From: Gemmatimonadales bacterium
GTDB lineage: Bacteria > Gemmatimonadota > Gemmatimonadetes > Gemmatimonadales > JACORV01
Reading direction: 5' to 3'
Length of the DNA stretch: 64,000 nt
NCBI GenBank assembly: GCA_036493755.1
Contig: DASXPG010000028.1
Location: 138 to 64,137, forward strand
Part shown: positions 1-64,000 of the stretch, in pieces
Numbering within the stretch: the stretch's first letter is position 1
Layout: each line of letters opens with the position of its first letter
Translations under genes and position numbers: made by a program
The notes under the pieces: generated by a model
Databases searched by the model: none
Told to the model about the DNA's origin: nothing
What the model saw: the letters and a program-made list of their open reading frames with translations, nothing else

Positions 1-1
1 G

Positions 2-1261
2 GTCGTCGCGGAGCTGAAGAAGATGTCGGTGCCGAGCAAGGGCAAGAAGGCGATCGCCCAGGTCGGCTCGATTTCGGCGAACAACGACAAGGAGATCGGC
101 GACCTGATCGCCGAGGCGATGGAAAAGGTCGGCAACGACGGCGTGATCACGGTCGAGGAGGCCAAGGGCCTGGCGACCGAGTTGGAGACCGTGGACGGCA
201 TGCAGTTCGACCGCGGCTATCTCTCGCCCTACTTCGTCACCGATCCCGACAAGATGGAAGGCATCCTCGAGGACGCCCTGATCCTGATCCACGACAAGAA
301 GATCAGCGCGATGAAGGACCTGCTCCCGGTCCTCGAGAAGGTCGCCCAGTCGGGCAAGCCTCTCCTCATCATCGCCGAAGACGTCGAGGGTGAGGCGCTG
401 GCCACGCTGGTCGTCAACAAGCTGCGTGGCACGCTGAAGGTCTGCGCAGTGAAGGCGCCCGGCTTCGGCGACCGCCGCAAGGAAATGCTGCGCGACATCT
501 CGGTGCTGACCGGCGGCAACGTCATCAGCGAGGAAGTCGGCTTCAAGCTCGAGAACGCGGTCCTCGCCGATCTCGGCAAGGCCAAGCGTGTGGTGGTGGA
601 CAAGGACAACACGACGATCGTCGACGGAGCCGGCAAGCGGCAGGCGATCGAAGGCCGCATCGGCGAAATCCGCTCGGCCATCGACAAGTCCACCTCGGAC
701 TACGACAAGGAGAAGCTGCAGGAGCGTCTGGCGAAGCTCGCCGGCGGCGTGGCGATCATCAACGTCGGTGCCGCGACCGAGACCGAGATGAAGGAAAAGA
801 AGGCCCGTGTCGAGGACGCGCTGCACGCGACCCGCGCGGCCGTTGAAGAGGGCATCGTCCCCGGCGGCGGCGTCGCGCTGCTCCGGGCCCAGGCGGTGCT
901 CGGCAAGTTCAAGGGCGACAGCGACGAGAAGATCGGCGTCGACATCGTCCGCCGCGCGCTCGAAGAGCCGATCCGCATCATCACGTTCAATGCGGGTGCC
1001 GAAGGCTCGATCATCATCGAGAAGGTGCGCGAGTCGAAGGAAAAGAACTTCGGCTACAACGCGCTGACCGGGGAGTTCGAAGACCTGGTTGCCGCGGGCG
1101 TCATCGACCCGACCAAGGTGACCCGCACCGCGCTGCAGAACGCGGCGTCGATCGCGGGCCTCCTGCTGACGACCGAGTGCGTCGTGGTCGAGCGGAAGGA
1201 AGAGAAGTCCTCCGCTCCGGCTGGTGGTGGCCCGGGCGCCGGCATGGGCGGGATGTACTAG
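2..1261 (+). CDS. groEL: Chaperonin GroEL, 5'-truncated by the window edge
   Basis: The frame is open from nt 2. The translation is unmistakable GroEL ([35 protein letters not shown]) and ends in the Gly/Met tail [11 protein letters not shown]. Stop TAG at 1259-1261. Confidence 0.97.
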
Positions 1262-1272
1262 GAGCGTTGGCC

Positions 1273-1307
1273 GTTAACTGTTGACCGTTAACGGTTGACG
1301 GTGACCG
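1273..1307. repeat. GTTGACS-type heptad repeat element (5 tandem 7-bp units)
   Basis: Reads gttaact|gttgacc|gttaacg|gttgacg|gtgaccg directly after the groEL stop. The same heptad architecture recurs at 33713, 37679 (reverse orientation) and 63068. Confidence 0.7.
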
Positions 1308-1319
1308 TAGAATGCAGGC

Positions 1320-1350
1320 GGCCCCGGAGAGTTCCGGGGCCGTTCTGCTT
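1320..1350 (+). terminator. Putative intrinsic terminator downstream of groEL
   Basis: A perfect 9-bp stem, GGCCCCGGA (1320-1328) / TCCGGGGCC (1333-1341), with a 4-nt loop gagt. It is followed by a moderately T-rich tail, gttctgctt. Confidence 0.55.
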
Positions 1351-1406
1351 GTGGGACACCACGGGCGCGCCTATCCTCTATTGAGTACTTCCATCCGGAG
1401 GTATGC

Positions 1407-2075
1407 ATGCGCGCCGCCTGCCTGACGATTCTCGTTTCCTCTCTGGTCGCCGCCGCGCCCGCATCGGCGCAGTCGTTCGGAGACACCACCCGCTTCGGCG
1501 CTCACATCATGCATCTGCGGGAGCAGGGGAGAACTCTCCGGCTCGAGCTGAGCAGCCCGGCCTACGGCGCGCTCTTTCGTCTCGTGGACGGCGAGCCGGC
1601 GCGCCTCGTGGATACGCGCGACTACGCGGCGGGAACGGCGATCTTGCGCGTGCCGATGGTGCTGCTCGAGGGCCAGACCGAACATCGGTACACACCTGGC
1701 GGAATCACCCGGACCGGAGCGGACGCGGGCTCGGAAGGCACCCGCGATGCCCGGGCCGCGGCGACCTGCATGAAGACGAGCGAGGTTCCCGCCACCACCG
1801 ACGCCAGACCCGGTCAGTCGCAGACACCCGCTCCGGTCTGTGCCACGTCCGGTCCGGCGATGCACTCGCACTCGACCACGGTGCAGTCCACACCCGAGTA
1901 CCAGCGCGATCGCTTGCTCCTGGTGCTCTCGGATCATCCGATCGACGGCGCCGCGCTCGCCCATCGGCTCGGCCAGGCTCCGTTCGCATCGGCCAATGCC
2001 GCGATGCGCGAGCTGCCCGCGCTGGTGAGCGGCGACTCCTCGACGGCCTGGGCCGCCTACCTGGTGCGCCGCTGA
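1407..2075 (+). CDS. Hypothetical secreted protein
   Basis: Of three overlapping ORFs, only this frame starts with a plausible signal peptide (MRAACLTILVSSLVAAAPASAQS). I recognise no conserved domain. Confidence 0.5.
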   Translation: MRAACLTILVSSLVAAAPASAQSFGDTTRFGAHIMHLREQGRTLRLELSSPAYGALFRLVDGEPARLVDTRDYAAGTAILRVPMVLLEGQTEHRYTPGGITRTGADAGSEGTRDARAAATCMKTSEVPATTDARPGQSQTPAPVCATSGPAMHSHSTTVQSTPEYQRDRLLLVLSDHPIDGAALAHRLGQAPFASANAAMRELPALVSGDSSTAWAAYLVRR

Positions 2076-2154
2076 GCACGAAGTACGCCCCGGAGTGACC
2101 CGCGTCACGCCTTTCCCGCTGGCGGGCCCCGGCGCGGCTTCTATCTTTTAGCCA

Positions 2155-4419
2155 GTGACCGAACCATCGGCTTCTCCCGGTCCCGCCCCTTCCGCACCTC
2201 CCGGGGCGGCTGGCGGTGCGCGCGCGAGTGAGAAGCGTGCGACACTGCCGCGTGAGCTGGCCGATTTCCTGATCGAATTCTCGATCGCGCTCCACAAGCA
2301 CGCGATGTACCCCGGCGGTCACCCGACGCTGGGCCCGGCGGCCGAGGGGGTGGCGCGGCGCCTCGACAGCCTGCTGCTCGAGCGCGGGACGCTGTCCCTG
2401 GGCGTCGCCCGCGAGCAGCTGATCATCGAAGGTGTCGCCACCGATCCGCGCAACCCGGTGCTGAAGGACCTCGCGGACCGGCTCCATCGCCACCACCTCG
2501 GCGCGATTTCCTTCCATCGCGGCGTGTCGCCGTTCGAGCTCGAGGAGGCGCTGAAGGTCGTCGCCACCGATGCCGACCGCGGCGCCGACCCGATCGGCCT
2601 GCGCCAGTCGGGCAACATTCCCAGCTGGAAACACCTCCAGCTCTTCCCGCTGACCTTCGACCGGCTGGAGCTGGTCGGCGGGCCGGATGAGGATGACGGT
2701 GGCGGTTCCACGGTCACCGGTGGGCGCGGCGCGCAGCTGTGGGTCGGGTTGGCGCGCGCGGCGCTCGCCTCCGAAGACGTGGGCAGCGGCACCGCGAGGA
2801 AGCCCAGGGCGCAGGTCAAGCCGCCCGAGCCCCACGCCTTCCGCGCCAACCTGGGGCCCGCGGAGCCGATGAGCGACGCCGAAATCGCGGAGACGTTAGG
2901 CGCCGCCGCCGGGCCCGATGAAGTCGAAGCCGGCGCCGCCGAGCCCGCGGCGGTGGCGCGGGCGATCGAACAGCACGAGCGCGGCACGGCCTACGACCAG
3001 GTGATCGTGGGCTACCTGCTCCAGAGCGCCGAGCTGCTCAAGCAGGGCGGCCAGGGCTCGCTCGCCCTCAAGAAGAAGATGAGCAAGCTGATTTCGTCGC
3101 TCGACGACAACACCCGGTCGCGGCTGCTGGAAATGTCCGGCGACAAGCGCCAGCGCAACCGTTTCATTCTCGACGCCTCGCAGGGAATGTCGATGGACGC
3201 CGTGGTGGACCTGGTCAACGCCGCGGCGTCGGGAAACGGTTCGCCCATCTCTTCGTCCATGCTGCGCATGCTGCAGAAGCTCAGCCTGCACGCCGAGCGC
3301 GGCTCGGCGCCCCGGCGCACCATGGCCGAATCGGCGATCCGCGAGCAGATCTCCGAGCTGGTGCAAGGCTGGGAGCTGGCCGACCCGAACCCCGACGGCT
3401 ATTCGGCGGCGCTCCAGAAGATGTCGATGTCGGCGCCGACGCTGGTGGTCGCCGAAGAAGCGGCGTTCGCTCCCGAGGCCGAGCGGATGGTGAAGATGTC
3501 GATCGAGACCGGCGGCGTGGGCGACCCGCTGGAGCGCGCCATTGGTGACATCGTGGCGTCGGGGAAGATTCTGAACCTGGTGGCGATGCTCGATGGCGCG
3601 CCGAGGCAGAATGACGCGACGAAGCGCATTCGCGACCGTGTCGAGGATCCCTCGATGATGCGCGCCGCCCTGGCGGCGCAGCCGGTGGACTTCGACCTGG
3701 TGGACCAGCTGATCTCGGCCAACCGCGACCGTGCCACCGGGCCGATGCTCGATGTGCTGACCGAATCGGAGTCGCGAACCCTGCGCCGCGCCCTGATCGA
3801 TCGCCTCATCCGCATGCCCGATCTGGTGCGTCCGCACCTCGCGTCCCGGGTGAACGACGAGCGCTGGTACGTCACCCGCAACATTCTCTTCATCGCCGCC
3901 GAGCTGCCGGGGACGCCGCTCGCCGTCGACGCCACCCCTTTCCGCCAGCACCCCGACTGGCGGGTCCGCCGCGAGGCGCTGCGGGTCCTCTTCCGCCACG
4001 CCGAGGAGCGAACCCGGGCCATCTGCACCGCGCTCTCCGACGAAGACCCGCGGCTCAAGCAGCTCGCCCTCAATGCCGTGGTCGAGGGCGGTTGCCCCGA
4101 GCCGGCGGTGCCGATCCTGGTGTCGATCGCCTCCGACGAAGAGAACGACAGCGAGCTGCGCGTCGGCGCCATCAAGGCCCTGGGCACCAAGGGCGGAACG
4201 TTGCCCCTCGAAGCGCTGCTCAAGCTGACCGAGATCAAGCGGCGGAGCATCATCGACGTCGTCTCCGGCAGCAGCGCCAGCGCCGAATTTCTCGCCGCCA
4301 TCACCGCGTTAGGCGCCTTGCGCGCCGAGACGCGGGCCCGCGAGCGGCTCGACCTCATTGCCAGAGGCCGGGATCCCGGTGCGGCCAGGGCCGCCGCCGA
4401 CGCCTTGAGGGGTGCATGA
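2155..4419 (+). CDS. Large regulatory-type protein with an N-terminal YPxGHP module (shared with the downstream HD-GYP protein) and C-terminal HEAT-like repeats
   Basis: 754-aa ORF with a GTG start. The N-terminus (FLIEFSIALHKHAMYPGGHPTLG...) aligns by eye with the N-terminus of the next gene. The C-terminus has HEAT-like helices (DPRLKQLALNAVVEGGCPEPAVPILVSIASDEENDSELRVGAIKALG). The stop overlaps the next start (ATGA at 4416-4419). Confidence 0.65.
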   Translation: MTEPSASPGPAPSAPPGAAGGARASEKRATLPRELADFLIEFSIALHKHAMYPGGHPTLGPAAEGVARRLDSLLLERGTLSLGVAREQLIIEGVATDPRNPVLKDLADRLHRHHLGAISFHRGVSPFELEEALKVVATDADRGADPIGLRQSGNIPSWKHLQLFPLTFDRLELVGGPDEDDGGGSTVTGGRGAQLWVGLARAALASEDVGSGTARKPRAQVKPPEPHAFRANLGPAEPMSDAEIAETLGAAAGPDEVEAGAAEPAAVARAIEQHERGTAYDQVIVGYLLQSAELLKQGGQGSLALKKKMSKLISSLDDNTRSRLLEMSGDKRQRNRFILDASQGMSMDAVVDLVNAAASGNGSPISSSMLRMLQKLSLHAERGSAPRRTMAESAIREQISELVQGWELADPNPDGYSAALQKMSMSAPTLVVAEEAAFAPEAERMVKMSIETGGVGDPLERAIGDIVASGKILNLVAMLDGAPRQNDATKRIRDRVEDPSMMRAALAAQPVDFDLVDQLISANRDRATGPMLDVLTESESRTLRRALIDRLIRMPDLVRPHLASRVNDERWYVTRNILFIAAELPGTPLAVDATPFRQHPDWRVRREALRVLFRHAEERTRAICTALSDEDPRLKQLALNAVVEGGCPEPAVPILVSIASDEENDSELRVGAIKALGTKGGTLPLEALLKLTEIKRRSIIDVVSGSSASAEFLAAITALGALRAETRARERLDLIARGRDPGAARAAADALRGA

Positions 4420-5678
4420 CCGGCACCGAGCTGGCTCCCCTCGCGGTTCGATTCCTCAACGCCTTCGCCCGCGCCCTCTCGACCATGACGCTCTATCCCG
4501 AGGGCCATCCGGAGCGGGAAGGGATCATCGATACCGCGCACGAAGCGCTGCGCGCCGTCCAGGCCATGGATCGGCGGGCCTCCTTCTCCTTCCTCGGCGA
4601 CGAGGTCATTCTCGGCCAGCGCCCCATCCGAGAATTGCGCGGCTGGGACTGGAGCCAGCGGCTGGCGTCGGCGGGGATTCAGCGGCTCGAGTTCGAGACC
4701 GAGGTGACGCGCGAGGAATTCGAAAGCTTCATGAGCGAGGCGCTCGCGCGTCTGACCCTGTCGGCGCTCCAGCAGCAGGCGCCCGCCAGCAGCGCCGGCA
4801 TCTCGGGTCCCATCAAGTTCGGCTCGGTCGGCATCCGCGAGCAGTACAGCGACGAAGAGATCGCCACCGCGAGCATCGATCTGTCGCTCGACGAGGAAGC
4901 GGAGACGGTGCGCTGGCTCCACGACGAGGCCCAGCGGGACAATGGCCTGCAGCTGGCCGAGGTCAGCGCCGTGGTCAGCTCGCTGGCGTCCGCGATGCAC
5001 GGCGACCAGGCCATCGTGCTGCCGCTGCTCCAGATTCGCCGCTACGACCAGTACACCACCACGCACTCGCTGAACGTCTGCGTCCTGGCGATGGGTCTCG
5101 CCGAATGGATGGGCCTGGGCGCGCGCGACGTGCGCGCCTTCGGCACCTCGGGGCTGCTCCACGACATCGGCAAGATCCGGATTCCCAGCGAAATCCTGAA
5201 CAAGGCGGGCCGCCTAGAGCCTAACGAGCGCCAGATCATGAACGCCCACCCAGTCGAGGGGGCGAAGATCATCATCAGCTCGGCGGAGAAGCTCGACCTG
5301 GCGGCGGTGGTGGCCTACGAGCACCACATCATGCTCAACGGCGGCGGTTATCCGACCTTCGATTATCCCCGCGATTGCCACCAGGCCAGCAAGCTGGTAC
5401 ACGTCTGCGATGTGTACGACGCGTTGCGCACCAACCGTCCCTACCGCGCCGCCTGGCATTCATCGAAGGTGCTGGCCTATCTCGAAGAGCGGTCGGGAAC
5501 CGAGTTCGATCCCGACGCCACCCGCGCCTTCGTCAAGATGATGGGGGAATGGGAACCAAAGGTGGCGTCACTGGCGGGCGAAGAAAGTGCACCCGATTCT
5601 ATCCTTGTCTCTCCTGTCTCTCCTGTCTCTCCCGTCTCTCCTGCCTCTCCTGTTTCTCCCGTCTCACCTCAGGGGTAG
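4416..5678 (+). CDS. HD-GYP domain protein (putative cyclic-di-GMP phosphodiesterase) with a (V/A)SP repeat tail
   Basis: HD motif: HSLNVCVLAMGLA...GLLHDIGKIRIP. HHxxxxGxGYP motif: AYEHHIMLNGGGYP. Also VCDVYDALRTNRPYR. I chose the ATG at 4416 (ATGA overlap) rather than the TTG at 4092 given in the ORF track. Confidence 0.85.
   Translation: MTGTELAPLAVRFLNAFARALSTMTLYPEGHPEREGIIDTAHEALRAVQAMDRRASFSFLGDEVILGQRPIRELRGWDWSQRLASAGIQRLEFETEVTREEFESFMSEALARLTLSALQQQAPASSAGISGPIKFGSVGIREQYSDEEIATASIDLSLDEEAETVRWLHDEAQRDNGLQLAEVSAVVSSLASAMHGDQAIVLPLLQIRRYDQYTTTHSLNVCVLAMGLAEWMGLGARDVRAFGTSGLLHDIGKIRIPSEILNKAGRLEPNERQIMNAHPVEGAKIIISSAEKLDLAAVVAYEHHIMLNGGGYPTFDYPRDCHQASKLVHVCDVYDALRTNRPYRAAWHSSKVLAYLEERSGTEFDPDATRAFVKMMGEWEPKVASLAGEESAPDSILVSPVSPVSPVSPASPVSPVSPQG
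5607..5669 (+). repeat. 7 x 9-bp tandem repeat (GTCTCTCCT) inside the 3' end of the HD-GYP gene
   Basis: Reads gtctctcct gtctctcct gtctctccc gtctctcct gcctctcct gtttctccc gtctcacct and encodes VSPVSPVSPVSPASPVSPVSP. Confidence 0.9.
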
Positions 5679-6473
5679 AACGAGCTGCTGGAGCGAGGCG
5701 CCGACATCGAATGAGTCGGTCGGCTGATCCTGCGTAGCGACGACGACGATTCCCGAGAAGGCGGTGCCGCGAAGCGCCGCCTTCGTGGTTTCCAGCGCCA
5801 GCGTCGGCATGTTGCAATGCTCGGAGAGATGCGCGAGCACCACCACGGCGAGCCCGGGATGGGCCACATCACTGATGAGGCGCGCCGCTTCGTTATTGCT
5901 CAAGTGTCCGGCGCGGCCGGCGATGCGCGCCCGCACGCTCGGCGGATAATCGCTGGAGCGCAGCAGCACCTCGTCATGGTTCGATTCGATGATCAGCGCG
6001 TCGAGGCCGCGGAAGGCGTGGCGCAGCGCGGCGGTCGGCGAGCCGACGTCGTAGGCGACGCCCAGCCGGCGGCCGTCGGGATCTTCGACGATGAGCATCA
6101 CCGGCTCGCGCGCATCGTGCGCCGTGGGGAACGCGGTCAGCCGCCACGAACCCATCAGCATCGGCCGCGCCGGAAACAGCGGCATCCGTGTCGTGGATTC
6201 GTGCAGGTGAACGCCGACCGCGGCGAGCGTCCCGGCGCTGGCCGCCACGGGGATTCCCCAGGTGCGCGAGGCCCGCGCCACGCCGCGGCAGTGATCGCCG
6301 TGCTCGTGGGTCAGCGCGATTCCCTGGATCCTGTCTGTGGCGCACCCGGCCCGCTCCAGCCGGCCGGCCAGCTCCTTCAGATGAAAGCCGGCGTCGATGA
6401 GCAGCGCGGCATTGCCCGACTCGACCAGCACCGCGTTGCCGCGGCTTCCCGACCCGAGCACCGTCAGGCGCAT
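5664..6473 (-). CDS. MBL-fold metallo-hydrolase
   Basis: MRLTVLGSGSRGNAVLVESG start and an HxHxDH motif (LTHEHGDHCRG). I chose the ATG at 6473 (residue 50 of the listed ORF). The gene overlaps the upstream gene end by 10 nt. Its 3' end overlaps the convergent HD-GYP gene by 15 nt. Confidence 0.85.
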   Translation of the reverse strand: MRLTVLGSGSRGNAVLVESGNAALLIDAGFHLKELAGRLERAGCATDRIQGIALTHEHGDHCRGVARASRTWGIPVAASAGTLAAVGVHLHESTTRMPLFPARPMLMGSWRLTAFPTAHDAREPVMLIVEDPDGRRLGVAYDVGSPTAALRHAFRGLDALIIESNHDEVLLRSSDYPPSVRARIAGRAGHLSNNEAARLISDVAHPGLAVVVLAHLSEHCNMPTLALETTKAALRGTAFSGIVVVATQDQPTDSFDVGASLQQLVLPLR

Positions 6474-7672
6474 GGCTTCCCCGTGCAGTGAGCCCAGATC
6501 GAGGCGAGATAGCGCTTCATGCGGTCGTCGAATTCCACGTTGCGCCGCGACAGCACCTTGGCGGCGGTCTGGGCGAAGATCTGGCAATCGACCACCTTGC
6601 CGGCTTCGTCGGTTCCCCACGCAAACGGTTTGACCGCGCTCTCGGGGCGCTTGCTCCCGAAGATATTCGCCCCGGTTCCGATCACGCAGCCCGTCGGCAG
6701 CATCGTGCCGATCGCCGTCTTCACGTGATCGCCGACCAGCGCGCCGAGAAACTGCATCCCGGTGTCGATGCGCTGGCCGCCGAGCTGGAGGCGGACGCTG
6801 CCGTAGGTGTTCTTGAGGTTCGAGTTGATCGTGCCGGCACCGAGATTCGCCCAGCGTCCGACGATCGTGTGCCCCAGGAATCCGTCGTGCGCCTTGTTGG
6901 AGTAGCCGAGAAAGATCGAGTTCGACACCTCACCGTGGACCACGCACCTCGGCCCGATGCTCGCTTCCCGCAGCTGTCCCCCGACGATCCTCGTCCCGCG
7001 GCCGATGACCAGCGGTCCCGCGAGCCTCACGAAGGTCCGGATCTCGGCGCCTTCCTGGATCCAGATCGGTCCGTTGCGGGTGTCGAAGACCACCATCGGC
7101 TCGACCAGCGCGCCGTCGGCGACGAGCAGGCTCTCGGGCGGGCCAAGGACGGTGCAGCCGGCGGGAATCCGTCCGCCCTCGTGATCGTCGAGCACGGCGT
7201 TGACGTCGGCGCGGAGGGTCTCGAGGAGATCGGCGACGATTTCCCACACCCCGGTGAGCCGCTTGCCGGGCAGAACCAGCGCCGGCCAGCTCGCGGGAAT
7301 GTTTTTCGGTCCCTTCCAGTCGGCACCGGAGCGGACCTGGGCGCCGATGACCTCGCCGGCGCTGTCGGTGAGCCTGACGCCCGGCGCATCGGCGAGACTC
7401 GTGAGATCCGGCCGCTCCTGGCCGGGCACGAATGTCGAGCGCAGGATGAGAGAGCTGCGCGCCTCGGGCGCCGAGACGACGGGCGGCGCACCAGGATCCG
7501 AGAAATCGGCCAGGTGCGGCGCCGCGAGATGCCCGGCGACGGCGCCGCAGACCTGCTCGACCCGCTCACGCAGCAGCCATGCGCCATGGCGCAGCTCGCC
7601 GATGGGACGCGACTCGGTGAAAGGCAGAAAGCGCGGGACGTCGGCGGGGTCGTCGTAGAGATAGACCGGCAT
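6464..7672 (-). CDS. Putative sugar nucleotidyltransferase with a left-handed beta-helix (hexapeptide-repeat) C-terminal domain
   Basis: The N-terminus MPVYLYDD...FLPFTESRPIGELRHG is typical of the 'putative sugar nucleotidyl transferase' family. The C-terminal half has hexapeptide repeats (IGPRCVVHGEVSNSIFLGYSNKAHDGFLGHTIVGRWANLGAGTINSN). Confidence 0.7.
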   Translation of the reverse strand: MPVYLYDDPADVPRFLPFTESRPIGELRHGAWLLRERVEQVCGAVAGHLAAPHLADFSDPGAPPVVSAPEARSSLILRSTFVPGQERPDLTSLADAPGVRLTDSAGEVIGAQVRSGADWKGPKNIPASWPALVLPGKRLTGVWEIVADLLETLRADVNAVLDDHEGGRIPAGCTVLGPPESLLVADGALVEPMVVFDTRNGPIWIQEGAEIRTFVRLAGPLVIGRGTRIVGGQLREASIGPRCVVHGEVSNSIFLGYSNKAHDGFLGHTIVGRWANLGAGTINSNLKNTYGSVRLQLGGQRIDTGMQFLGALVGDHVKTAIGTMLPTGCVIGTGANIFGSKRPESAVKPFAWGTDEAGKVVDCQIFAQTAAKVLSRRNVEFDDRMKRYLASIWAHCTGKPCA

Positions 7673-8706
7673 CAGGCTCCGCGCTCTCCGGCGAGATCCC
7701 GCGGCAGCTTGTCGAGAAGCTTCTTGAGATCGGGGGCCTTCGCCGCCGTCGTCACCAGGGTGACGCCGTGCGCGCGCACCACCACCGCGCCTTCGATGCC
7801 GAACACGACCGTCGGGCCATCCTCACTCCAGACCACGCAGTCCTTCGCATCGACCAGGTGCGCCATCCCCACGGCGATGTTGCCCGCGGCATCGGCGTTA
7901 CGCACGCGGCGGAGCGCGGCCCACGAGCCGACGTCGTCCCAGAGGAAGCTTCCTTCGATCACGGCGCCGCGGCTGGTCCGTTCGAAAAGCCCGACGTCGA
8001 TGCTGACCGGCTTCAGCGCCTTGAAGGCCGCCGCGGCGTCGCCCTTCTCGAAGAGCGGGAGGGCCGGCGCCAGCTCCGGCGTGTGCGCCACCAGCTCGGC
8101 CTTGAGCCGCGCCGCGGTCCAGGCGAAGAGGCCGGTGTTCCAGAGCGCTCCCTCGGTGATCAGCCTGCGCGCGGCGTCCTCCGTCGGTTTCTCGACGAAG
8201 CGGGCGATGCGCTTGCCGGTGCCTAACGGCTTGCCGGGGACGATGTAGCCGTAGCCGGTCTCGGGACGCACCGGCGTGGCGCCGACGGTCACCAGCACAT
8301 CCTCGCTCTCGGCCAGCTCGATCGCGCGGGTCGCGGCGGCACGGAATCGCTCGGCATCGCCGACCGCCCAGTCGGCGTGCATCGACAGCACCGACGCGGC
8401 GCTGTCGGCCTGCGCGGCGTGCGCCGTGGCCCAGGCAAGCGCCGGCGCGGTGGACGCGGCCCGCGGCTCGGCCAGCACATTTTCGGGCGGCAGCATCGGC
8501 AGCGCGTTACGGGTCGTCGCCTGGAGCGTCTTCGACGTGACGATCAGCACCCGTTGCGCGGGAATGAGCGGCAGAATGCGGCGCACCGCGTCGAGCAGGA
8601 GCGATTCGGAGCCGGCGAGATTGAGGAACTGCTTGGGTGCGGTCGCGCTCGAAAGAGGCCAGAAGCGGGAGCCGACGCCGCCGGCCAGGACGACGGCCCA
8701 GCGCAT
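7672..8706 (-). CDS. Mannose-1-phosphate guanylyltransferase-type nucleotidyltransferase
   Basis: The N-terminus AVVLAGGVGSRFWPLSSATAPKQFLNL carries the GGxGxRxWPLS signature of ManC/CpsB-type enzymes. There is a 1-nt TGATG overlap with the downstream gene. Confidence 0.85.
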   Translation of the reverse strand: MRWAVVLAGGVGSRFWPLSSATAPKQFLNLAGSESLLLDAVRRILPLIPAQRVLIVTSKTLQATTRNALPMLPPENVLAEPRAASTAPALAWATAHAAQADSAASVLSMHADWAVGDAERFRAAATRAIELAESEDVLVTVGATPVRPETGYGYIVPGKPLGTGKRIARFVEKPTEDAARRLITEGALWNTGLFAWTAARLKAELVAHTPELAPALPLFEKGDAAAAFKALKPVSIDVGLFERTSRGAVIEGSFLWDDVGSWAALRRVRNADAAGNIAVGMAHLVDAKDCVVWSEDGPTVVFGIEGAVVVRAHGVTLVTTAAKAPDLKKLLDKLPRDLAGERGA

Positions 8707-8707
8707 C

Positions 8708-9118
8708 TCAGCCCTCTCCGCCGATTTCGGCGTCGGGATCGTCGCCCAGCAGTCCGGCGATCTGGCGGTAAAGCTTCTTGGGCGAGAACGGCTTGGTGAT
8801 GATCGCCGCGGCGCCCTTCTCGCGCGCTTCTTCGACCTGGCCGATCTGGCCGGCCGCGGTGAGCACGACCATCGGAATCTTCGCCAGCCGCGCGTCCTTG
8901 CGGGCCTGAACGAGAAACTCGACGCCGGTCATGCCGGGCATGTTGAGATCCACGAGGACGCAGTCGATGTCGGTGTGCTGGCCGAGCGCGACGAGCCCCG
9001 CGGCGCCGTCGGGCGCCAGCGAGACCTTGTAGGGCCCGCGCTCGAATTGCATCCGCACGATTCGGCCGATGTGGGGTTCGTCATCGACGACGAGCAAATG
9101 GTGGGACGGTCCAGCCAC
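8708..9118 (-). CDS. Single-domain response regulator (CheY-like receiver)
   Basis: LLVVDDEPHIGRIV..., the phospho-acceptor context CVLVDLNMPGMTG, VVLTAAG and KPFSPKKL. GTG start at 9118, directly abutting the upstream stop. Confidence 0.85.
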   Translation of the reverse strand: MAGPSHHLLVVDDEPHIGRIVRMQFERGPYKVSLAPDGAAGLVALGQHTDIDCVLVDLNMPGMTGVEFLVQARKDARLAKIPMVVLTAAGQIGQVEEAREKGAAAIITKPFSPKKLYRQIAGLLGDDPDAEIGGEG

Positions 9119-9523
9119 CTAGAGCAGTCCGGCGATCTCCGCGCGGTGGCGGCTCAGATCGTAGAGCAGGGGACCGGCGTTGGTGCGCGGCCGCAGCATC
9201 ACCAGCAGCTTGGCGTCGCTGGACAGATTGGTGAGGATCGCGAGCCCCGAGGCGAATTCGATCACCCCGGTGGTCATCGCGCCGCGCCCCGCATGGTGAC
9301 CGAGCTGCTCGGTGGCCTGAACCACGTTCGGCACGAGCGCCGACAGTACCTCGGCATCCACGCCGTTGGCGGAGTGGCTGGCGATCGGCAGACCATCGTT
9401 GCCGAGGAGAATCACCGCCTCGACGCCCTCGCGGCGACCCAGGGCGTCAACGACGTCACGAATGCTGGCCATGATCCCCATCGTAGGAGGCCCCGGGGGC
9501 TCTGTCAAGCATTGTGACGACAT
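9119..9523 (-). CDS. Roadblock/LC7 (MglB-like) domain protein
   Basis: About 120-aa core (VEAVILLGNDGLPIASHS...GAMTTGVIEFASGLAILTNLSSDAKLLVMLRPRTNAGPLLYDL) typical of the roadblock/LC7 fold. The start is uncertain; internal ATGs are available. Confidence 0.75.
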   Translation of the reverse strand: MSSQCLTEPPGPPTMGIMASIRDVVDALGRREGVEAVILLGNDGLPIASHSANGVDAEVLSALVPNVVQATEQLGHHAGRGAMTTGVIEFASGLAILTNLSSDAKLLVMLRPRTNAGPLLYDLSRHRAEIAGLL

Positions 9524-9565
9524 TGCATGCAGGCTCTAACTCGTCTATTCTTCGAATCTTGCGCC

Positions 9566-10162
9566 ATGTCTGACCTTATGCGACGGTACCCGTGGCTGAC
9601 GGCCCTCGCCGCCAGCGCCTGCCTCGTGGGCTGCGGCAGCGGCATCGACGTGCCGCCGGCCACCACGGCGGTTACCCAGCAGCAGATCCACCTCTATGCC
9701 ATCGCTGGTACGCCGGTCGGAACGCCGTCGGCCTACGACATGGTCCAGCTCGGCGAGGTGCAGATTTTCCGCAGCAACAGCTGGGACTATGTCTTCGATC
9801 TCGGTCCCGACAGCAGCTACGGCCTCGGCACCACCGGCGACACCATCGCGGTCATTCTGCCGCGAGGCTACTTCGGCTTCGCCGAGGACGGCGGCGTGAT
9901 CTGGACGCTGTCGTCGTTCGACTCGGTGCTGGTCGCCCCGATCATCGGCTACGAGCAAAAGAAGGCGACCCGCGTGCGCGCGGGGGACACCTTCCTTGTT
10001 TCCTCGCGTGCCCAGGCCTGCAACTTCGGCGTCAGCCGGCCGCTCTACGCCAAGGGCCTGATCCAGTCCATCGACCTGGTCACCCGCAGCGCGGTGATCC
10101 TCATGGAAGTCGATACCAACTGCGGATTCATCGGCCTCGGCATAGGCATTCCAACTCACTGA
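9566..10162 (+). CDS. Hypothetical lipoprotein
   Basis: Signal peptide plus lipobox (LTALAASACLVGCGSG). The start could be ATG 9566 or ATG 9578. No recognisable domain. Confidence 0.55.
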   Translation: MSDLMRRYPWLTALAASACLVGCGSGIDVPPATTAVTQQQIHLYAIAGTPVGTPSAYDMVQLGEVQIFRSNSWDYVFDLGPDSSYGLGTTGDTIAVILPRGYFGFAEDGGVIWTLSSFDSVLVAPIIGYEQKKATRVRAGDTFLVSSRAQACNFGVSRPLYAKGLIQSIDLVTRSAVILMEVDTNCGFIGLGIGIPTH

Positions 10163-10165
10163 CGG

Positions 10166-11458
10166 ATGATTGACGCGCGCGTCTTCAAGGACGCGGACGC
10201 CTACGCGGCAGCCCGGCAGGGGCTGACTCGCCGCGGCGACGCGGCCCTCGGAGCGCTGCTCGATGAGCTGCGCGCCGAAGATGAAAAGCGCCGCCGAGCC
10301 ATCGCCGAGGGCGAGGCGCTCAAGGCCGAGCAGAACACCAAGAGCAAGCTCGTTGCCGAGACCAAGAAGAAGGGCGGGGACGCCAGCGCGCTCCTCGCCG
10401 AGCTGGGCGATCTGTCCCGGCGCGCGAGCGAGAGGCAGTCGGCCGCCGATGCCGCCGATGCCGCTTTTCGCGCGCGCCTCCTCAACGTTCCCAACACCCC
10501 GGCTCCCGATGTCCAGGCCGGCGACGCCAGCCACAATACCGTGGTCCGCAATTGGGGCGATGTGCCGGCAGCGGCCGAGTGGCGCAAGCCGCACTGGGAT
10601 CTTGCCAAAGAGCTGGGCATTCTGGATTTCGAGCGCGCCGCCAAGCTTGCCGGGGCAGGCTTCCCGCTCTACGTCGGACTGGGGGCGCGGCTGGAGCGCG
10701 CGCTGATCACCTATCTGCTCCAGCTTCAGGCGCAGACCCACGGCTATACCGAAATCGCGCCGCCCTTTGTGGTGAATCGCGCCACGATGACCGGCACGGG
10801 CCAGCTGCCCAAATTCGAAGACGATCTCTATCGCACCAGCACCGATGATCTCTTTCTGATCCCGACCGCCGAGGTGCCGGTCACCAACCTGCATCGCGAT
10901 GAGATACTCGCCGCGAGCGACCTCCCCCGCCGGTATACCGCGTACACGCCCTGCTGGCGGCGCGAGGCCGGTGCGGCCGGCGCCGATACCCGCGGCATCT
11001 TGCGGGTGCATCAGTTCGACAAGGTCGAAATCGTCTGGTTCACCGAGCCGTCGAAGTCAGACGAGGCGCTCGAACAGCTCACGTCGCATGCCGAGATGGC
11101 GCTGCAGAACCTGGGCCTCCCGTATCGCGTGCTGAAACTCGCGACCGGTGATCTCGGGTTCGCCAACTATCGGACCTACGATCTGGAGACCTGGGCGCCG
11201 GGTGTCGGCAAGTGGCTCGAGGTGTCGAGTTGCTCCAGCTACGGCGATTTCCAGGCGCGCCGGATGAACATCCGGTATCGCGCGGCCGCGGGCGCCAAAC
11301 CCGAGTTCGTGCACACCCTCAACGGCTCGGCGCTCGGATTGGCGCGGACCTTCATCGCGGTGCTGGAGAACTACCAGGAGCCCGACGGCTCGATTCGCAT
11401 TCCCGATGTCCTCGTTCCGCTCATGGGCGTGGACCGCATCGGACCTGGTCGTGCGTGA
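10166..11458 (+). CDS. serS: Seryl-tRNA synthetase
   Basis: N-terminal coiled-coil arm followed by a class II core (TAEVPVTNLHRDEIL, CWRREAGAAG...RVHQFDKVE, NGSALGLARTFIAVLENYQ). Confidence 0.95.
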   Translation: MIDARVFKDADAYAAARQGLTRRGDAALGALLDELRAEDEKRRRAIAEGEALKAEQNTKSKLVAETKKKGGDASALLAELGDLSRRASERQSAADAADAAFRARLLNVPNTPAPDVQAGDASHNTVVRNWGDVPAAAEWRKPHWDLAKELGILDFERAAKLAGAGFPLYVGLGARLERALITYLLQLQAQTHGYTEIAPPFVVNRATMTGTGQLPKFEDDLYRTSTDDLFLIPTAEVPVTNLHRDEILAASDLPRRYTAYTPCWRREAGAAGADTRGILRVHQFDKVEIVWFTEPSKSDEALEQLTSHAEMALQNLGLPYRVLKLATGDLGFANYRTYDLETWAPGVGKWLEVSSCSSYGDFQARRMNIRYRAAAGAKPEFVHTLNGSALGLARTFIAVLENYQEPDGSIRIPDVLVPLMGVDRIGPGRA

Positions 11459-12620
11459 TTCGGTCCGCCTCGCATCGCGGCCGGTGACGCTCTGGTCGCT
11501 GCTCGGGGTCGCTTCCTTCCTCATTGTGGTGTTCGCGGTGATGGTCGCGCGCCACCTGACGCGCGATGCCCGGCGCGCCTCGCAGAGCTATGCCGAGGTG
11601 TTCCGCGGACTGGCCAGCGCCAGCGAGGGCGGCGCCACCGACGCCCTCTTCCAGCAGATGACCGAAATCCGCGAGCAGGGCATCCCTATCGTCGTGACCG
11701 ACTCGGCCGGCGTCGCGACCGATACCTCGAACATGCCCGAGCCGATGGCGCTCGACTCGCCCGCGATGCGCACCTTCATCGGCACCCTCGACCGCTTCAA
11801 CGCGCCGCTGGTCGAGCCGCAGATCGGCATCATCCATTTCGGCGCGCCGCCGGTGCGCCGCGCGCTGCGCTGGATTCTGGCATCGATGGTCGCGTCACTG
11901 CTGGCGCTCCTGGGTACGGGCGTGCTGGCCAGGCGGGTGCAGGTGAGGGCGGGGCAGGACCGGGTCTTCGTCGCCATGGCGCGCGAGTCGGCGCACCAGC
12001 TCGGGACACCGCTTACGTCGCTCGCGGGCTGGATCGAGCAGCTGCGGGGCAGCGGCGATGAAGCGACGCGCGAAGTCGCCGAACATCTCGCTGCCGATTA
12101 CCGGCGGCTGGAGCGGGTGTCGCGCCGCTTCGAGCGCATCGGCCAGCCGCCGCGGGAAGAGCGGGTGGATGTCGGCGCCCTGGCGACGGCCGCCGCCGCC
12201 TATTTCCGCCCCCGGATGCCGCGGCTCGCCAATGCGGTGCAGATCGACGTCTCGGTGGATAGCCAGGCGCCGGTGGTGAGCGGCGATCCGCTATTGCTGG
12301 AGTGGGCGCTGGAGGCGCTGGTCAAGAATGCCGTCGACGCTCTGCGCGGGCGCAGCGGAACGATTCACCTCACCGTTGGCGACGAGCCCGATAGCGTCGT
12401 GCTCACCGTGGAAGACGACGGCCCCGGCGTGCCGCAGCCCATCGCCACCGATCTGTTCGAGCCGGGGATCACGACCAAGACCGGCGGCTGGGGTCTGGGT
12501 CTCGCGCTGACGCGGCGCATCGTCGAAGAAGGATTTCACGGCCGCGTGCAGCTCGAGCCGTCGGCGATGGGTGGGGCGCGGTTCGCGATGCGGTTGCCGC
12601 GCGCGGCGGGGTCGGCGTGA
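11406..12620 (+). CDS. Sensor histidine kinase
   Basis: TM segments, H-box ESAHQLGTPLTSLAGWIEQL, and HATPase boxes (LVKNAVDAL, EDDGPGV, GGWGLGLALTRRIV). The start may instead be GTG 11451. The listed start overlaps serS by 53 nt. Confidence 0.85.
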   Translation: MSSFRSWAWTASDLVVRDSVRLASRPVTLWSLLGVASFLIVVFAVMVARHLTRDARRASQSYAEVFRGLASASEGGATDALFQQMTEIREQGIPIVVTDSAGVATDTSNMPEPMALDSPAMRTFIGTLDRFNAPLVEPQIGIIHFGAPPVRRALRWILASMVASLLALLGTGVLARRVQVRAGQDRVFVAMARESAHQLGTPLTSLAGWIEQLRGSGDEATREVAEHLAADYRRLERVSRRFERIGQPPREERVDVGALATAAAAYFRPRMPRLANAVQIDVSVDSQAPVVSGDPLLLEWALEALVKNAVDALRGRSGTIHLTVGDEPDSVVLTVEDDGPGVPQPIATDLFEPGITTKTGGWGLGLALTRRIVEEGFHGRVQLEPSAMGGARFAMRLPRAAGSA

Positions 12621-14839
12621 GCGTCGCGCTCAACGAGCCGCAGCGCGCCGCGGTCGAGCACGTCAGCGGGCCGATCCTGGTGCTGGCCGGCGCCGGCTCG
12701 GGAAAGACGCGGGTGCTGACGGCACGCATCGCGCGGCTGATCACCGAGCATGGTGTGGATCCGCGCCGCGTCCTCGCGGTGACCTTCACCAACAAGGCCG
12801 CGGCCGAGATGAAGCATCGCGTCGGCACGCTGCTGGGAAAGGAGCCGTCGGGGCTGTGGATCGGCACTTTCCATTCGATCTGCGGCCGGCTGCTGCGCCG
12901 CGAGGCCCCACACCTCGGCTTCACCCGATCCTTCACGATCTACGACCAGGACGACTCGGAGGCGCTGGTGCGCCGCGTGGTGGACGACCTCGGCCTGCCG
13001 CCCAAGCTGTACACCGCGCGCAGCATGCAGCACGAGATTTCGCGGGCCAAGAATGCGATGCAGACGCCGGAGCAGTACGCCGCCGATTCGTACGACCCGT
13101 ATCACGCCAACATCGCGCGGGTCTACGGCGAGACGGTCAAGGCGCTGCGCCGGGCCAACGCCATGGACTTCGACGATCTGCTGCTGCATCCGCTCGAGCT
13201 CTTCACCAATCATCCCGAGCGGCTGGCGGAGTACCGGGCGCGCTTCCAGTTCATCCTGGTCGATGAGTACCAGGACACCAACCGCGCCCAGTACAAGCTG
13301 CTCCAGATGCTGGCCGGCGAGCGCGCCAACATTTTCGTGGTCGGCGACGACGACCAGTCCATCTATGGATGGCGCGGGGCCGATCTGCGGAACATCCTGG
13401 AATTCCAGAAGGATTTTTCCGGCGCGACCCTGGTGCGGCTCGAGGAGAATTACCGTTCCACGCGGCCGATCCTCGAGGTGGCCAACAGCGTCATCGCCGC
13501 CAATCGCGGCCGCATCGGCAAGACGTTGCACACCCGGCGGCCGGGTGGCGAGCGCGTCACCGTGGTGCGCGCCGCCGACGAGCGCGACGAAGCCGAGTGG
13601 CTGGTGCGCGAGTTCGGCCAGCGGGTCCGCACCGGCGACCTCCAGTACGAGGATATCGCCGTCCTGGTCCGCACCAACGCGCAGACCCGGGCCTTCGAGG
13701 AAGAGCTGCGCCGCAACGGCATACCGTATCGGGTGGTGGGCGCGGTCAGTTTCTACGAGCGCCGCGAAGTGAAGGACCTGATGGCGTATCTGCGGCTCAT
13801 CGTCAATCGCGATGACGACGAGGCCTTCAACCGGGCGGTGTCGGTGCCGCGCCGCGGCATCGGCGAGACCAGTCTCGTGGCGTTAGGCGCCGCGGCGAAG
13901 CAGTGGTCGTGGTCGATGCACAAGGCGGCGTCGGCGGCGGGACGGGTCAGCGACCTGAAGCCGAGGGCGCGTGAAGCGCTGATCCAGTTCGCCGCCGACA
14001 TCGACGCGATCGGCGCCGAGCTGGGCGCGCTGCAGCCATCGGAGGCGCTGCGCGGCATCATCCAGCGGCTGAGTTACGACAAGTACCTGCTGGAAGAAGA
14101 CGAGACCGGTCCGGAGCGGGTCGAAAACGTGAACGAGCTGGTGAACGCCGCGGCCGCCTGGTCGGAGGAGTGGGGCGTGCCCGCCGCCGACGAAGAGGGG
14201 ACGCCGCTGGAGCGTTTCGTGGCGCAGGCCGCGCTCACCTCGCGAGCCGAGGTTGGCGGCGACAAGCGGGGCCTCACGTTGATGACGCTGCACGCGGCCA
14301 AGGGGCTCGAGTTCAACCTCGTCGCCGTCGCCGGAATGGAAGAGGGACTTTTCCCGTTGTCGCGCGCCGAATCGCAGGAAGACATCGAGGAGGAGCGGCG
14401 CCTGGCGTACGTCGGCATCACCCGGGCGCGAGACAAGTTGTTTCTCTCCTACGCCGTCGCCCGGCGGCGCACCGGTCAGCTCTTGCCGGCATTTCCGTCG
14501 CGGTTCCTCGCCGACGTCCCGCCGTCGCTGGTGGAGGATCGCGTGACGCGGCCGTCGTGGGGCATGGCCCGTGAGCCGCGCCGCCAGCCGGTGGTACGCC
14601 GCGCCGCGCCGATGGCACTGGGGAGCGACATCGAGGACGCCTATCCCGACGTGAACGACGACACGCCGCTGTTCGTGAAAGGGGAGCGGGTGAAGCATCG
14701 CCGCTTCGGATCGGGCACGATCGAGTCGGTGGCCGGCCGCGGACGCGATCTCAAGGTCGCCGTGACCTTCGACGATGATACCGTGGGCCTCAAGCAGCTG
14801 CTGGCTGTCTATGCCGGCCTGGAAAGGGAGATCGAATGA
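12617..14839 (+). CDS. uvrD: ATP-dependent DNA helicase, UvrD/PcrA family
   Basis: Walker A motif LAGAGSGKTRVLT, motif II VDEYQDTN, and VGDDDQSIYGWRGA. GTG start in a GTGA overlap with the kinase stop. Confidence 0.93.
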   Translation: MSVALNEPQRAAVEHVSGPILVLAGAGSGKTRVLTARIARLITEHGVDPRRVLAVTFTNKAAAEMKHRVGTLLGKEPSGLWIGTFHSICGRLLRREAPHLGFTRSFTIYDQDDSEALVRRVVDDLGLPPKLYTARSMQHEISRAKNAMQTPEQYAADSYDPYHANIARVYGETVKALRRANAMDFDDLLLHPLELFTNHPERLAEYRARFQFILVDEYQDTNRAQYKLLQMLAGERANIFVVGDDDQSIYGWRGADLRNILEFQKDFSGATLVRLEENYRSTRPILEVANSVIAANRGRIGKTLHTRRPGGERVTVVRAADERDEAEWLVREFGQRVRTGDLQYEDIAVLVRTNAQTRAFEEELRRNGIPYRVVGAVSFYERREVKDLMAYLRLIVNRDDDEAFNRAVSVPRRGIGETSLVALGAAAKQWSWSMHKAASAAGRVSDLKPRAREALIQFAADIDAIGAELGALQPSEALRGIIQRLSYDKYLLEEDETGPERVENVNELVNAAAAWSEEWGVPAADEEGTPLERFVAQAALTSRAEVGGDKRGLTLMTLHAAKGLEFNLVAVAGMEEGLFPLSRAESQEDIEEERRLAYVGITRARDKLFLSYAVARRRTGQLLPAFPSRFLADVPPSLVEDRVTRPSWGMAREPRRQPVVRRAAPMALGSDIEDAYPDVNDDTPLFVKGERVKHRRFGSGTIESVAGRGRDLKVAVTFDDDTVGLKQLLAVYAGLEREIE

Positions 14840-14875
14840 CGACGCACGACATACGACGCACGACGCACGACCTTC
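14838..14875 (+). repeat. Tandem heptamer repeat (GACGCAC-type, about 5 units) in the uvrD-gatC spacer
   Basis: Reads gac|gacgcac|gacatac|gacgcac|gacgcac|gaccttc and fills almost the entire spacer between the uvrD stop (14837-14839) and the gatC ATG (14877). Confidence 0.85.
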
Positions 14876-14876
14876 C

Positions 14877-15176
14877 ATGAGCGTGACCAGAGAGCAGATC
14901 CGGCGGATTGCCGAGCTTGCCGAGCTGGCGGTGGACGACGCCGCCGCCGCCGAGCTCGAGGTGCAGCTCAACCGGATTCTTGGCTATGTCGAGCAGCTGG
15001 GCGAGCTGCCCAAGGACGACACCGCCCACGACGAGCGCGCCGTGACGCTGCGCCGCGACGAGCCCTCGGCGGACACGCTCCTCGATCGCCCCAATCACTG
15101 GGCGCCGGCGATGAAAGGCGATCTCTTCGTGGTGCCGCGGCTCGGCGAAGGCGAAGGCCCCGAGGAAGAAGAATGA
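14877..15176 (+). CDS. gatC: Asp/Glu-tRNA amidotransferase subunit C
   Basis: MSVTREQIRRIAELAELAVDDAAAAELEVQLNRILGYVEQL is typical GatC. I chose the ATG at 14877 inside the listed ORF. ATGA overlap with gatA. Confidence 0.9.
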   Translation: MSVTREQIRRIAELAELAVDDAAAAELEVQLNRILGYVEQLGELPKDDTAHDERAVTLRRDEPSADTLLDRPNHWAPAMKGDLFVVPRLGEGEGPEEEE

Positions 15177-16558
15177 TTCCCTCGCGTGACATCGCCACCA
15201 CCGCGGCAAAGCGAATCAAGGCCTGCGAGGACAAGGGACTTCATGCCTTCCTGGACTGGTCCGAGGCCGCGATGCTGGCGCAGGTCGAGCGGCTGCATCC
15301 GGCCGATGATGCGCTGCTGGGCGGCCGGGCGGTGGCGCTGAAGTCCAACATCTGCGAGGCCGACTACCAGACCAACTGTGGCTCGAAGATTCTCGAGGGA
15401 TGGCATTCGCCGTTCGAAGCGACCGCGGTGAAGCGGCTGCGCGAGCACGGCGCCATCGTCGCGGGGAAGACCACCTGCGACGAGTTCGCCATGGGCTCCT
15501 CGACCGAGCACTGTGCGTTCGGCCCGGCGAAGAATCCGATCGATCCGGAGCGGGTGCCTGGCGGTTCCTCGGGCGGCTCGGCCGTCGCGGTGGCCGCGGG
15601 GGCGGTGGACATGGCCCTGGGCTCCGAGACCGGCGGATCGGTCCGCCAGCCGGCGGCCTTCTGCGGCGTGGTGGGCATCAAGCCTACTTATGGAAGGGTC
15701 AGCCGCTACGGCCTGGTCGCCTTCGGCAGCTCGCTCGACCAGATCGGCACCTTCGGCCGCGACGTAAAGAGCGCCGCGCTGCTGCTGTCGGCCATCAGCG
15801 GCCGCGATCCGCGGGACGCGACCACCCTGGATCGCGTGCCGCTCACGCCTCCGGGACCGGCGCCGGCATCGCTCGCAGGAACGGTGATCGGCGTGCCGCG
15901 GGAATATTTTCCCGAGGGGCTCCATCCCGGGGTGAAAGCGGCCTGCGACCGGTCCCTCGCCACGCTCAAGTCGTTAGGCGCCCAGCTGCGCGACGTGTCG
16001 CTGCCACATACGAAGTACGCCATTCCGACCTACTACATCATCGCGCCGGCCGAAGCCAGCTCGAACCTGGCCCGCTACGACGGCGTGCGGTACGGGTTGC
16101 GCGCGCCGGGCCCCGACGTGCGGACGATGTACCGCGCGAGCCGCGGCGCGGGATTCGGCGCCGAGGTGCGGCGGCGCGTGCTGCTCGGCACCTACGTGCT
16201 GAGCGCCGGTTACTACGACGCTTACTACCGCCAGGCGCAGCGGACGCGGGCGAGAATCCGCGGCGATTTCGAGCAGGTGTTTGCTTCCGGCGTCCACGCA
16301 CTCTTCACGCCGACCACGCCGACCCCCGCCTTCAAGTTCGGCGAGAACACCGCGGACCCGCTGGCCATGTACCTGAGCGACATCTTCGTCTGCACCGCCA
16401 ACCTGGCCTGGGTGCCGGCATTGTCGTTGCCCATCGGGCGGGACCAGGGGTTGCCGATCGGCGGACAGTTCATCGGCGCCGAGGAAGGGGAAGGGACGAT
16501 CATCCGCATCGCCCAGGCCCTGGAAGCCGCGACCAATGCGACCGCGGAGGTCCGGTGA
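15173..16558 (+). CDS. gatA: Asp/Glu-tRNA amidotransferase subunit A
   Basis: Amidase signature (GGSSGGSAVAVAAG...GSETGGSVRQPAAFCG) and position between gatC and gatB. Confidence 0.95.
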   Translation: MIPSRDIATTAAKRIKACEDKGLHAFLDWSEAAMLAQVERLHPADDALLGGRAVALKSNICEADYQTNCGSKILEGWHSPFEATAVKRLREHGAIVAGKTTCDEFAMGSSTEHCAFGPAKNPIDPERVPGGSSGGSAVAVAAGAVDMALGSETGGSVRQPAAFCGVVGIKPTYGRVSRYGLVAFGSSLDQIGTFGRDVKSAALLLSAISGRDPRDATTLDRVPLTPPGPAPASLAGTVIGVPREYFPEGLHPGVKAACDRSLATLKSLGAQLRDVSLPHTKYAIPTYYIIAPAEASSNLARYDGVRYGLRAPGPDVRTMYRASRGAGFGAEVRRRVLLGTYVLSAGYYDAYYRQAQRTRARIRGDFEQVFASGVHALFTPTTPTPAFKFGENTADPLAMYLSDIFVCTANLAWVPALSLPIGRDQGLPIGGQFIGAEEGEGTIIRIAQALEAATNATAEVR

Positions 16559-18012
16559 GCGGCGCCTGGGAGACGGTGGTCGGGCTGGAGGTCCACGTCC
16601 AGCTGCTGACCCGGACCAAGATGTTCTGCGGTTGCTCGGCGGCCTACGGCGACCCGCCCAACACCAACGTCTGCCCCGTCTGCCTGGGGTTGCCGGGGGC
16701 GCTGCCGGTGCCTAACGAGTACGCCATCCGGCTGGCGGCGCGCGCCGCCTATGCGCTGGGGTGCACGGTACATCCGCGGTCGGTCTTCGCGCGCAAGAAC
16801 TATTTCTATCCCGATCTTCCCAAGGGCTACCAGATCTCCCAGTTCGACGAGCCCCTGGCCACCGCCGGACAGCTCGAGATCGTGTCGGAGACGCGGGGCC
16901 CGCTGACGGTGGGAATCACCCGGCTGCACCTGGAAGAAGACGCCGGGAAGAGCTTCCATGACCGCTTTCCCGGGCTCACCGCGGTGGACTTCAACCGGTC
17001 CGGCGTGCCGCTCATCGAAATCGTCAGCCAGCCCGATCTGCGCTCACCCGCCGAGGCGCGGGCCTATCTCGTGGCGCTCAAGCAGGTATTGCGCTGGCTC
17101 GGCGTGAGCGACTGCAACATGGAGGAGGGGTCGCTGCGGGTGGACGCGAACCTGTCGATCCGCCGACTCGGCGATCCGTTAGGCACGCGCACCGAAGTCA
17201 AGAACATGAACTCCTTCAGCGGCGTCGAGCGTGCGCTCACCGTGGAGCGGGAGCGCCAGGTCGCCTTGGTGGAGTCGGGCGGAAAGGTGGTGCAGGCCAC
17301 GCTCACCTTCGATGCCGCGAAGGGCGAGGTGCGGGCGATGCGCACGAAGGAAGAGAGCCACGATTACCGCTACTTCCCCGAGCCGGATCTTCCGCCGCTG
17401 GTGCTGGCGCCGGCGTGGCTCACGAGCGAGGAGAACAGCTTGCCCGAGCTGCCGGCGGCGCTGCGCCGCAGATTCCAGGATTCCTACGGCATCGGCGCGG
17501 GCGAAGCGGCGGTCGTCGCGGCCACGGCCGGTGTGGCCTCGCACTTCGAGCGACTCGCCCAACTCCTGGGCGAGGGGGCGGGGAAGGAAGCCTGGAACTG
17601 GGAAGCAAATGAGGTGCTGACCCATAGCGACGGCGAGATCGTCCCCGAGGCGCTGACGCCCGAACGGATTGCCGAGGTCGTGGTCCTGGTTCGCGCCGGG
17701 ACCGTCAGTCGCCAGGCGGCGAAGAAGGTTCTCGCCGAGATGCTGGCAAACCCGGCACCGGCCGCGGAGATCGCGTCGGCCCTCGGCCTGGTGCAGGTGC
17801 AAGACAGTTCGGCGATCGACAGCTGGGTCGCGGAGACATTGGCGGCGCATCAGAACGAAGTCGCGCGCTACAAGGCCGGCGAAACGAAGGTCCTGGGATT
17901 CCTCACCGGGCAGGTGATGAAGCGATCGAAGGGCAAGGCCGACCCCAAGGCGGTCGGAGCCGCCCTGGCGAAGGCCCTGGCCGGCTTAAGCGACGGACCC
18001 GCGACCGCCTAA
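16555..18012 (+). CDS. gatB: Asp/Glu-tRNA amidotransferase subunit B
   Basis: WETVVGLEVHVQLLTRTKMFCGCS..., YFYPDLPKGYQISQ, and a C-terminal GatB/YqeY domain. GTG start at 16555 in a GTGA overlap with gatA. The upstream part of the listed 870-aa ORF is an out-of-frame overlap with gatA. Confidence 0.95.
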   Translation: MSGAWETVVGLEVHVQLLTRTKMFCGCSAAYGDPPNTNVCPVCLGLPGALPVPNEYAIRLAARAAYALGCTVHPRSVFARKNYFYPDLPKGYQISQFDEPLATAGQLEIVSETRGPLTVGITRLHLEEDAGKSFHDRFPGLTAVDFNRSGVPLIEIVSQPDLRSPAEARAYLVALKQVLRWLGVSDCNMEEGSLRVDANLSIRRLGDPLGTRTEVKNMNSFSGVERALTVERERQVALVESGGKVVQATLTFDAAKGEVRAMRTKEESHDYRYFPEPDLPPLVLAPAWLTSEENSLPELPAALRRRFQDSYGIGAGEAAVVAATAGVASHFERLAQLLGEGAGKEAWNWEANEVLTHSDGEIVPEALTPERIAEVVVLVRAGTVSRQAAKKVLAEMLANPAPAAEIASALGLVQVQDSSAIDSWVAETLAAHQNEVARYKAGETKVLGFLTGQVMKRSKGKADPKAVGAALAKALAGLSDGPATA

Positions 18013-18923
18013 CGCCAGGGCCGCTCCAGCGGATTTTGCGCCCAGTAGCCCAGGTCCTGTCTCGGCACGCCGAAGTGCTCCTCGGCCACATGCACCACGC
18101 GCTCCGGCTCGCGGCGCCCGCCGGTTTCGAGCGCCAGCCGCCGCATCCGCTTGGCCGCGTTGAGGGCGTCGTGCCCCGACGGATCCGACCGGCGCGCCAG
18201 CGCGGTGTCGCCTTTGATCAGCAGGTCCATCACGTAGTCGAAGCTCACCGCCATGTGCCGCTCCACCACGGTGTCTTCGAGTCCCCAACGGCTCGCCTCG
18301 GCCGCTATCTGCACCACACGATTCCAGCTCGCCAGGTCGCCCAGCTGCACCATGCCGCGGAACAGCCGCCGGTTGGTGCGGAGGCTGAAGATCGTCGGCG
18401 AGAGGATGCGGTCGAGGTGCGCGTCGTTTTCGCGATGGTCGAACTGGATCACTTCATACGCGCGGCGGCCGTAGGTCTCGCCGATGTACATGTCGAAGCG
18501 CGCTTCCCAGTACGAGTGCCCCAGCGCCTTGGTGCTCGAGGTCACGACGAGCTGGCGCGGCACATAGTGGTTGTGCGCGACCACGTCGGCGGCGAGGTGC
18601 GCCAGGTAGCCGAGGCCGAAGGCGCGCAACCGCTCGCTGCCGGCGAGGTCGTAGATCTCCTGGCCGACGTGCCACGAGTGGCTGTGCCGTCCGACCGGGA
18701 CGTACTTCTTGGCGAACGAGGTGTCGGCGGCGATGGAGCCGTACAGAAAATCGACCGGGTAGGCCCGCAGCAGCTCGGCGACGGAACCGGGAAGGAGCGG
18801 GATGTTGGCGAGGACCGACTGGCCGAGGAAAATGTGCGTGCCCGGCGACCATGCCCACGCGTGGGATGGATGCAACACGATCAGCAGCGTAACGACGGCG
18901 GCGATGACCAGCGTCCGTCGCAC
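18009..18923 (-). CDS. Secreted zinc-dependent phospholipase C-like family protein
   Basis: A signal peptide followed by [13 protein letters not shown] and several His-rich boxes ([20 protein letters not shown]). The family assignment is from memory of PF00882-like proteins. The stop overlaps the gatB stop within the octamer GCCTAACG. Confidence 0.55.
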
Positions 18924-18931
18924 CGGGTTCC

Positions 18932-19348
18932 TCAGTCGCCCGCGCCGCGCCGCCGCTGGAAAGCCCTGCGGGCCACGCCGAGGACGCCGCCCGCCTGGCG
19001 CGCCGTGCGCATGAATGCGGCGACTTCGAGCGCGGTGTCCTGCGCTTCCTCCTGGAGCACTTCGACGAGGGCGTCGAGATCCTGGAGCCGGCCCTCAACG
19101 GAATCGATGCCGCGCTGGAGCTTCATCCGCGTCTCGGCGCTGAGCGTGGCGAAGCCTTCGATCTCGCCTTTGACCCGGCCGGTGATCTGGTGCGCATCGT
19201 CGGTGATCTTGTGGAGCTTCTGCTGGAGCCTCTCGAGCTGGCGGTGCGCGGAGAGGACGACGTAGACCATGGTGCCGCCCAGCGTCGCGCAGCTGAAAGC
19301 GATGACGACCAGCGACAATGCAATCGTCGGACCAATCCAGGTCGGCAT
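18932..19348 (-). CDS. Small membrane-anchored coiled-coil protein (DUF948/YtxH-like)
   Basis: Only the last 138 codons of the 634-aa listed ORF are plausible. They begin at ATG 19348 ([25 protein letters not shown]) with a TM helix, then a heptad-like coiled coil. The rest of the ORF is antisense to murA. Confidence 0.55.
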
Positions 19349-19402
19349 GGGTGCAAGGTAATCGGCTTGCTGAGGGCTCCGCCACCGCGTAACGTCCGGC
19401 GC

Positions 19403-20680
19403 ATGCCCAGCTTCATCGTCGAAGGCGGCCACCGCCTGCACGGCACCGTGCGCCCCGCCGGCAACAAGAATGCGGCGCTGCCGATCCTCGCCGCGACGCT
19501 CCTCGCCGATGGTCCGGTGACCATCCATAACGTCCCGCGGATTCGCGATGTGGACGCGATGATCGCGCTGATGGCGGCGCAGGGCGTCATCTTCAGCTGG
19601 GCCGACGACCACACCCTCATCGCCGACGCGCGGCAGGCGCGCCCCGGCGATCCGGATCCGGCGCTCTGCGCTTCGATCCGCGCCTCGATCCTCCTGGCCG
19701 GGCCGATGCTGGGGCGGTTTGGCCGAGTGCGGCTGCCGCCTCCGGGCGGCGACGTCATCGGCCGGCGGCGCGTCGATACGCATCTGCTCGCCCTCCAGCG
19801 CCTGGGCGCGGAGGTGACGGTCGGCGCGACCTACGACTTCGCGGCGAAGAAGCTCGTCGGGGACGACATCTTCCTCGACGAGGCCAGCGTCACCGGCACC
19901 GAGAATGCGCTCATGGCCGCGGCCATGGCGAAGGGCCGGACGATCCTTCGTAACGCGGCGAGCGAGCCGCATGTGCAGGATCTCGCCAACCTGCTGGTGC
20001 GGATGGGCGCGCAGATCGAAGGCATCGGCTCCAACACCTTGACCATCGAGGGCGGGCGCCCGCTGGGCGGCGCCGAATTCGCGATCGGCCCCGATCACAT
20101 CGAGATCGGCTCCTTCATCGGACTCGCGGCGGTCACCGATTCGGCGATCACCATCGAAGGCGTGCGCGCGCCCGATCTGCGCGCCACGCTGCTGGGTTTC
20201 GAGCGGCTCGGCATCGTGGCGCGGGTCGATGGTGACCGGCTCATCGTCGACAAGGGCCAGCCCCGCCGGATCAGCGAGGACATGGGCGGCCACGTCCCCA
20301 AGCTCGAAGACGCCATCTGGCCGGGCTTCCCGGCGGATCTGATGAGCATCGCGATCGTCACGGCGACCCAGTGCGCCGGGACGATTCTCTTTTTCGAGAA
20401 GCTCTTCGAGTCGCGGCTCTTCTTCGTGGACAAGCTGATCGGCATGGGCGCGCGCATCGTGCTCTGCGATCCGCATCGCTGCGTCGTCGGCGGGCCCTCG
20501 CGGCTGCGCGGCCAGAAGGTCGAGAGCCCCGACATCCGCGCCGGGATGGCGATGCTTCTCGCCGCGCTGGCGGCCGAAGGAACGAGCACCATCCACAACA
20601 TCGGACAGATCGAGCGGGGCTACGAGCGAATCCATGAACGGCTCAGTGCGCTCGGAGCCCATATTGAACGCAAAGACTAG
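19403..20680 (+). CDS. murA: UDP-N-acetylglucosamine 1-carboxyvinyltransferase
   Basis: [50 protein letters not shown] is canonical MurA. ATG at 19403. Confidence 0.95.
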
Positions 20681-20694
20681 AACACGGCAAGTGT

Positions 20695-20730
20695 GCAGAC
20701 GCCACCGACGCCGCAGACGCCGCAGTGAAG
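20695..20730 (+). repeat. 4 x 9-bp tandem repeat (GCAGACGCC-type) in the murA-pgeF spacer
   Basis: Reads gcagacgcc|accgacgcc|gcagacgcc|gcagtgaag. The listed pgeF GTG start (20725) lies inside the last unit. Confidence 0.8.
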
Positions 20731-21447
20731 ACAGCAACCGAAGCCGGTGTGTGGGGTGAGCGATTCGGGCTGGCTGCCGGAGTCTCGGATCGCTCGAACG
20801 GCTCGTTAGGCCTCTCGCTTCCCGAACCCGCCGCAACCGTCATGGCGCGTTTCCGCGCCTTCCGTGATTCCCTGCGGCCGGGCTTCAGTGCCCTTCAGAT
20901 CGCGCACCAGGTTCACGGCACGACCATCGCGCGGCATGCGGGCGTCGCCGAGGGATTCCATGTGCGCGACGACACCGACGGGCACCTCACGGCACAGCGC
21001 GGGCTGCTGGTGGCGGTCACGATCGCCGATTGCGTGCCCGTCTACCTCGCCCGTGATGACGGCAGCGCCATCGCCCTGCTGCACTGCGGCTGGCGCGGCA
21101 CGGCGGCTGGAATGCTGGAGGCCGGGATTGCTGCGCTGAGCGGTTCTGGCCATGGACTGCCCGTGTGCCCTTCCGCCCGTCTGTCGGTTTTTCTCGGTGT
21201 CTCGATCTGCGGCGACTGCTATGAGGTCGGACCCGAGGTCGTGCAGGCCGTGGAAGGTCGGCCGGTCACCGGCAAGACCCGCTTCGACCTGCGCGGCGCG
21301 CTCCTTCGACGGGCCGAGGCAGCGGGGGTGAAGGAAATCTCCGTCTCGTCGCTCTGCACCGCGCATCACGGCGAGCGCTTCTTTTCACATCGCGGAAGCA
21401 GTGGGGATGGCGGGCGGCAGATCGCCTGGCTCGGGATCCCATCCTGA
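20725..21447 (+). CDS. pgeF: Peptidoglycan editing factor PgeF (YfiH/DUF152, laccase-domain protein)
   Basis: HQVHGTTI, VTIADCVPVYL and LHCGWRGTAAG motifs. The start is uncertain: GTG 20725 lies in a tandem repeat and ATG 20842 is an alternative. Confidence 0.85.
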   Translation: MKTATEAGVWGERFGLAAGVSDRSNGSLGLSLPEPAATVMARFRAFRDSLRPGFSALQIAHQVHGTTIARHAGVAEGFHVRDDTDGHLTAQRGLLVAVTIADCVPVYLARDDGSAIALLHCGWRGTAAGMLEAGIAALSGSGHGLPVCPSARLSVFLGVSICGDCYEVGPEVVQAVEGRPVTGKTRFDLRGALLRRAEAAGVKEISVSSLCTAHHGERFFSHRGSSGDGGRQIAWLGIPS

Positions 21448-21503
21448 GTCGCAGTACCTCGTTCCGCCCGGACATCGAGGGCCTGCGAGGCGTCGCGGTA
21501 TTC

Positions 21504-23390
21504 ATGGTTGTCGCCTACCACTGCGGCATACCCGGCTTCGGCAGCGGCCTCATCGGTGTGGATGTGTTCTTTGTCCTCTCGGGCTACCTGATCACCGGAC
21601 TGCTGGCGGCCGAGGTCGAGCGAGCGGGACGAGTGGAGCTTCTCCAGTTCTATGCGCGCCGGATCCGGAGGCTGCTGCCGGCGGCGTCACTTCTGCTGGT
21701 GGTGACCATGGCCGCGGCGGCGGTGTTGCAGTCCCCGGCCGAGATGGAAGCGGTGGGACACGCCGCTCGCGCCACCGCCGTCTACGCCGGCAATTTCTAT
21801 TTCCGCACTGCCGCCGCCGATTATTTTGCCCGCAGCGAAAGAGTCAATCCGCTCCTCCATACCTGGACCCTGGGAGTCGAGGAGCAGTTCTACCTCTTCT
21901 GGCCGATCCTGGTCATGCTGGGACTACAGGTCTGGCGCTCGCGGCGCGCGCTGCTGACGCTGCTATTCGGCCTGACGGCGTTGTCGCTCGCGTTCTGCAT
22001 CCGCACCTCGTCAATCCACGCGTCGGTTGCCTTCTACATGTTGCCTGCCCGGGCGTGGGAGTTCGGCGTGGGCGGGCTCGCGGCGCTGGCCCAGCCATCG
22101 CTCCGGTTTTCCGCCAGGGTCCGCGTCGTCGTCGGTTGGGGTGCGCTGGCGGCGTTGGCGGCATCGGCCTGGTTGTTGCCCGCGGTGTCCCACGCCTTCC
22201 CTGGCTGGGTCGCGGCCATTCCGGTCCTGGCGACCGCGCTGGCGCTCGTATCGGGAGTGCCCGAGACGGCCGGGGGTGCAGGGATGATGCTCGGATCGCG
22301 GCTGCTGCAGCTGCTGGGACGGCTCTCGTACTCCTGGTACCTGTGGCACTGGCCCTTCCTGGTGCTCGCGGCCGACATCGTCCTCATCCCGTCCATCTGG
22401 CTGAAGTCGGGTGTGGCGCTGGCGGCACTCGGCGTCGCGGCAATCACCCAGCGGCTGGTCGAAAATCCCATCCGCTCTCACCCCCGTCTCGTCGCCAGCC
22501 TGCGCGCCACTTTCGCGATGGCCGCGGTGCTCACGTTCGGCAGCGCCGCCCTGGGCACGGCACTCATCCGTCATGCGGCAGCCCGTGGTCGGTTGCCCAC
22601 ACTGGCGGCGATTGCCACCGCTCGCGACGACAGGGGGCGTTTCCCGCGCGATGCGTGCCTGCCGACCACCGACCATCCTGCCCAGGCCCGTTTCTGCGTA
22701 CTGGGCGACACGGCTTCGGCCATTTCGCTGGTCCTCTTCGGGGATTCGCACGCCATGCAATGGTTCAACGCGCTGGATGATGTCGCGCTCCAGCGCCGGT
22801 GGAGATTGATCGTCCTGGCCAAACCCGGTTGTCATGCCGCCGGGACGCCCTCGTGGGACGCCGTCTATGGCGATTGTCTGCGTTGGCGCGAGAATGCGCT
22901 GGCGACCATCGATTCGATTCATCCGGAGATGGTGGTCATCGCGAACTCGACCGCACAGCTTCCATCGAGGGATATAGCAGGCTTGCGCGCCGCGACCGCC
23001 GGAACGCTGCGCCGGATTGCTGCGCACTCGCGCGTCATGCTGATCCGCGACAATCCATTTTTTTCCTATGACGTGTCGGACTGCCTGGGCCGGCACGGAG
23101 GACTGAGTGGCGGCGCCAGTTGTTCGCAGCCTGCGTCCCGGGTGGTACGGCCCGACGTCTTCGCCGCTGAATCGAGCGCCGCGCGGGATGTGCCCGGCGT
23201 CGGGCTGCTGGATCTGACGGGCCGGCTCTGTGCCGGGAATTACTGCTCGGTGGTGCAGGGTGGCAGAATGGTTTACCGCGACGCGGGGCATCTCACGGCC
23301 GGGTTCGCCGAACGCCTCGCCCCGGTTCTCGACTCGGCTCTGACCGCGCTGACAGGGCAGGCACGCATGAGCGGGCCGACGCCGCGCTAA
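21504..23390 (+). CDS. Acyltransferase family 3 membrane protein with a C-terminal SGNH-like domain (OafA-like)
   Basis: Multi-TM acyltransferase-3 core plus a C-terminal LVLFGDSHAMQW box. 21504 is the first canonical start. The conserved N-terminal motif RPDIEGLRGVAV is encoded in frame upstream (21465-21500) with no ATG/GTG/TTG, so the real start is probably non-canonical (for example CTG 21444). Confidence 0.85.
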   Translation: MVVAYHCGIPGFGSGLIGVDVFFVLSGYLITGLLAAEVERAGRVELLQFYARRIRRLLPAASLLLVVTMAAAAVLQSPAEMEAVGHAARATAVYAGNFYFRTAAADYFARSERVNPLLHTWTLGVEEQFYLFWPILVMLGLQVWRSRRALLTLLFGLTALSLAFCIRTSSIHASVAFYMLPARAWEFGVGGLAALAQPSLRFSARVRVVVGWGALAALAASAWLLPAVSHAFPGWVAAIPVLATALALVSGVPETAGGAGMMLGSRLLQLLGRLSYSWYLWHWPFLVLAADIVLIPSIWLKSGVALAALGVAAITQRLVENPIRSHPRLVASLRATFAMAAVLTFGSAALGTALIRHAAARGRLPTLAAIATARDDRGRFPRDACLPTTDHPAQARFCVLGDTASAISLVLFGDSHAMQWFNALDDVALQRRWRLIVLAKPGCHAAGTPSWDAVYGDCLRWRENALATIDSIHPEMVVIANSTAQLPSRDIAGLRAATAGTLRRIAAHSRVMLIRDNPFFSYDVSDCLGRHGGLSGGASCSQPASRVVRPDVFAAESSAARDVPGVGLLDLTGRLCAGNYCSVVQGGRMVYRDAGHLTAGFAERLAPVLDSALTALTGQARMSGPTPR

Positions 23391-23442
23391 GAGAGGCGGC
23401 GCCGGAGTCGCGCATCGCCGGACGCCTGCATACATTCGCCGC

Positions 23443-25170
23443 GTGCGCTATCCGGTATTTCTGATTCCTCTCCTCACCGCCGCGCGTCTTGCTGCCCAGT
23501 GCCCCGACGGCTCGCCGCCACCCTGTAATCGCGCGCGCCCTCGGCCCGCGGCCCCGGTGCTCAGCGTCGCCATCCTCGATTTCCAGAATCTCTCCCACGA
23601 TACCAGCGACGCTTATCTCGCCGACGGTGTCGCGGAAGAGGTTGCCGAGCGGCTGGTCCGGGTGCAACGTCTCACCGTGGTGTCCCGGACGGCCGTCGAG
23701 CGCCTGCCCAACGCGTCCACCATGCCCACCTCGGACCTTGGTCGGGCGCTGAACGTGTCCTTCCTGGTGACCGGTTCGGTGCGCCGGGCCGGGGGCCGCG
23801 TGCGGGTGGGTGTCGCGCTGCTGCGCGCTGCGACCGGGGTGCAGGGATGGGCCGACCAATACGATCGCGACCAGGGCGACCTGCTCGAGATGCAGGACGA
23901 GATCGCGTCGAGCGTGGCAAGCGAAATCACCGGGCGCCTGCTGCCCGCCGAGTCGCACGCGCTGGAGCGCCGGCCCGCACCGAACCCGGGGGCATACGAC
24001 GCCTATCTCAAGGGTCTTGCGGTTCTCAAGGTGCACCCGGTCGCCGGACACAGCGAGGCGCTGCCGTGGTTCGCTCGCGCCGTCAGCCTCGATTCGTCGT
24101 TCGCCGACGCCTGGGGGATGATCGGGCTCTGCGACGCGCTGATTCACGACCTCACCGCTCCCGCCACCGATACGGTGATCATCCAGGGCCGGGCCGCGGC
24201 CGATCGTGCCATCACGCTCGCCCCCGAAGGCAGCATCGGACACGTGGCGCTCGGCTTCGTGCTGTACCGCGCCGGGTACGACTATGCCGGAGCCGAACGC
24301 GAGTTTCGGCTGGCGATCGCGCATGATCCCAACAGCCGGGATGCCTACAGCGGGCTGGCGACGATCTACAAGCGACAGGGGCGCTGGGAAGAGTCGATTG
24401 CCGCGCGGATGCGTGCCATCACGCTGGACCCGCTCGATCCCGCCCAACCCGGCGAAATGGCGGTCGTCATGCAATACCGGCATCGCTGGGCGGAGACGCA
24501 GGCATGGATGGAGCGAGTCGAGCTGCTGGCGCCGGGGGAGTCGCTCACGGTTCGCTATTTCAGGATTGCTGATCTGCTCCTGGAGGGTCGCCTCGACTCG
24601 ATCCAGGCAGAAATCTCACGCCACCCGTCGTCCGACGCGCTCATCTACGGGCCCATTGTTGCCGTGAACCTGCTCGACACCGCCCGGATTCGCGCCGCGG
24701 TGCACGGCGCGCGAGTCGAAGGCGACCCTGTGTATCAATACCTTAACATGCAGGACATCGCGCAGCTCGCGGGCCTGCGTGACCTGCATCGGGAGATGGT
24801 CGATTCGCTCCGAGCCGCGCTCGCTCGCGCCCCGGCGGCGGATACTTCGACCAACTCCGTCGAAGGGGCGCTTCACATGGCCTTTGTGCTGGCCGCCTTC
24901 GGCGACAGCGCGGCAGCCGGGCGACTCCTCGCGCGGGCCGAGGCCGGGCTGGGTGCCCTGAACGACGTCCTCCGGCGGGGCGATGCGGAAGAGAACATCA
25001 CCGAGCTGCTGATGCGCCTGGGTCGCACGTCCGAGGTCCTCGAGCGGCTGCCGCGCCAGCTCTCCGGAACCGGACCGCTGACTGCCGCGGTGCTGCGCAT
25101 CGACCCGGTTTACAAGCCCCTCTGGGACGACTCGCGCTTCGAGGCCATCCTGGCGGCGCACCCCAATTGA
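23443..25170 (+). CDS. Secreted protein with an N-terminal TolB-N/FlgO-like module and TPR repeats
   Basis: Signal peptide, then a CPDGSPPPC motif, then the SVAILDFQNLSHDTSDAYLADGVAEEVAERL module. This module also occurs in the next gene and in the C-terminal half of the kinase at 56777. TPR-like helices follow. Confidence 0.75.
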   Translation: MRYPVFLIPLLTAARLAAQCPDGSPPPCNRARPRPAAPVLSVAILDFQNLSHDTSDAYLADGVAEEVAERLVRVQRLTVVSRTAVERLPNASTMPTSDLGRALNVSFLVTGSVRRAGGRVRVGVALLRAATGVQGWADQYDRDQGDLLEMQDEIASSVASEITGRLLPAESHALERRPAPNPGAYDAYLKGLAVLKVHPVAGHSEALPWFARAVSLDSSFADAWGMIGLCDALIHDLTAPATDTVIIQGRAAADRAITLAPEGSIGHVALGFVLYRAGYDYAGAEREFRLAIAHDPNSRDAYSGLATIYKRQGRWEESIAARMRAITLDPLDPAQPGEMAVVMQYRHRWAETQAWMERVELLAPGESLTVRYFRIADLLLEGRLDSIQAEISRHPSSDALIYGPIVAVNLLDTARIRAAVHGARVEGDPVYQYLNMQDIAQLAGLRDLHREMVDSLRAALARAPAADTSTNSVEGALHMAFVLAAFGDSAAAGRLLARAEAGLGALNDVLRRGDAEENITELLMRLGRTSEVLERLPRQLSGTGPLTAAVLRIDPVYKPLWDDSRFEAILAAHPN

Positions 25171-26723
25171 TGCATCTGTCCGGTCGATCGATCGTGGCGC
25201 TCATCGCCTTGCTGGCCGGCGCGCGTTCGTTGCGCGCCCAGTGCCCCGATGGCACGCCGCCACCGTGCACCCGCGCCGCGCCCCGCGCGACGGCTCCGAG
25301 CGGCAACAGCGTCGCGGTCCTGGCATTCGAGAATCTCAGCCGTGATACCGGCGATGCCTACATCGCCGAAGGATTGACCGAAGAGATCACGGCCCGCCTG
25401 GGACAGGTAAATCGGCTCGCCGTCACCTCGCGCACTTCGGTGCGCCGGCTGCGCAACGCGGCCGACTTGCAGACGCCGGAACTGGGCCGCGCGTTGAATG
25501 CCGTCTACCTCCTGAACGGCAGCGTGCGCCACGCCGGCGAGCGGCTGCGGGTGACGGTCGAGCTGGTCCGCGCGACGTCGGGCGCGCGCGTCTGGGGCGA
25601 CCAGTTCGATCGCAACACCGGCGATTTGTTGACCATTGAAGAAGATATCGCCCGCGCCGTGGCGACCGACATCGCCGGACAGTTGCTGCCGGCCGAGCGA
25701 GTCACCCTGGCCGCGCGGCCGACGCAGAGCACCGAGGCATACGACCACTACCTTCGCGGGCTCCGTGCCTTGCGATCATTCAGCCCCGCGACGCTGGGAA
25801 CGGCGGTGCAGGAGAACGAGGCGGCGTTGCGCCTGGATTCCGCGTTTGCGAGTGCGCGGGGCAATCTGTCGCTGGCCTATGCGCTTTCGCTCAACTGGGG
25901 ATACGCCCTGCCGGGTATTGCCTTCCAGCAGCTGCTGCCGTTGGCAATGCGGGAATCGGGGCGTGCGCTGCGCGACAGCCCGAACTCGGCGCAGGCGTGG
26001 CTTGCACGCGGCGTCCTGTTGATATTTCTTCGGCCACGAACCTTCGACGGTGCGGAGGAGGCGATCCGGCACGCCCTCAGCCTCGACCCGGACAACGCCC
26101 AGATCTACCAGTGGCTCGCGCTGCTCAGGCGGCGGCTCGGCGACTTCGAGCACTCGCGGCAGTACTATGCTCGGTGTAGCGATCTGGACCCCAGCCAGGT
26201 CATCTGCGTCGCCGACCGAGGTTTCCTCGCCTACCAGCTTCGCCAGTACGAGGAGGCTCGGCGATGGTATGACAGCGCGCTGGTGATCGACACGGTCGCG
26301 TGGCAGAACTTCCTGTTCGCCGCACGCGCCTCCTGGGGCGCGGGGGACAGCGCGGGCGCGCTGAGGCAGGCGCGGCTTGGCGCGGTACGCAGCGGCGGCC
26401 AGCTCATCGCGCTCGCCACCCTGGCGCAACTGGAGGGACTCACCGGAGCGGTCGGCGCGGGGCACGCGATGATCGATACCATCGCCACGCGGCTGGAAGC
26501 ACTCGACAGCGTCAGCGTGCGCGACGGATACGAAGCGGCGCTGGCGCTGATCGGCACCGGGCAGAACGAGCGCGCGCTCGCGCTGCTCGCGAAGACCCGG
26601 CCGGTCGGGGCGTGGCTCTGGACCTACCTGGTGTTTCCGGGATTCGATCCGGTGAGAAACGACCCGCGCTTCCAGCGAATCTTCGCCGAGGCGCGTCCGC
26701 CTAACGCACCAACTCTGCCCTGA
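25170..26723 (+). CDS. Paralogous secreted TolB-N/FlgO-like + TPR protein
   Basis: Same architecture as the upstream gene (AQCPDGTPPPC, SVAVLAFENLSRDTGDAYIAEGLTEEITARL). ATG 25170 shares one base with the upstream TGA. TTG 25167 is the start in the ORF track. Confidence 0.75.
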   Translation: MHLSGRSIVALIALLAGARSLRAQCPDGTPPPCTRAAPRATAPSGNSVAVLAFENLSRDTGDAYIAEGLTEEITARLGQVNRLAVTSRTSVRRLRNAADLQTPELGRALNAVYLLNGSVRHAGERLRVTVELVRATSGARVWGDQFDRNTGDLLTIEEDIARAVATDIAGQLLPAERVTLAARPTQSTEAYDHYLRGLRALRSFSPATLGTAVQENEAALRLDSAFASARGNLSLAYALSLNWGYALPGIAFQQLLPLAMRESGRALRDSPNSAQAWLARGVLLIFLRPRTFDGAEEAIRHALSLDPDNAQIYQWLALLRRRLGDFEHSRQYYARCSDLDPSQVICVADRGFLAYQLRQYEEARRWYDSALVIDTVAWQNFLFAARASWGAGDSAGALRQARLGAVRSGGQLIALATLAQLEGLTGAVGAGHAMIDTIATRLEALDSVSVRDGYEAALALIGTGQNERALALLAKTRPVGAWLWTYLVFPGFDPVRNDPRFQRIFAEARPPNAPTLP

Positions 26724-26729
26724 GCGGTT

Positions 26730-27125
26730 CTAGCGCGTCGTCAGGACGATCGCGCCGCCCAGATTGTCGAGTCCCAGCTCACCCTGCGCTTCCGACGGCG
26801 ACAGATAGCGGATTCCCGTCAGGCCGCTGAGGTTCATCTGCGACAGCACGGTCAGCGTCCCCATCAGATGAATGTCCATATAGACATTGGGCTGGACCGG
26901 AAAGCCGTTCACGTTGTTGAGTGAGCGCAGCCACTCGGGATGAACGCGCTGGATGAGATCGTAGACGTTGCCCGTCCCCTGAGCCATCGCCTCCTGGATC
27001 TCGATGATGCTGATGCGGTTGCGCTGGGGCGCACCCGGCGTGGGACCGGAGCCAGGGTGGTGGCCGGCGCAGCCCGCACCGAGGGCGAGAGTGACGATCG
27101 CAAGTTGTTTGATCAGGACGCGCAT
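26730..27125 (-). CDS. Small lipoprotein, possibly with a TonB-plug-like fold
   Basis: Only the last 131 codons of the listed ORF are plausible, starting at ATG 27125 (MRVLIKQLAIVTLALGAGCAG, lipobox). The tail IRYLSPSEAQGELGLDNLGGAIVLTTR resembles the end of TonB-receptor plug domains; this is a weak judgement by eye. Confidence 0.5.
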   Translation of the reverse strand: MRVLIKQLAIVTLALGAGCAGHHPGSGPTPGAPQRNRISIIEIQEAMAQGTGNVYDLIQRVHPEWLRSLNNVNGFPVQPNVYMDIHLMGTLTVLSQMNLSGLTGIRYLSPSEAQGELGLDNLGGAIVLTTR

Positions 27126-27228
27126 AACGAGAAGCTCCGGCAGGAGGATCCGGTCCAAAGATACACGCCTGTGCCCGGGGTGTTTCGCTGAGGTAGCATG
27201 GGCCCGGGACCTCCGCGCCGGGCGACGC

Positions 27229-27258
27229 TTGACGGCAAGCGGCGCCCCGGGGTACGTT
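27229..27258 (+). promoter_or_regulatory. Candidate sigma70-like promoter for the rimP-nusA-infB operon
   Basis: TTGACG (27229-27234), then a 17-18 bp spacer, then GTACGT/TACGTT. It lies about 45 nt upstream of the leader terminator. This is a weak match by eye. Confidence 0.25.
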
Positions 27259-27302
27259 TCTTCGCTGTCCGGCAGAGGGGCTGAGCCGGATCGGCAGTTG
27301 GA

Positions 27303-27336
27303 TGTGGGGGAGGTCAGCCCCACATTTTCTTTTTTT
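27303..27336 (+). terminator. Intrinsic terminator/attenuator in the rimP-nusA leader
   Basis: Stem TGTGGGG (27303-27309) / CCCCACA (27318-27324), 8-nt loop, then ttttcttttttt (27325-27336). It is oriented with the downstream operon and there is no upstream plus-strand gene for it to terminate. Confidence 0.7.
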
Positions 27337-27345
27337 GGGACTCCA

Positions 27346-27813
27346 TTGGACCGGCACGAGCTCGAAGCGCGATTGGCCGAGTTGCTGGCGGCGCTTGGTT
27401 TCGAGCTGGTGGACCTGCGCCATGGCGGCTCGGCCCGCCGCCCGCATCTCTCCGTCCGCATCGATTGGGCCGAAGCTGTGCCCGGCCGCACGGTGACCGT
27501 GGACGACTGCGCCGTCGTGAGCCGCGCGCTGGAAGCGTGGCTCGACGAAACGGGCGTGGGCGAGGGTCGGTACATCCTCGAGGTTTCGAGCCCCGGTATG
27601 GACCGGCCGCTGCGGCGGCTGCAGGACTGGCGGCGCTTCACGGGCCGCAAAGTGGACGTGCTGATCCCGCAGTGGGGCGGGCGATTCAGGGTCACCCACA
27701 TCGGTGTTGTCGACGGTCCGGAGCCCTCGGTGGAGCTGGAAATGCCCAAGGGTGATCGACGGACCATTACGCTGGCGGAAATCAAGGAAGCGCGCCTCGC
27801 CGTCGACTGGTAG
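27346..27813 (+). CDS. rimP: Ribosome maturation factor RimP
   Basis: DRHELEARLAELLAALGFELVDL... is a typical RimP N-terminus, and the gene lies just before nusA. I chose TTG 27346, immediately after the leader terminator (155 aa). GTG 27304 and earlier starts would lie inside or upstream of the terminator. Confidence 0.8.
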   Translation: MDRHELEARLAELLAALGFELVDLRHGGSARRPHLSVRIDWAEAVPGRTVTVDDCAVVSRALEAWLDETGVGEGRYILEVSSPGMDRPLRRLQDWRRFTGRKVDVLIPQWGGRFRVTHIGVVDGPEPSVELEMPKGDRRTITLAEIKEARLAVDW

Positions 27814-27832
27814 GCGCCGGAGTCAATCGCAC

Positions 27833-29164
27833 ATGGCAAGCAGTTCGGAAGTTCTGAGCGCGTTCAAGGAGCTGGCCCAGCTCAAGCAGCTGGACCGGAC
27901 GGAATTGCGCGACCTGATCCGGGATGGCGTGCTCGCGGCGCTGGCCAAGAAATACGGCCCCAACGTGCGGGCCGAAATCGAGATCGACGAAATGACCGGC
28001 ACCATCAAGATCACGGTGCTGAAGGAAGTCGTCGCCGAAATCGAGGATTCGAGCCGGCAGGTCTCGCTCGAGGAAGCGCGCTACGACGATCCCGATTTCC
28101 AGGTCGGCGACGTCCTGGAGACCGACGTCGATTTCGCCGAGTTCGGCCGCTCCGCGGTGCAGGCGGCGAAGCAGCGCATCATCCAGCGGGTCCGCGAGGG
28201 CGAGCGCTCCCGCATCCGCGAAGAATTCGCCGGACGCGAGGGCGAGCTGCTCTCCGGCGAGGTCCAGCAGATCGAGCGTGGCAAGCTGGTGATGATGCTG
28301 GCCAAGTTCCGCGAGGCCGAAGCGATCATCCCCTACCGCGAGCAGAATCACCGCGAGCATTTCCACCAGGGCGACACCATCCGCGCCTGCCTCAAGCGGC
28401 TGGAAGAGACACCCAAGGGTCCGCGGCTGATCCTCTCCCGCGCCGACCCGATGTTCGTGAAGGCGCTCTTCCGCCTCGAGGTGCCGGAAATCCAGCAGCA
28501 GATCGTGGATATCCGCGCCGCGGCGCGCGAAGTCGGCAGCCGCACCAAGATCGCGGTCTTCTCGCGCGACGACGGGATCGATCCGGTCGGCGCCTGCGTC
28601 GGCCTCAAGGGCTCGCGGGTGCAGGCGGTCGTCAACGAGCTGGGCGGCGAGCGTATCGACATCGTGCCCTGGAGCCCCGACCCCGAGCGGTTCGCCCGGC
28701 TGGCGCTGGCCCCGGCGCGCGTGGCGCGCGTCTTTTCTGATCCCGAGACCAAGACCATCCAGGCGATCGTCGACGAAGACCAGCTGAGCCTCGCGATCGG
28801 CCGCAACGGCCAGAACGTGCGGCTCGCCTCCGAGCTGACCGGCTGGAAGATCGATCTCTATTCCAGCCGCGAATGGCTGGAACGCGGTGGCGAGGGCGGA
28901 CTCTTCGCGCCGCTGCCGCTCAAGCAGGACGAGGACGCGGCCGCCGTGGCGGTGTCGCTGGCCGAGCTTCAAGGGATCACGCAGGATCTGCTCTCGGTGC
29001 TGACCTCCGCCGGCTACAAGACGCTCGGCGACATCATCGATCTCGAAGGCGATGAGATCAAGGCGCTGCCGGGAATCACCGAAGAGATGGCCGGCCGGCT
29101 CATCGCGCTGATCGACGAGCTGACCATGGGCGATGAAACCGACGCCGCGGTCGGAGCGCCGTGA
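27833..29164 (+). CDS. nusA: Transcription termination/antitermination factor NusA
   Basis: MASSSEVLSAFKELAQLKQLDR..., S1 and KH regions (GSRTKIAV...DPVGACVGLKGSRVQAVVNELGGERIDIV), and a C-terminal HhH region. ATG at 27833. Confidence 0.95.
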   Translation: MASSSEVLSAFKELAQLKQLDRTELRDLIRDGVLAALAKKYGPNVRAEIEIDEMTGTIKITVLKEVVAEIEDSSRQVSLEEARYDDPDFQVGDVLETDVDFAEFGRSAVQAAKQRIIQRVREGERSRIREEFAGREGELLSGEVQQIERGKLVMMLAKFREAEAIIPYREQNHREHFHQGDTIRACLKRLEETPKGPRLILSRADPMFVKALFRLEVPEIQQQIVDIRAAAREVGSRTKIAVFSRDDGIDPVGACVGLKGSRVQAVVNELGGERIDIVPWSPDPERFARLALAPARVARVFSDPETKTIQAIVDEDQLSLAIGRNGQNVRLASELTGWKIDLYSSREWLERGGEGGLFAPLPLKQDEDAAAVAVSLAELQGITQDLLSVLTSAGYKTLGDIIDLEGDEIKALPGITEEMAGRLIALIDELTMGDETDAAVGAP

Positions 29165-29499
29165 GCGATGACGAACGCCGGGCCCTGGGACTCCTGGGGC
29201 TGGGCGCGAAGGCCGGACGGATCGCCATCGGTGTCGAAGCGGCCCACTCGGCCCTCCGCGCCGGCAAGGCCGAAGCGATCGTGATGCCGGCGGACGCGAG
29301 CCCCCGCTCGAAGGAGCAGCTCGTGGCGCTCGCCGGACACAAGAAGGTCCCGCTGTTCACCTTCTCCCAGGCGGAGAAGCTGGGCGCGGCGTTGGGCCGG
29401 CCGGCGGTGCACGGTGTCGCGGTACTCGACCGGCAGCTGGCGAAGGGATTGAAGAGCTACGCAGTCGCGCATGAACTGAAGGAGAAGGCGGCAGGATGA
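29161..29499 (+). CDS. YlxQ/L7Ae-family RNA-binding protein
   Basis: Small ORF between nusA and infB (LGLGAKAGRIAIGVEAAHSALRAGKAEAIVMPADASP). GTGA overlap with nusA and ATGA overlap with infB. Confidence 0.8.
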   Translation: MSDDERRALGLLGLGAKAGRIAIGVEAAHSALRAGKAEAIVMPADASPRSKEQLVALAGHKKVPLFTFSQAEKLGAALGRPAVHGVAVLDRQLAKGLKSYAVAHELKEKAAG

Positions 29500-32330
29500 G
29501 TATCCGGGTACACGATCTGGCAGCCGAGCTGGCGATGTCCAGCGACGAGCTGATGGGAATGCTCCGCGAGATGGAAATCTCGGTGCGGAGCCACATGAGT
29601 GCGCTCGAGGACGACAAGGTCGCCCGGGTGCGCACGCGTATCGAGCGCAAGCGGCTCGAGGAGCGCAAGAAGGCGCGTGGCGTCGACGAGACGCCCAAGT
29701 CGCGGCGTCGCGCCGTGGCAAAGGCCGCGCCCGCTGCTGCTGCGTCCGCCGAGGGCGCTGTCGTGGTTGCCGCCGCGCCCGCCGCGCCGAAGGTCGCGCG
29801 CAAGAAGGCGGCGGCGCCGCCGCCGCCCGAGCCCATCGTCGCGATCGATCTCAAGCCCAAGCGTCGTCGCCGTACCGCGGCCGAAGTGGCCGAGGTCGAA
29901 GCCGCCGCCGCCGCGGTGCTCGCGGCTGAAGCCGCGGCGAAGGAGCCGGAGGTCGAGGAGCTCTTCGTCGAGGAGCTCGAACCCGCCGAGGCATTGCCGC
30001 CCAAGCCCAGCGCCGACGAGCTGTTCCCGCCGGAGCTGGCGCCGCCTCCATCGGAGCCCGCCGAGCGGATGCCGACCGAGCTGCCGGCACCGGTGGCATC
30101 GGCCGCACCATCCGTTCCATCTCCGTCCGTGCCGTCGCGCGCGTCGGATGCCGCGCCGCAGTCGGGCTCGCGGCCGCCCTTCATCCCGCGCCCGGTCGAT
30201 CGGGGCATGACGTCGCGTCCCCGTCCCGTGGCATCCGCCGCGCCGGGCACCGGCGTGCCGCCGCGTCCCATCGCGTCGGCCGCTCCAGGTGGTGCCGGCG
30301 GGGCCGGCGGCGCGGTCGACGATCGTCGCCGCGGCACGACGGGCAAGGGGAAGAAAGGGAAGAAAGGCGGAAAAAAGGGTTGGGTGGACCAGGAGGCGGT
30401 GGCCGAGAACGTCGCGCGCACCTTGGCATCCATTACCCGCGGTACCGCCATCAAGAAGGGTCCGCGCCGCCGCGATGACGGCTCCCGCGAGCTCGAAGCC
30501 GCGATGGAGGCCGAGGAGAAGGAGAAAGAGCGGACCCTGGTCCGGGTCAACGAGTTCATCTCGGTGGCCGAGCTGGCGCAGACGCTGAAGATGCCGGCCT
30601 CGCAGATCGTGACCTTCGCCTTCAAGGAAATGGGGATGATGGTCACGGTGAACCAGCGGCTCGACTTCGATCAGATCGAGCTGATCTGCTCGGCGTTCGG
30701 GTTCCAGGCGGTGAAGGAATCGGAGTACGCCGCCGAGCAGAATGAGGCTCCCGCGGCCGATGCGCCCGAGACACTCGTGACGCGTCCGCCGGTCGTCACC
30801 ATCATGGGCCACGTCGACCACGGCAAGACCTCGCTCCTCGACTTCATCCGCAAGGCGAACGTCGTCGCGGGCGAGTCGGGCGGGATCACGCAGCACATCG
30901 GCGCGTACGAAGTCGCGCTGCCCAGCGGCCGGCACATCACCTTCCTCGACACGCCGGGCCACGAGGCCTTCACGGCGATGCGCGCCCGCGGGGCGCAAGT
31001 CACCGACATCGTGGTACTGGTCGTCGCGGCCGACGATGCCATCATGCCCCAGACCATCGAAGCGATCAGCCACGCCAAGAACGCCGGCGTGCCGATGATC
31101 GTCGCCATCAACAAGATCGATCTGCCTTCGGCCGACGTCGAAAAGGTCAAGCGCGACCTGCTCCAGCATCAGGTCGTTCTCGAAGAGTTCGGCGGCAACG
31201 TCCTCTACACCGCCATTTCGGCGAAAACGGGAGCGGGCGTTCCGCAACTCCTCGACCAGGTGCTGCTCCAGGCCGACATCCTCGAGCTGAAGGCCAACCC
31301 GGAGCGTGCGGCGATCGGCAGCGTCATCGAAGCCCAGCTCGATCCGGGGAAGGGACCGGTCGCCACGGTGCTGGTCACCAACGGCACGCTGCGAACCGGC
31401 GACAACTTCATCTGCGGCGCCTTCTCGGGCCGGGTGCGCGCGCTGCAGGATGAGCGCGGCCGCACCGTGAAGGAAGCAGGTCCCTCCGAGCCGGTGCAGG
31501 TCCTCGGTTTCGAAGGCGTCCCCCAGGCGGGCGACACCTTCAGCGTCGTCGCCGATGCGACGGCGGCGCGCGAAATCGCCCAGAAGCGCCAGCGGCTCGA
31601 CCGCGAGGCGCAGAACCGGCGCACCAGCCGCGCCGGCGTCACGCTGGAAGAATTCTTCGCGCAGCGCGCCGAGGGTGAAGTCGGCAAGCTCGCGCTCATC
31701 ATCAAGGCCGACCAGGGCGGCCCGGCGGAAGCGCTCGCCGACTCGCTGGCCCAGCTCTCGACCGCCGAAGTAAAGGTCGAGGTCGTCCATCGCGGCGTCG
31801 GCGCCATCACCGACAGCGACGTGCTGCTCGCCAAGGCGTCGAACGCCATCATCATCGGCTTCCACGTCCGGCCCGACAGCAACGCCCGCGCCTCCGCGGC
31901 GCGCGAGCACGTGGACATCAAGCTCTACCGCGTGATCTACGAAGCGGTCGAGGATGTGAGAGCGGCGCTCGAAGGCCTCCTCAAGCCCGAAGAGAAAGAG
32001 ACCATTCTCGGCGAGGCCGAGGTGCGGCAGCTGTTCAAAATCTCGGGCGTCGGCGTCATCGCCGGCTGCTTTGTCCGCAGCGGCGTGATCCAGCGGGCCG
32101 CGAAGGTGCGCGTGATCCGCGACGGGACGCAGGTCTACCAGGGCGGTCTCAGCTCGCTGAAGCGCTTCAAGGACGATGTGAAGGAAGTAAAGGACGGCCT
32201 GGAGTGCGGCATCGGGATCGAGAATTACAACGACCTCAAGAACGGCGACGTGATCGAGTCGTTCAAGATCGAGTCGATCGCCCGGACGCTGCAGGGCCAG
32301 GCGAGCGGCGGAGGCCGGGCGCAGGAGTAG
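29496..32330 (+). CDS. infB: Translation initiation factor IF-2
   Basis: Ala/Pro/Glu-rich N-terminal region and a G domain ([25 protein letters not shown]). Confidence 0.97.
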
Positions 32331-32333
32331 GCC

Positions 32334-32615
32334 ATGATCGTCGGCGTTCGGCGCTGGGAGCTGCACCTGGCGGGCTGCCAGTCGCTGAAGGACAAGCGGC
32401 GGATCGTGAAGTCGCTGAAGGACCGCATGCACGCCCGGTTCAACGTGTCGGCGGCCGAAGTCGATCATCAGGACGTGTGGCAGCGCGCTTCCCTCGCCGC
32501 TGCGGTCGTCAGCGGCGACGCGCGCCATGCCGAGGAGGTGCTCACCTCCTGCGACAACCTCGTGCAGGATGAGCCGCTGGCCCACATCATTTCGAGCGAG
32601 ATGTTCCTCCAATGA
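32334..32615 (+). CDS. DUF503 (YlxP-like) protein
   Basis: MIVGVRRWELHLAGCQSLKDKRRIVKSLKDR is characteristic of DUF503, and the gene sits in the conserved position after infB. Confidence 0.85.
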   Translation: MIVGVRRWELHLAGCQSLKDKRRIVKSLKDRMHARFNVSAAEVDHQDVWQRASLAAAVVSGDARHAEEVLTSCDNLVQDEPLAHIISSEMFLQ

Positions 32616-33088
32616 AACATCGCCGCGCCGGCCCGCCCGGCCGCCGTCCCCGCCGCGTCGCCGAGCAGGTGCGCCAGGTGGTGACGACGTTTCTCCAGGA
32701 AGAAGCGCGCGATCCGCGCATCGGCCTTGTGACCGTGACCAATGTCGAGATCTCCGGCGACCTCCAGCATGCCACGGTGCAATACGTGGTACACGGCGGT
32801 TCCGAGCAGCAGGCCCAGACCGAAGAGGGTCTCGCCGCGGCGGCGGCCGCGGTGCGCCGGCGTATCGGCGCCGAGATGGCGCTGCGCGTCGTCCCCGAGG
32901 TGGTGTTCGTCCTCGACAAGGGGACCGAGCACGCGGCGCATATTGCGCGGTTGCTCGCCGGGATACCAAAGACAGAAAGTGACGGAAGTGACGGAAGTGA
33001 CGGAAGTGACGGAAGTGACCGAAGTGACGGAAGTGACGGAGGTGACGGAGGTGACGGAGGTGATGCGGGAGAGCTGAAGTCTGATTGA
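32612..33088 (+). CDS. rbfA: Ribosome-binding factor A with a (S/G)DG repeat tail
   Basis: RVAEQVRQVVTTFLQEEARDPRIGLVTVTNVEISGDLQHATV is the RbfA core. ATGA overlap with DUF503. The C-terminus is ESDGSDGSDGSDGSDRSDGSDGGDGGDGGDAGE. Confidence 0.92.
   Translation: MKHRRAGPPGRRPRRVAEQVRQVVTTFLQEEARDPRIGLVTVTNVEISGDLQHATVQYVVHGGSEQQAQTEEGLAAAAAAVRRRIGAEMALRVVPEVVFVLDKGTEHAAHIARLLAGIPKTESDGSDGSDGSDGSDRSDGSDGGDGGDGGDAGELKSD
32978..33067 (+). repeat. About 10 x 9-bp tandem repeat (AGTGACGGA) at the 3' end of rbfA
   Basis: Units agtgacgga x4, agtgaccga, agtgacgga x2, ggtgacgga x2, ggtgatgcg. Confidence 0.9.
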
Positions 33089-33137
33089 CGGGATTCTGCT
33101 TATCGACAAACCTGCCGGCCCGACGTCGCACGATATC

Positions 33138-33956
33138 GTGGCCATGGTTCGCCATGCGCTGGGTGAAGGACGGGTCGGGCACGCGGGCACGCTCGATCCA
33201 CCGGCGACGGGATTGCTGGTGGTGCTCACGGGGCGCGCGACGCGGCTCGCCCAGTTTGTCTCGATGCTCCCCAAGCGCTACAGCGGCGTGGTCCGCTTCG
33301 GTACCGAGACGTCGACCGACGACGCAACCGGCGCAGTGGTCGGCGAGTCAGATGATTCCTGGCGCGGCCGGCTTCAGCCGGAACTCGATGCGGCGCTGCG
33401 CAATGTGCAGGGTCGCACCCGCCAGATGCCTCCGGCGGTCAGCGCCAAGAAAATCGGCGGCGAACGGGCGTATCGGCAGGTTCGGCGCGGCGAGAAGCCG
33501 GCCCTCGAGCCGGCGAGCGTCGTCATCGAGCGGCTGCGCTGCGAGTGGTTCGACCGCCAGAGCGGCGAAGTCCATGTCGACGTCGTCTGCTCGTCGGGGA
33601 CCTACGTGCGCGCCATCGCGCGCGACGTCGGCCGCGAGCTGGGGACGAAGGCGCATCTCGCGTCGCTGAGGCGGACGGAGATCGGGAGCTGGAAAGTCGA
33701 TGACAGTCTGCCGTTGACCGTCGACGGTCCACCGTTGACGGTTGACGGCAAACATTTCCGCCCCATGTCCGAAGCCGTCGCCCATCTTCCCGCCGTCCTG
33801 CTGCCGGCCGAGGAGGCGAAGCGGTTCACCCAGGGCCGGAAAATTCCTTCGCCGCTGCCCGATGGGCCCGTCGCGGTCTTCAGCGCCGCCGAGCTGCTCG
33901 GAGTCGCGAAGCAGTCCCTCGGGCTGCTGCACCCCGACGTCGTGCTGATCGGATGA
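33138..33956 (+). CDS. truB: tRNA pseudouridine(55) synthase TruB (coordinates from the first canonical start; the true start is probably 33081-33102)
   Basis: GHAGTLDPPATGLLVV catalytic motif. The conserved N-terminal GILLIDKPAGPTSHDIV is encoded in frame at 33090-33140, upstream of the first GTG/ATG and downstream of an in-frame TGA (33075). Only CTG, ATT or ATC codons are available there. The gene contains a 35-bp heptad-repeat insertion (LTVDGPPLTVDG). Confidence 0.9.
   Translation: MAMVRHALGEGRVGHAGTLDPPATGLLVVLTGRATRLAQFVSMLPKRYSGVVRFGTETSTDDATGAVVGESDDSWRGRLQPELDAALRNVQGRTRQMPPAVSAKKIGGERAYRQVRRGEKPALEPASVVIERLRCEWFDRQSGEVHVDVVCSSGTYVRAIARDVGRELGTKAHLASLRRTEIGSWKVDDSLPLTVDGPPLTVDGKHFRPMSEAVAHLPAVLLPAEEAKRFTQGRKIPSPLPDGPVAVFSAAELLGVAKQSLGLLHPDVVLIG
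33713..33747 (+). repeat. GTTGACS-type heptad repeat element inside the truB coding sequence
   Basis: Reads gttgacc|gtcgacg|gtccacc|gttgacg|gttgacg and translates in frame to LTVDGPPLTVDG. Confidence 0.8.
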
Positions 33957-34900
33957 GCGACGATCGCACCGTCGTCACCGTCGGGACCTTCGACGGTGTG
34001 CACCGCGGGCATGGCGCAGTGCTCGATGAAATCGCTCGGCGCGCCAGGGCATCGGGCCGCCGCAGCGTCCTCGTCACCTTCGATCCCCATCCCCTCGAAA
34101 TCGTGAATCCGCAGGCCGCGCCGCAGCTGCTCACGCTGGCGGATGAGAAGCGGCAGATCCTGTCGCAGTCACCGGTGGATGAAGTCGCCTTCGTGCCGTT
34201 CACGCCCGTACTGCGTGACCTCTCGCCCGACGCATTCGTGCGCGAGGTCCTCGAGGCCCGGTTTCGCATCGCGGAGCTGGTGATCGGACACGATCACGGC
34301 TTCGGTCGTGACCGTTCCGGTGACGTCGAGTTTCTCCGCAGGCTGGGCGCGACGGATGGGTTCGCCGTAGACGTCGTCCCGGCGGTCTTGCTTCCCGACG
34401 GCCGGCCGATTTCGTCGACGCTGATCCGGCGCGCCATCGCGGGCGGTGACCTCGACACCGCGGCCCGGGCCCTGGGTCGCCGGTACAGCGTCTCGGGTCA
34501 GGTGGAGCAGGGCGCGGGGCGGGGCAAAACCATCGGCATCCCGACCATCAACCTGGCGTTGCCCAGTCCCCGGAAGCTGCTCCCGCCCGACGGCGTTTAC
34601 GCCTGCCAGGTCGTATGGGACGGGAATACCTGGGGCGCCATGGCAAATCTGGGCCCTCGGCCGACCTTCGGTGAGCACGCCCGGGGGCTCGAGGCGCACC
34701 TCTTCGAGTTCAGCGGCGATCTCTATGGCAAGGCGGTCACCGTGGAATTCGTGAAGCGGCTGCGCGACGTGATCAAGTTCGCCTCGGTCGATGCGCTCAA
34801 GCTGCAACTCGGCGCGGACCGACAAGCGGCACTGGCCGCTTTGAGAAAGCCCGAGAAACCGGTTACCTTCCAAGGCTCCCAGAACCCCGCTCAACCTTAA
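33953..34900 (+). CDS. ribF: Bifunctional riboflavin kinase / FAD synthetase
   Basis: VVTVGTFDGVHRGH (nucleotidyltransferase motif) and a C-terminal riboflavin kinase domain (GRGKTIGIPTINL). ATGA overlap with truB. Confidence 0.93.
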   Translation: MSDDRTVVTVGTFDGVHRGHGAVLDEIARRARASGRRSVLVTFDPHPLEIVNPQAAPQLLTLADEKRQILSQSPVDEVAFVPFTPVLRDLSPDAFVREVLEARFRIAELVIGHDHGFGRDRSGDVEFLRRLGATDGFAVDVVPAVLLPDGRPISSTLIRRAIAGGDLDTAARALGRRYSVSGQVEQGAGRGKTIGIPTINLALPSPRKLLPPDGVYACQVVWDGNTWGAMANLGPRPTFGEHARGLEAHLFEFSGDLYGKAVTVEFVKRLRDVIKFASVDALKLQLGADRQAALAALRKPEKPVTFQGSQNPAQP

Positions 34901-34910
34901 CCACGACAAC

Positions 34911-36662
34911 ATGTTCGACAGCGTCAGAACCCGGCTCATCATCATCGGCTTGCTGGTCGTCGCCTCGATTGGGGCGCTCTGGCCCCGTTCCGTCACGACC
35001 CGCATCGAAGGCCGCGATCAGGTCATGCACGACACCGTCGTGCGTGAGGTCAATCTGAAGTACGGCCTCGACCTCCAGGGCGGCATTCACATGGCGCTGG
35101 AGCTCGACGAGAGCGGCGGCAAGGTCGCCAACTGTTCCGACGCCATCGATCGCGCGCTGAAGGTGATACGCACCCGCGTCGACGAGTTCGGCGTTTCCGA
35201 GCCGCTCATTCAGAAGCAGGGTGCCTGCCGGATCGTCGTCGAGCTGGCCGGCATCACCGATCCCGAACGCGCCCGCGCGATCGTCAAGCGGTCGGCGTTC
35301 CTCGAATTCGAAATGACCGATAAGGACGGCCTCTTCGCGCAGGCGCTGCGCCCGATGGATCGCGCGCTCTCGGCTGCGGGAATCAACGAGACTACCGTCG
35401 GCCGCCAGCTGTCGGACAGCGCCGGCGGCGCGGCGCGGCGTGCGCCCGCAACACCCGCGCCCACCACGGTCGAGAACCTCCTGAGCCAGTCGCATCCCGA
35501 CACCGCCAAGCTGGCGGTTCGCGATACCGCCAAGGCGGGGCGCGCTGCGCGGGGCGCGAGGGCCGACACGACCAAGCACGACACCGCCGCCACCGACACC
35601 ACGGCGATGCTGAACGGTCCGCTCACATCGTTGCTGAATGCCGGCGGGATGCCCGGTGAGTACATGGTGCTGGAAGAGAAGTACCCGATCGTCGACCGCA
35701 TGCTGCACGATCCGGTGGTCCAGCGGCTGATCCCGCGCGGAATCATTTTCCACTGGGCCGCCGACCCGACGTCGCGCGGCGCGCGGGCCTACCGCGGTCT
35801 CTATGCGTTGCAGGAAAAGCCGATCATGACCGGCGAGTACCTCACCGACGCGACGGCGCGGCTCGATCCCAACAACCAGGCGATCGTCGAATTCCAGCTG
35901 TCGCGGCGCGGCGGCCGCACCTTCGAGCGCGAGACGGGTCGCCACGTCAACGACTTCATGGCGATCGTGCTCGACCACAAGGTCCAGAGCCGTCCGCCGG
36001 TCATCAAGGGACAGATCGGTGCGCGCGGCGAAATCGAGCTGGGAAGCGCCAGCCTCCAGGAGGCGCAGGACCTCGCCCTGGTGCTGAAGGCCGGCTCGCT
36101 GCCGGCGCCGCTCATGATCGTCGAGGATCGCACCGTCGGCGCGAGTCTGGGCAAGGACTCGATCCGCGATGCGGAAATTGCCGGCCTCGTCGGCATCGGA
36201 CTGGTCATCATCATCATGATCGGCTACTACCACTTCGCCGGCGTGCTGTCGATCATCGCACTCGGCTTCTACGTCCTCTTTACCATGGGCGGGCTCGCGG
36301 CCTTCGACACCACGCTGACGTTGCCGGGGCTGGCGGGCTTCATCCTGTCGATCGGTATCGCAGTAGACGCCAACGTGCTGATCTTCGAGCGTATCCGCGA
36401 AGAGCTGGTGCACGGCAAGTCGGTGCGGCTGGCAATCGACGCGGGCTTCGCCATGGCGATGAACGCCATCGTCGACTCCAACGTCTCCACCATTTTGACG
36501 GCCGCCTGCCTCTTCTGGTTCGGCACTGGCCCGGTCAAAGGCTTCGCGGTCACCCTCATCGTGGGCATTCTTGCCTCGATGATCACTTCGATCTTCGTCG
36601 TCCGGACGTTCTTCATGATGTATCTGGCGAAGAAGACCCAGCTCCAGACGCTGAGTATCTGA
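34911..36662 (+). CDS. secD: Protein translocase subunit SecD
   Basis: N-terminal TM helix, large periplasmic domain (LDLQGGIHMALELD) and a C-terminal 5-TM bundle. It is followed directly by secF. Confidence 0.93.
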   Translation: MFDSVRTRLIIIGLLVVASIGALWPRSVTTRIEGRDQVMHDTVVREVNLKYGLDLQGGIHMALELDESGGKVANCSDAIDRALKVIRTRVDEFGVSEPLIQKQGACRIVVELAGITDPERARAIVKRSAFLEFEMTDKDGLFAQALRPMDRALSAAGINETTVGRQLSDSAGGAARRAPATPAPTTVENLLSQSHPDTAKLAVRDTAKAGRAARGARADTTKHDTAATDTTAMLNGPLTSLLNAGGMPGEYMVLEEKYPIVDRMLHDPVVQRLIPRGIIFHWAADPTSRGARAYRGLYALQEKPIMTGEYLTDATARLDPNNQAIVEFQLSRRGGRTFERETGRHVNDFMAIVLDHKVQSRPPVIKGQIGARGEIELGSASLQEAQDLALVLKAGSLPAPLMIVEDRTVGASLGKDSIRDAEIAGLVGIGLVIIIMIGYYHFAGVLSIIALGFYVLFTMGGLAAFDTTLTLPGLAGFILSIGIAVDANVLIFERIREELVHGKSVRLAIDAGFAMAMNAIVDSNVSTILTAACLFWFGTGPVKGFAVTLIVGILASMITSIFVVRTFFMMYLAKKTQLQTLSI

Positions 36663-36663
36663 C

Positions 36664-37677
36664 ATGAGACGACTCTTCGCCAACGCTAACTACGACTTCA
36701 TCGGCCTGCGGCGCATCGCCTACCTGCTGACGGGGCTAATCATCATCCCCGGGATGCTGATGGTCCTGTTCAAGGGCCTCAACTACAGCATCGAGTTCAC
36801 CGGCGGGACGCTGGTGCAGGTCAAGGCCAGGACGCCGGCCATGACCGTCGGCGCGCTGCGTTCTGCGCTGGACAAAGTAGGCCTCAACGGCGCCCAGATC
36901 TCGCAGTTCGGCGGCAACGACGAATTCGTGATCCGCGCCCGCCTGGCTGCGTCATCCAGCACGATCGATGAGCACACGGCGGAGCGGACCCGGGCCCTCG
37001 TGGACTCGACCCTCACGAAGACCTTCGGCGCGAACACCTACACCGCGGGTCGCGGCGAAGCGGTGGGTCCCAAGGTCGGCGGTGAGCTGCGCCGGCTGGC
37101 CCTGCTCGCCATTCTCGTCTCTTTCGCGCTGACCATGGTGTACCTGGCCTTCCGCTTCGAGTGGCGCTTCGGCGTCGCGGCGACGCTGGCCACGGCCCAC
37201 GACATCCTGGCGACGCTCGCCTTCATCATGTACATGAGGCTCGAGGTGTCGCTGATCGTGGTCTCGGCGATCCTGACGGTGGTGGGTTATTCGCTCAACG
37301 ACACCATCATCATCTTCGACCGCACCCGCGAGAACCTGCACAAGTACAAGCGCCAGGATCTCGCCGGCATCCTCAACCGGTCGATCAATGAGACGCTGCC
37401 GCGCTCGATCCTGACCCACGGGACGGCGCTGGCCACCACGCTGGCGATGCTGATCTTCGCCGGCGAAGTGATCCGGCCCTTCGCCTGGGTGATGGCGTTC
37501 GGAATCTTCACCGGAACCTTCTCGTCGATCTACATCGCCTCGCCGATGCTGCTGCTCATCGAGCAGAAGTGGCCGGGGAAGGATGCCCGCGGCGTGAAGG
37601 CCCGGGTGATGCCCGCCGGCCCTCCGGCCGGGGGAATGCCGTCGGGACTTGGCATCCAGGTTCCGTCAGGACGATAG
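36664..37677 (+). CDS. secF: Protein translocase subunit SecF
   Basis: NYDFIGLRRIAYLLTGLIII...LNYSIEFTGGT plus the conserved GYSLNDTIIIFDRTREN motif. Confidence 0.93.
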   Translation: MRRLFANANYDFIGLRRIAYLLTGLIIIPGMLMVLFKGLNYSIEFTGGTLVQVKARTPAMTVGALRSALDKVGLNGAQISQFGGNDEFVIRARLAASSSTIDEHTAERTRALVDSTLTKTFGANTYTAGRGEAVGPKVGGELRRLALLAILVSFALTMVYLAFRFEWRFGVAATLATAHDILATLAFIMYMRLEVSLIVVSAILTVVGYSLNDTIIIFDRTRENLHKYKRQDLAGILNRSINETLPRSILTHGTALATTLAMLIFAGEVIRPFAWVMAFGIFTGTFSSIYIASPMLLLIEQKWPGKDARGVKARVMPAGPPAGGMPSGLGIQVPSGR

Positions 37678-37678
37678 G

Positions 37679-37716
37679 GTTAACGGTCCGTCAACCGTCA
37701 ACGGTTGACCGTCAAC
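37679..37716 (-). repeat. GTTGACS-type heptad repeat element filling the secF-tatD spacer
   Basis: The reverse complement reads gttgacg|gtcaacc|gttgacg|gttgacg|gaccgtt. The element lies between the secF stop (37677) and the tatD ATG (37718). Confidence 0.8.
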
Positions 37717-37717
37717 C

Positions 37718-38494
37718 ATGATCGACTCGCATTGCCACCTTGCCGACCCCGCCTTCGCCGCCGACCTCGAAGCGGTGATCGGCCGGGCCCGGGAGGCCGG
37801 TGTCGAAGGAGTCGTCGTTGTCGCTGAAGGACTCGAGTCCTCTCTTGCGGCCCGCGCGTTGTGCGCGGGCCGCGATGGTTTCTGGCCCACCGCGGGCATT
37901 CATCCTCACCGGGCATCCGAATTTTCTGATACCGTTGCTCGCCAGCTGCAACTTCTGATTGCCGATTCTGCCACGGCGGGCGTCGGGGAGACTGGTCTCG
38001 ACTACCACTACGACCACAGCCCGCGCGATCAGCAGCGCGCCTCGTTCTCGTGGCACCTGGTGATGGCATCGGCGACGGGAAAGCCGGCGATCGTGCATGC
38101 CCGCGACGCCGACCACGATGCCGCCGAGCTGATCGGCCAGGCACCGGCCGGTGCCAAGGGCGTGCTTCACTGTTTCGCGTCGGGGCCGGAGCTGCTCGAG
38201 GCGGGACTGGCCCGGGGTTGGAGCGTCTCTTTCAGCGGGATGATCACCTTCAAGAACTGGACCGAGCGGTGGGCGGTCGACCGGCTCGCCGACGACCAGA
38301 TCCTGATCGAGACCGATGCCCCGTTCCTGGCACCGATGCCGCATCGCGGCAAACGCAACGAACCGGCCTTCGTCGCCCATACCGCGGCGAAACTGGCCGA
38401 GCTGCGCGGCACGACCCTTGAGCACATCGCGTCGATCACCAGAGCTAACGCTGAGCGACTCTTTCGCGTAAAATCTCCGACCGCGAAGACCTGA
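37718..38494 (+). CDS. TatD-family metal-dependent hydrolase
   Basis: MIDSHCHL start, GETGLDYHY, and the H/D metal-ligand pattern typical of TatD/YcfH. Confidence 0.9.
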
Positions 38495-38526
38495 TCCCGG
38501 ACCCTCAAACCCGGATTTCTGCTGTC

Positions 38527-40194
38527 ATGAACGTTCCCTCCGATATCGCCATCGCCCAGGCCGCCAAGCTGCGGCCCATCGCCGACATCGCCCGCGAGCT
38601 GGGGCTCACCGACGACGAGCTCGAGCTCTACGGCAAGTACAAGGCGAAGGTGCGCCTCGACGCGATCGAGAAGCGACAGCCCAAGGGGCGGTTGATCCTG
38701 GTCAGCGGCATCACTCCCACCGCCGCCGGCGAAGGAAAGTCCACGGTCTCGGTCGGACTGACCCAGGCGCTGCGGAAGCTGGGCAAGAATGCCGTGGTGT
38801 GTCTGAGGGAGCCCTCGCTGGGACCGGTCTTCGGCGTGAAGGGCGGGGCGGCCGGCGGCGGCTATTCGCAGGTGGTGCCGATGGAGGACATCAACCTCCA
38901 CTTCACCGGTGACTTCCACGCGATTTCCTCGTCCCACAACCTTCTCTCGGCCCTGATCGACAACCACATCCACCAGGGCAACGCCCTCGCCATCGACAGC
39001 CGCCGCATCACCTGGCCGCGGACGATGGACATGAACGACCGGGCGCTGCGGCAGATCGTGGTCGGGCTGGGCGGCACCGGCAACGGGCCGACCCGCGAAG
39101 AGCGCTTCGTGATTACGCCGGCCAGCGAGATCATGGCGATCCTCTGCCTCGCGACCGACCGTGCCGATCTCGAGGAGCGGCTGGGGCGCATCATCATCGG
39201 TACGACGTCGGACAAGAAGCCGATCCGGGCCGCCGATCTCAAGGGCACCGGGGCGATGGCGCTGCTGCTGCGTGACGCGCTACAACCCAACCTGGTGCAG
39301 ACGCTGGAAGGCGGTCCCGCGATCGTCCACGGCGGCCCCTTCGCCAACATCGCCCACGGCTGCAACACGGTGATGGCAACCAAGCTGGGGCTGCGCCTGG
39401 GCGATTACGTGGTGACCGAGGCCGGCTTCGGCGCCGACCTGGGGGCCGAGAAATTCCTCGATATCAAGTGCCGCTTCGCGGGACTGAATCCCGAGGCCTG
39501 CGTGATCGTGGCGACGGTGCGGGCGCTCAAGATGCACGGCGGCGCCGACAAGAAGAATCTCAGCGTCCCCGATGTGGGGCAGGTCGAGAAGGGCTTCGCC
39601 AACCTGGCGCGACACGTCGAGAACGTCCGCAAGTTCGGCGTCCCGCCGGTGGTGGCGCTCAACCGATTCAGCGCCGACACCGACGACGAGCTGGCCAAAG
39701 TCCAGGCGCTGGCGTCCGCGCTCGGCGTGCCGGTGGCGTTGAGCGAGGTCTGGGCGAAGGGTGGCGAAGGCGGCAAGGCGGTGGCGGAGGCGGTGCTCAA
39801 GACACTGGACGCGAAGAAGGGCTCGTATCATCCGCTGTACGAGGTGAACAAGCCCATCAAGGAAAAGATCGAGACCATCGCGCGCGAGATTTATCGCGCC
39901 GACGGCGTGAACTTCACGGCCTCGGCGTCGAAGAGCATCGAGCAGATGGAGGCGATCGGCCTGGGGCAGACGCCGGTCTGCATGGCCAAGACCCAGTATT
40001 CCTTCTCCGACGATGCCACCAAGCTCTGCGCCCCGACCGGCTTCCGGATTACGGTGCGCGACGTCTATCCGTCGGCGGGAGCGGGATTCGTGGTGGCGCT
40101 CGCCGGGGACATCATGACCATGCCGGGGCTCTCGAAGACGCCCTCGGCGGAGAAGATTCGCGAGAAGGATGGCGTCATCGAGGGACTCTTCTAA
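38527..40194 (+). CDS. fhs: Formate--tetrahydrofolate ligase
   Basis: [14 protein letters not shown], the P-loop-like [15 protein letters not shown] and [12 protein letters not shown] motifs. Confidence 0.95.
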
Positions 40195-40207
40195 ACGAGG
40201 GCATCAC

Positions 40208-40591
40208 ATGGCAGATCTCAAGTTCGTCTCCACCGATCGCGCTCCCAAGGCCATCGGCCCGTACAGCCAGGGCGTCATTGCCAACGGTTTCCTGTTTACC
40301 GCGGGCCAGGTCGCGTTCGATCCGGCCACGATGGAAATCGTCGCCGGAGACGTAAAGGTCCAGACAGCGCGGGTAATGGAAAATCTGCAGGCTGTGCTCA
40401 CCGCCGCGGGCACCAGCTTCGAGCGGGTGGTGAAGTGCACCGTCTTCCTGGCGACGATGGATGACTTCCCGGCCATGAACGAGGTCTATGCCCGGGCCTT
40501 CGGCGGCCACAAGCCGGCCCGCTCCACGGTGGCGGTAAAAACCCTCCCCAAGAACGCGCTGGTCGAAATCGACGTCGTCGCCGCCCTCTAG
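40208..40591 (+). CDS. ridA: RidA-family reactive intermediate deaminase
   Basis: APKAIGPYSQGVIANGFLFTAGQV...RVVKCTVFL...ARSTVAVKTLPKNALVEIDVVA. ATG at 40208. Confidence 0.9.
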   Translation: MADLKFVSTDRAPKAIGPYSQGVIANGFLFTAGQVAFDPATMEIVAGDVKVQTARVMENLQAVLTAAGTSFERVVKCTVFLATMDDFPAMNEVYARAFGGHKPARSTVAVKTLPKNALVEIDVVAAL

Positions 40592-40665
40592 GCGGTGCCT
40601 TCCGCATGGTCCGGCGAAATCCTATCTTAGCGGCCGTCCTTATGCCGCTTTCGAGGGGAGAACGC

Positions 40666-41937
40666 ATGCGTCGTTCGATCACGCTGTCGGTCATCGCCGC
40701 CCTGGCCGCCGTACCACTACAGGCCCAGGGGATGCGCGAGCAGCTCCAGCAGCTCTTCGTGTTCGGGAGCTGCGGACTCCCGCTCTGTCTCGACCTGAGC
40801 AGCGCGCACGGAAATCACTTCATCCCCTCGGTGCAGGCCGGCAACCAGACGGTGATCGGGTTCGTCACCGGCGCCGTGGAGAAGAGCGCGGCCAACGCAC
40901 CCATCAGCTCCACCAGCAGCGGCGCCACCTACTCGATCGTCAACGGTCTGCCGGTGCGCACCTCGACCTCGGCGGGGCCGATTTTCGCGGAGCGCTCCCA
41001 GACCCTGGGGCGGGGCCGGCTCTTCATCGGCACCAACGTCAGCACCATCCACTACTCGACGCTCAATGGCACGCCGACCGATAACATGGAGTTCACCTTC
41101 TCGCACCAGGACGTCCCCCCCGCCGGGCTGGGGAATCCCTTGTTCGAGAACGACGTCATCCGGCTGAATCTGGCGCTCGACATCAACGCCACGATCGCTT
41201 CGGTCTTCATGACGTACGGAGTCGCCGACTTCATCGACATCGGTATCGCGCTCCCCTTCGAGCGGCTCAGCCTCCACGGCGCGAGCACCGCGCGCATCGA
41301 TCCCTTCAGCTTCCCCACGCCGCACCATTTCGCCGGCACCGATTCGGCCCCGGTCCTGAACGCGTCCAAGACCGTCAACAGCGACGCCTCCGGAATCGGC
41401 GACGCCGTGGTACGGGTCAAGGTGAACCTGAGCCAGAACAACAAAGCGGGGGTCGCGCTGCTCGGTGAAGTGCACTTGCCGAGCGGCAGCACCGACAACC
41501 TGCTCGGCTCCGGCAACACCAGCGTGCGCGCCCTCGCGGTGTATGCCGAGCAGTTCGGCGCCTTCGCGATACACATGAACGGTGGGTACGCGCTGCGTAG
41601 CGGTTCGCTGGAGAACGACGCGGTGCTGGCGACGGCGGGATTCGACAACCTGATGACGCCCTGGTCGACGCTGGCCTTCGATCTCATTACCGAGTGGCCT
41701 ATCGGTCCGCCGAAGGTCCAGCTCCCCGGGCCGATCGACTTCGTGTCTCCGGTGCAGCGCGAGGTTCCTTCGACGTCGATCCCGACTCGCGCGGAGAACC
41801 GGTTCGATGCATCATTGGGGCTGAAATTCAACATGCGGCGCGGCGCGGTGATCATGACCAACGTGATCGTGCCGCTGCATCACGGCAGCCTGCAGCCCGA
41901 TTTTATCTGGACTGGTGGATTGGAGTTCAGCTTCTAA
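40666..41937 (+). CDS. Putative outer-membrane beta-barrel protein
   Basis: Signal peptide (MRRSITLSVIAALAAVPLQAQG), alternating beta-strand-like sequence and a C-terminal aromatic ending (GGLEFSF). ATG 40666 is preceded by GGGGAG. Confidence 0.6.
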   Translation: MRRSITLSVIAALAAVPLQAQGMREQLQQLFVFGSCGLPLCLDLSSAHGNHFIPSVQAGNQTVIGFVTGAVEKSAANAPISSTSSGATYSIVNGLPVRTSTSAGPIFAERSQTLGRGRLFIGTNVSTIHYSTLNGTPTDNMEFTFSHQDVPPAGLGNPLFENDVIRLNLALDINATIASVFMTYGVADFIDIGIALPFERLSLHGASTARIDPFSFPTPHHFAGTDSAPVLNASKTVNSDASGIGDAVVRVKVNLSQNNKAGVALLGEVHLPSGSTDNLLGSGNTSVRALAVYAEQFGAFAIHMNGGYALRSGSLENDAVLATAGFDNLMTPWSTLAFDLITEWPIGPPKVQLPGPIDFVSPVQREVPSTSIPTRAENRFDASLGLKFNMRRGAVIMTNVIVPLHHGSLQPDFIWTGGLEFSF

Positions 41938-42000
41938 GCGGCTGGACTGCTTGACTGCCTGAGGGCTCGACAAGTACTTGGAGCGGGCGGGGGCCTGCTC

Positions 42001-42034
42001 GGGCCGGACCTTCGGGTTCGGCCCTTTTCTTTCT
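42001..42034 (+). terminator. Intrinsic terminator between convergent genes
   Basis: Stem GGGCCGGA (42001-42008) / TTCGGCCC (42017-42024, one G-U pair), 8-nt loop, then ttttctttct. Confidence 0.6.
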
Positions 42035-43616
42035 AGTTGTTCGGCGCGCCCTGCAGAATCCAGTCGCGGACCAGGTGGATCTGGTTCGCCGACATCAGCC
42101 CCGACGTCGGCATCACGGCGCCGCACGATGGCGTGGCGGTCTTGATCTTGGCGTAGGCGAAGCTGTTCAGCGTGTCGTTGGCCACGATGCGCACCAGTCC
42201 CGGACAGGAGAACCCGCCGGTCGTCGACGCGTTCACCAGGGTGCCATAGTTGAAGCTGTGGCAGGTATTGCAGTTCCGGGTGACGATATCGGCGATGTTG
42301 TAGCTGAACGACACACCCACCTGCACGGTGTCGGTCACCGATGTGAACCCGGGTGAAGAGAACTGCAGGATCTGCATCCCGGCGCCGAGGGTATCGGTCG
42401 AAACTCGAGTCCCTTTGATCAGCAGGCCGCTGAAGGTGGCGCGTCCGGCAACCGCATTGACCGTGGTCGGCGAGCCGCTCAGCGTCCCATTCCCCGAAAT
42501 CAGCGTAACCGTCACCGGGTTGGTCGCACCCGGCACCCGGTTGCCGAATCCGTCGCGGATGTCGACAGTCGGCTGGGTCGAGAAGCTCGCATTCGCCACG
42601 GCGACGGTGTGCGTGCTGACGCCGATCTGGGTCGCGGTCGCGTTCGAGACGTTGACGGTGTCTTTCTGGACCAGGATGACCGTTCCGTTGACCTTGGCCG
42701 TGATCACCTTCCCCTCGGCGAAGGTCGAGCTGATCGCGCCGGTCGCCTGGCCGCCGGTGTCGGTGGTGTCGGGCGGCTGGCTCAAGGTATTGCCCGTCCC
42801 AGTCGCGGTCAGGGTCACGGTCGCGCCGCTGATGGTGCTGCCGGCCGAATCGCGCACCGTCACCGTGATGGTCGCGATGGATGAACCGCTGCTCGGCGCG
42901 ATCGCCGAGGGTGAGGCAGTGACGGTCGACATCGAGGCGCTCGGCGCGCCGACAGTGCCGGTCGCGGTGAAGACGGCGGGATTCCCGGTGACGCCGCTTC
43001 CGGCGATCGTCGCCGTCATCGAGTCGGCGCCATGGAAGGGCCCGAGGGTCCAGGCGGTCGACGCCTTGCCGTCGAAGCCGGTCACGGCGGTCGGCGGATT
43101 GACCTGCCCGCCATTGCCGGTCACCGCGAAGGTCACGGTAACGTTCGCTACCGGATTGCTCTGCGCGTCCAGAACCTCCACCGTCGGGGCTGCCGCGACG
43201 GCCGAGTTGACGGCCGCGCTCTGGGTGTTGCCGCCGGTGATGGTGAGCGTCGCCGGCGCGCCGGTCACGATGATGACCGAATGGCCCGAGACAGTGCCCA
43301 CCGCGGCACCGATGGTCGTGGTCCCCGGTGCGACCGCGTGCACCAGGCCACCGGTGTCGACCGTTGCGACCCCTGATGCGGACGAGGTCCACGTGACCAG
43401 ACGCTGGCTCTCGAGGGTCGAGAGAGAATCGAGCGGGGCCGCCTTCACCCGGACGGTATCGCCGACGCGCAGCGCGACGGTGTCGGGGGAGACCAGGACG
43501 CTTTTCACCGCGGCGAGCTGCGGGATGCTGAGATCGGCGCAACCGGCGATGAGGAGAACAGCGGCGAGGGCGCCCAGGATCGATCGCGTGGTCTGCGAAA
43601 AATTTGTCGTCATCAT
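42033..43616 (-). CDS. Surface lipoprotein with Ig-like (Big_2/invasin-like) repeats and a C-terminal CxxCH cytochrome-c-like domain
   Basis: Start ATG 43616 (MMTTNFSQ...LLIAGCADL, lipobox) in an ATGA overlap with the upstream kinase stop. Big_2-like segment: VSPDTVALRVGDTVRVKAAPLD...VTWTSSASGVATVD. C-terminus: NCNTCHSF...CGAVMPTSGLMSANQIHLVRDWILQGA, which resembles Planctomycete-type PSCyt1 domains (from memory). The listed 881-aa ORF extends spuriously into the kinase gene. Confidence 0.75.
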   Translation of the reverse strand: MMTTNFSQTTRSILGALAAVLLIAGCADLSIPQLAAVKSVLVSPDTVALRVGDTVRVKAAPLDSLSTLESQRLVTWTSSASGVATVDTGGLVHAVAPGTTTIGAAVGTVSGHSVIIVTGAPATLTITGGNTQSAAVNSAVAAAPTVEVLDAQSNPVANVTVTFAVTGNGGQVNPPTAVTGFDGKASTAWTLGPFHGADSMTATIAGSGVTGNPAVFTATGTVGAPSASMSTVTASPSAIAPSSGSSIATITVTVRDSAGSTISGATVTLTATGTGNTLSQPPDTTDTGGQATGAISSTFAEGKVITAKVNGTVILVQKDTVNVSNATATQIGVSTHTVAVANASFSTQPTVDIRDGFGNRVPGATNPVTVTLISGNGTLSGSPTTVNAVAGRATFSGLLIKGTRVSTDTLGAGMQILQFSSPGFTSVTDTVQVGVSFSYNIADIVTRNCNTCHSFNYGTLVNASTTGGFSCPGLVRIVANDTLNSFAYAKIKTATPSCGAVMPTSGLMSANQIHLVRDWILQGAPNN

Positions 43617-45943
43617 CGCATCGATTTGATGAGCCAGCCGGCTGCGCTGTGCTCGAATGAGGCCTGGAAGTGCACCGGCAGATGCTCGGTGCGGCGATTC
43701 TCCTGGCTGTAGAACTGGTATTCGCCGCTTACCGTGGCGTTCGCGGCATCGCCCTGGATATCGAGGCCCGATACCGCCAGCTGTACGTGAAGTTGCTCGA
43801 GGGTTCGCAGCGTGCCGGCGACCTGGTCTTCCTGCGCCGACGACATGCCGGGATACACCTTCCGCACCTCGGAAACCTGACGGGACTCGAGGGCTCGCGC
43901 GTAGGCCTGCACTACCGACGCGATGGCATCGCGGGGATTCACCGCCGCGGCGGCCGGCGGGGGCGGCGGCGGCGCGGGAGCCGGGGCCGGCGCGGCGAGT
44001 GGGGCGGCAGCCGGTGCGGGTGCTGATGTCGGCGCCGCGGCGACGACCTGCGCCTGGGGCGCGGGCGGCGGATTCGCCGCCGCGGCCGCGACCACCTGGA
44101 TGTTCGACTGTTGGCTGATCGAGCCGGCCCGCGCGGTGATGATCACGCTTCCCGGCGCGTGGGCGGTAATCAGGCCCGCCCGCGTGACCGTTGCCACGTT
44201 CGGCGCGCTGCTCGACCAGTTCACGTTGCCGTCGCTGGAGCGCGCGCCGCGGGTATCCACCGGCGTACCGCGCAGCTGCGCCGAGCCGCCAACGGTGAGC
44301 GAAGGAGGCGCACCCTGGACGAGAATCCGCGACGCGGGGCCGGCGGGGGCGCTGCCGGCGACGGGAAGGGGCGCGGTGACGGTGATCTGCGTATTGGTCT
44401 GGAGACCGCCCGAGGCGACCATGATGCGCGCGATTCCCGGCGCCTTGCCGCTGACCAGGCCGGCGCCGTTGATGGTCGCGATGGCGGGATCGGCGCTGAT
44501 CCACGTCACGGGCGTGCTCACGGAGCCGCCGGCCGAATCGCGAGGGGTGGCGCTGAGCTGGAGCGTGGCGCCGACGTCGAGGGCGCCGGCGGCCGGGTCC
44601 ACCAGGATGGCCGACACGTGCGCCGTGCTCGCCGCCGCAGGGGGTGCCGTGACGGCGCCGCGCGACCAGGGATGCCACGCCACAACACCGATGGCGGCGA
44701 TCACCACCGCCGCAACAGCGCCGTACATCGCGGTGGGCGACTTCTTTGACTGGCCCGCCGCGAGGGCTTTTGACGCGCTGGTACGAATCGTGGCCGCTCC
44801 GGCGGCCGCGGCGGCGGCCGAGCGGGAAGCCGCGGCCGTCTTTTTCATGGTCCGGGAGCGAATGGGCGTCGGACTGAGCGGCGTGCTGATCCGCTTGAGG
44901 ATCAGCGGATTCACGCCTTCCCTGGCCATTTTCATCAGCCGCATCCGCAGCGGATCGTCGAACGCCAGGTTTACCGTACCGATGGCCTCGACCGCGGCTT
45001 CCAGGGTGGGGAAGCGGTCTTCCGGCTCCTTGGCCAGCATCTTCATGACCGCGTCGTGCAGCTCGGCCGGGACCTCGGGATGCTGGTCACGGAAGGGTGG
45101 CGGCGGCTCGTGGACGTGCTTGTAGAGCAGGCTGACGATGCTGTCGCCCTGGAAGGGCAGGTGCCCGCTCAGCATTTCGTAGGTCACGACGCCTAACGAG
45201 TACTGGTCGGAGGCGCCGGTGATCTTGCCGGCGGTGCACTGCTCGGGACTCATGTAATGGGGCGTCCCCACCGTCGCGCCGGTCATGGTGAGGCCGCGCG
45301 CCTCGGAGACCTTGGCGATGCCGAAGTCGGTGACCACCGGCTGGCCTTCGACGTCGATCATCAGGTTGGCGGGCTTGATGTCGCGGTGGACCACGCCGCG
45401 GCGGTGGGCGTAGCCCAGCGCGTCGCCAACCTTGGAGATGATCGACTGCACCATCCGGGGCGGCAGCGGGCCGAGCTCCTTGACGATCGAATCGAGGGGC
45501 CGCCCCTCGACGAACTTCATGATGAAAAAGAGCAGGTCTTCGGTATCGCGGACCGCGAAGATCGGGATGATGTGCGGGTGGCTGAGCTGCGCGGCGGTGC
45601 GGGCTTCGAGCTTGAAGCGGTCGATCATCCCTTCGCCTTCGAGGAGCGAGGGGAGCATGACCTTGATGGCGACTTTGCGGGAGAGCTGGAGCTCGTGGCC
45701 GAGGTAGACGGTGGCCATGCCGCCGCGGCCCAGCTCGGTCAGGATCTCGTATTCGCCGGCGGTGGCATCCCGGAGGCGTTCCAGGAGGGCGTCATGCATC
45801 GCCTGGGTGGCGCTGGGAGCGACCTGCTTCGTTTCGAGGTGGTCCTGGATCCGGGACACGTTGTTGCCGCAGGTTGCGCAAAACTTGGCCCCCGGATCGA
45901 CGGGGTGGCCACACTGCGCGCAGGCGACGGTCTGGGTCGTCAC
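43613..45943 (-). CDS. Ser/Thr protein kinase with an N-terminal zinc ribbon, a TM segment, extracytoplasmic Big_2-like domains and an NTF2-like tail
   Basis: CAQCGHPVDPGAKFCATCGN, kinase motifs (VAIKVM, HRDIKPANLM, DFGIAK, GTPHYMSPEQ), TM segment AVAAVVIAAIGVVAW, and Big_2-like VTWISADPAIATINGAGLVSGKAPG. GTG start at 45943. Confidence 0.9.
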   Translation of the reverse strand: MTTQTVACAQCGHPVDPGAKFCATCGNNVSRIQDHLETKQVAPSATQAMHDALLERLRDATAGEYEILTELGRGGMATVYLGHELQLSRKVAIKVMLPSLLEGEGMIDRFKLEARTAAQLSHPHIIPIFAVRDTEDLLFFIMKFVEGRPLDSIVKELGPLPPRMVQSIISKVGDALGYAHRRGVVHRDIKPANLMIDVEGQPVVTDFGIAKVSEARGLTMTGATVGTPHYMSPEQCTAGKITGASDQYSLGVVTYEMLSGHLPFQGDSIVSLLYKHVHEPPPPFRDQHPEVPAELHDAVMKMLAKEPEDRFPTLEAAVEAIGTVNLAFDDPLRMRLMKMAREGVNPLILKRISTPLSPTPIRSRTMKKTAAASRSAAAAAAGAATIRTSASKALAAGQSKKSPTAMYGAVAAVVIAAIGVVAWHPWSRGAVTAPPAAASTAHVSAILVDPAAGALDVGATLQLSATPRDSAGGSVSTPVTWISADPAIATINGAGLVSGKAPGIARIMVASGGLQTNTQITVTAPLPVAGSAPAGPASRILVQGAPPSLTVGGSAQLRGTPVDTRGARSSDGNVNWSSSAPNVATVTRAGLITAHAPGSVIITARAGSISQQSNIQVVAAAAANPPPAPQAQVVAAAPTSAPAPAAAPLAAPAPAPAPPPPPPAAAAVNPRDAIASVVQAYARALESRQVSEVRKVYPGMSSAQEDQVAGTLRTLEQLHVQLAVSGLDIQGDAANATVSGEYQFYSQENRRTEHLPVHFQASFEHSAAGWLIKSMR

Positions 45944-46038
45944 GAAACGATTCCTGGAATCGCGGCCTCAATCATTAAAGTAAGCGGATCAACCGTACAG
46001 ATTATCGTGACGGGCGGCCATCGGCAATGGTCGGCCAT

Positions 46039-46067
46039 TTGACATTCCTTGCCGCTGCCGGGAGACT
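46039..46067 (+). promoter_or_regulatory. Candidate promoter of the hydroxylase/peptide/kinase unit
   Basis: A perfect TTGACA (46039-46044), then a 17-bp spacer, then GAGACT. It lies only about 6-10 nt before the GTG/ATG at 46073/46076, which would imply a near-leaderless mRNA. Weak. Confidence 0.25.
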
Positions 46068-46072
46068 AAGCG

Positions 46073-46951
46073 GTGATGGATCGGCTCTCGGATCTGGCGC
46101 ATCGGGCGGGCCTGGCGGTGCTGGCACAGGCCACCGGCTACGCGTTCCTCATGTACCTGGTCTTCTCGCTGCTGGTACTGTGGCTGGAGACCCGCCGAGG
46201 TGGGCGCGCCGGCCTGCTGCGCTCCCGCGCCTTCATGAACGATGTGCTGTACGCGCTCTTCTACCGGGGCGGTCTTTACGCCGTGTTCGTGTGGGCGTTG
46301 CTCGTCAATCTGTTCCAGCGGCAGCTCGCATTTCTGCAATTGGGGCTGCTACGTGACGTGCCGATGATTGTCTCGGTCCCTTTATACTGGCTGGTCGGTG
46401 ACTTCCTTTTTTACTGGTTTCACCGGCTGCAGCACCGCGTACCGGCATTGTGGGCATTTCATCGTGTTCACCACGCCGCGCAATCGCTGAACACCTTCAG
46501 CCAGAATCGCCGACATCCGGTCGAATACACGCTCAACAGCCTGGTGTTCTATCTGCCGCTGGCATTCGTGCTGGGCCTCTCGACCAAGTCGTGGGTCCCC
46601 TGGTTCATGACGGCACAGCTGCTCGAGTCGCTTCAGCATGCCCAGCTGGATTGGGGATTCGGGCCGTTGTACCGGCTGGTCGTAAGCCCGGTGTTCCACT
46701 CCATCCACCACTCCAGCGATCCCCGGCATTTCAACCGCAATTTCGGTCCGATGCTGAGCGTCTGGGACTATATCTTCGGGACCGCCGCGGCCGATGCCGT
46801 CAGACCTGCGCAGTACGGTATCGAGGGGACGGTGATGCCGGAATCGTTGGCCGCGCAAACGGTTGGTCCGTTCCTGGTGCTCGCGCGATCCGGCCTGCGG
46901 CTCGATGCCCCCACGTCGGCCGCGGCTGTAGAGCCTGCGCCGCCGCTATAA
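46073..46951 (+). CDS. Fatty acid hydroxylase / sterol desaturase superfamily membrane protein
   Basis: Multi-TM protein with the three His boxes of membrane di-iron hydroxylases (FHRLQH, HRVHH, HSIHHSSD). Confidence 0.85.
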   Translation: MMDRLSDLAHRAGLAVLAQATGYAFLMYLVFSLLVLWLETRRGGRAGLLRSRAFMNDVLYALFYRGGLYAVFVWALLVNLFQRQLAFLQLGLLRDVPMIVSVPLYWLVGDFLFYWFHRLQHRVPALWAFHRVHHAAQSLNTFSQNRRHPVEYTLNSLVFYLPLAFVLGLSTKSWVPWFMTAQLLESLQHAQLDWGFGPLYRLVVSPVFHSIHHSSDPRHFNRNFGPMLSVWDYIFGTAAADAVRPAQYGIEGTVMPESLAAQTVGPFLVLARSGLRLDAPTSAAAVEPAPPL

Positions 46952-47033
46952 CCTGGAGCATTGACGCATCGAGCCCCGCGCATCACCTTCTTGTTGCCGC
47001 GCACAGTCATCCGTCCTGTTTCCAGGGAGAGCC

Positions 47034-47150
47034 ATGCGTCCCGACGCCCAGAAGCGCCCGTACGAGCCGCCAACAGTCAAAGTGCTCGATGAGAGCGAAA
47101 TGCTGGCCCAGTTCCAGATCACCAGTGCCGGCACCAGCTGGTGGGGCTGA
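47034..47150 (+). CDS. Unannotated 38-aa ORF, a candidate RiPP precursor peptide: MRPDAQKRPYEPPTVKVLDESEMLAQFQITSAGTSWWG
   Basis: My own translation; the ORF is below the ORF-track size cutoff. ATG 47034 is preceded by AGGGAGAG, and the stop TGA is at 47148-47150. It carries a YxxPxV...VLD leader-like motif and a Ser/Thr/Trp-rich C-terminus. It is flanked by a kinase and lies near PqqD-like and AsnB-like genes. Confidence 0.6.
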   Translation: MRPDAQKRPYEPPTVKVLDESEMLAQFQITSAGTSWWG

Positions 47151-48129
47151 TCCGGCCGTCCACGCTGTAATTCCTTCGCACGATGAGCTGGCGTGCTTTG
47201 CGCGTCAGGCAGTCGGGCGCCGCTGGTATCGGTTTGCGGACGCGTTTCTCGCTCTGTCCGCGGATGACCCACCTTTTCTCGAACGGTTCCACGAGTTGTA
47301 TGGCGCGCTGGCGTCGGATTCCCCGCCGCCCGGCGCGACGGTGCTCGATTGTGTCCTCATCTCCGGTCAATCGGACCTGCCGGTAATCGTAGGGATCTCG
47401 TCACTCGGGAAGCCAGTGAACTCTCTGGCCGCACTGGTGACACGCACGGGCTATCAAGAGGCAGTCCCCGCGGAGCAATGGCAGCGGTTTCGCGCACCAC
47501 TCGCAACTCTCCCAGGGGTATCGATCAGTTGCGACTGGGTGCTTGCCGATCGCCATTCGAGCTGGCAGTGGCAGGTGGCGAACCTGGTGGTCAACCTCGT
47601 CCTCGCCCTCCAGCCTGAGTTCCTCTTCTTCCATGCGGGCGCCGTGAACCTCGGCGGTCGCGGGGTGCTGTTGCTGGGGGCAAGCGGCCGGGGGAAGACC
47701 AGTGTGGCGCTGGCGCTTGCCGGGCGGGGACATGTCTACTACGGAGACGAGATCGGTGCCGTGCGCGCCGCGACACGTGAACTGGTGCCGATACCGCGCT
47801 CGGCCATGGTGCGAGCGCCGGAAGTGCTCGGGGCGGATCCGGCGGCGCGGATTCGCGTGACCGTCGACCGTCATCCGCGGTATCCGGTCGCACTGGCGGG
47901 CCTGATTTGTCTGCGCGCATTCGCGGACCGGACGGTCCTTACACGGTCTCGACCCACTTCCGATATGCTCGGTTTGATTACTCCGATGTCCTGCTCACTG
48001 GCATCTCGCGGGCCCGCACAGCTGGCCCTCGATCTGCTCCGACTCATCGAGGACATTCCCTGTTACGTGCTGGACTCCGCATCGCCGGCCAGCGCCGCCG
48101 AAGCTATTGAGGCCGCATTGATGTCCTGA
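47089..48129 (+). CDS. HPr kinase-related P-loop kinase (HprK-like)
   Basis: FFHAGAVNLGGRGVLLLGASGRGKTSVALALAGRGHVYYGDEI matches the HprK/HprK-related kinase P-loop region. The start is uncertain. The first in-frame canonical start after the hydroxylase gene is ATG 47089, which is out of frame inside the 38-aa ORF. The next canonical in-frame start I see is a TTG roughly 200 nt downstream. Confidence 0.7.
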   Translation: MRAKCWPSSRSPVPAPAGGADPAVHAVIPSHDELACFARQAVGRRWYRFADAFLALSADDPPFLERFHELYGALASDSPPPGATVLDCVLISGQSDLPVIVGISSLGKPVNSLAALVTRTGYQEAVPAEQWQRFRAPLATLPGVSISCDWVLADRHSSWQWQVANLVVNLVLALQPEFLFFHAGAVNLGGRGVLLLGASGRGKTSVALALAGRGHVYYGDEIGAVRAATRELVPIPRSAMVRAPEVLGADPAARIRVTVDRHPRYPVALAGLICLRAFADRTVLTRSRPTSDMLGLITPMSCSLASRGPAQLALDLLRLIEDIPCYVLDSASPASAAEAIEAALMS

Positions 48130-49038
48130 CGCCCCCCCCGGACGTTTCCAGGCCCGAAGCCTCTGCGCCAATCGATCGACATCCAGAAACGTCAATACCA
48201 GCCATGTCTCCCCGACGTGGATGCTGAGAATGAGCATGATGCCCACCGCGAAAGCGAGCAGCACCGGCAGCAGGATTGCGCGGGCGATTTTCGAGAACAC
48301 CGCCAGCACGACCGACCATTCCAGCACTACCGTCACGATCCCGATGATCAGGCACAGCGTTGGGTGCGCTGCGAGCCAGAATGCCAGCGAGTGGAAACGC
48401 CACCTCGGGTCCAGCGCGAAAACAAGTAGCCAGCGACGAATGCTTTCGGCGCTGCTCCACCGCCAGCCACTTGCCTCGGCCTTCGCGAATGCGGCGAAGA
48501 GGTAGATCTGGGCAACGAAGAGCCAGGTGAGCCGGAGCGGCCAGCCATATCGCCACGACGGCTCATGATCTGAAGCCGGCGAACGCGGCCAGAGCTGGTA
48601 GCCGCCGGCGCCCGGTGCGCAGGCCAGAACCACCAGGATGAGCGGCGTGAGCGTCAGCCCGCGCGCAAAGGGCGTAGGTGTCCAGATGAAGGTTTCCAGC
48701 GGCGCGAGGTGATAGACGAGAAGGCTCGCGACCACGCAGGCCACGCGCGGGAGTACGCCGAGCGCCACGCATACCAGGGCGATGATCGCTATCGTTTGCA
48801 GGCTCTGCTCGAATACCGGGTGACCCGGGAAGAGCAGGTAGCGCCACCGGAGACCCGAAGGAATGCTTATCCAGAAGATCGGCAGCCCGGACACCGCCGC
48901 GTAGTTGCGGGAGAACATCATCCACAACGCGTGGAGCGCCACGAGCGACCGCACCCAGGTGAGATTCAGTGGCGACGCGGGCTCGAACCAGAATTCATCC
49001 CACAGCCGGCGCATCCGTTCTACCAGCCGATTCATCAT
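47995..49038 (-). CDS. HTTM-domain (vitamin-K-dependent gamma-carboxylase-like) integral membrane protein
   Basis: The start MMNRLVERMRRLWDEFWFEPASPLNLTWVRSLVALHALWMMF, followed by multiple TM helices, is typical of HTTM/SdpB-like proteins. ATG 49038 is in an ATGA overlap with the upstream gene. The 3' 135 nt overlap the convergent kinase gene. Confidence 0.7.
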   Translation of the reverse strand: MMNRLVERMRRLWDEFWFEPASPLNLTWVRSLVALHALWMMFSRNYAAVSGLPIFWISIPSGLRWRYLLFPGHPVFEQSLQTIAIIALVCVALGVLPRVACVVASLLVYHLAPLETFIWTPTPFARGLTLTPLILVVLACAPGAGGYQLWPRSPASDHEPSWRYGWPLRLTWLFVAQIYLFAAFAKAEASGWRWSSAESIRRWLLVFALDPRWRFHSLAFWLAAHPTLCLIIGIVTVVLEWSVVLAVFSKIARAILLPVLLAFAVGIMLILSIHVGETWLVLTFLDVDRLAQRLRAWKRPGGASGHQCGLNSFGGAGRRCGVQHVTGNVLDESEQIEGQLCGPARCQ

Positions 49039-49682
49039 TGTTGCGCTGGGAATGTGTAGAGGATAGTCCGCCGCATCGCAGCTGGATCGCGCGCCCGCGT
49101 CTCGACGTTCCAGTGCTCCCAATAGAGGCGAATGCCGACGAACGCGGTATTGGGAACGTCGTCGCGGTTTTGCCAGCGTCGGGCGAGGAGAAGGTGACTG
49201 GGCGCCGCGAGATCGCGGAGTCTCCGGGTCACCACGCCGGGCCACTGCCCGGCGCGAGCCGCGAGCCGCGCCGATTCGGTTTTTTTAAGCAGGAACGCGC
49301 CGACGCTGTCGCGCGCGGGACCGCTCAGCGAGTTGACGTTTCGCATGAGCCACGTGAGCAGCTCTTCGTAGGTGAATGGCTCCCAGGCGCGATAGTCGAT
49401 GGGGTATTCGTCGCCATTGCTGGTGACGGCGACGGCCTGAACCACGGCGTATGCTGAATCGGATACCTCGGTCGGACCGACGCGCTGCATGAGGCGCCAG
49501 TAAGAAAACGGCCAGAGATCGCGCTGAGAAATGCCCGCCAGGAATGAGACGCCCAGGATATAGGCGATGAAGCAATTGATCCAGCGGCGGCTTACAGCTT
49601 CGCCGCGACCGCCCGCGATGATCACGATCAGACCGAGTATGACGAAGCCGGCGAAGCCGAGTGCGGCAATGAGGTAGGTCAC
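49035..49682 (-). CDS. Hypothetical 2-TM membrane protein (partner of the HTTM protein)
   Basis: GTG 49682 (VTYLIAALGFAGFVILGLIVIIAGG) is in a GTGA overlap with the formyltransferase stop. Two TM helices precede a soluble domain. I recognise no family. Confidence 0.55.
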   Translation of the reverse strand: MTYLIAALGFAGFVILGLIVIIAGGRGEAVSRRWINCFIAYILGVSFLAGISQRDLWPFSYWRLMQRVGPTEVSDSAYAVVQAVAVTSNGDEYPIDYRAWEPFTYEELLTWLMRNVNSLSGPARDSVGAFLLKKTESARLAARAGQWPGVVTRRLRDLAAPSHLLLARRWQNRDDVPNTAFVGIRLYWEHWNVETRARDPAAMRRTILYTFPAQQ

Positions 49683-50575
49683 GCCGGGGCGGCCCGCCCG
49701 GCAGCCACGGCCGAAAGGTGCACCCGTCCATCGCGACACCAGAGTTCCCAGCCGTGGTCTCCACGGGTCACGATCCCCGGCCGTTCCAACGGATCCATGA
49801 CATCGTATCCATGCACCGATCGGTACTGCACTGGGCGACCGCGTTCATCCAGCAGCGGCTCATGAAAGCGTCCACACATCCCGGCGAGGAAATGCCAGAC
49901 CCGCTCGGCACTCCAGCTGTCGAACGCCACCATTGCCATGCCGGGGCGCACCGATGGCGCGCGCGTCGCGCTGGTCTCGTCTTGCTCCACCGGTGAGATT
50001 CCGTTCGCGAGCGCAATCAGTCCGATGCGGAAGAGATCGCCTCCGGCGGCCGAGGCCTGGAGGTACGCTTGCTCAACGGGGAGGCCTCGTGCCAGCGGCC
50101 AGCGACGCTGCGCCAGGATCGGACCGCTGTCGGCGCGCGCGGTCGCCACATGGAGTGTGATGCCTGTCTCGCGGTCGTCGTGGTAATAGGTCCAGAAAAA
50201 CGGATTCGCGCCGCGATGCCGCGGCAGCAACGAGGGATGCAGATTCACCACGCCTCGCGCCGGAAACTGAAGCACCTCGGCAGGAAGAACCCACGGAAAG
50301 AGTGCCACGCAGAGCAAATCCGGAGCGAGACGCGCCAGGCCCTGAAGAAGGCGCGGATCGCGGCGCGATGCGCAGCGAATCACCGGGATGCCTCGCTGCG
50401 CGGACCAGGCCGCTGCATCGTCGCCCAGCGCCGGACGACGGCGTACCATGCCAGCCGCGCGTGCGCGCCACCCGCCCTCGGGAAGCACCACCGCGGCGAT
50501 CTGGTGATCGCACGCGAGTGCCGTCAGCGAGTCGAGTGCAAGGGGTCCGCCGGTTGTGGCGAAGATGATCCGCAC
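49679..50575 (-). CDS. Formyltransferase (Fmt/ArnA-N-like)
   Basis: GTG 50575 gives an MRIIFATTGGP start, like Fmt. NLHPSLLPRHRGANPFFW is the formyltransferase catalytic box, followed by ADSGPIL. The listed start at 50689 would overlap the divergent gene. Confidence 0.8.
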   Translation of the reverse strand: MRIIFATTGGPLALDSLTALACDHQIAAVVLPEGGWRARAAGMVRRRPALGDDAAAWSAQRGIPVIRCASRRDPRLLQGLARLAPDLLCVALFPWVLPAEVLQFPARGVVNLHPSLLPRHRGANPFFWTYYHDDRETGITLHVATARADSGPILAQRRWPLARGLPVEQAYLQASAAGGDLFRIGLIALANGISPVEQDETSATRAPSVRPGMAMVAFDSWSAERVWHFLAGMCGRFHEPLLDERGRPVQYRSVHGYDVMDPLERPGIVTRGDHGWELWCRDGRVHLSAVAAGRAAPA

Positions 50576-50670
50576 GATACGTTCCTGCACGGCCGGAGGC
50601 GTGGCGGGTCTGACCGAGCAGCGAAGATGGGTGCAGTGCTTCGTGCCGTCAATCCAGAACAGGTGCCGGT

Positions 50671-51201
50671 GTGAGAGCTGACGCGGCACGAATCGAGGAC
50701 CCTCGGCTGCTGACCACAGCGGCCGAACTGTTCGCGCGCGCCGAGCGCACCATTGAGTGCTCGGTGCGCGGGACCAGCATGTCGCCCACGCTTCCGGACG
50801 GTTGCCGCATCCGGGTGCGGTGCGGGGTTCCGGCCCGCGTGCCCGTCGGCGAGATCGTGGTTCTCGCCGTCGCTCCGGGAATCCTCATCACCCATCGGGT
50901 GCTGAAGGCGCGAGGGTGGAATGGCGGCCGGGGCCATCTCCTGACGCAAGGCGATGGGGCGGTGCTTTGCGACGAGCCGATCCCGATGCGCGCGTTCGTC
51001 GGCTGCGTGATTGCCTTCGATGACGGCGCGGGCTGGATCGTCCCAGGGAATCGGCCACGACGGACGCTCGCGGCGCGATGGGGCGCCGCATCGCATCGGC
51101 TGCTCATCGCGGCCCTGATGGCCGTACATCCCGAGCTGGCGCGGCAGATCGCGCGCTTGTCGTACTTCCTTTGCGGGATTGATCCGCCGGCATCGGCTTG
51201 A
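50671..51201 (+). CDS. S24/S26-family serine peptidase, SipW/ER-type (Ser-His) signature
   Basis: RGTSMSPTLPDG (catalytic Ser box), GEIVVL and GILITHRVL. In the last box, bacterial SPase I and LexA have the catalytic Lys (KRV/KRL); a His at this position is typical of SipW/Sec11-type enzymes (from memory). Hydrophobic C-terminal tail. Confidence 0.65.
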   Translation: MRADAARIEDPRLLTTAAELFARAERTIECSVRGTSMSPTLPDGCRIRVRCGVPARVPVGEIVVLAVAPGILITHRVLKARGWNGGRGHLLTQGDGAVLCDEPIPMRAFVGCVIAFDDGAGWIVPGNRPRRTLAARWGAASHRLLIAALMAVHPELARQIARLSYFLCGIDPPASA

Positions 51202-51228
51202 CGATGCCTTCACGGGCACGGAACTTGG

Positions 51229-51531
51229 ATGCTCATGAACAATGGAGAAGCCACGATGCGTTACCATCGCGCGCCCGGTATCGAGGCGGCACCGATGCAG
51301 GACGAGACCGTCCTCTTCGATCCGAATACGAAGAAGTTCTGCATCCTGAACGCGACCGCTGCGCACCTGTGGGAGTCCCTCGAACGGCCGTGTTCCGCCG
51401 CCGAGCTGGCCGCGTCGATCGTGGGAGCCTTCGACGGGGTCGACCCGAAGATCGCGGAGCGTGACGTCCAGGTCGCGCTGAAGGACCTGGTGGGCCTGGG
51501 CATCGTCGGCGCCAGCGGCGCGGACGCCTAA
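51229..51531 (+). CDS. PqqD-family protein (RiPP recognition element-like peptide chaperone)
   Basis: ETVLFDPNTKKFCILNATAAHLWESLERPCSAAELAASIVGAFD...AERDVQVALKDLVGLGIV is the classic PqqD/RRE pattern. The start is ATG 51229 or ATG 51256. Confidence 0.8.
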   Translation: MLMNNGEATMRYHRAPGIEAAPMQDETVLFDPNTKKFCILNATAAHLWESLERPCSAAELAASIVGAFDGVDPKIAERDVQVALKDLVGLGIVGASGADA

Positions 51532-51551
51532 CGCTGATCCGGGGGTCAATC

Positions 51552-52109
51552 ATGGAGTTGTCCGTTCGCGGGCGCGGCGATGCCGTCGCGACATTCCGTT
51601 TCATCAATGTCCATCTCATGGAAACACTGGCGGGCTGGGTCCCGACGACGCCGGAGCTGGAGGTCAAGGTCCTGTTCGGCCGCCATCTCTGGGATTTCGC
51701 GCAGCACGCCGACGCGTTCGGCAAGCGCGCGGCGGAGCTTCGTCTCCAGCTCCACGCTTCTCGCGCGCCGACCGCCGAATTGCAAGGCGTCCTCGATGAT
51801 CTGCGGAGGACAACGCGCACGGCGCAGCGGCTGGGGCGACTCTACCACGGCGTTGTCCCGGGTGTCGAACGGCTCTACACCGCGTACCTCGCGCAGGTCG
51901 ACGAGCTGATGGACGAGCCGACCGTCCGCATCATCGGGCACGGGCTGCTCGACACCGGTCGCATGGGGCGCGAAGCCGAAAGCCTGAGTGCTCAAGGCGG
52001 GCCGTCGCTGGAGAACGGCGCCGGATCCACGGCATCCGGCGGACCGTTCGGGTCACTCGATCGCGTGATCGACTTCCGGCCTGCGGTCGCCGCCGAGGCC
52101 GAGGCCTGA
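51552..52109 (+). CDS. Hypothetical helical protein, possibly a degenerate ferritin-like (DUF455-related) subunit
   Basis: By eye, HLMETLAGWVPTTPELEVKVLFGRHLWDFAQHADAFGKRAAELR parallels LEIAAQALVDFADAPWDLKLRLARQAADEARHTALLYRRLRELG of the next gene. The first ExxH reads FAQH, so one ligand is lost. Confidence 0.4.
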   Translation: MELSVRGRGDAVATFRFINVHLMETLAGWVPTTPELEVKVLFGRHLWDFAQHADAFGKRAAELRLQLHASRAPTAELQGVLDDLRRTTRTAQRLGRLYHGVVPGVERLYTAYLAQVDELMDEPTVRIIGHGLLDTGRMGREAESLSAQGGPSLENGAGSTASGGPFGSLDRVIDFRPAVAAEAEA

Positions 52110-52138
52110 GCGTCGCCACGGCGTTCGCCACCAGGGAA

Positions 52139-52921
52139 GTGCGAGGGGTCACGCTCCAGGAGGACCCCGCGCGCGAGCCCTGCTTCCACTGCGTTACGCT
52201 GGACTCGGAGATGCAGGAGTGGCCCGGGATGTCGGATATTTCCCGCCGCGAGCGCCTGCATCGCCACATGAACAACGAGTGCGGCGCGCTCGAGATCGCG
52301 GCCCAGGCCCTGGTCGATTTTGCCGACGCGCCGTGGGACCTGAAGCTTCGTCTCGCGCGCCAGGCGGCGGACGAAGCGCGGCACACCGCGCTCCTCTACC
52401 GGCGGTTGCGGGAGTTGGGCGGCACCAAGGGTGAATTCCCGGTCGCGAATATCGAGTGGGGCATTACCGGGATGATCGAAAACCTCGCGGGCCGGCTGGC
52501 GATCCAGAACCGGACTTTCGAGGCGGGACTCATCGACCTGCTGGGCAATCTGCGAAATACCTGGCGCGAAGCCGGTGATCACGCCACCGCCGACCTGCTC
52601 GACGGCATCCTCGCGGACGAGATCGTGCACGTCCGGTACGGCAATCGCTGGATTCGCCGCCTCACCGAGCAACGGCCGGCCGTATTGCTCCAGGTCGCGA
52701 TGGCGGTGCGTCTGCTGCGCCAGGCTCTGCGAGGGCTCGCGCCGGCGGACGGCGATGTCAATCGCTCCGGCCTGGTGCTCACGACCAAGCTACCGCCGGC
52801 GGTCTACGTATCCGGGCGGCTCGAAGCCGAATTCACGGAGGCCGAGGTCGAAGAGGTTCTGCGTCAGGCCGGATTCCGATCCATCCTTCCGCACCCACTC
52901 GTGGAGCAGGCCCGTGGCTGA
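52139..52921 (+). CDS. Ferritin-like di-iron protein (DUF455-like)
   Basis: Two ExxH boxes about 100 residues apart (ADEARH ... ADEIVH), an intervening conserved Glu (NRTFEAG), and an all-helical character. Confidence 0.6.
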   Translation: MRGVTLQEDPAREPCFHCVTLDSEMQEWPGMSDISRRERLHRHMNNECGALEIAAQALVDFADAPWDLKLRLARQAADEARHTALLYRRLRELGGTKGEFPVANIEWGITGMIENLAGRLAIQNRTFEAGLIDLLGNLRNTWREAGDHATADLLDGILADEIVHVRYGNRWIRRLTEQRPAVLLQVAMAVRLLRQALRGLAPADGDVNRSGLVLTTKLPPAVYVSGRLEAEFTEAEVEEVLRQAGFRSILPHPLVEQARG

Positions 52922-53660
52922 AGCCGTCGTCCCCCTCGATCCGGCCTTGTTCGGTCCCGGCCAGGCGCGTGACGCGCGCTTTACCGTGCGCGAACGCTGG
53001 GGCGAGATGGCCAATAACCCGCCGCGCACGCCCGCCTACCAACGGGAGTTTCTCCATCGCCAGGCCAATGAAGAGGCCAACGTCATGGAGCAGGCCGCGC
53101 AGAGTCTCGTGGACTTCCCGGACGAGCCATGGGAGATCCGCCTCTGCCTGGCACGCCAATGCGCCGATGAGGGCCGTCACGTCCTGCTCTACCTGCGCCT
53201 GCTGCGCGAGCGTGGCATCGGCATCGGCGAATATCCGGTGCTGAACTTCCAGTACCGCGTGCTGAGCCGCATCGACTCGCTGGTGGGCCGGCTCGCCGTG
53301 GAGAACCGGACCTTCGAGGCAGATGGGCTGGATGCCGCGACGTTCGGCGTCGCGGAGGCAAGGAAGGACGGCGACCATGCTCTCGCCGACGTACTCGACG
53401 CCCAGCAAGCGGACGAAATCGTGCATGTCGGGTTTGCCAACGCCTGGATCCGGCGCGAGGTCGAGCGCGATCCGCGCACCGTGTTGCGCATGGCAGCGGC
53501 GATCACCCGGGCCGCGCGCGCGTTCGCCACGGTGTTCGAAGGCGGCATGCAGGTGCGCTACCCGGTGGCGCAGGACGAGCGCCGAGAGGCCGGTTTTCAG
53601 GATCGGGAAATCCGGGTCGCCGCGGACCTGTCCGCTGCCCGGCGTCGCGGGGAGTCGTGA
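52914..53660 (+). CDS. Ferritin-like di-iron protein (DUF455-like), tandem paralog
   Basis: Same box pattern as the upstream gene (ADEGRH ... ADEIVH, NRTFEAD). GTG 52914 overlaps the upstream gene by 8 nt. The listed 361-aa ORF start is an out-of-frame extension. Confidence 0.6.
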   Translation: MAEAVVPLDPALFGPGQARDARFTVRERWGEMANNPPRTPAYQREFLHRQANEEANVMEQAAQSLVDFPDEPWEIRLCLARQCADEGRHVLLYLRLLRERGIGIGEYPVLNFQYRVLSRIDSLVGRLAVENRTFEADGLDAATFGVAEARKDGDHALADVLDAQQADEIVHVGFANAWIRREVERDPRTVLRMAAAITRAARAFATVFEGGMQVRYPVAQDERREAGFQDREIRVAADLSAARRRGES

Positions 53661-53664
53661 TGCC

Positions 53665-55572
53665 GTGTGCGGAATAGCGGGTTTCGCGAGCGCATCGCCC
53701 GATGCCGATGATGTAAATCGGCTCCGACGCGCGCTGGGAGTTCTCCAGCACCGCGGACCCGACGATGAAGGTTGGCTGACCCACCCCACCACCCCTGACC
53801 GCGGCCCGCTCGTCGGGCTCGGCAATCGCAGGCTCCGCATCATCGATCTCTCGCCTGGTGGCCATCAGCCCATGACGACGGCTGACGGCCGGTACTCCAT
53901 CACGTACAACGGCGAGATCTACAACTACCGCGAGCTACGCTCCGACCTCGAAACGGCCGGGCATCGCTTCGTGTCGAGCAGCGACACCGAAGTTCTGCTC
54001 CACGCCTGGGCCGCGTGGGGTACGGATGCCTTGCCGCGCCTGGACGGGATGTTTGCTTTTGCCATACTCGATCGTGTCGAGCAACGGCTGACGCTGGCAC
54101 GCGACCCCGCCGGGATCAAGCCGTTGTTCTTTCACGTCACGCTCCCGGACGCCATCGTGTTCGCTTCCGAGATCAAGGCGATTCGCGAGTTGCGGACCGT
54201 CGGCTCGCGCGTCAATCCAACACGCTTGAGAGATTACCTGGTCGAGCGCTTTACCGGTCGCGGCGACGCGACACTGCTGGAGGACGTTCAGCAGGTGCCG
54301 CCGGGTCACTATCTCACCGTCTCGCTGCGGCAGCCGGGCGTTCCTGCGCTAACGCGTTACTGGGAGTACGGCACCGAAGAAAGCCGCCCCGTGAGTTTCG
54401 CGTCGGCCGTGGACGAGCTTCGGGATCTGCTGACGGACAGCGTTCGCAGTCACCTGCGCAGCGACGTGCCGCTCGGCTTCTTGCTGTCCGGCGGCCTGGA
54501 TTCATCCTCGGTCCTGACGATCGCGCGCCAGGTGCTCGGTGCCGATGCCGATCTGCGAACGTACAGCTATATCGACGATGACCCGATGCTCAACGAGAGC
54601 ATCTATCAGGTGTGCGTGACGGCAGCGAATCGCGCGACACGTCATGCTGTCCGTGTCGAACCGGAAGAGCTGGTGCGGGACTGGGACCAGTTCATGGACA
54701 TCCAGCAGGAGCCGTTCTTCAGCCCGGTCGTGTACGTGCAGTACCGGGTATTGGAGCGCGCCCGCGAGGACGGCGTCAAGGTGATCCTCGGGGGCCAGGG
54801 CGCGGACGAGCTCTTCGCGGGGTACCAGCGGTTCGCGACCGCCCGCGCCGCCTCGCTCTGGCGCCAGGGCCGCTGGATGGACGCGGGCCGCCTCATCGGC
54901 TCGGCAGCGCAACGATGGCAAACGCCGCGGCTCTCGTTGATGCGAACCAGCCTTGCGCTCGCGCTGCCGCCGCTGGTGGCCGACGCCTATCGGGCGGTCC
55001 GCCATGCCGGGCGGGCGACCAGTGTGCCCGACTGGCTCAACACCGGTTGGTTCACGGGGCAGGGCGTGCCGCCCGTCAGGCAATGGTCTCCGGCCGGCGA
55101 TGACGTGCTGCGGGAATTCCTGGAATACACCCTGACGAGCACGCACCTTCAGGATCTCATGCGCTTCGAGGATCGCAGCGGGATGGCCCTGTCCATGGAG
55201 AGCCGCGTACCGTTTCTCGCGCCGCGCCTGCTGCGCTTCGCCTCGGCGTTGCCGGAGGAATTCCTCGTTTCGGAGAGCGGGAAGTCCAAGTTCATCTTGC
55301 GCGAGGCAATGCGCGGCTTGGTACCGGACGCGATCCTCGACCGGCGTGTGAAGGTCGGCTTCTCGGTGCCGGTTGTACGGTGGCTGGTGCAGTCCTCGTC
55401 GTGGGTTGAGGGCAAACTGGCGATGGCCGAGGATTGTCCCGCGGTGTTCGCGCCGGCTCTTCGCAGGCGCTGGCAACAGGTCCAGCAGGGTGACGTCGTC
55501 GGCGCATACGAGCTGTGGGGTATCTTCTCGCTGTTGACGTGGGCCGAGCGGGGGGCCATGCAATGGCAGTAA
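53665..55572 (+). CDS. Asparagine synthetase B-family glutamine amidotransferase
   Basis: The GTG 53665 start is followed by CGIAGF (the Ntn glutaminase Cys). Also HRGPDD, YNGEIYN, and the PP-loop LSGGLDSS in the synthetase domain. Confidence 0.9.
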   Translation: MCGIAGFASASPDADDVNRLRRALGVLQHRGPDDEGWLTHPTTPDRGPLVGLGNRRLRIIDLSPGGHQPMTTADGRYSITYNGEIYNYRELRSDLETAGHRFVSSSDTEVLLHAWAAWGTDALPRLDGMFAFAILDRVEQRLTLARDPAGIKPLFFHVTLPDAIVFASEIKAIRELRTVGSRVNPTRLRDYLVERFTGRGDATLLEDVQQVPPGHYLTVSLRQPGVPALTRYWEYGTEESRPVSFASAVDELRDLLTDSVRSHLRSDVPLGFLLSGGLDSSSVLTIARQVLGADADLRTYSYIDDDPMLNESIYQVCVTAANRATRHAVRVEPEELVRDWDQFMDIQQEPFFSPVVYVQYRVLERAREDGVKVILGGQGADELFAGYQRFATARAASLWRQGRWMDAGRLIGSAAQRWQTPRLSLMRTSLALALPPLVADAYRAVRHAGRATSVPDWLNTGWFTGQGVPPVRQWSPAGDDVLREFLEYTLTSTHLQDLMRFEDRSGMALSMESRVPFLAPRLLRFASALPEEFLVSESGKSKFILREAMRGLVPDAILDRRVKVGFSVPVVRWLVQSSSWVEGKLAMAEDCPAVFAPALRRRWQQVQQGDVVGAYELWGIFSLLTWAERGAMQWQ

Positions 55573-55760
55573 CGGTGTTTCCCGGGACGCCCGACACGGC
55601 CTGGATCAACGAGCTCAGCGACGAGGAGTGCATGGAGGTGTTCTGGCTCTACGTCGATCCGCCCGAACCATTCCTGAATGCGCACCCGGCCCCCTTGCTG
55701 GGCGCGGCGATGCGGCATGCGCTCCGGCTCATCGTGGCCGATCAGCGGGGACCGGCGTGA
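55563..55760 (+). CDS. Hypothetical 65-aa protein
   Basis: ATG 55563 overlaps the asnB-like stop by 10 nt. The stop is in a GTGA overlap with the next gene. The coupling suggests the ORF is real. No recognisable domain. Confidence 0.4.
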   Translation: MAVTVFPGTPDTAWINELSDEECMEVFWLYVDPPEPFLNAHPAPLLGAAMRHALRLIVADQRGPA

Positions 55761-56776
55761 ACGACACCTCGACCGACCGCGCCTTCTGCGAGCGCATGTT
55801 GCCCGGTGTGTCGCGCACCTTCGCGCTCACCATCCGGCTGCTGCCGCCGGGCCTCGAGTATCCGGTGCTGGTCGCGTACCTCCTGTGCCGCGTCGCCGAC
55901 ACCATCGAAGACTCGACCCTCTTGCCGGTGGCGTTGAAGGTGTCGTTGCTCGAACACTTCCGGACTTGCCTCGACGACGACGGTCCCGATGCCGCGGCGC
56001 TGCACGCGGCATTCGCCGGTACGTCCGACGAAGAGACGCTGGCCCGCGAAGCCGACATCGTGCTGCGCGAATTTCGTCGTCTGCCTGGAGCGCAACGCGC
56101 GGCGATCCGGCCCTGGGTGCAGGAGATGTGCACCGGCATGGCATCGTTCGTCGCCGCGGGCGGCAGCGAAGGCTCGGGCCGGCTCCAGATGCTGGCCAGC
56201 GTCGAGGAGCTGGAGCGCTACTGCTATTTCGTCGCCGGGACCGTGGGTCACCTGCTGACGGCGCTCTTCCGGCTGCACGATGGCGAGATGACCGAGGCGC
56301 AGTACCAGCGCCTTGAATCCCTCGCAACCAGCTTCGGCCTCGGTCTCCAGATGACCAACATCGTGAAGGACGTGGCCGATGACCGCGGGCGGGGCGTGAG
56401 CTTCGTGCCGCGCGAGCTGTTCGAGACCAGCGGCATCAAGCCGGAGGATCTGCCGGCGGCGGCGCGCGATGGATTGGCGGGGCGGGTGATGCAGCCGCTG
56501 ATCGCGCGGGCCCGGCGGCACCTCGCGTCGGCCCTCGACTACTGCACCACGCTGCCGCGCCGGCAGTATCGCATCCGGCTCTTCTGCCTGACGTCGCTCT
56601 ACTTCGCGGCGCGCACCCTGCGGCTGGCGCGGCGCGAACCGGCGCTGCTGGGCGGCGAGCGCAAGATCAAGATCAGCCGTGGCGCGGTGTATCGGACCCT
56701 GGCGATGACCTATCTCGTCGCGCCCGTCGATGCTTTGGTCCGCGCGTATTTCGTTCGGCTCGAAGGAGCCGGCTAG
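55757..56776 (+). CDS. Squalene/phytoene synthase family protein (squalene synthase-like)
   Basis: FCERMLPGVSRTFALTIRLLP is the N-terminal box of squalene-synthase-type enzymes. Two Asp-rich motifs are present (VADTIED and KDVADD). GTG at 55757. Confidence 0.8.
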   Translation: MNDTSTDRAFCERMLPGVSRTFALTIRLLPPGLEYPVLVAYLLCRVADTIEDSTLLPVALKVSLLEHFRTCLDDDGPDAAALHAAFAGTSDEETLAREADIVLREFRRLPGAQRAAIRPWVQEMCTGMASFVAAGGSEGSGRLQMLASVEELERYCYFVAGTVGHLLTALFRLHDGEMTEAQYQRLESLATSFGLGLQMTNIVKDVADDRGRGVSFVPRELFETSGIKPEDLPAAARDGLAGRVMQPLIARARRHLASALDYCTTLPRRQYRIRLFCLTSLYFAARTLRLARREPALLGGERKIKISRGAVYRTLAMTYLVAPVDALVRAYFVRLEGAG

Positions 56777-59041
56777 GTGACTTCGCCGAACGTCGCGATC
56801 GACGTGCTCGGCAGCCTGAAGGAGTCGCTCGCGGGCCGCTACCAGGTCGAGAAGGAATTGGGGAGCGGCGGGATGGCGTGGGTCTACCGCGCCAAGGACA
56901 TGCGCCACCACCGGCCGGTCGCGGTGAAAGTACTGCGGCCCGATATCGCCGCCGCGATGGGAGCCGATCTCTTCCTGCGCGAGATCGAAATCCTCGCGGC
57001 GCTGACCCATCCACACATCCTTCCGCTGCACGACTCGGGCGCCGCCGGCGCGCTGCTGTATTACGTGATGCCCTTCGTCGAGGGGGAATCGCTGCGCGAC
57101 CGGCTGGTGCGCGAGCGCCGGCTCCCGTTAGGCGAGGCGCTGCGGCTGGCCCGCGGCGTGGCCATGGCGCTGGACTATGCCCACCGGCGCGGCATCATCC
57201 ACCGCGACATCAAGCCCGAGAACATCCTCATCCTCGAGAACGAGCCGATGCTGGCCGACTTCGGCATCGCACTGGCCCAGCGTGATGGCCGGCCGGCCGA
57301 AGCGGCGGGAGTGTCGATCGGCACGCCGGTCTACATGAGTCCCGAGCAGGCGCTGGCCGATGGGCGCATCGACGGACGCACCGACCAGTACTCGATCGGT
57401 ATCGTGCTGTACGAAATGCTCGCCGGCCAGCCGCCCTACGTCGGCGGCGACATGCTGGCCATCACCGCGCAGAAGCTGGTCGATCCGCTCCCCGAAATCG
57501 CCGAGATCATCGGCGGCGTGGTGTCGCCGGCGCTGACGACGCTGCTTGCCAAAGTTCTGGACCACAGTCCCGATGCGCGCTACGGCAGCGCCGCGGAGCT
57601 GGCGGAGGCGCTGGATGAAATCGAAGCGGCGCGGCATGGGCGGAGCACCGTGCCGGTGCGCGTCACCCGCCGGGCGTCGGTCGCGGTCATGCCCCTTGCA
57701 AACGTCAGCGGCGATCCGGCCGACGAATTCTTCAGCGACGGCATCAGCGAAGAGCTAACCAATATCCTGGCCGCGGTGGATGGACTCGACGTCGTGGCAC
57801 GCGCGTCGGCGTTCGCCTTCAAGGGCCGCACCGACAGCCGCGAAATCGGCCGCAAGCTCGGCGTGACCCACCTCCTGCGGGGCGAGGCGCAGCGCATCGG
57901 CGAGAAGGTGCGCATTTCGGCCGAGCTGCTGTCGGCCGGCGACGGCGGCACAATCTGGTCGGACGACTTCGACCGGCGGCTCGACGAGGTGGGCAGCGTC
58001 CGCGACGAGATCATTCGGAACGTCACCGTTCGCCTGGTGCAGGGCGACACTCCCGAAGAAATCCACGGGCGGGTGTCGGTCAGCTCCGAGGCCTACGACC
58101 AGTTTCTGAAGGGTCGCTTCCACTGGAATCGCCGGACGGCGAGCGAGCTGGAGAAGAGCATCGACTGCTTTCATCGCGCCATCGAGGGCGAGCCGTCGTT
58201 CGCGCGGGCCCATGCTGGTCTCGCCGATAGCTATCTCATCCTCGGCGTGTACGGGATGCGCTCGACCGCGACGGTGATGCGTGAGGCCGAGCATGCGGCG
58301 CGGGTCGCCTTGGCTCTCGACGCGACGCTCGCCGAGGCGCTGACGACGCGCGGTTGCGTGCGGGCGATGTATGGCTGGGAGTGGGATGCTTCGGATGCCG
58401 ACTTCCGCCGCGCCATCGCGCTCAATCCGCAGTACCCGACGGCCAAGCAGTGGTATGCGATGAACTGTCTCGCGCCGCGGGGCCGCTTCCAGGATGCGCT
58501 GGAGCAGCTCGAAAATGCGCGCAAGCTTGACCCGTTGTCGCTGGCGGTGCGGATCAGCGTGGGGCTGGTCTGGCTCTTCGCGCGCGACGCCGAGCGGGCG
58601 GAAGAGGTGCTGCGCGAAGCGATCGAGCTCGACAAGAGTTTTGGCGTCGCGCATTTCTTCCTGGGGCGCGTCCTCGAGTATGCCGGCCGCCTCGGCGAAG
58701 CCGCCGATGCGTTCGAGCTGGCCATTGCGCACACCGAGCGCAGCACCGAAGCGGTGGCCGCGCTGGCGCGGGCCAGGGCGTTGATCGGACGTCGCAAGGA
58801 CGCCGACGATTTGCGCGAAGAGCTGGAGCGTCGCGCGCTCGCCGGGGAATACGTCTCACCGGCGCTCTTTGGGCAGATTCAACTGGGCCTGGGCAACAAG
58901 GACCAAGCGATCACGTGGCTGGAGCGCGCGGTCGATGCACGCTCCGCCGACGCGGCTTGGCTCGCGGTGAATCCCACCTTCGACGGACTGCGCGACGACG
59001 AACGCTTTGCCGCTATTCTTCAGAGAATCGGCTTAAAGTAG
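56777..59041 (+). CDS. Ser/Thr protein kinase fused to a TolB-N/FlgO-like module and TPR repeats
   Basis: Kinase motifs VAVKVL, HRDIKPENIL, DFGIA and GTPVYMSPEQ. These are followed by SVAVMPLANVSGDPADEFFSDGISEELTNIL, the same module as in the genes at 23443 and 25170, and then TPR-like helices. The GTG start lies directly after the upstream TAG. Confidence 0.9.
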   Translation: MTSPNVAIDVLGSLKESLAGRYQVEKELGSGGMAWVYRAKDMRHHRPVAVKVLRPDIAAAMGADLFLREIEILAALTHPHILPLHDSGAAGALLYYVMPFVEGESLRDRLVRERRLPLGEALRLARGVAMALDYAHRRGIIHRDIKPENILILENEPMLADFGIALAQRDGRPAEAAGVSIGTPVYMSPEQALADGRIDGRTDQYSIGIVLYEMLAGQPPYVGGDMLAITAQKLVDPLPEIAEIIGGVVSPALTTLLAKVLDHSPDARYGSAAELAEALDEIEAARHGRSTVPVRVTRRASVAVMPLANVSGDPADEFFSDGISEELTNILAAVDGLDVVARASAFAFKGRTDSREIGRKLGVTHLLRGEAQRIGEKVRISAELLSAGDGGTIWSDDFDRRLDEVGSVRDEIIRNVTVRLVQGDTPEEIHGRVSVSSEAYDQFLKGRFHWNRRTASELEKSIDCFHRAIEGEPSFARAHAGLADSYLILGVYGMRSTATVMREAEHAARVALALDATLAEALTTRGCVRAMYGWEWDASDADFRRAIALNPQYPTAKQWYAMNCLAPRGRFQDALEQLENARKLDPLSLAVRISVGLVWLFARDAERAEEVLREAIELDKSFGVAHFFLGRVLEYAGRLGEAADAFELAIAHTERSTEAVAALARARALIGRRKDADDLREELERRALAGEYVSPALFGQIQLGLGNKDQAITWLERAVDARSADAAWLAVNPTFDGLRDDERFAAILQRIGLK

Positions 59042-59044
59042 CCC

Positions 59045-59141
59045 GGGGGCGGATCGGGCCTGGTGGTCTGACCAGTCTTCAAAACTGGCTGGACTTCGCT
59101 CCGCGAAGTTTGGTGGGTTCGATTCCCACACGCTCCCGCCA
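59045..59141 (+). tRNA. selC: tRNA-Sec (anticodon UCA)
   Basis: Folded by hand, 97 nt. Acceptor GGGGGCG(G) pairs with (A)CGCUCCC, followed by G and an encoded CCA. The D stem is 6 bp (CGGGCC/GGUCUG) with a 4-nt loop UGGU. The anticodon stem CCAGU/ACUGG closes the loop CUUCAAA, giving anticodon UCA. The variable arm is long (GGACUUCGC...GCGAAGUUU). The T arm is GUGGG-UUCGAUU-CCCAC. The eighth acceptor pair would be a G-A mismatch. Confidence 0.8.
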
Positions 59142-59246
59142 TAACCGATTTGCGGCCCCCAATCGCTCGCAATGCACCAATTCTGGGCAATGAGCCTCAT
59201 TCGCTAGCGAAGACTTCCGGCGCAGTATTTGCCGACCTGACGGCCT

Positions 59247-62200
59247 GTGATGGGCCGTCCCCTCTTTCGTTTCCTCGGTGCCGCGGGTCTCGCGCTGGCA
59301 GGTCTTTCCGGATGCCGGCCGGCGACGGATGCGACGCCAATCGGGCCTCCGGGATTTCCCGCCAAGCTCGAGTTCCAGGTCCAGCCGGCTGATGCCCAGT
59401 CCGGCGTGTCCATCGCACCTTCGATTCAGGTGGCGATTGTCGACGCCGGTGGAGCGGTGGTCACCGCAGCCACCAATCGCGTTACCCTCGGCATTGCGGC
59501 GTCCAGCGGCGCCAGCTTGTCGGGGGACCGCAGCGCGGATGCTGTCGGCGGGATCGCGACCTTCACGAATCTGGATCTGGACGGCAAAGCGGGTGCGTAC
59601 GCGCTCATCGCCACGAGCGACAACCTGTCTGATGCGACGAGCACCGCTTTCACCCTGGCTCCGGGACCCTTGTCGCGACTGGTCTTCGACTCATTTCCCG
59701 GCGGTGCCAGCACCGGTGCCGCGCTCCCCAGTGTGATCGTACGCGAAGAGGACGGCTGGGGGAATGTCGTTGCAACGGCGAGCGACACGGTGACGATGAC
59801 GCTCGCTTACAACCCGCAGGCCGCTCTCTTCTCCGGCGGCACCACGGTGGTCGCCGTCGCGGGTGTGGCGACGTTCACCAACCTCCACATCGACAAACCC
59901 GACAGCAACTATCACCTGATCGCCTCCGTGACCCGCAAGTTCGTGACGACCAGCGATCGGCTGATCGTCGTTCCGTACGTCGGCACCGCTTCGCGGCTGG
60001 CATTCCAGGCCATGCCGCTGCGCGCCGCGACCGGCTTCGCCCTCGCGCCGGTCCAGGTCGCGTTGCTCGATCCATCGGGGTCATTGGTGTACGCCAACGA
60101 CACCGTGCAAGTCACCGTGCATGACGCCTCAGGCAGTTCCATCGCGACGGCGAGCGCCGTCGCGGCTCTCGGCGTGGCCAGCTTCAGCGATCTGCGCATC
60201 AACCAGGCCGGCGCTGGCTACACTCTGAGCGCGACAGCGACCGGCCGCACCTCCGCGACGAGCGCCGCGTTTCCCGTGATCGCACCAATGAGCGCGCAAC
60301 CGCCGGCGGCTCTGGCCGCGGGAGAATTCGTGACCTGCGCCGCCAGCACCTCCGGCCCGCGCTGCTGGGGCGATGATCTGGCGGGCATGCTCGGCGATAA
60401 CCGTCCCTTCTCCAGCCTCTCGCCGATCGCGGTGAGCGGCGGGCTGCACTTCGCCTCCATCGAGACCGCGCGCCTGATGGAGATCAGCCAGGAGGACGGC
60501 ATCACCGGCAACGTCCAGTCGTGCGGCCTGACGAGCGCGGGAGCGGCGTGGTGCTGGGGAGAGCCACTGGCGGGTTCCAGCGATCGGTTCACCTCCGCGC
60601 CGGTGCTGGTTCCGGGCGGGCTCTCATTTTCATCGCTGACGCTGGCGCGATCCGACGCCTGCGGCCTGACGGTGAGCGGCGCCGCGTACTGCTGGGGCAC
60701 GAACGACGACAATGAATTGGGCAACGGCCGCACCTATACCGGGAGCTCGACTCCCGTGGCCGTGAACGGTGGCATCACCTTCAGTGCCCTGGGGGCGGGC
60801 GCCAAGCATGTTTGCGGACTCGATACGGCCGGCGCCGCCTGGTGCTGGGGAATTCTCGGCGACACCACGGGCCGGCCCGTGCGCGTGACTGGCGCGCCGG
60901 TATTCACCAGCCTCGCATCCGGCGGCTGGCACAGCTGCGGACTCACGGCCGCGGGCGCGGCGTGGTGCTGGGGAAGCAACTTTGTCGGTCAGCTCGGCGA
61001 TGGGTCCACCACCGATCGCCCCCAGCCGGTCGCGGTCAGCGGCGGACACCAGTTCACGATCATCAGCGGCGGGATGAATCAGACCTGCGCGCTGGATGCT
61101 GGTGGTGCGGCGTGGTGTTGGGGAAGCGGCAGCGGCCCCACGCCGGCTGCCGTGCCGGGCGGTCTTGCTTTCGCGAGCATCGATGCCGGCAACCGAGGCA
61201 CCTGCGGCCTGACGAGCGCCGGCAAGGCGTTTTGCTGGGGCGACAATTCTTCGGGCGAGCTGGGCGACGGCACCACCACGTCGAGCGCGACGCCGGTGCC
61301 GGTCAGCGGAAGCATCACCTTCGCGGCGATCCAGGCCGGCGCATTGTCAGGGTGCGGCCTCGCCAATGATGGCGCAGCATGGTGCTGGGGAGACAACGGA
61401 GACGGTGAGCTCGGCGACGGTCATCCGCTCAGCAGTTACATCCCGACGTCCGTCAGCGGGGGCATGGCCTTCAATCAATTTGCCGCCGGGACCTGGCACA
61501 GCTGCGCGCTCACGGCGGCTGGTGCGGCGTGGTGCTGGGGCATTGGCCCATATCTCGGCAGCGGATCGAGCGGGATCTCGGGCGCCGTTCCCGTCGCTGT
61601 CGCCGGTGGCCAGACCTTCAGCCAGCTGACCATTGACCAGACGCGGAGCTGCGGACTGACGCCGGCCGGCAGCGTCTGGTGCTGGGGCTTTACCTCCGGA
61701 CAATCCGCGGCGGCCCAGCCGATACACGAGGCGAACGGTTTCAGCTTTGCCGCGATCGCGACCGCAAGTGAGCACACCTGCGGCCTCGAGGCGGACGGCT
61801 CCGCCTGGTGCTGGGGTGCGCGCAACGATTACGGTCAGCTCGGCAATGCCGGCGCCGCGAGTCTGAGTCCGGTCGCGGTCAGTGGCGGGTTCTCATTCAT
61901 CAGCATCGTGGCCGGCCAGAGTCACACCTGCGGTCTCACGCCGGCTGGAGAAGCGTTCTGCTGGGGGCTCAACTACGCGCAAGACGGTGCCGGCTTCCTG
62001 GGGGCTGGCCTCGCCAGTTACTTCAGCACCATGCCGGTACGCGTGAGCGGCAATCACGTCTTCGCGGCGCTGAGCGCCGCGGGGGATCATACCTGCGGCC
62101 TCACCACAGCCGGTGAAGGGTGGTGCTGGGGATACAACTGGGGCGGCCTCCTCGGCGACGGGACTACGGCCAATTCGAATGTGCCGGTGATGGTCGCGGG

Positions 62201-62570
62201 ATCGGTGCGATTTGCCAGCATCAACGCCGGGAGCAGTCACACTTGCGGCGTCACGGCCGGTGGAGAGGCCTGGTGCTGGGGCGACAACGACTGGAAGGAA
62301 CTCGGCGCCGCGACGACGGGCGTCTCGGGCGGCAGCACCATCAGCGCGACGCCGGTGCTGGTATCCGGTGGATTCCAGTTCAGCCCCACCGCGCCCGCTT
62401 CAGTTCGCGCCATCGTCGCCGCGCCGCGGGCGAGGCCGGTTGCGGCGCCGCATGCCGGTCCCGCGGTCCTGGCTTCGATGAACAGCGCTGCGTGCGCAGC
62501 GAATCTTCCCATTGCGCTCAAGGCGCGATATCGGGCGACGATCACCCGGCTGTGCGGGCCGCGCCGCTGA
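59247..62570 (+). CDS. Giant surface lipoprotein with N-terminal Ig-like repeats and about 14 RCC1-type beta-propeller repeats
   Basis: Lipobox LALAGLSGCRP (GTG 59247 or ATG 59250). Four Ig-like modules of about 95 aa, each ending in ...GIATFTNLDLD/GVATFTNLHID. I then counted 14 repeats of the (H)xCGLTxxGxAWCWGxNxxGQLGDG pattern by eye (RCC1/BLIP-II type). Confidence 0.85.
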   Translation: MMGRPLFRFLGAAGLALAGLSGCRPATDATPIGPPGFPAKLEFQVQPADAQSGVSIAPSIQVAIVDAGGAVVTAATNRVTLGIAASSGASLSGDRSADAVGGIATFTNLDLDGKAGAYALIATSDNLSDATSTAFTLAPGPLSRLVFDSFPGGASTGAALPSVIVREEDGWGNVVATASDTVTMTLAYNPQAALFSGGTTVVAVAGVATFTNLHIDKPDSNYHLIASVTRKFVTTSDRLIVVPYVGTASRLAFQAMPLRAATGFALAPVQVALLDPSGSLVYANDTVQVTVHDASGSSIATASAVAALGVASFSDLRINQAGAGYTLSATATGRTSATSAAFPVIAPMSAQPPAALAAGEFVTCAASTSGPRCWGDDLAGMLGDNRPFSSLSPIAVSGGLHFASIETARLMEISQEDGITGNVQSCGLTSAGAAWCWGEPLAGSSDRFTSAPVLVPGGLSFSSLTLARSDACGLTVSGAAYCWGTNDDNELGNGRTYTGSSTPVAVNGGITFSALGAGAKHVCGLDTAGAAWCWGILGDTTGRPVRVTGAPVFTSLASGGWHSCGLTAAGAAWCWGSNFVGQLGDGSTTDRPQPVAVSGGHQFTIISGGMNQTCALDAGGAAWCWGSGSGPTPAAVPGGLAFASIDAGNRGTCGLTSAGKAFCWGDNSSGELGDGTTTSSATPVPVSGSITFAAIQAGALSGCGLANDGAAWCWGDNGDGELGDGHPLSSYIPTSVSGGMAFNQFAAGTWHSCALTAAGAAWCWGIGPYLGSGSSGISGAVPVAVAGGQTFSQLTIDQTRSCGLTPAGSVWCWGFTSGQSAAAQPIHEANGFSFAAIATASEHTCGLEADGSAWCWGARNDYGQLGNAGAASLSPVAVSGGFSFISIVAGQSHTCGLTPAGEAFCWGLNYAQDGAGFLGAGLASYFSTMPVRVSGNHVFAALSAAGDHTCGLTTAGEGWCWGYNWGGLLGDGTTANSNVPVMVAGSVRFASINAGSSHTCGVTAGGEAWCWGDNDWKELGAATTGVSGGSTISATPVLVSGGFQFSPTAPASVRAIVAAPRARPVAAPHAGPAVLASMNSAACAANLPIALKARYRATITRLCGPRR

Positions 62571-63049
62571 CGCGCGGTTTTGAGGGACAGCGCGAAGCAC
62601 TTTCACTCGCCAAGTCGGCCGAATATCTCCTCGACGAGTGCCGGATGGTGCTTCCCGGCATCCAGGCACTCTTCGGGTTTCAGCTTATCGCAGTTTTTTC
62701 TGACGGTTTCAACGCCCGCGTAACGCCCGCCGAGCAGCGATTGCATCTGGCGGCGATCACTCTGGTGGCGGTAGCCATCGCGTTGATCATGACGCCGGCG
62801 GCGTACCACCGGATCCACGGTACCCGGGAAATCACCGAGATCTTCGTCAAACTCAGCAACCGGCTGGTGCTCTGGAGCATGGCGCCGCTCGCCGCCGGCA
62901 TCGCCATGGACCTGTACATCGTGGCGCGGTTGATCTCTGGCCGCGGGATCGCCGCCGCCCTCGCTGCCATTGCCCTCATCGTCTTCGTCTTCCTCTGGGG
63001 TGTACTGCCGCGGATCAGCCGGCTGCAGCGGATGATTGCCGGCCCTTGA
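62552..63049 (+). CDS. Small membrane protein (DUF6328-like)
   Basis: LSLAKSAEYLLDECRMVLPGIQALFGFQLIAVFSDGFNARV followed by TM helices resembles the DUF6328 family (from memory). I chose GTG 62552, a 19-nt overlap with the RCC1 gene. ATG 62645 is an alternative. Confidence 0.5.
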   Translation: MRAAPLTRGFEGQREALSLAKSAEYLLDECRMVLPGIQALFGFQLIAVFSDGFNARVTPAEQRLHLAAITLVAVAIALIMTPAAYHRIHGTREITEIFVKLSNRLVLWSMAPLAAGIAMDLYIVARLISGRGIAAALAAIALIVFVFLWGVLPRISRLQRMIAGP

Positions 63050-63067
63050 TCGCCCCGACGGTCTGCT

Positions 63068-63109
63068 GTTGACTGTCGACCGTGAACAGTCGACTGTGTT
63101 TCGTGTCCA
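63068..63109 (+). repeat. GTTGACS-related heptad repeat element spanning the start of the lipid kinase gene
   Basis: Reads gttgact|gtcgacc|gtgaaca|gtcgact|gtgtttc|gtgtcca. It is more degenerate than the other three copies. Confidence 0.55.
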
Positions 63110-64000
63110 CGCTGGTGATTCTCAATCCCTGGTCGGGCCGGGGCTACGGCGCGAAGGCCCGCAGCCGCGTTGAGCGCGGGCTCCGCGATACCGGCGTAAC
63201 GTTCGACCTGGTCGAGACGACAGGACCCGGTCACGCGACCGGCCTGGCGCGCGAGGCGGCGGCGGCCGGCATCGAGCGGGTGATCGTGGCGGGCGGCGAC
63301 GGCGCGATCCACGAAGCCGTGAACGGGCTGATGCAGGCGCCTCCGGCCGCCGACGGCGCGACCGGCCCGGCGCTCGGCGTCATCCCCCTCGGCACCGGCA
63401 ACGACTTCGCCAAGCTGGTCGGGATCTACCAGCAGCCTCCCGAGGTTGCGGCGGCGCGGATGATGCGCGCCACCGGCGAGCTTTTCGACGTCGGCCTATG
63501 CCTCGGCGAGTACTTCGACAACATGATGGGCGCGGGATTCGATGCCGAGACGGTGCGGCATGCCAACGCGATCAAGTGGCTCCGGGGCGTCGCGGTCTAT
63601 CTCGCGGCGATCTACCGGACCTTCGCGACCTTCAAGGCGCCGCGACTCGAAATCGTCAGCCAGGAACACCGCGAGTCGGGGGAGATGATGATGCTCGCCG
63701 CCTCCATCGGTGTATCAGGTGGCGGCTCCTTCTACCTTACGCCACAGGCCGATCCGCGCGACGGCCGGCTCGACATCTGCTTGATCCGCAAAGTCGGGCT
63801 GATGACCTTTCTCAGGGCCGTGCCCCGGGTCATGAAGGGGACGCACACCGATCTCGACGAGGTCACGCTGTTCCGAACCACGAAGGTGACGATCCGCTCC
63901 ACCGATGGACGGCCGCTCCTGCTGCAACTCGACGGCGAGCTGCGGGAGACGGGCGTGCCGGAGGTCGAGATCACGATCGTGCCGGCGCGCCTGCGCGTAC
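63082..64000 (+). CDS. Diacylglycerol/lipid kinase family protein (YegS/BmrU-like), 3'-truncated by the window edge
   Basis: Not in the ORF track because there is no stop within the window. My translation from GTG 63082 is VNSRLCFVSTLVILNPWSGRGYG...ERVIVAGGDGAIHEAVNGL...VIPLGTGNDFAKLVG, which carries the DAGK catalytic-domain motifs GGDG and GTGNDFA. Confidence 0.85.
   Translation, partial: MNSRLCFVSTLVILNPWSGRGYGAKARSRVERGLRDTGVTFDLVETTGPGHATGLAREAAAAGIERVIVAGGDGAIHEAVNGLMQAPPAADGATGPALGVIPLGTGNDFAKLVGIYQQPPEVAAARMMRATGELFDVGLCLGEYFDNMMGAGFDAETVRHANAIKWLRGVAVYLAAIYRTFATFKAPRLEIVSQEHRESGEMMMLAASIGVSGGGSFYLTPQADPRDGRLDICLIRKVGLMTFLRAVPRVMKGTHTDLDEVTLFRTTKVTIRSTDGRPLLLQLDGELRETGVPEVEITIVPARLRV

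Follow-up and report, generated by a model that had tools for sequence, protein, structure and literature searches.

A conserved trio of ferritin-like proteins, two with predicted di-iron sites and one degenerate, is genetically linked to a short Trp-Trp peptide that it may oxidise

What three adjacent ferritin-like genes do next to a small peptide and its putative maturation machinery is the question raised by a locus of a Gemmatimonadales bacterium (assembly GCA_036493755.1), which we analysed within a stretch of 64,000 nucleotides, here called the window. Two of the genes encode members of DUF455 (PF04305), to our knowledge an old Pfam family without an assigned function. The third, orf185, was originally taken to be a degenerate relative of the other two, and all three open reading frames were recovered where they had been predicted (Table 1). 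Our survey of the searchable literature on DUF455, PF04305 and ferritin-like proteins in connection with RiPPs found no functional study and no paper tying the family to peptide maturation; the true mentions of DUF455 were one fold-assignment survey and one proteomics hit, in agreement with the original view that the family has no established function.

Table 1. The trio and its neighbours in the window
Feature	Coordinates	Strand	Description
Membrane FA_hydroxylase-family protein	46073..46951	+	Accessory; homolog in locus L001 annotated PF04116; present in 28/40 loci
Precursor peptide	47034..47150	+	38 aa, MRPDAQKRPYEPPTVKVLDESEMLAQFQITSAGTSWWG; candidate substrate; homologous peptides in ~60 loci
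HprK-like kinase	47125..48129	+	Start uncertain; Hpr_kinase_C E 4e-6 and HprK_rel_A E 3.6e-8, both below cut-off
Formyltransferase, 2-TM protein and HTTM membrane protein genes	47995..50575	-	Accessory block; Formyl_trans_N E 1.2e-23; HTTM E 4.1e-4, below cut-off
S24/S26 (archaeal signal-peptidase-I-like) peptidase	50671..51201	+	Peptidase_S24 E 9.6e-4 and sigpep_I_arch E 9.4e-7, both below cut-off
PqqD-family RiPP recognition element	51229..51531	+	Pfam PqqD E 5.7e-12; ends 20 nt upstream of orf185
orf185	51552..52109	+	185 aa; degenerate ferritin-like partner subunit (predicted)
DUF455a	52139..52921	+	260 aa, GTG start; ferritin-like di-iron subunit (predicted); proposed ligands E47, E79, H82, E128, E161, H164
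DUF455b	52914..53660	+	248 aa, GTG start; second ferritin-like di-iron subunit (predicted); proposed ligands E54, E86, H89, E135, E168, H171
Glutamine-hydrolysing asparagine-synthase homolog	53665..55572	+	Begins (M)CGIAGF; TIGR01536 418 bits (above cut-off); Pfam Asn_synthase and GATase_7; accessory tailoring enzyme

Both DUF455 proteins pass the Pfam gathering threshold of 34.3 bits by a wide margin, DUF455a at 100.2 bits (E 1.9e-28) and DUF455b at 84.7 bits (E 9.5e-24), and a repeat of the profile search across the genome returned 100.6 and 84.4 bits. That the two genes are tandem paralogs, each with two ExxH boxes and an NRTFEA(G/D) motif, was borne out: the proteins share 47% identity along 174 aa (E 3e-44), DUF455a carrying AADEARH, NRTFEAG and LADEIVH, and DUF455b CADEGRH, NRTFEAD and QADEIVH, with the GTG start of DUF455b overlapping the stop codon of DUF455a within GTGGCTGA. 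A glutamate in the first helix (E47 in DUF455a, E54 in DUF455b), absent from the original prediction, supplies the sixth ligand position of the set. The resulting E / ExxH / E / ExxH signature is kept in 63/63 DUF455a orthologs and across 62 DUF455b orthologs, the single exception among the latter being one E-to-K replacement. AlphaFold2 (AF2) models were made for orf185 and DUF455a, and the ligand residues of DUF455b were placed through its pairwise alignment to DUF455a. The DUF455a model (pLDDT 91, pTM 0.87) has four long helices that carry the predicted ligands in the order Glu, ExxH, Glu, ExxH (helix 33-60 with E47, 66-92 with E79 and H82, 116-144 with E128, and 148-178 with E161 and H164), so that the ExxH boxes map to a four-helix bundle.

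Placement in the ferritin-like superfamily is supported from several directions. A Pfam Ferritin match accompanies the DUF455 match, the DUF455a profile aligns to bacterioferritin (E 1e-4) over both ExxH boxes, and the matches returned by Foldseek with the DUF455a model are nearly all ferritin-like di-iron proteins, among them ADO, bacterioferritin and PaaAC, albeit with E-values that are weak overall (0.006-0.05). Some DUF455 homologs are automatically named 'bacterioferritin' or 'rubrerythrin' in their source annotation. In the tree, DUF455b falls into one clade (99% SH-aLRT), and a second (97% SH-aLRT) gathers 60 of the 63 DUF455a rows; as each locus has one of each paralog, the duplication must be older than the spread of the system across phyla. 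Identity to the window protein is lower for DUF455b (~43-67%) than for DUF455a (~48-72%), showing that DUF455b is evolving faster. We read DUF455a and DUF455b as ancient, non-redundant paralogs, each with a complete predicted carboxylate-bridged dimetal site that is most likely di-iron. They share with the Pfam family at large a score far above threshold and the E / ExxH / E / ExxH arrangement on a predicted four-helix bundle; what differs here is the obligate a/b pair with a degenerate third member, set inside a peptide-maturation cluster.

orf185 belongs to a real, conserved family of more than 400 homologs (an in-frame TGA flagged within orf185 of two genomes proved to be the ordinary terminal stop). 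By eye, its DFAQH had originally been aligned to the DEARH of the paralogs. Pairwise BLASTP found no similarity to either paralog, Pfam and NCBIfam scans gave no match at E <= 0.01, the protein failing the DUF455 model, and its family profile drew nothing better than chance-level matches from PDB sequences. With hhalign, the family profile alone gave E 0.018 against DUF455a and 0.09 against DUF455b at a probability below 3%, which is weak; broadening the profile with distant relatives raised the match to DUF455a to a probability of 73% (E 3e-5, 117 columns), and it is this addition of distant relatives that makes the homology credible. The alignment sets D48-F49-A50-Q51-H52 of orf185 on D78-E79-A80-R81-H82 of DUF455a, so the WDFAQH reading of the original alignment stands, although ordinary BLASTP, Pfam and NCBIfam searches do not detect the relationship. 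The orf185 family no longer has ligand residues at four or more of the six positions: the equivalent of E79 is Phe or Leu (F49), that of E128 is Tyr (Y98), that of E161 is hydrophobic (position 135) and that of H164 is Met, Gln or Leu (position 138). The ligand-type residues left are H52 (57/70) and a helix-1 glutamate, E24, which aligns with E52 of DUF455a and not with E47.

The model of orf185 (pLDDT 93.5, pTM 0.90) has helices at 5-32, 36-62, 90-115 and 122-147 with a B-C connection of 27 residues; as modelled, the protein has an up-down-down-up four-helix ferritin-like bundle with a long B-C crossover. Its top Foldseek matches in the PDB are PaaC, YciF and chain B of T4moH, the toluene-monooxygenase beta subunit (TM 0.54-0.65 to PaaC and T4moH chain B), and the top 50 are mostly ferritin-like, the remainder being the helical bundles TenA, CADD and PqqC, at TM 0.5-0.65 and E-values of 0.03 or weaker. 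Fold, profile homology and the replaced ligands together uphold the description of orf185 as a degenerate relative: on the profile and model evidence, it is a remote DUF455 homolog with no predicted metal site.

The case for orf185 as a partner of the paralogs comes from genomic linkage. The order orf185, DUF455a, DUF455b is found in 64 of the 66 loci eligible for scoring order, distributed over Gemmatimonadota, Acidobacteriota, Pseudomonadota and Methylomirabilota, and the DUF455a-DUF455b junction is a 4-nt overlap in 35/58 loci. The trio has two cultured carriers, Ramlibacter monticola KACC 19175 and the strain CIP111604T of Sphingomonas antarctica. Across 301 Gemmatimonadota genomes, the 11 with an above-threshold DUF455 protein are exactly the 11 with a strong orf185 match, and DUF455 occurs there only alongside the peptide machinery. 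Elsewhere, an orf185-like domain and DUF455 are also found fused in a single ORF, and this adjacency, co-occurrence and natural fusion support the idea, raised at the outset, that the protein is a non-catalytic partner. In two loci the fused relatives sit among glycoside hydrolase and sugar-acid genes, in another beside S9 peptidases, and none of these is a RiPP context, which implies that the orf185-DUF455 module is not intrinsically peptide-specific; as a hint to function these neighbourhoods were dropped, the glycosidase and sugar-acid contexts being inconsistent with the S9 peptidases.

In the clusters themselves, the neighbours that are truly conserved around the trio are the HprK-like kinase, the precursor, the PqqD-family protein and the S26 peptidase. 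Proximity of the first three was scored in 65 loci, and the peptidase and accessory genes in the 40 full-length loci. The gene directly upstream of orf185 encodes the kinase in 62/65 loci (in the window it is farther off), the PqqD gene lies within 3.5 kb of orf185 in 63/65 and the precursor within 3 kb in 60/65; a peptidase homolog is present in 40/40, and the peptidase is the probable leader peptidase. The trio had originally been described as placed between a PqqD-like chaperone and an amidotransferase. The chaperone is indeed a conserved neighbour; the amidotransferase is common (within 10 kb in 36/40 loci), but where it stands with respect to the trio varies. Formyltransferase (29/40) and HTTM (24/40) genes are likewise frequent. 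The precursors themselves matched no model in an NCBIfam scan of three peptides; their homologs in ~60 loci have an invariant FQ[IVL] and an invariant WW, the latter found in every precursor recovered and lying in cores of 7-20 residues. WW and the trio are linked purely by correlation, and the peptide is a candidate substrate.

Weak, sub-cut-off NCBIfam matches of the PqqD-family protein were to lasso-type and HPr-rel-A PqqD chaperones. A lasso-peptide reading was ruled out, the core having no Asp/Glu acceptor and the cluster no B2-type cysteine protease; in addition, the AsnB homolog retains the Cys2 glutaminase nucleophile and satisfies the true asparagine-synthase model. One known system to which the cluster is related is that of the lppA-K-B-S-D-N clusters for linear polyphosphorylated peptides (LPP) in Bacillota (Popov et al., Nat Commun 2026, PMC13381572), which feature an SpI-like peptidase (LppS, analogous to the S24/S26 peptidase here), a stand-alone RRE, a kinase resembling HprK, an NTP transferase, an MsbA-like exporter and a YxxPxV...FET leader; the functions of kinase, RRE and peptidase have been demonstrated in that family (PMC13381572). 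Of these components, the peptidase, RRE and kinase have putative counterparts here, the kinase and peptidase matches being below curated cut-offs. The leaders are also similar, although the Y-to-F spacing is four residues longer in the WW precursors. LPP cores are long and variable with a phospho-Ser3, whereas those of the trio clusters are short with the invariant WW, and the hosts are Bacillota in the one case and the four phyla named above in the other. No exporter was identified. The trio forms no part of the LPP definition, and the LPP paper mentions neither ferritin nor DUF455 (PMC13381572).

The reading that we favour, at slightly better than an even chance, is that the trio is one heteromeric ferritin-like di-iron oxygenase whose target is the precursor core, Trp-Trp being the probable site of oxidation. 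What we infer here extends to complex formation, catalysis, the identity and content of the metal, the peptide substrate, the modification site and the chemistry. The PqqD protein would bind the YxxPxV leader of the ~40-aa precursor, the HprK-like kinase would phosphorylate the precursor and the S26 peptidase would cut off the leader. orf185, DUF455a and DUF455b would assemble as a heteromer in which the DUF455 subunits are catalytic, orf185 having a structural or substrate-positioning role. With O2 and electrons from an external reductant, this heteromer would oxidise the short core; the most probable site is the invariant Trp-Trp pair, which would be hydroxylated, epoxidised or cross-linked, and each catalytic paralog could take one Trp. 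The pathway would be RiPP-like and widespread, with the trio as the modifying enzyme that defines its class.

Two kinds of known enzyme offer a comparison. The phenylacetyl-CoA epoxidase PaaA/PaaC and the alpha and beta hydroxylase subunits of bacterial multicomponent monooxygenases, such as those acting on toluene (toluene-4-monooxygenase) and methane, pair a catalytic di-iron subunit with a paralogous, iron-free ferritin-like one. The likeness to them is structural, PaaC and T4moH chain B being among the best matches of orf185 and PaaAC a match of DUF455a, whereas sequence identity to the trio is only 13-19%; by this analogy, orf185 is probably a structural or substrate-positioning subunit, as PaaC is for PaaA or beta subunits are in the monooxygenases. 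The known enzymes have one ligand-complete subunit where the trio has two, and act on a CoA ester or hydrocarbon rather than the presumed ribosomal peptide. PaaABCE-type systems and bacterial multicomponent monooxygenases also encode a reductase and a ferredoxin or effector, whereas Pfam and NCBIfam scans of the window's cluster genes and the accessory genes of locus L001 revealed no reductase, ferredoxin or effector gene. In MbnB/MbnC and TglH/TglI, a ribosomal peptide held by its leader is modified by a multinuclear non-haem iron oxidase (MNIO) together with a partner that is not catalytic. The shared element is this concept of oxidase plus partner; the MNIO fold is a TIM barrel (DUF692) with no sequence or structural similarity to the ferritin-like bundle, and the partner in the trio, unlike theirs, is a degenerate paralog of the enzyme.

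As an oxygenase, the trio might instead act on something other than the backbone or side chains of the peptide, namely a group carried by the phosphorylated peptide (a sugar, a lipid or a nucleotide derivative) or a small-molecule co-substrate produced for the pathway, which we consider fairly unlikely. The closest orf185 relatives outside the cluster are fusions found among GH38, GH106 and GH3 glycosidases, with an aldolase, a GFO/IDH/MocA oxidoreductase and an enolase-family dehydratase also nearby, and clusters often carry formyltransferase, AsnB, membrane FA_hydroxylase and NTP_transf_5 nucleotidyltransferase genes, the last so frequently (30/40 loci) that an attached non-peptide moiety could be the true substrate. 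The LPP authors, moreover, predict related peptides that are phosphorylated and glycosylated (PMC13381572). However, the trio is present in essentially all loci while the candidate group-donating enzymes are optional (24-36/40), and the window's cluster contains no nucleotidyltransferase, three copies lying elsewhere in the genome. WW is the sole invariant core feature that tracks the trio, and the fusion contexts disagree, one being flanked by S9 peptidases.

A different division of labour, which strikes us as unlikely, would leave a single DUF455 paralog catalytic, with the other and orf185 serving in scaffolding or activation as Rnr4 does for Rnr2, or would move oxidation away from Trp to elsewhere in the core, for example to the Ser/Thr preceding WW or to the C-terminus. 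Heteromers of active and inactive paralogs are common among ferritin-like enzymes (yeast Rnr2/Rnr4, PaaA/PaaC, BMM alpha/beta), one DUF455b ortholog has Lys in place of a ligand Glu, and DUF455b is the faster-evolving paralog. Against this, retention of all six ligands by both paralogs in 62-63 orthologs from four phyla is unexpected for a purely structural subunit, and orf185 exemplifies what loss of the site looks like within the same system.

Quite improbable, in our estimation, is a more specific version of peptide oxidation, in which the product is not a peptide of the antibiotic type but a small peptide-derived redox cofactor or chromophore, and the di-iron subunits oxygenate and cross-link Trp-Trp to give a tryptophylquinone-like unit, equivalent to the cofactor TTQ but free where TTQ is bound to a protein. 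The parallels would be PQQ, built from the Glu and Tyr of PqqA, and mycofactocin, built from Val-Tyr: both pathways likewise employ a PqqD-type chaperone and a short precursor in which a two-residue motif is invariant. Were it true, this would be the first DUF455 function and the first ferritin-like RiPP maturase. That the trio is merely an accompanying iron-storage, ferroxidase, peroxide-detoxifying (rubrerythrin- or bacterioferritin-like) or self-protection module is very improbable: bacterioferritin is the best sequence-profile match and lends some homologs their automatic names, as does rubrerythrin, but these are proteins of 250-270 aa with additional conserved C-terminal elements compared with ferritins of 160 aa, they are confined in Gemmatimonadota to genomes with the peptide machinery, and gene order and translational coupling tie the trio to the kinase.

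Through its linkage to a ~40-aa WW peptide and a chaperone, the trio provides DUF455 with a genetically linked candidate substrate and makes its chemistry testable. Two ligand-complete paralogs and one degenerate one, with natural fusions, offer a clean example of ferritin-like subunit specialisation. If the heteromeric oxygenase that we favour is correct, ferritin-like di-iron enzymes would join the rSAM, P450, MNIO, alpha-KG and HDO enzymes as peptide-modifying oxidases, and the clusters would represent a new RiPP class spanning at least four phyla of soil bacteria, most of them uncultured.

The two tandem genes of the trio, DUF455a and DUF455b, had been read from the sequence alone as ferritin-like paralogs, and both products exceed the Pfam DUF455 gathering threshold of 34.3 bits (100.2 and 84.7 bits, respectively), with secondary matches to Ferritin for DUF455a and to AurF for DUF455b. 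With 47% identity over 174 residues (E 3e-44), they are indeed tandem DUF455 paralogs. The original prediction also took two ExxH pairs and the Glu of NRTFEA(G/D) as a di-iron ligand set. These lie among candidate ligands that are invariant in 63 orthologs of DUF455a (E47, E79, H82, E128, E161 and H164; alignment A3) and, bar one, in 62 orthologs of DUF455b (E54, E86, H89, E135, E168 and H171; alignment A2). The sole deviation is a Lys for E86 in the DUF455b of L020, an Acidobacteriota MAG locus (11379-12140; DKARH vs DEARH). Equally invariant in both ortholog sets are the flanking D78/D85, the N-R preceding the helix-3 Glu, and D160/D167. An AF2 model of DUF455a (pLDDT 91.0, pTM 0.87) distributes its candidate ligands over four long helices, following a classical E / ExxH / E / ExxH order, in keeping with the proposed ligand set. 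E47, rather than the also-conserved acidic position 52, was taken as the helix-1 ligand, since its spacing to E79 (32 residues) mirrors that of E128 to E161 (33 residues).

Nearly all Foldseek matches to this model were ferritin-like di-iron proteins (aldehyde-deformylating oxygenase, bacterioferritin, PaaAC and Dps), and the DUF455a profile matched bacterioferritins across both ExxH boxes (E 1e-4), which upholds placement in the ferritin-like superfamily. The Foldseek E-values were weak (0.006-0.05), suggesting that DUF455a has no close solved structure, and a PDB sequence search gave no matching entry. Taken together, the two DUF455 proteins are very likely dimetal ferritin-like enzymes.

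The preceding gene, orf185, encodes a 185-residue protein with no Pfam or NCBIfam match and no BLASTP similarity to DUF455a or DUF455b. It is nonetheless a genuine conserved family, with 401 homologs at E <= 1e-3 in a sequence search and 1010 proteins when a profile was run against 1.84 billion representatives. Its AF2 model is confident (pLDDT 93.5, pTM 0.90) and comprises four long helices (5-32, 36-62, 90-115 and 122-147), with helices B and C joined by a long crossover that includes a short helix. The top PDB matches were PaaC, YciF, a 'ferritin-like fold' protein, Dps and toluene-4-monooxygenase (T4mo) hydroxylase chain B (TM 0.54-0.65, E 0.03 or weaker). In their own enzymes, both PaaC and the T4mo beta subunit serve as iron-free paralogous partners of a catalytic di-iron subunit. 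In profile-profile comparison the orf185 family alone matched DUF455a and DUF455b weakly (E 0.018 and 0.09); with the N-terminal domains of distant relatives added (alignment A5), the match to DUF455a reached 73% probability (E 3e-5, 117 columns). This alignment sets WDFAQH of orf185 on WDEARH and LLDTGRM on LADEIVH, reproducing the DFAQH/DEARH pairing first made by eye. The apparent degeneracy also holds across the family, where the equivalent of E79 is Phe or Leu, that of E128 is Tyr (68/70), that of E161 is hydrophobic and that of H164 is Met, Gln or Leu, leaving only H52 (57/70) and a helix-1 Glu (E24) as ligand-like residues. Profile homology and replaced ligand positions together argue that orf185 is a remote DUF455 homolog whose metal site has been dismantled. 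Weak Pfam matches on orf185-like domains, to DUF455 in the homolog P0275 (E 0.008) and to Phenol_Hydrox in P0337 (E 3e-4), point in the same direction as the hhalign result. We consider it probable that orf185 is a non-catalytic partner within a complex.

The representative search also yielded fusion proteins of 410-550 aa, in which an N-terminal match to the orf185 profile (E 1e-17 to 1e-31) is followed by a DUF455 domain with DEARH and ADExxH intact. Several occur as single in-frame ORFs in contigs and genomes, and such fusions lend Rosetta-stone type support to a physical association of the two domains. The fusion ORFs lie outside any RiPP context: two are flanked by GH38 alpha-mannosidase, GH106, GH3, aldolase, oxidoreductase and enolase-family genes, and one adjoins two S9 prolyl oligopeptidases. 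In metagenome loci L139, L140, L142, L143, L151, L156 and L159 a DUF455-like match precedes the orf185-like one. L140 (7818-9622), the only one of these with ORFs checked, has separate adjacent genes (262, 117 and 205 aa), so the linkage also occurs in reverse order.

Genes of the trio in the window and orf185-like/DUF455 fusions elsewhere
Feature	Source	Coordinates	Strand	Remark
orf185	window	51552-52109	+	ATG start
DUF455a	window	52139-52921	+	GTG start
DUF455b	window	52914-53660	+	GTG start within GTGGCTGA, overlapping DUF455a stop
Fusion ORF	L082	8001-9365		single, in frame
Fusion ORF	L099	7962-9203		single, in frame
Fusion ORF	L161	7030-8412		single, in frame
Fusion ORF	L163	6549-7931		single, in frame
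Fusion proteins	P0276, P0297, P0301, P0304, P0308, P0332, P0337			

Scanning the orf185 alignment against one genome per species gave 72 loci from Gemmatimonadota, Acidobacteriota (Thermoanaerobaculia, Terriglobia and Vicinamibacteria), Pseudomonadota and Methylomirabilota; cultured pseudomonadotal carriers include Ramlibacter monticola KACC 19175 and Sphingomonas antarctica CIP111604T. When the window proteins were mapped onto the loci, the order orf185-DUF455a-DUF455b was found in 64 of the 66 with enough sequence, and the junction of the two DUF455 genes was a 4-nt start/stop overlap in 35/58. The gene immediately upstream encodes an HprK-like kinase in 62/65 loci; a precursor ORF sits no more than 3 kb away in 60/65, and PqqD no more than 3.5 kb away in 63/65. 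In the 40 loci that extend for 8 kb or more to each side, the accessory genes encode an S24/S26 peptidase (40/40), AsnB (36/40), NTP_transf_5 (30/40), formyltransferase (29/40), FA_hydroxylase (28/40) and HTTM (24/40). Above-threshold DUF455 proteins occur in 11 of 301 sampled Gemmatimonadota genomes, and these are the very genomes, 11 in all, that match orf185 strongly; each has two adjacent DUF455 copies, apart from one fragmented assembly with three matches. DUF455 is thus found solely as part of the trio in this sample, and the trio's co-occurrence in other genomes is borne out.

In a maximum-likelihood tree (quick IQ-TREE search), all 62 DUF455b sequences form one clade (99% SH-aLRT) and 60 of 63 DUF455a sequences another (97% SH-aLRT), with broadly similar internal groupings, so the duplication is old and both copies have been kept everywhere. 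Some Burkholderiales and Terriglobia loci have an extra third copy, which branches beside clade a. This cluster variant, in which the additional DUF455 gene precedes the kinase, occurs in L009, L013, L031 (Ramlibacter monticola), L073 and L118; precursors recovered in L009 and L031 carry Cys around WW (...ASCWWGACSVGCP).

A candidate substrate is the peptide MRPDAQKRPYEPPTVKVLDESEMLAQFQITSAGTSWWG, encoded at 47034-47150, with homologous ORFs in about 60 loci. Their leaders share YxxPx[VIL] ... E.[ED][IV]L..FQ[IVL], usually followed by Thr, after which roughly five small residues lead to an invariant WW and a tail that is short and variable (G, GM, GAC, TMGVTCPCT and others). Both this leader motif and the set of PqqD-family RRE, kinase and SpI-like (S24/S26) peptidase resemble those of the linear polyphosphorylated peptides (LPP) of Bacillota, in which the kinase polyphosphorylates core Ser3 and the peptidase cuts after Thr-1 (PMC13381572). 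Neither ferritin nor DUF455 proteins are mentioned there. By analogy with the LPP, cleavage after T30 would leave SAGTSWWG from the window precursor. On balance we favour the precursor peptide as the substrate of the trio. WW is the likely target, since no other core feature is invariant and, among the enzymes outside the LPP set, only the trio is; modification at Trp itself is a tentative proposal.

The trio may instead act on a non-peptide moiety, which the sugar-catabolic context of the fused relatives and the frequent nucleotidyltransferases support, but which is weakened by every group-donating enzyme being optional among loci. Alternatively, a single DUF455 paralog may be catalytic, or a residue other than Trp the target. 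A ferritin- or rubrerythrin-like housekeeping module is unlikely given the size, linkage and distribution of the trio.

The source is a Gemmatimonadota MAG (3.15 Mb, 228 contigs, 81% complete, about 67% GC), and codon-position GC of all three trio ORFs follows the real-gene pattern for this genome (GC3 0.81-0.83). GC is lower in the 2-kb bins of 46001-50000 (0.636-0.642 vs 0.67-0.69 in most others), GC3 of the FA_hydroxylase, kinase, HTTM, 2-TM protein and formyltransferase genes (46000-51200) is 0.74-0.79, below most plausible ORFs elsewhere, and precursor and kinase are set apart from PqqD and the trio, an order unlike nearly all other loci. These features suggest rearrangement or relatively recent acquisition of the cluster's left half. 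Over 47089-47278, the only in-frame canonical starts for the kinase are ATG 47089 and GTG 47125, both within the precursor ORF in another frame. Directly 3' of AsnB, 55563-55760 (+) encodes a conserved protein of ~65 aa (...AWINELSDEECMEVFWLYVDPPEPFL...) with no Pfam family and 66% identity to a 74-aa ORF of the homologous locus L001 (15358-15582); its homologs adjoin AsnB in no fewer than 12 loci of Gemmatimonadota. Its gene runs into a long ORF, called from 55628, for a phytoene/squalene synthase gene that probably starts further downstream. Beside the L001 cluster, 3176-3592 (-) encodes a 138-aa protein that only just passes the Globin cut-off (22.7 bits, cut-off 22); homologs occur in L007, L017 and L022, and are cluster-adjacent in several Gemmatimonadota loci.

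We found no publication giving DUF455 a function or assigning any ferritin-like enzyme to RiPP biosynthesis. There are precedents for ferritin-like oxygenases paired with a degenerate subunit; to our knowledge, an a/a'/b ferritin-like trio dedicated to a ribosomal peptide was not known before. Pfam and NCBIfam scans of the window cluster genes and the L001 accessory genes revealed no reductase near the trio, so a host reductase would be needed to supply the electrons. We propose that the trio would form a heteromeric ferritin-like di-iron oxygenase in which two subunits are catalytic and the third is a degenerate partner, acting on an RRE-presented, probably phosphorylated precursor. It would oxidize the Trp-Trp pair, possibly by aromatic hydroxylation, by 2,3-epoxidation leading to hydroxypyrroloindoline, by C-C or C-N cross-linking, or by further oxidation to a quinone.
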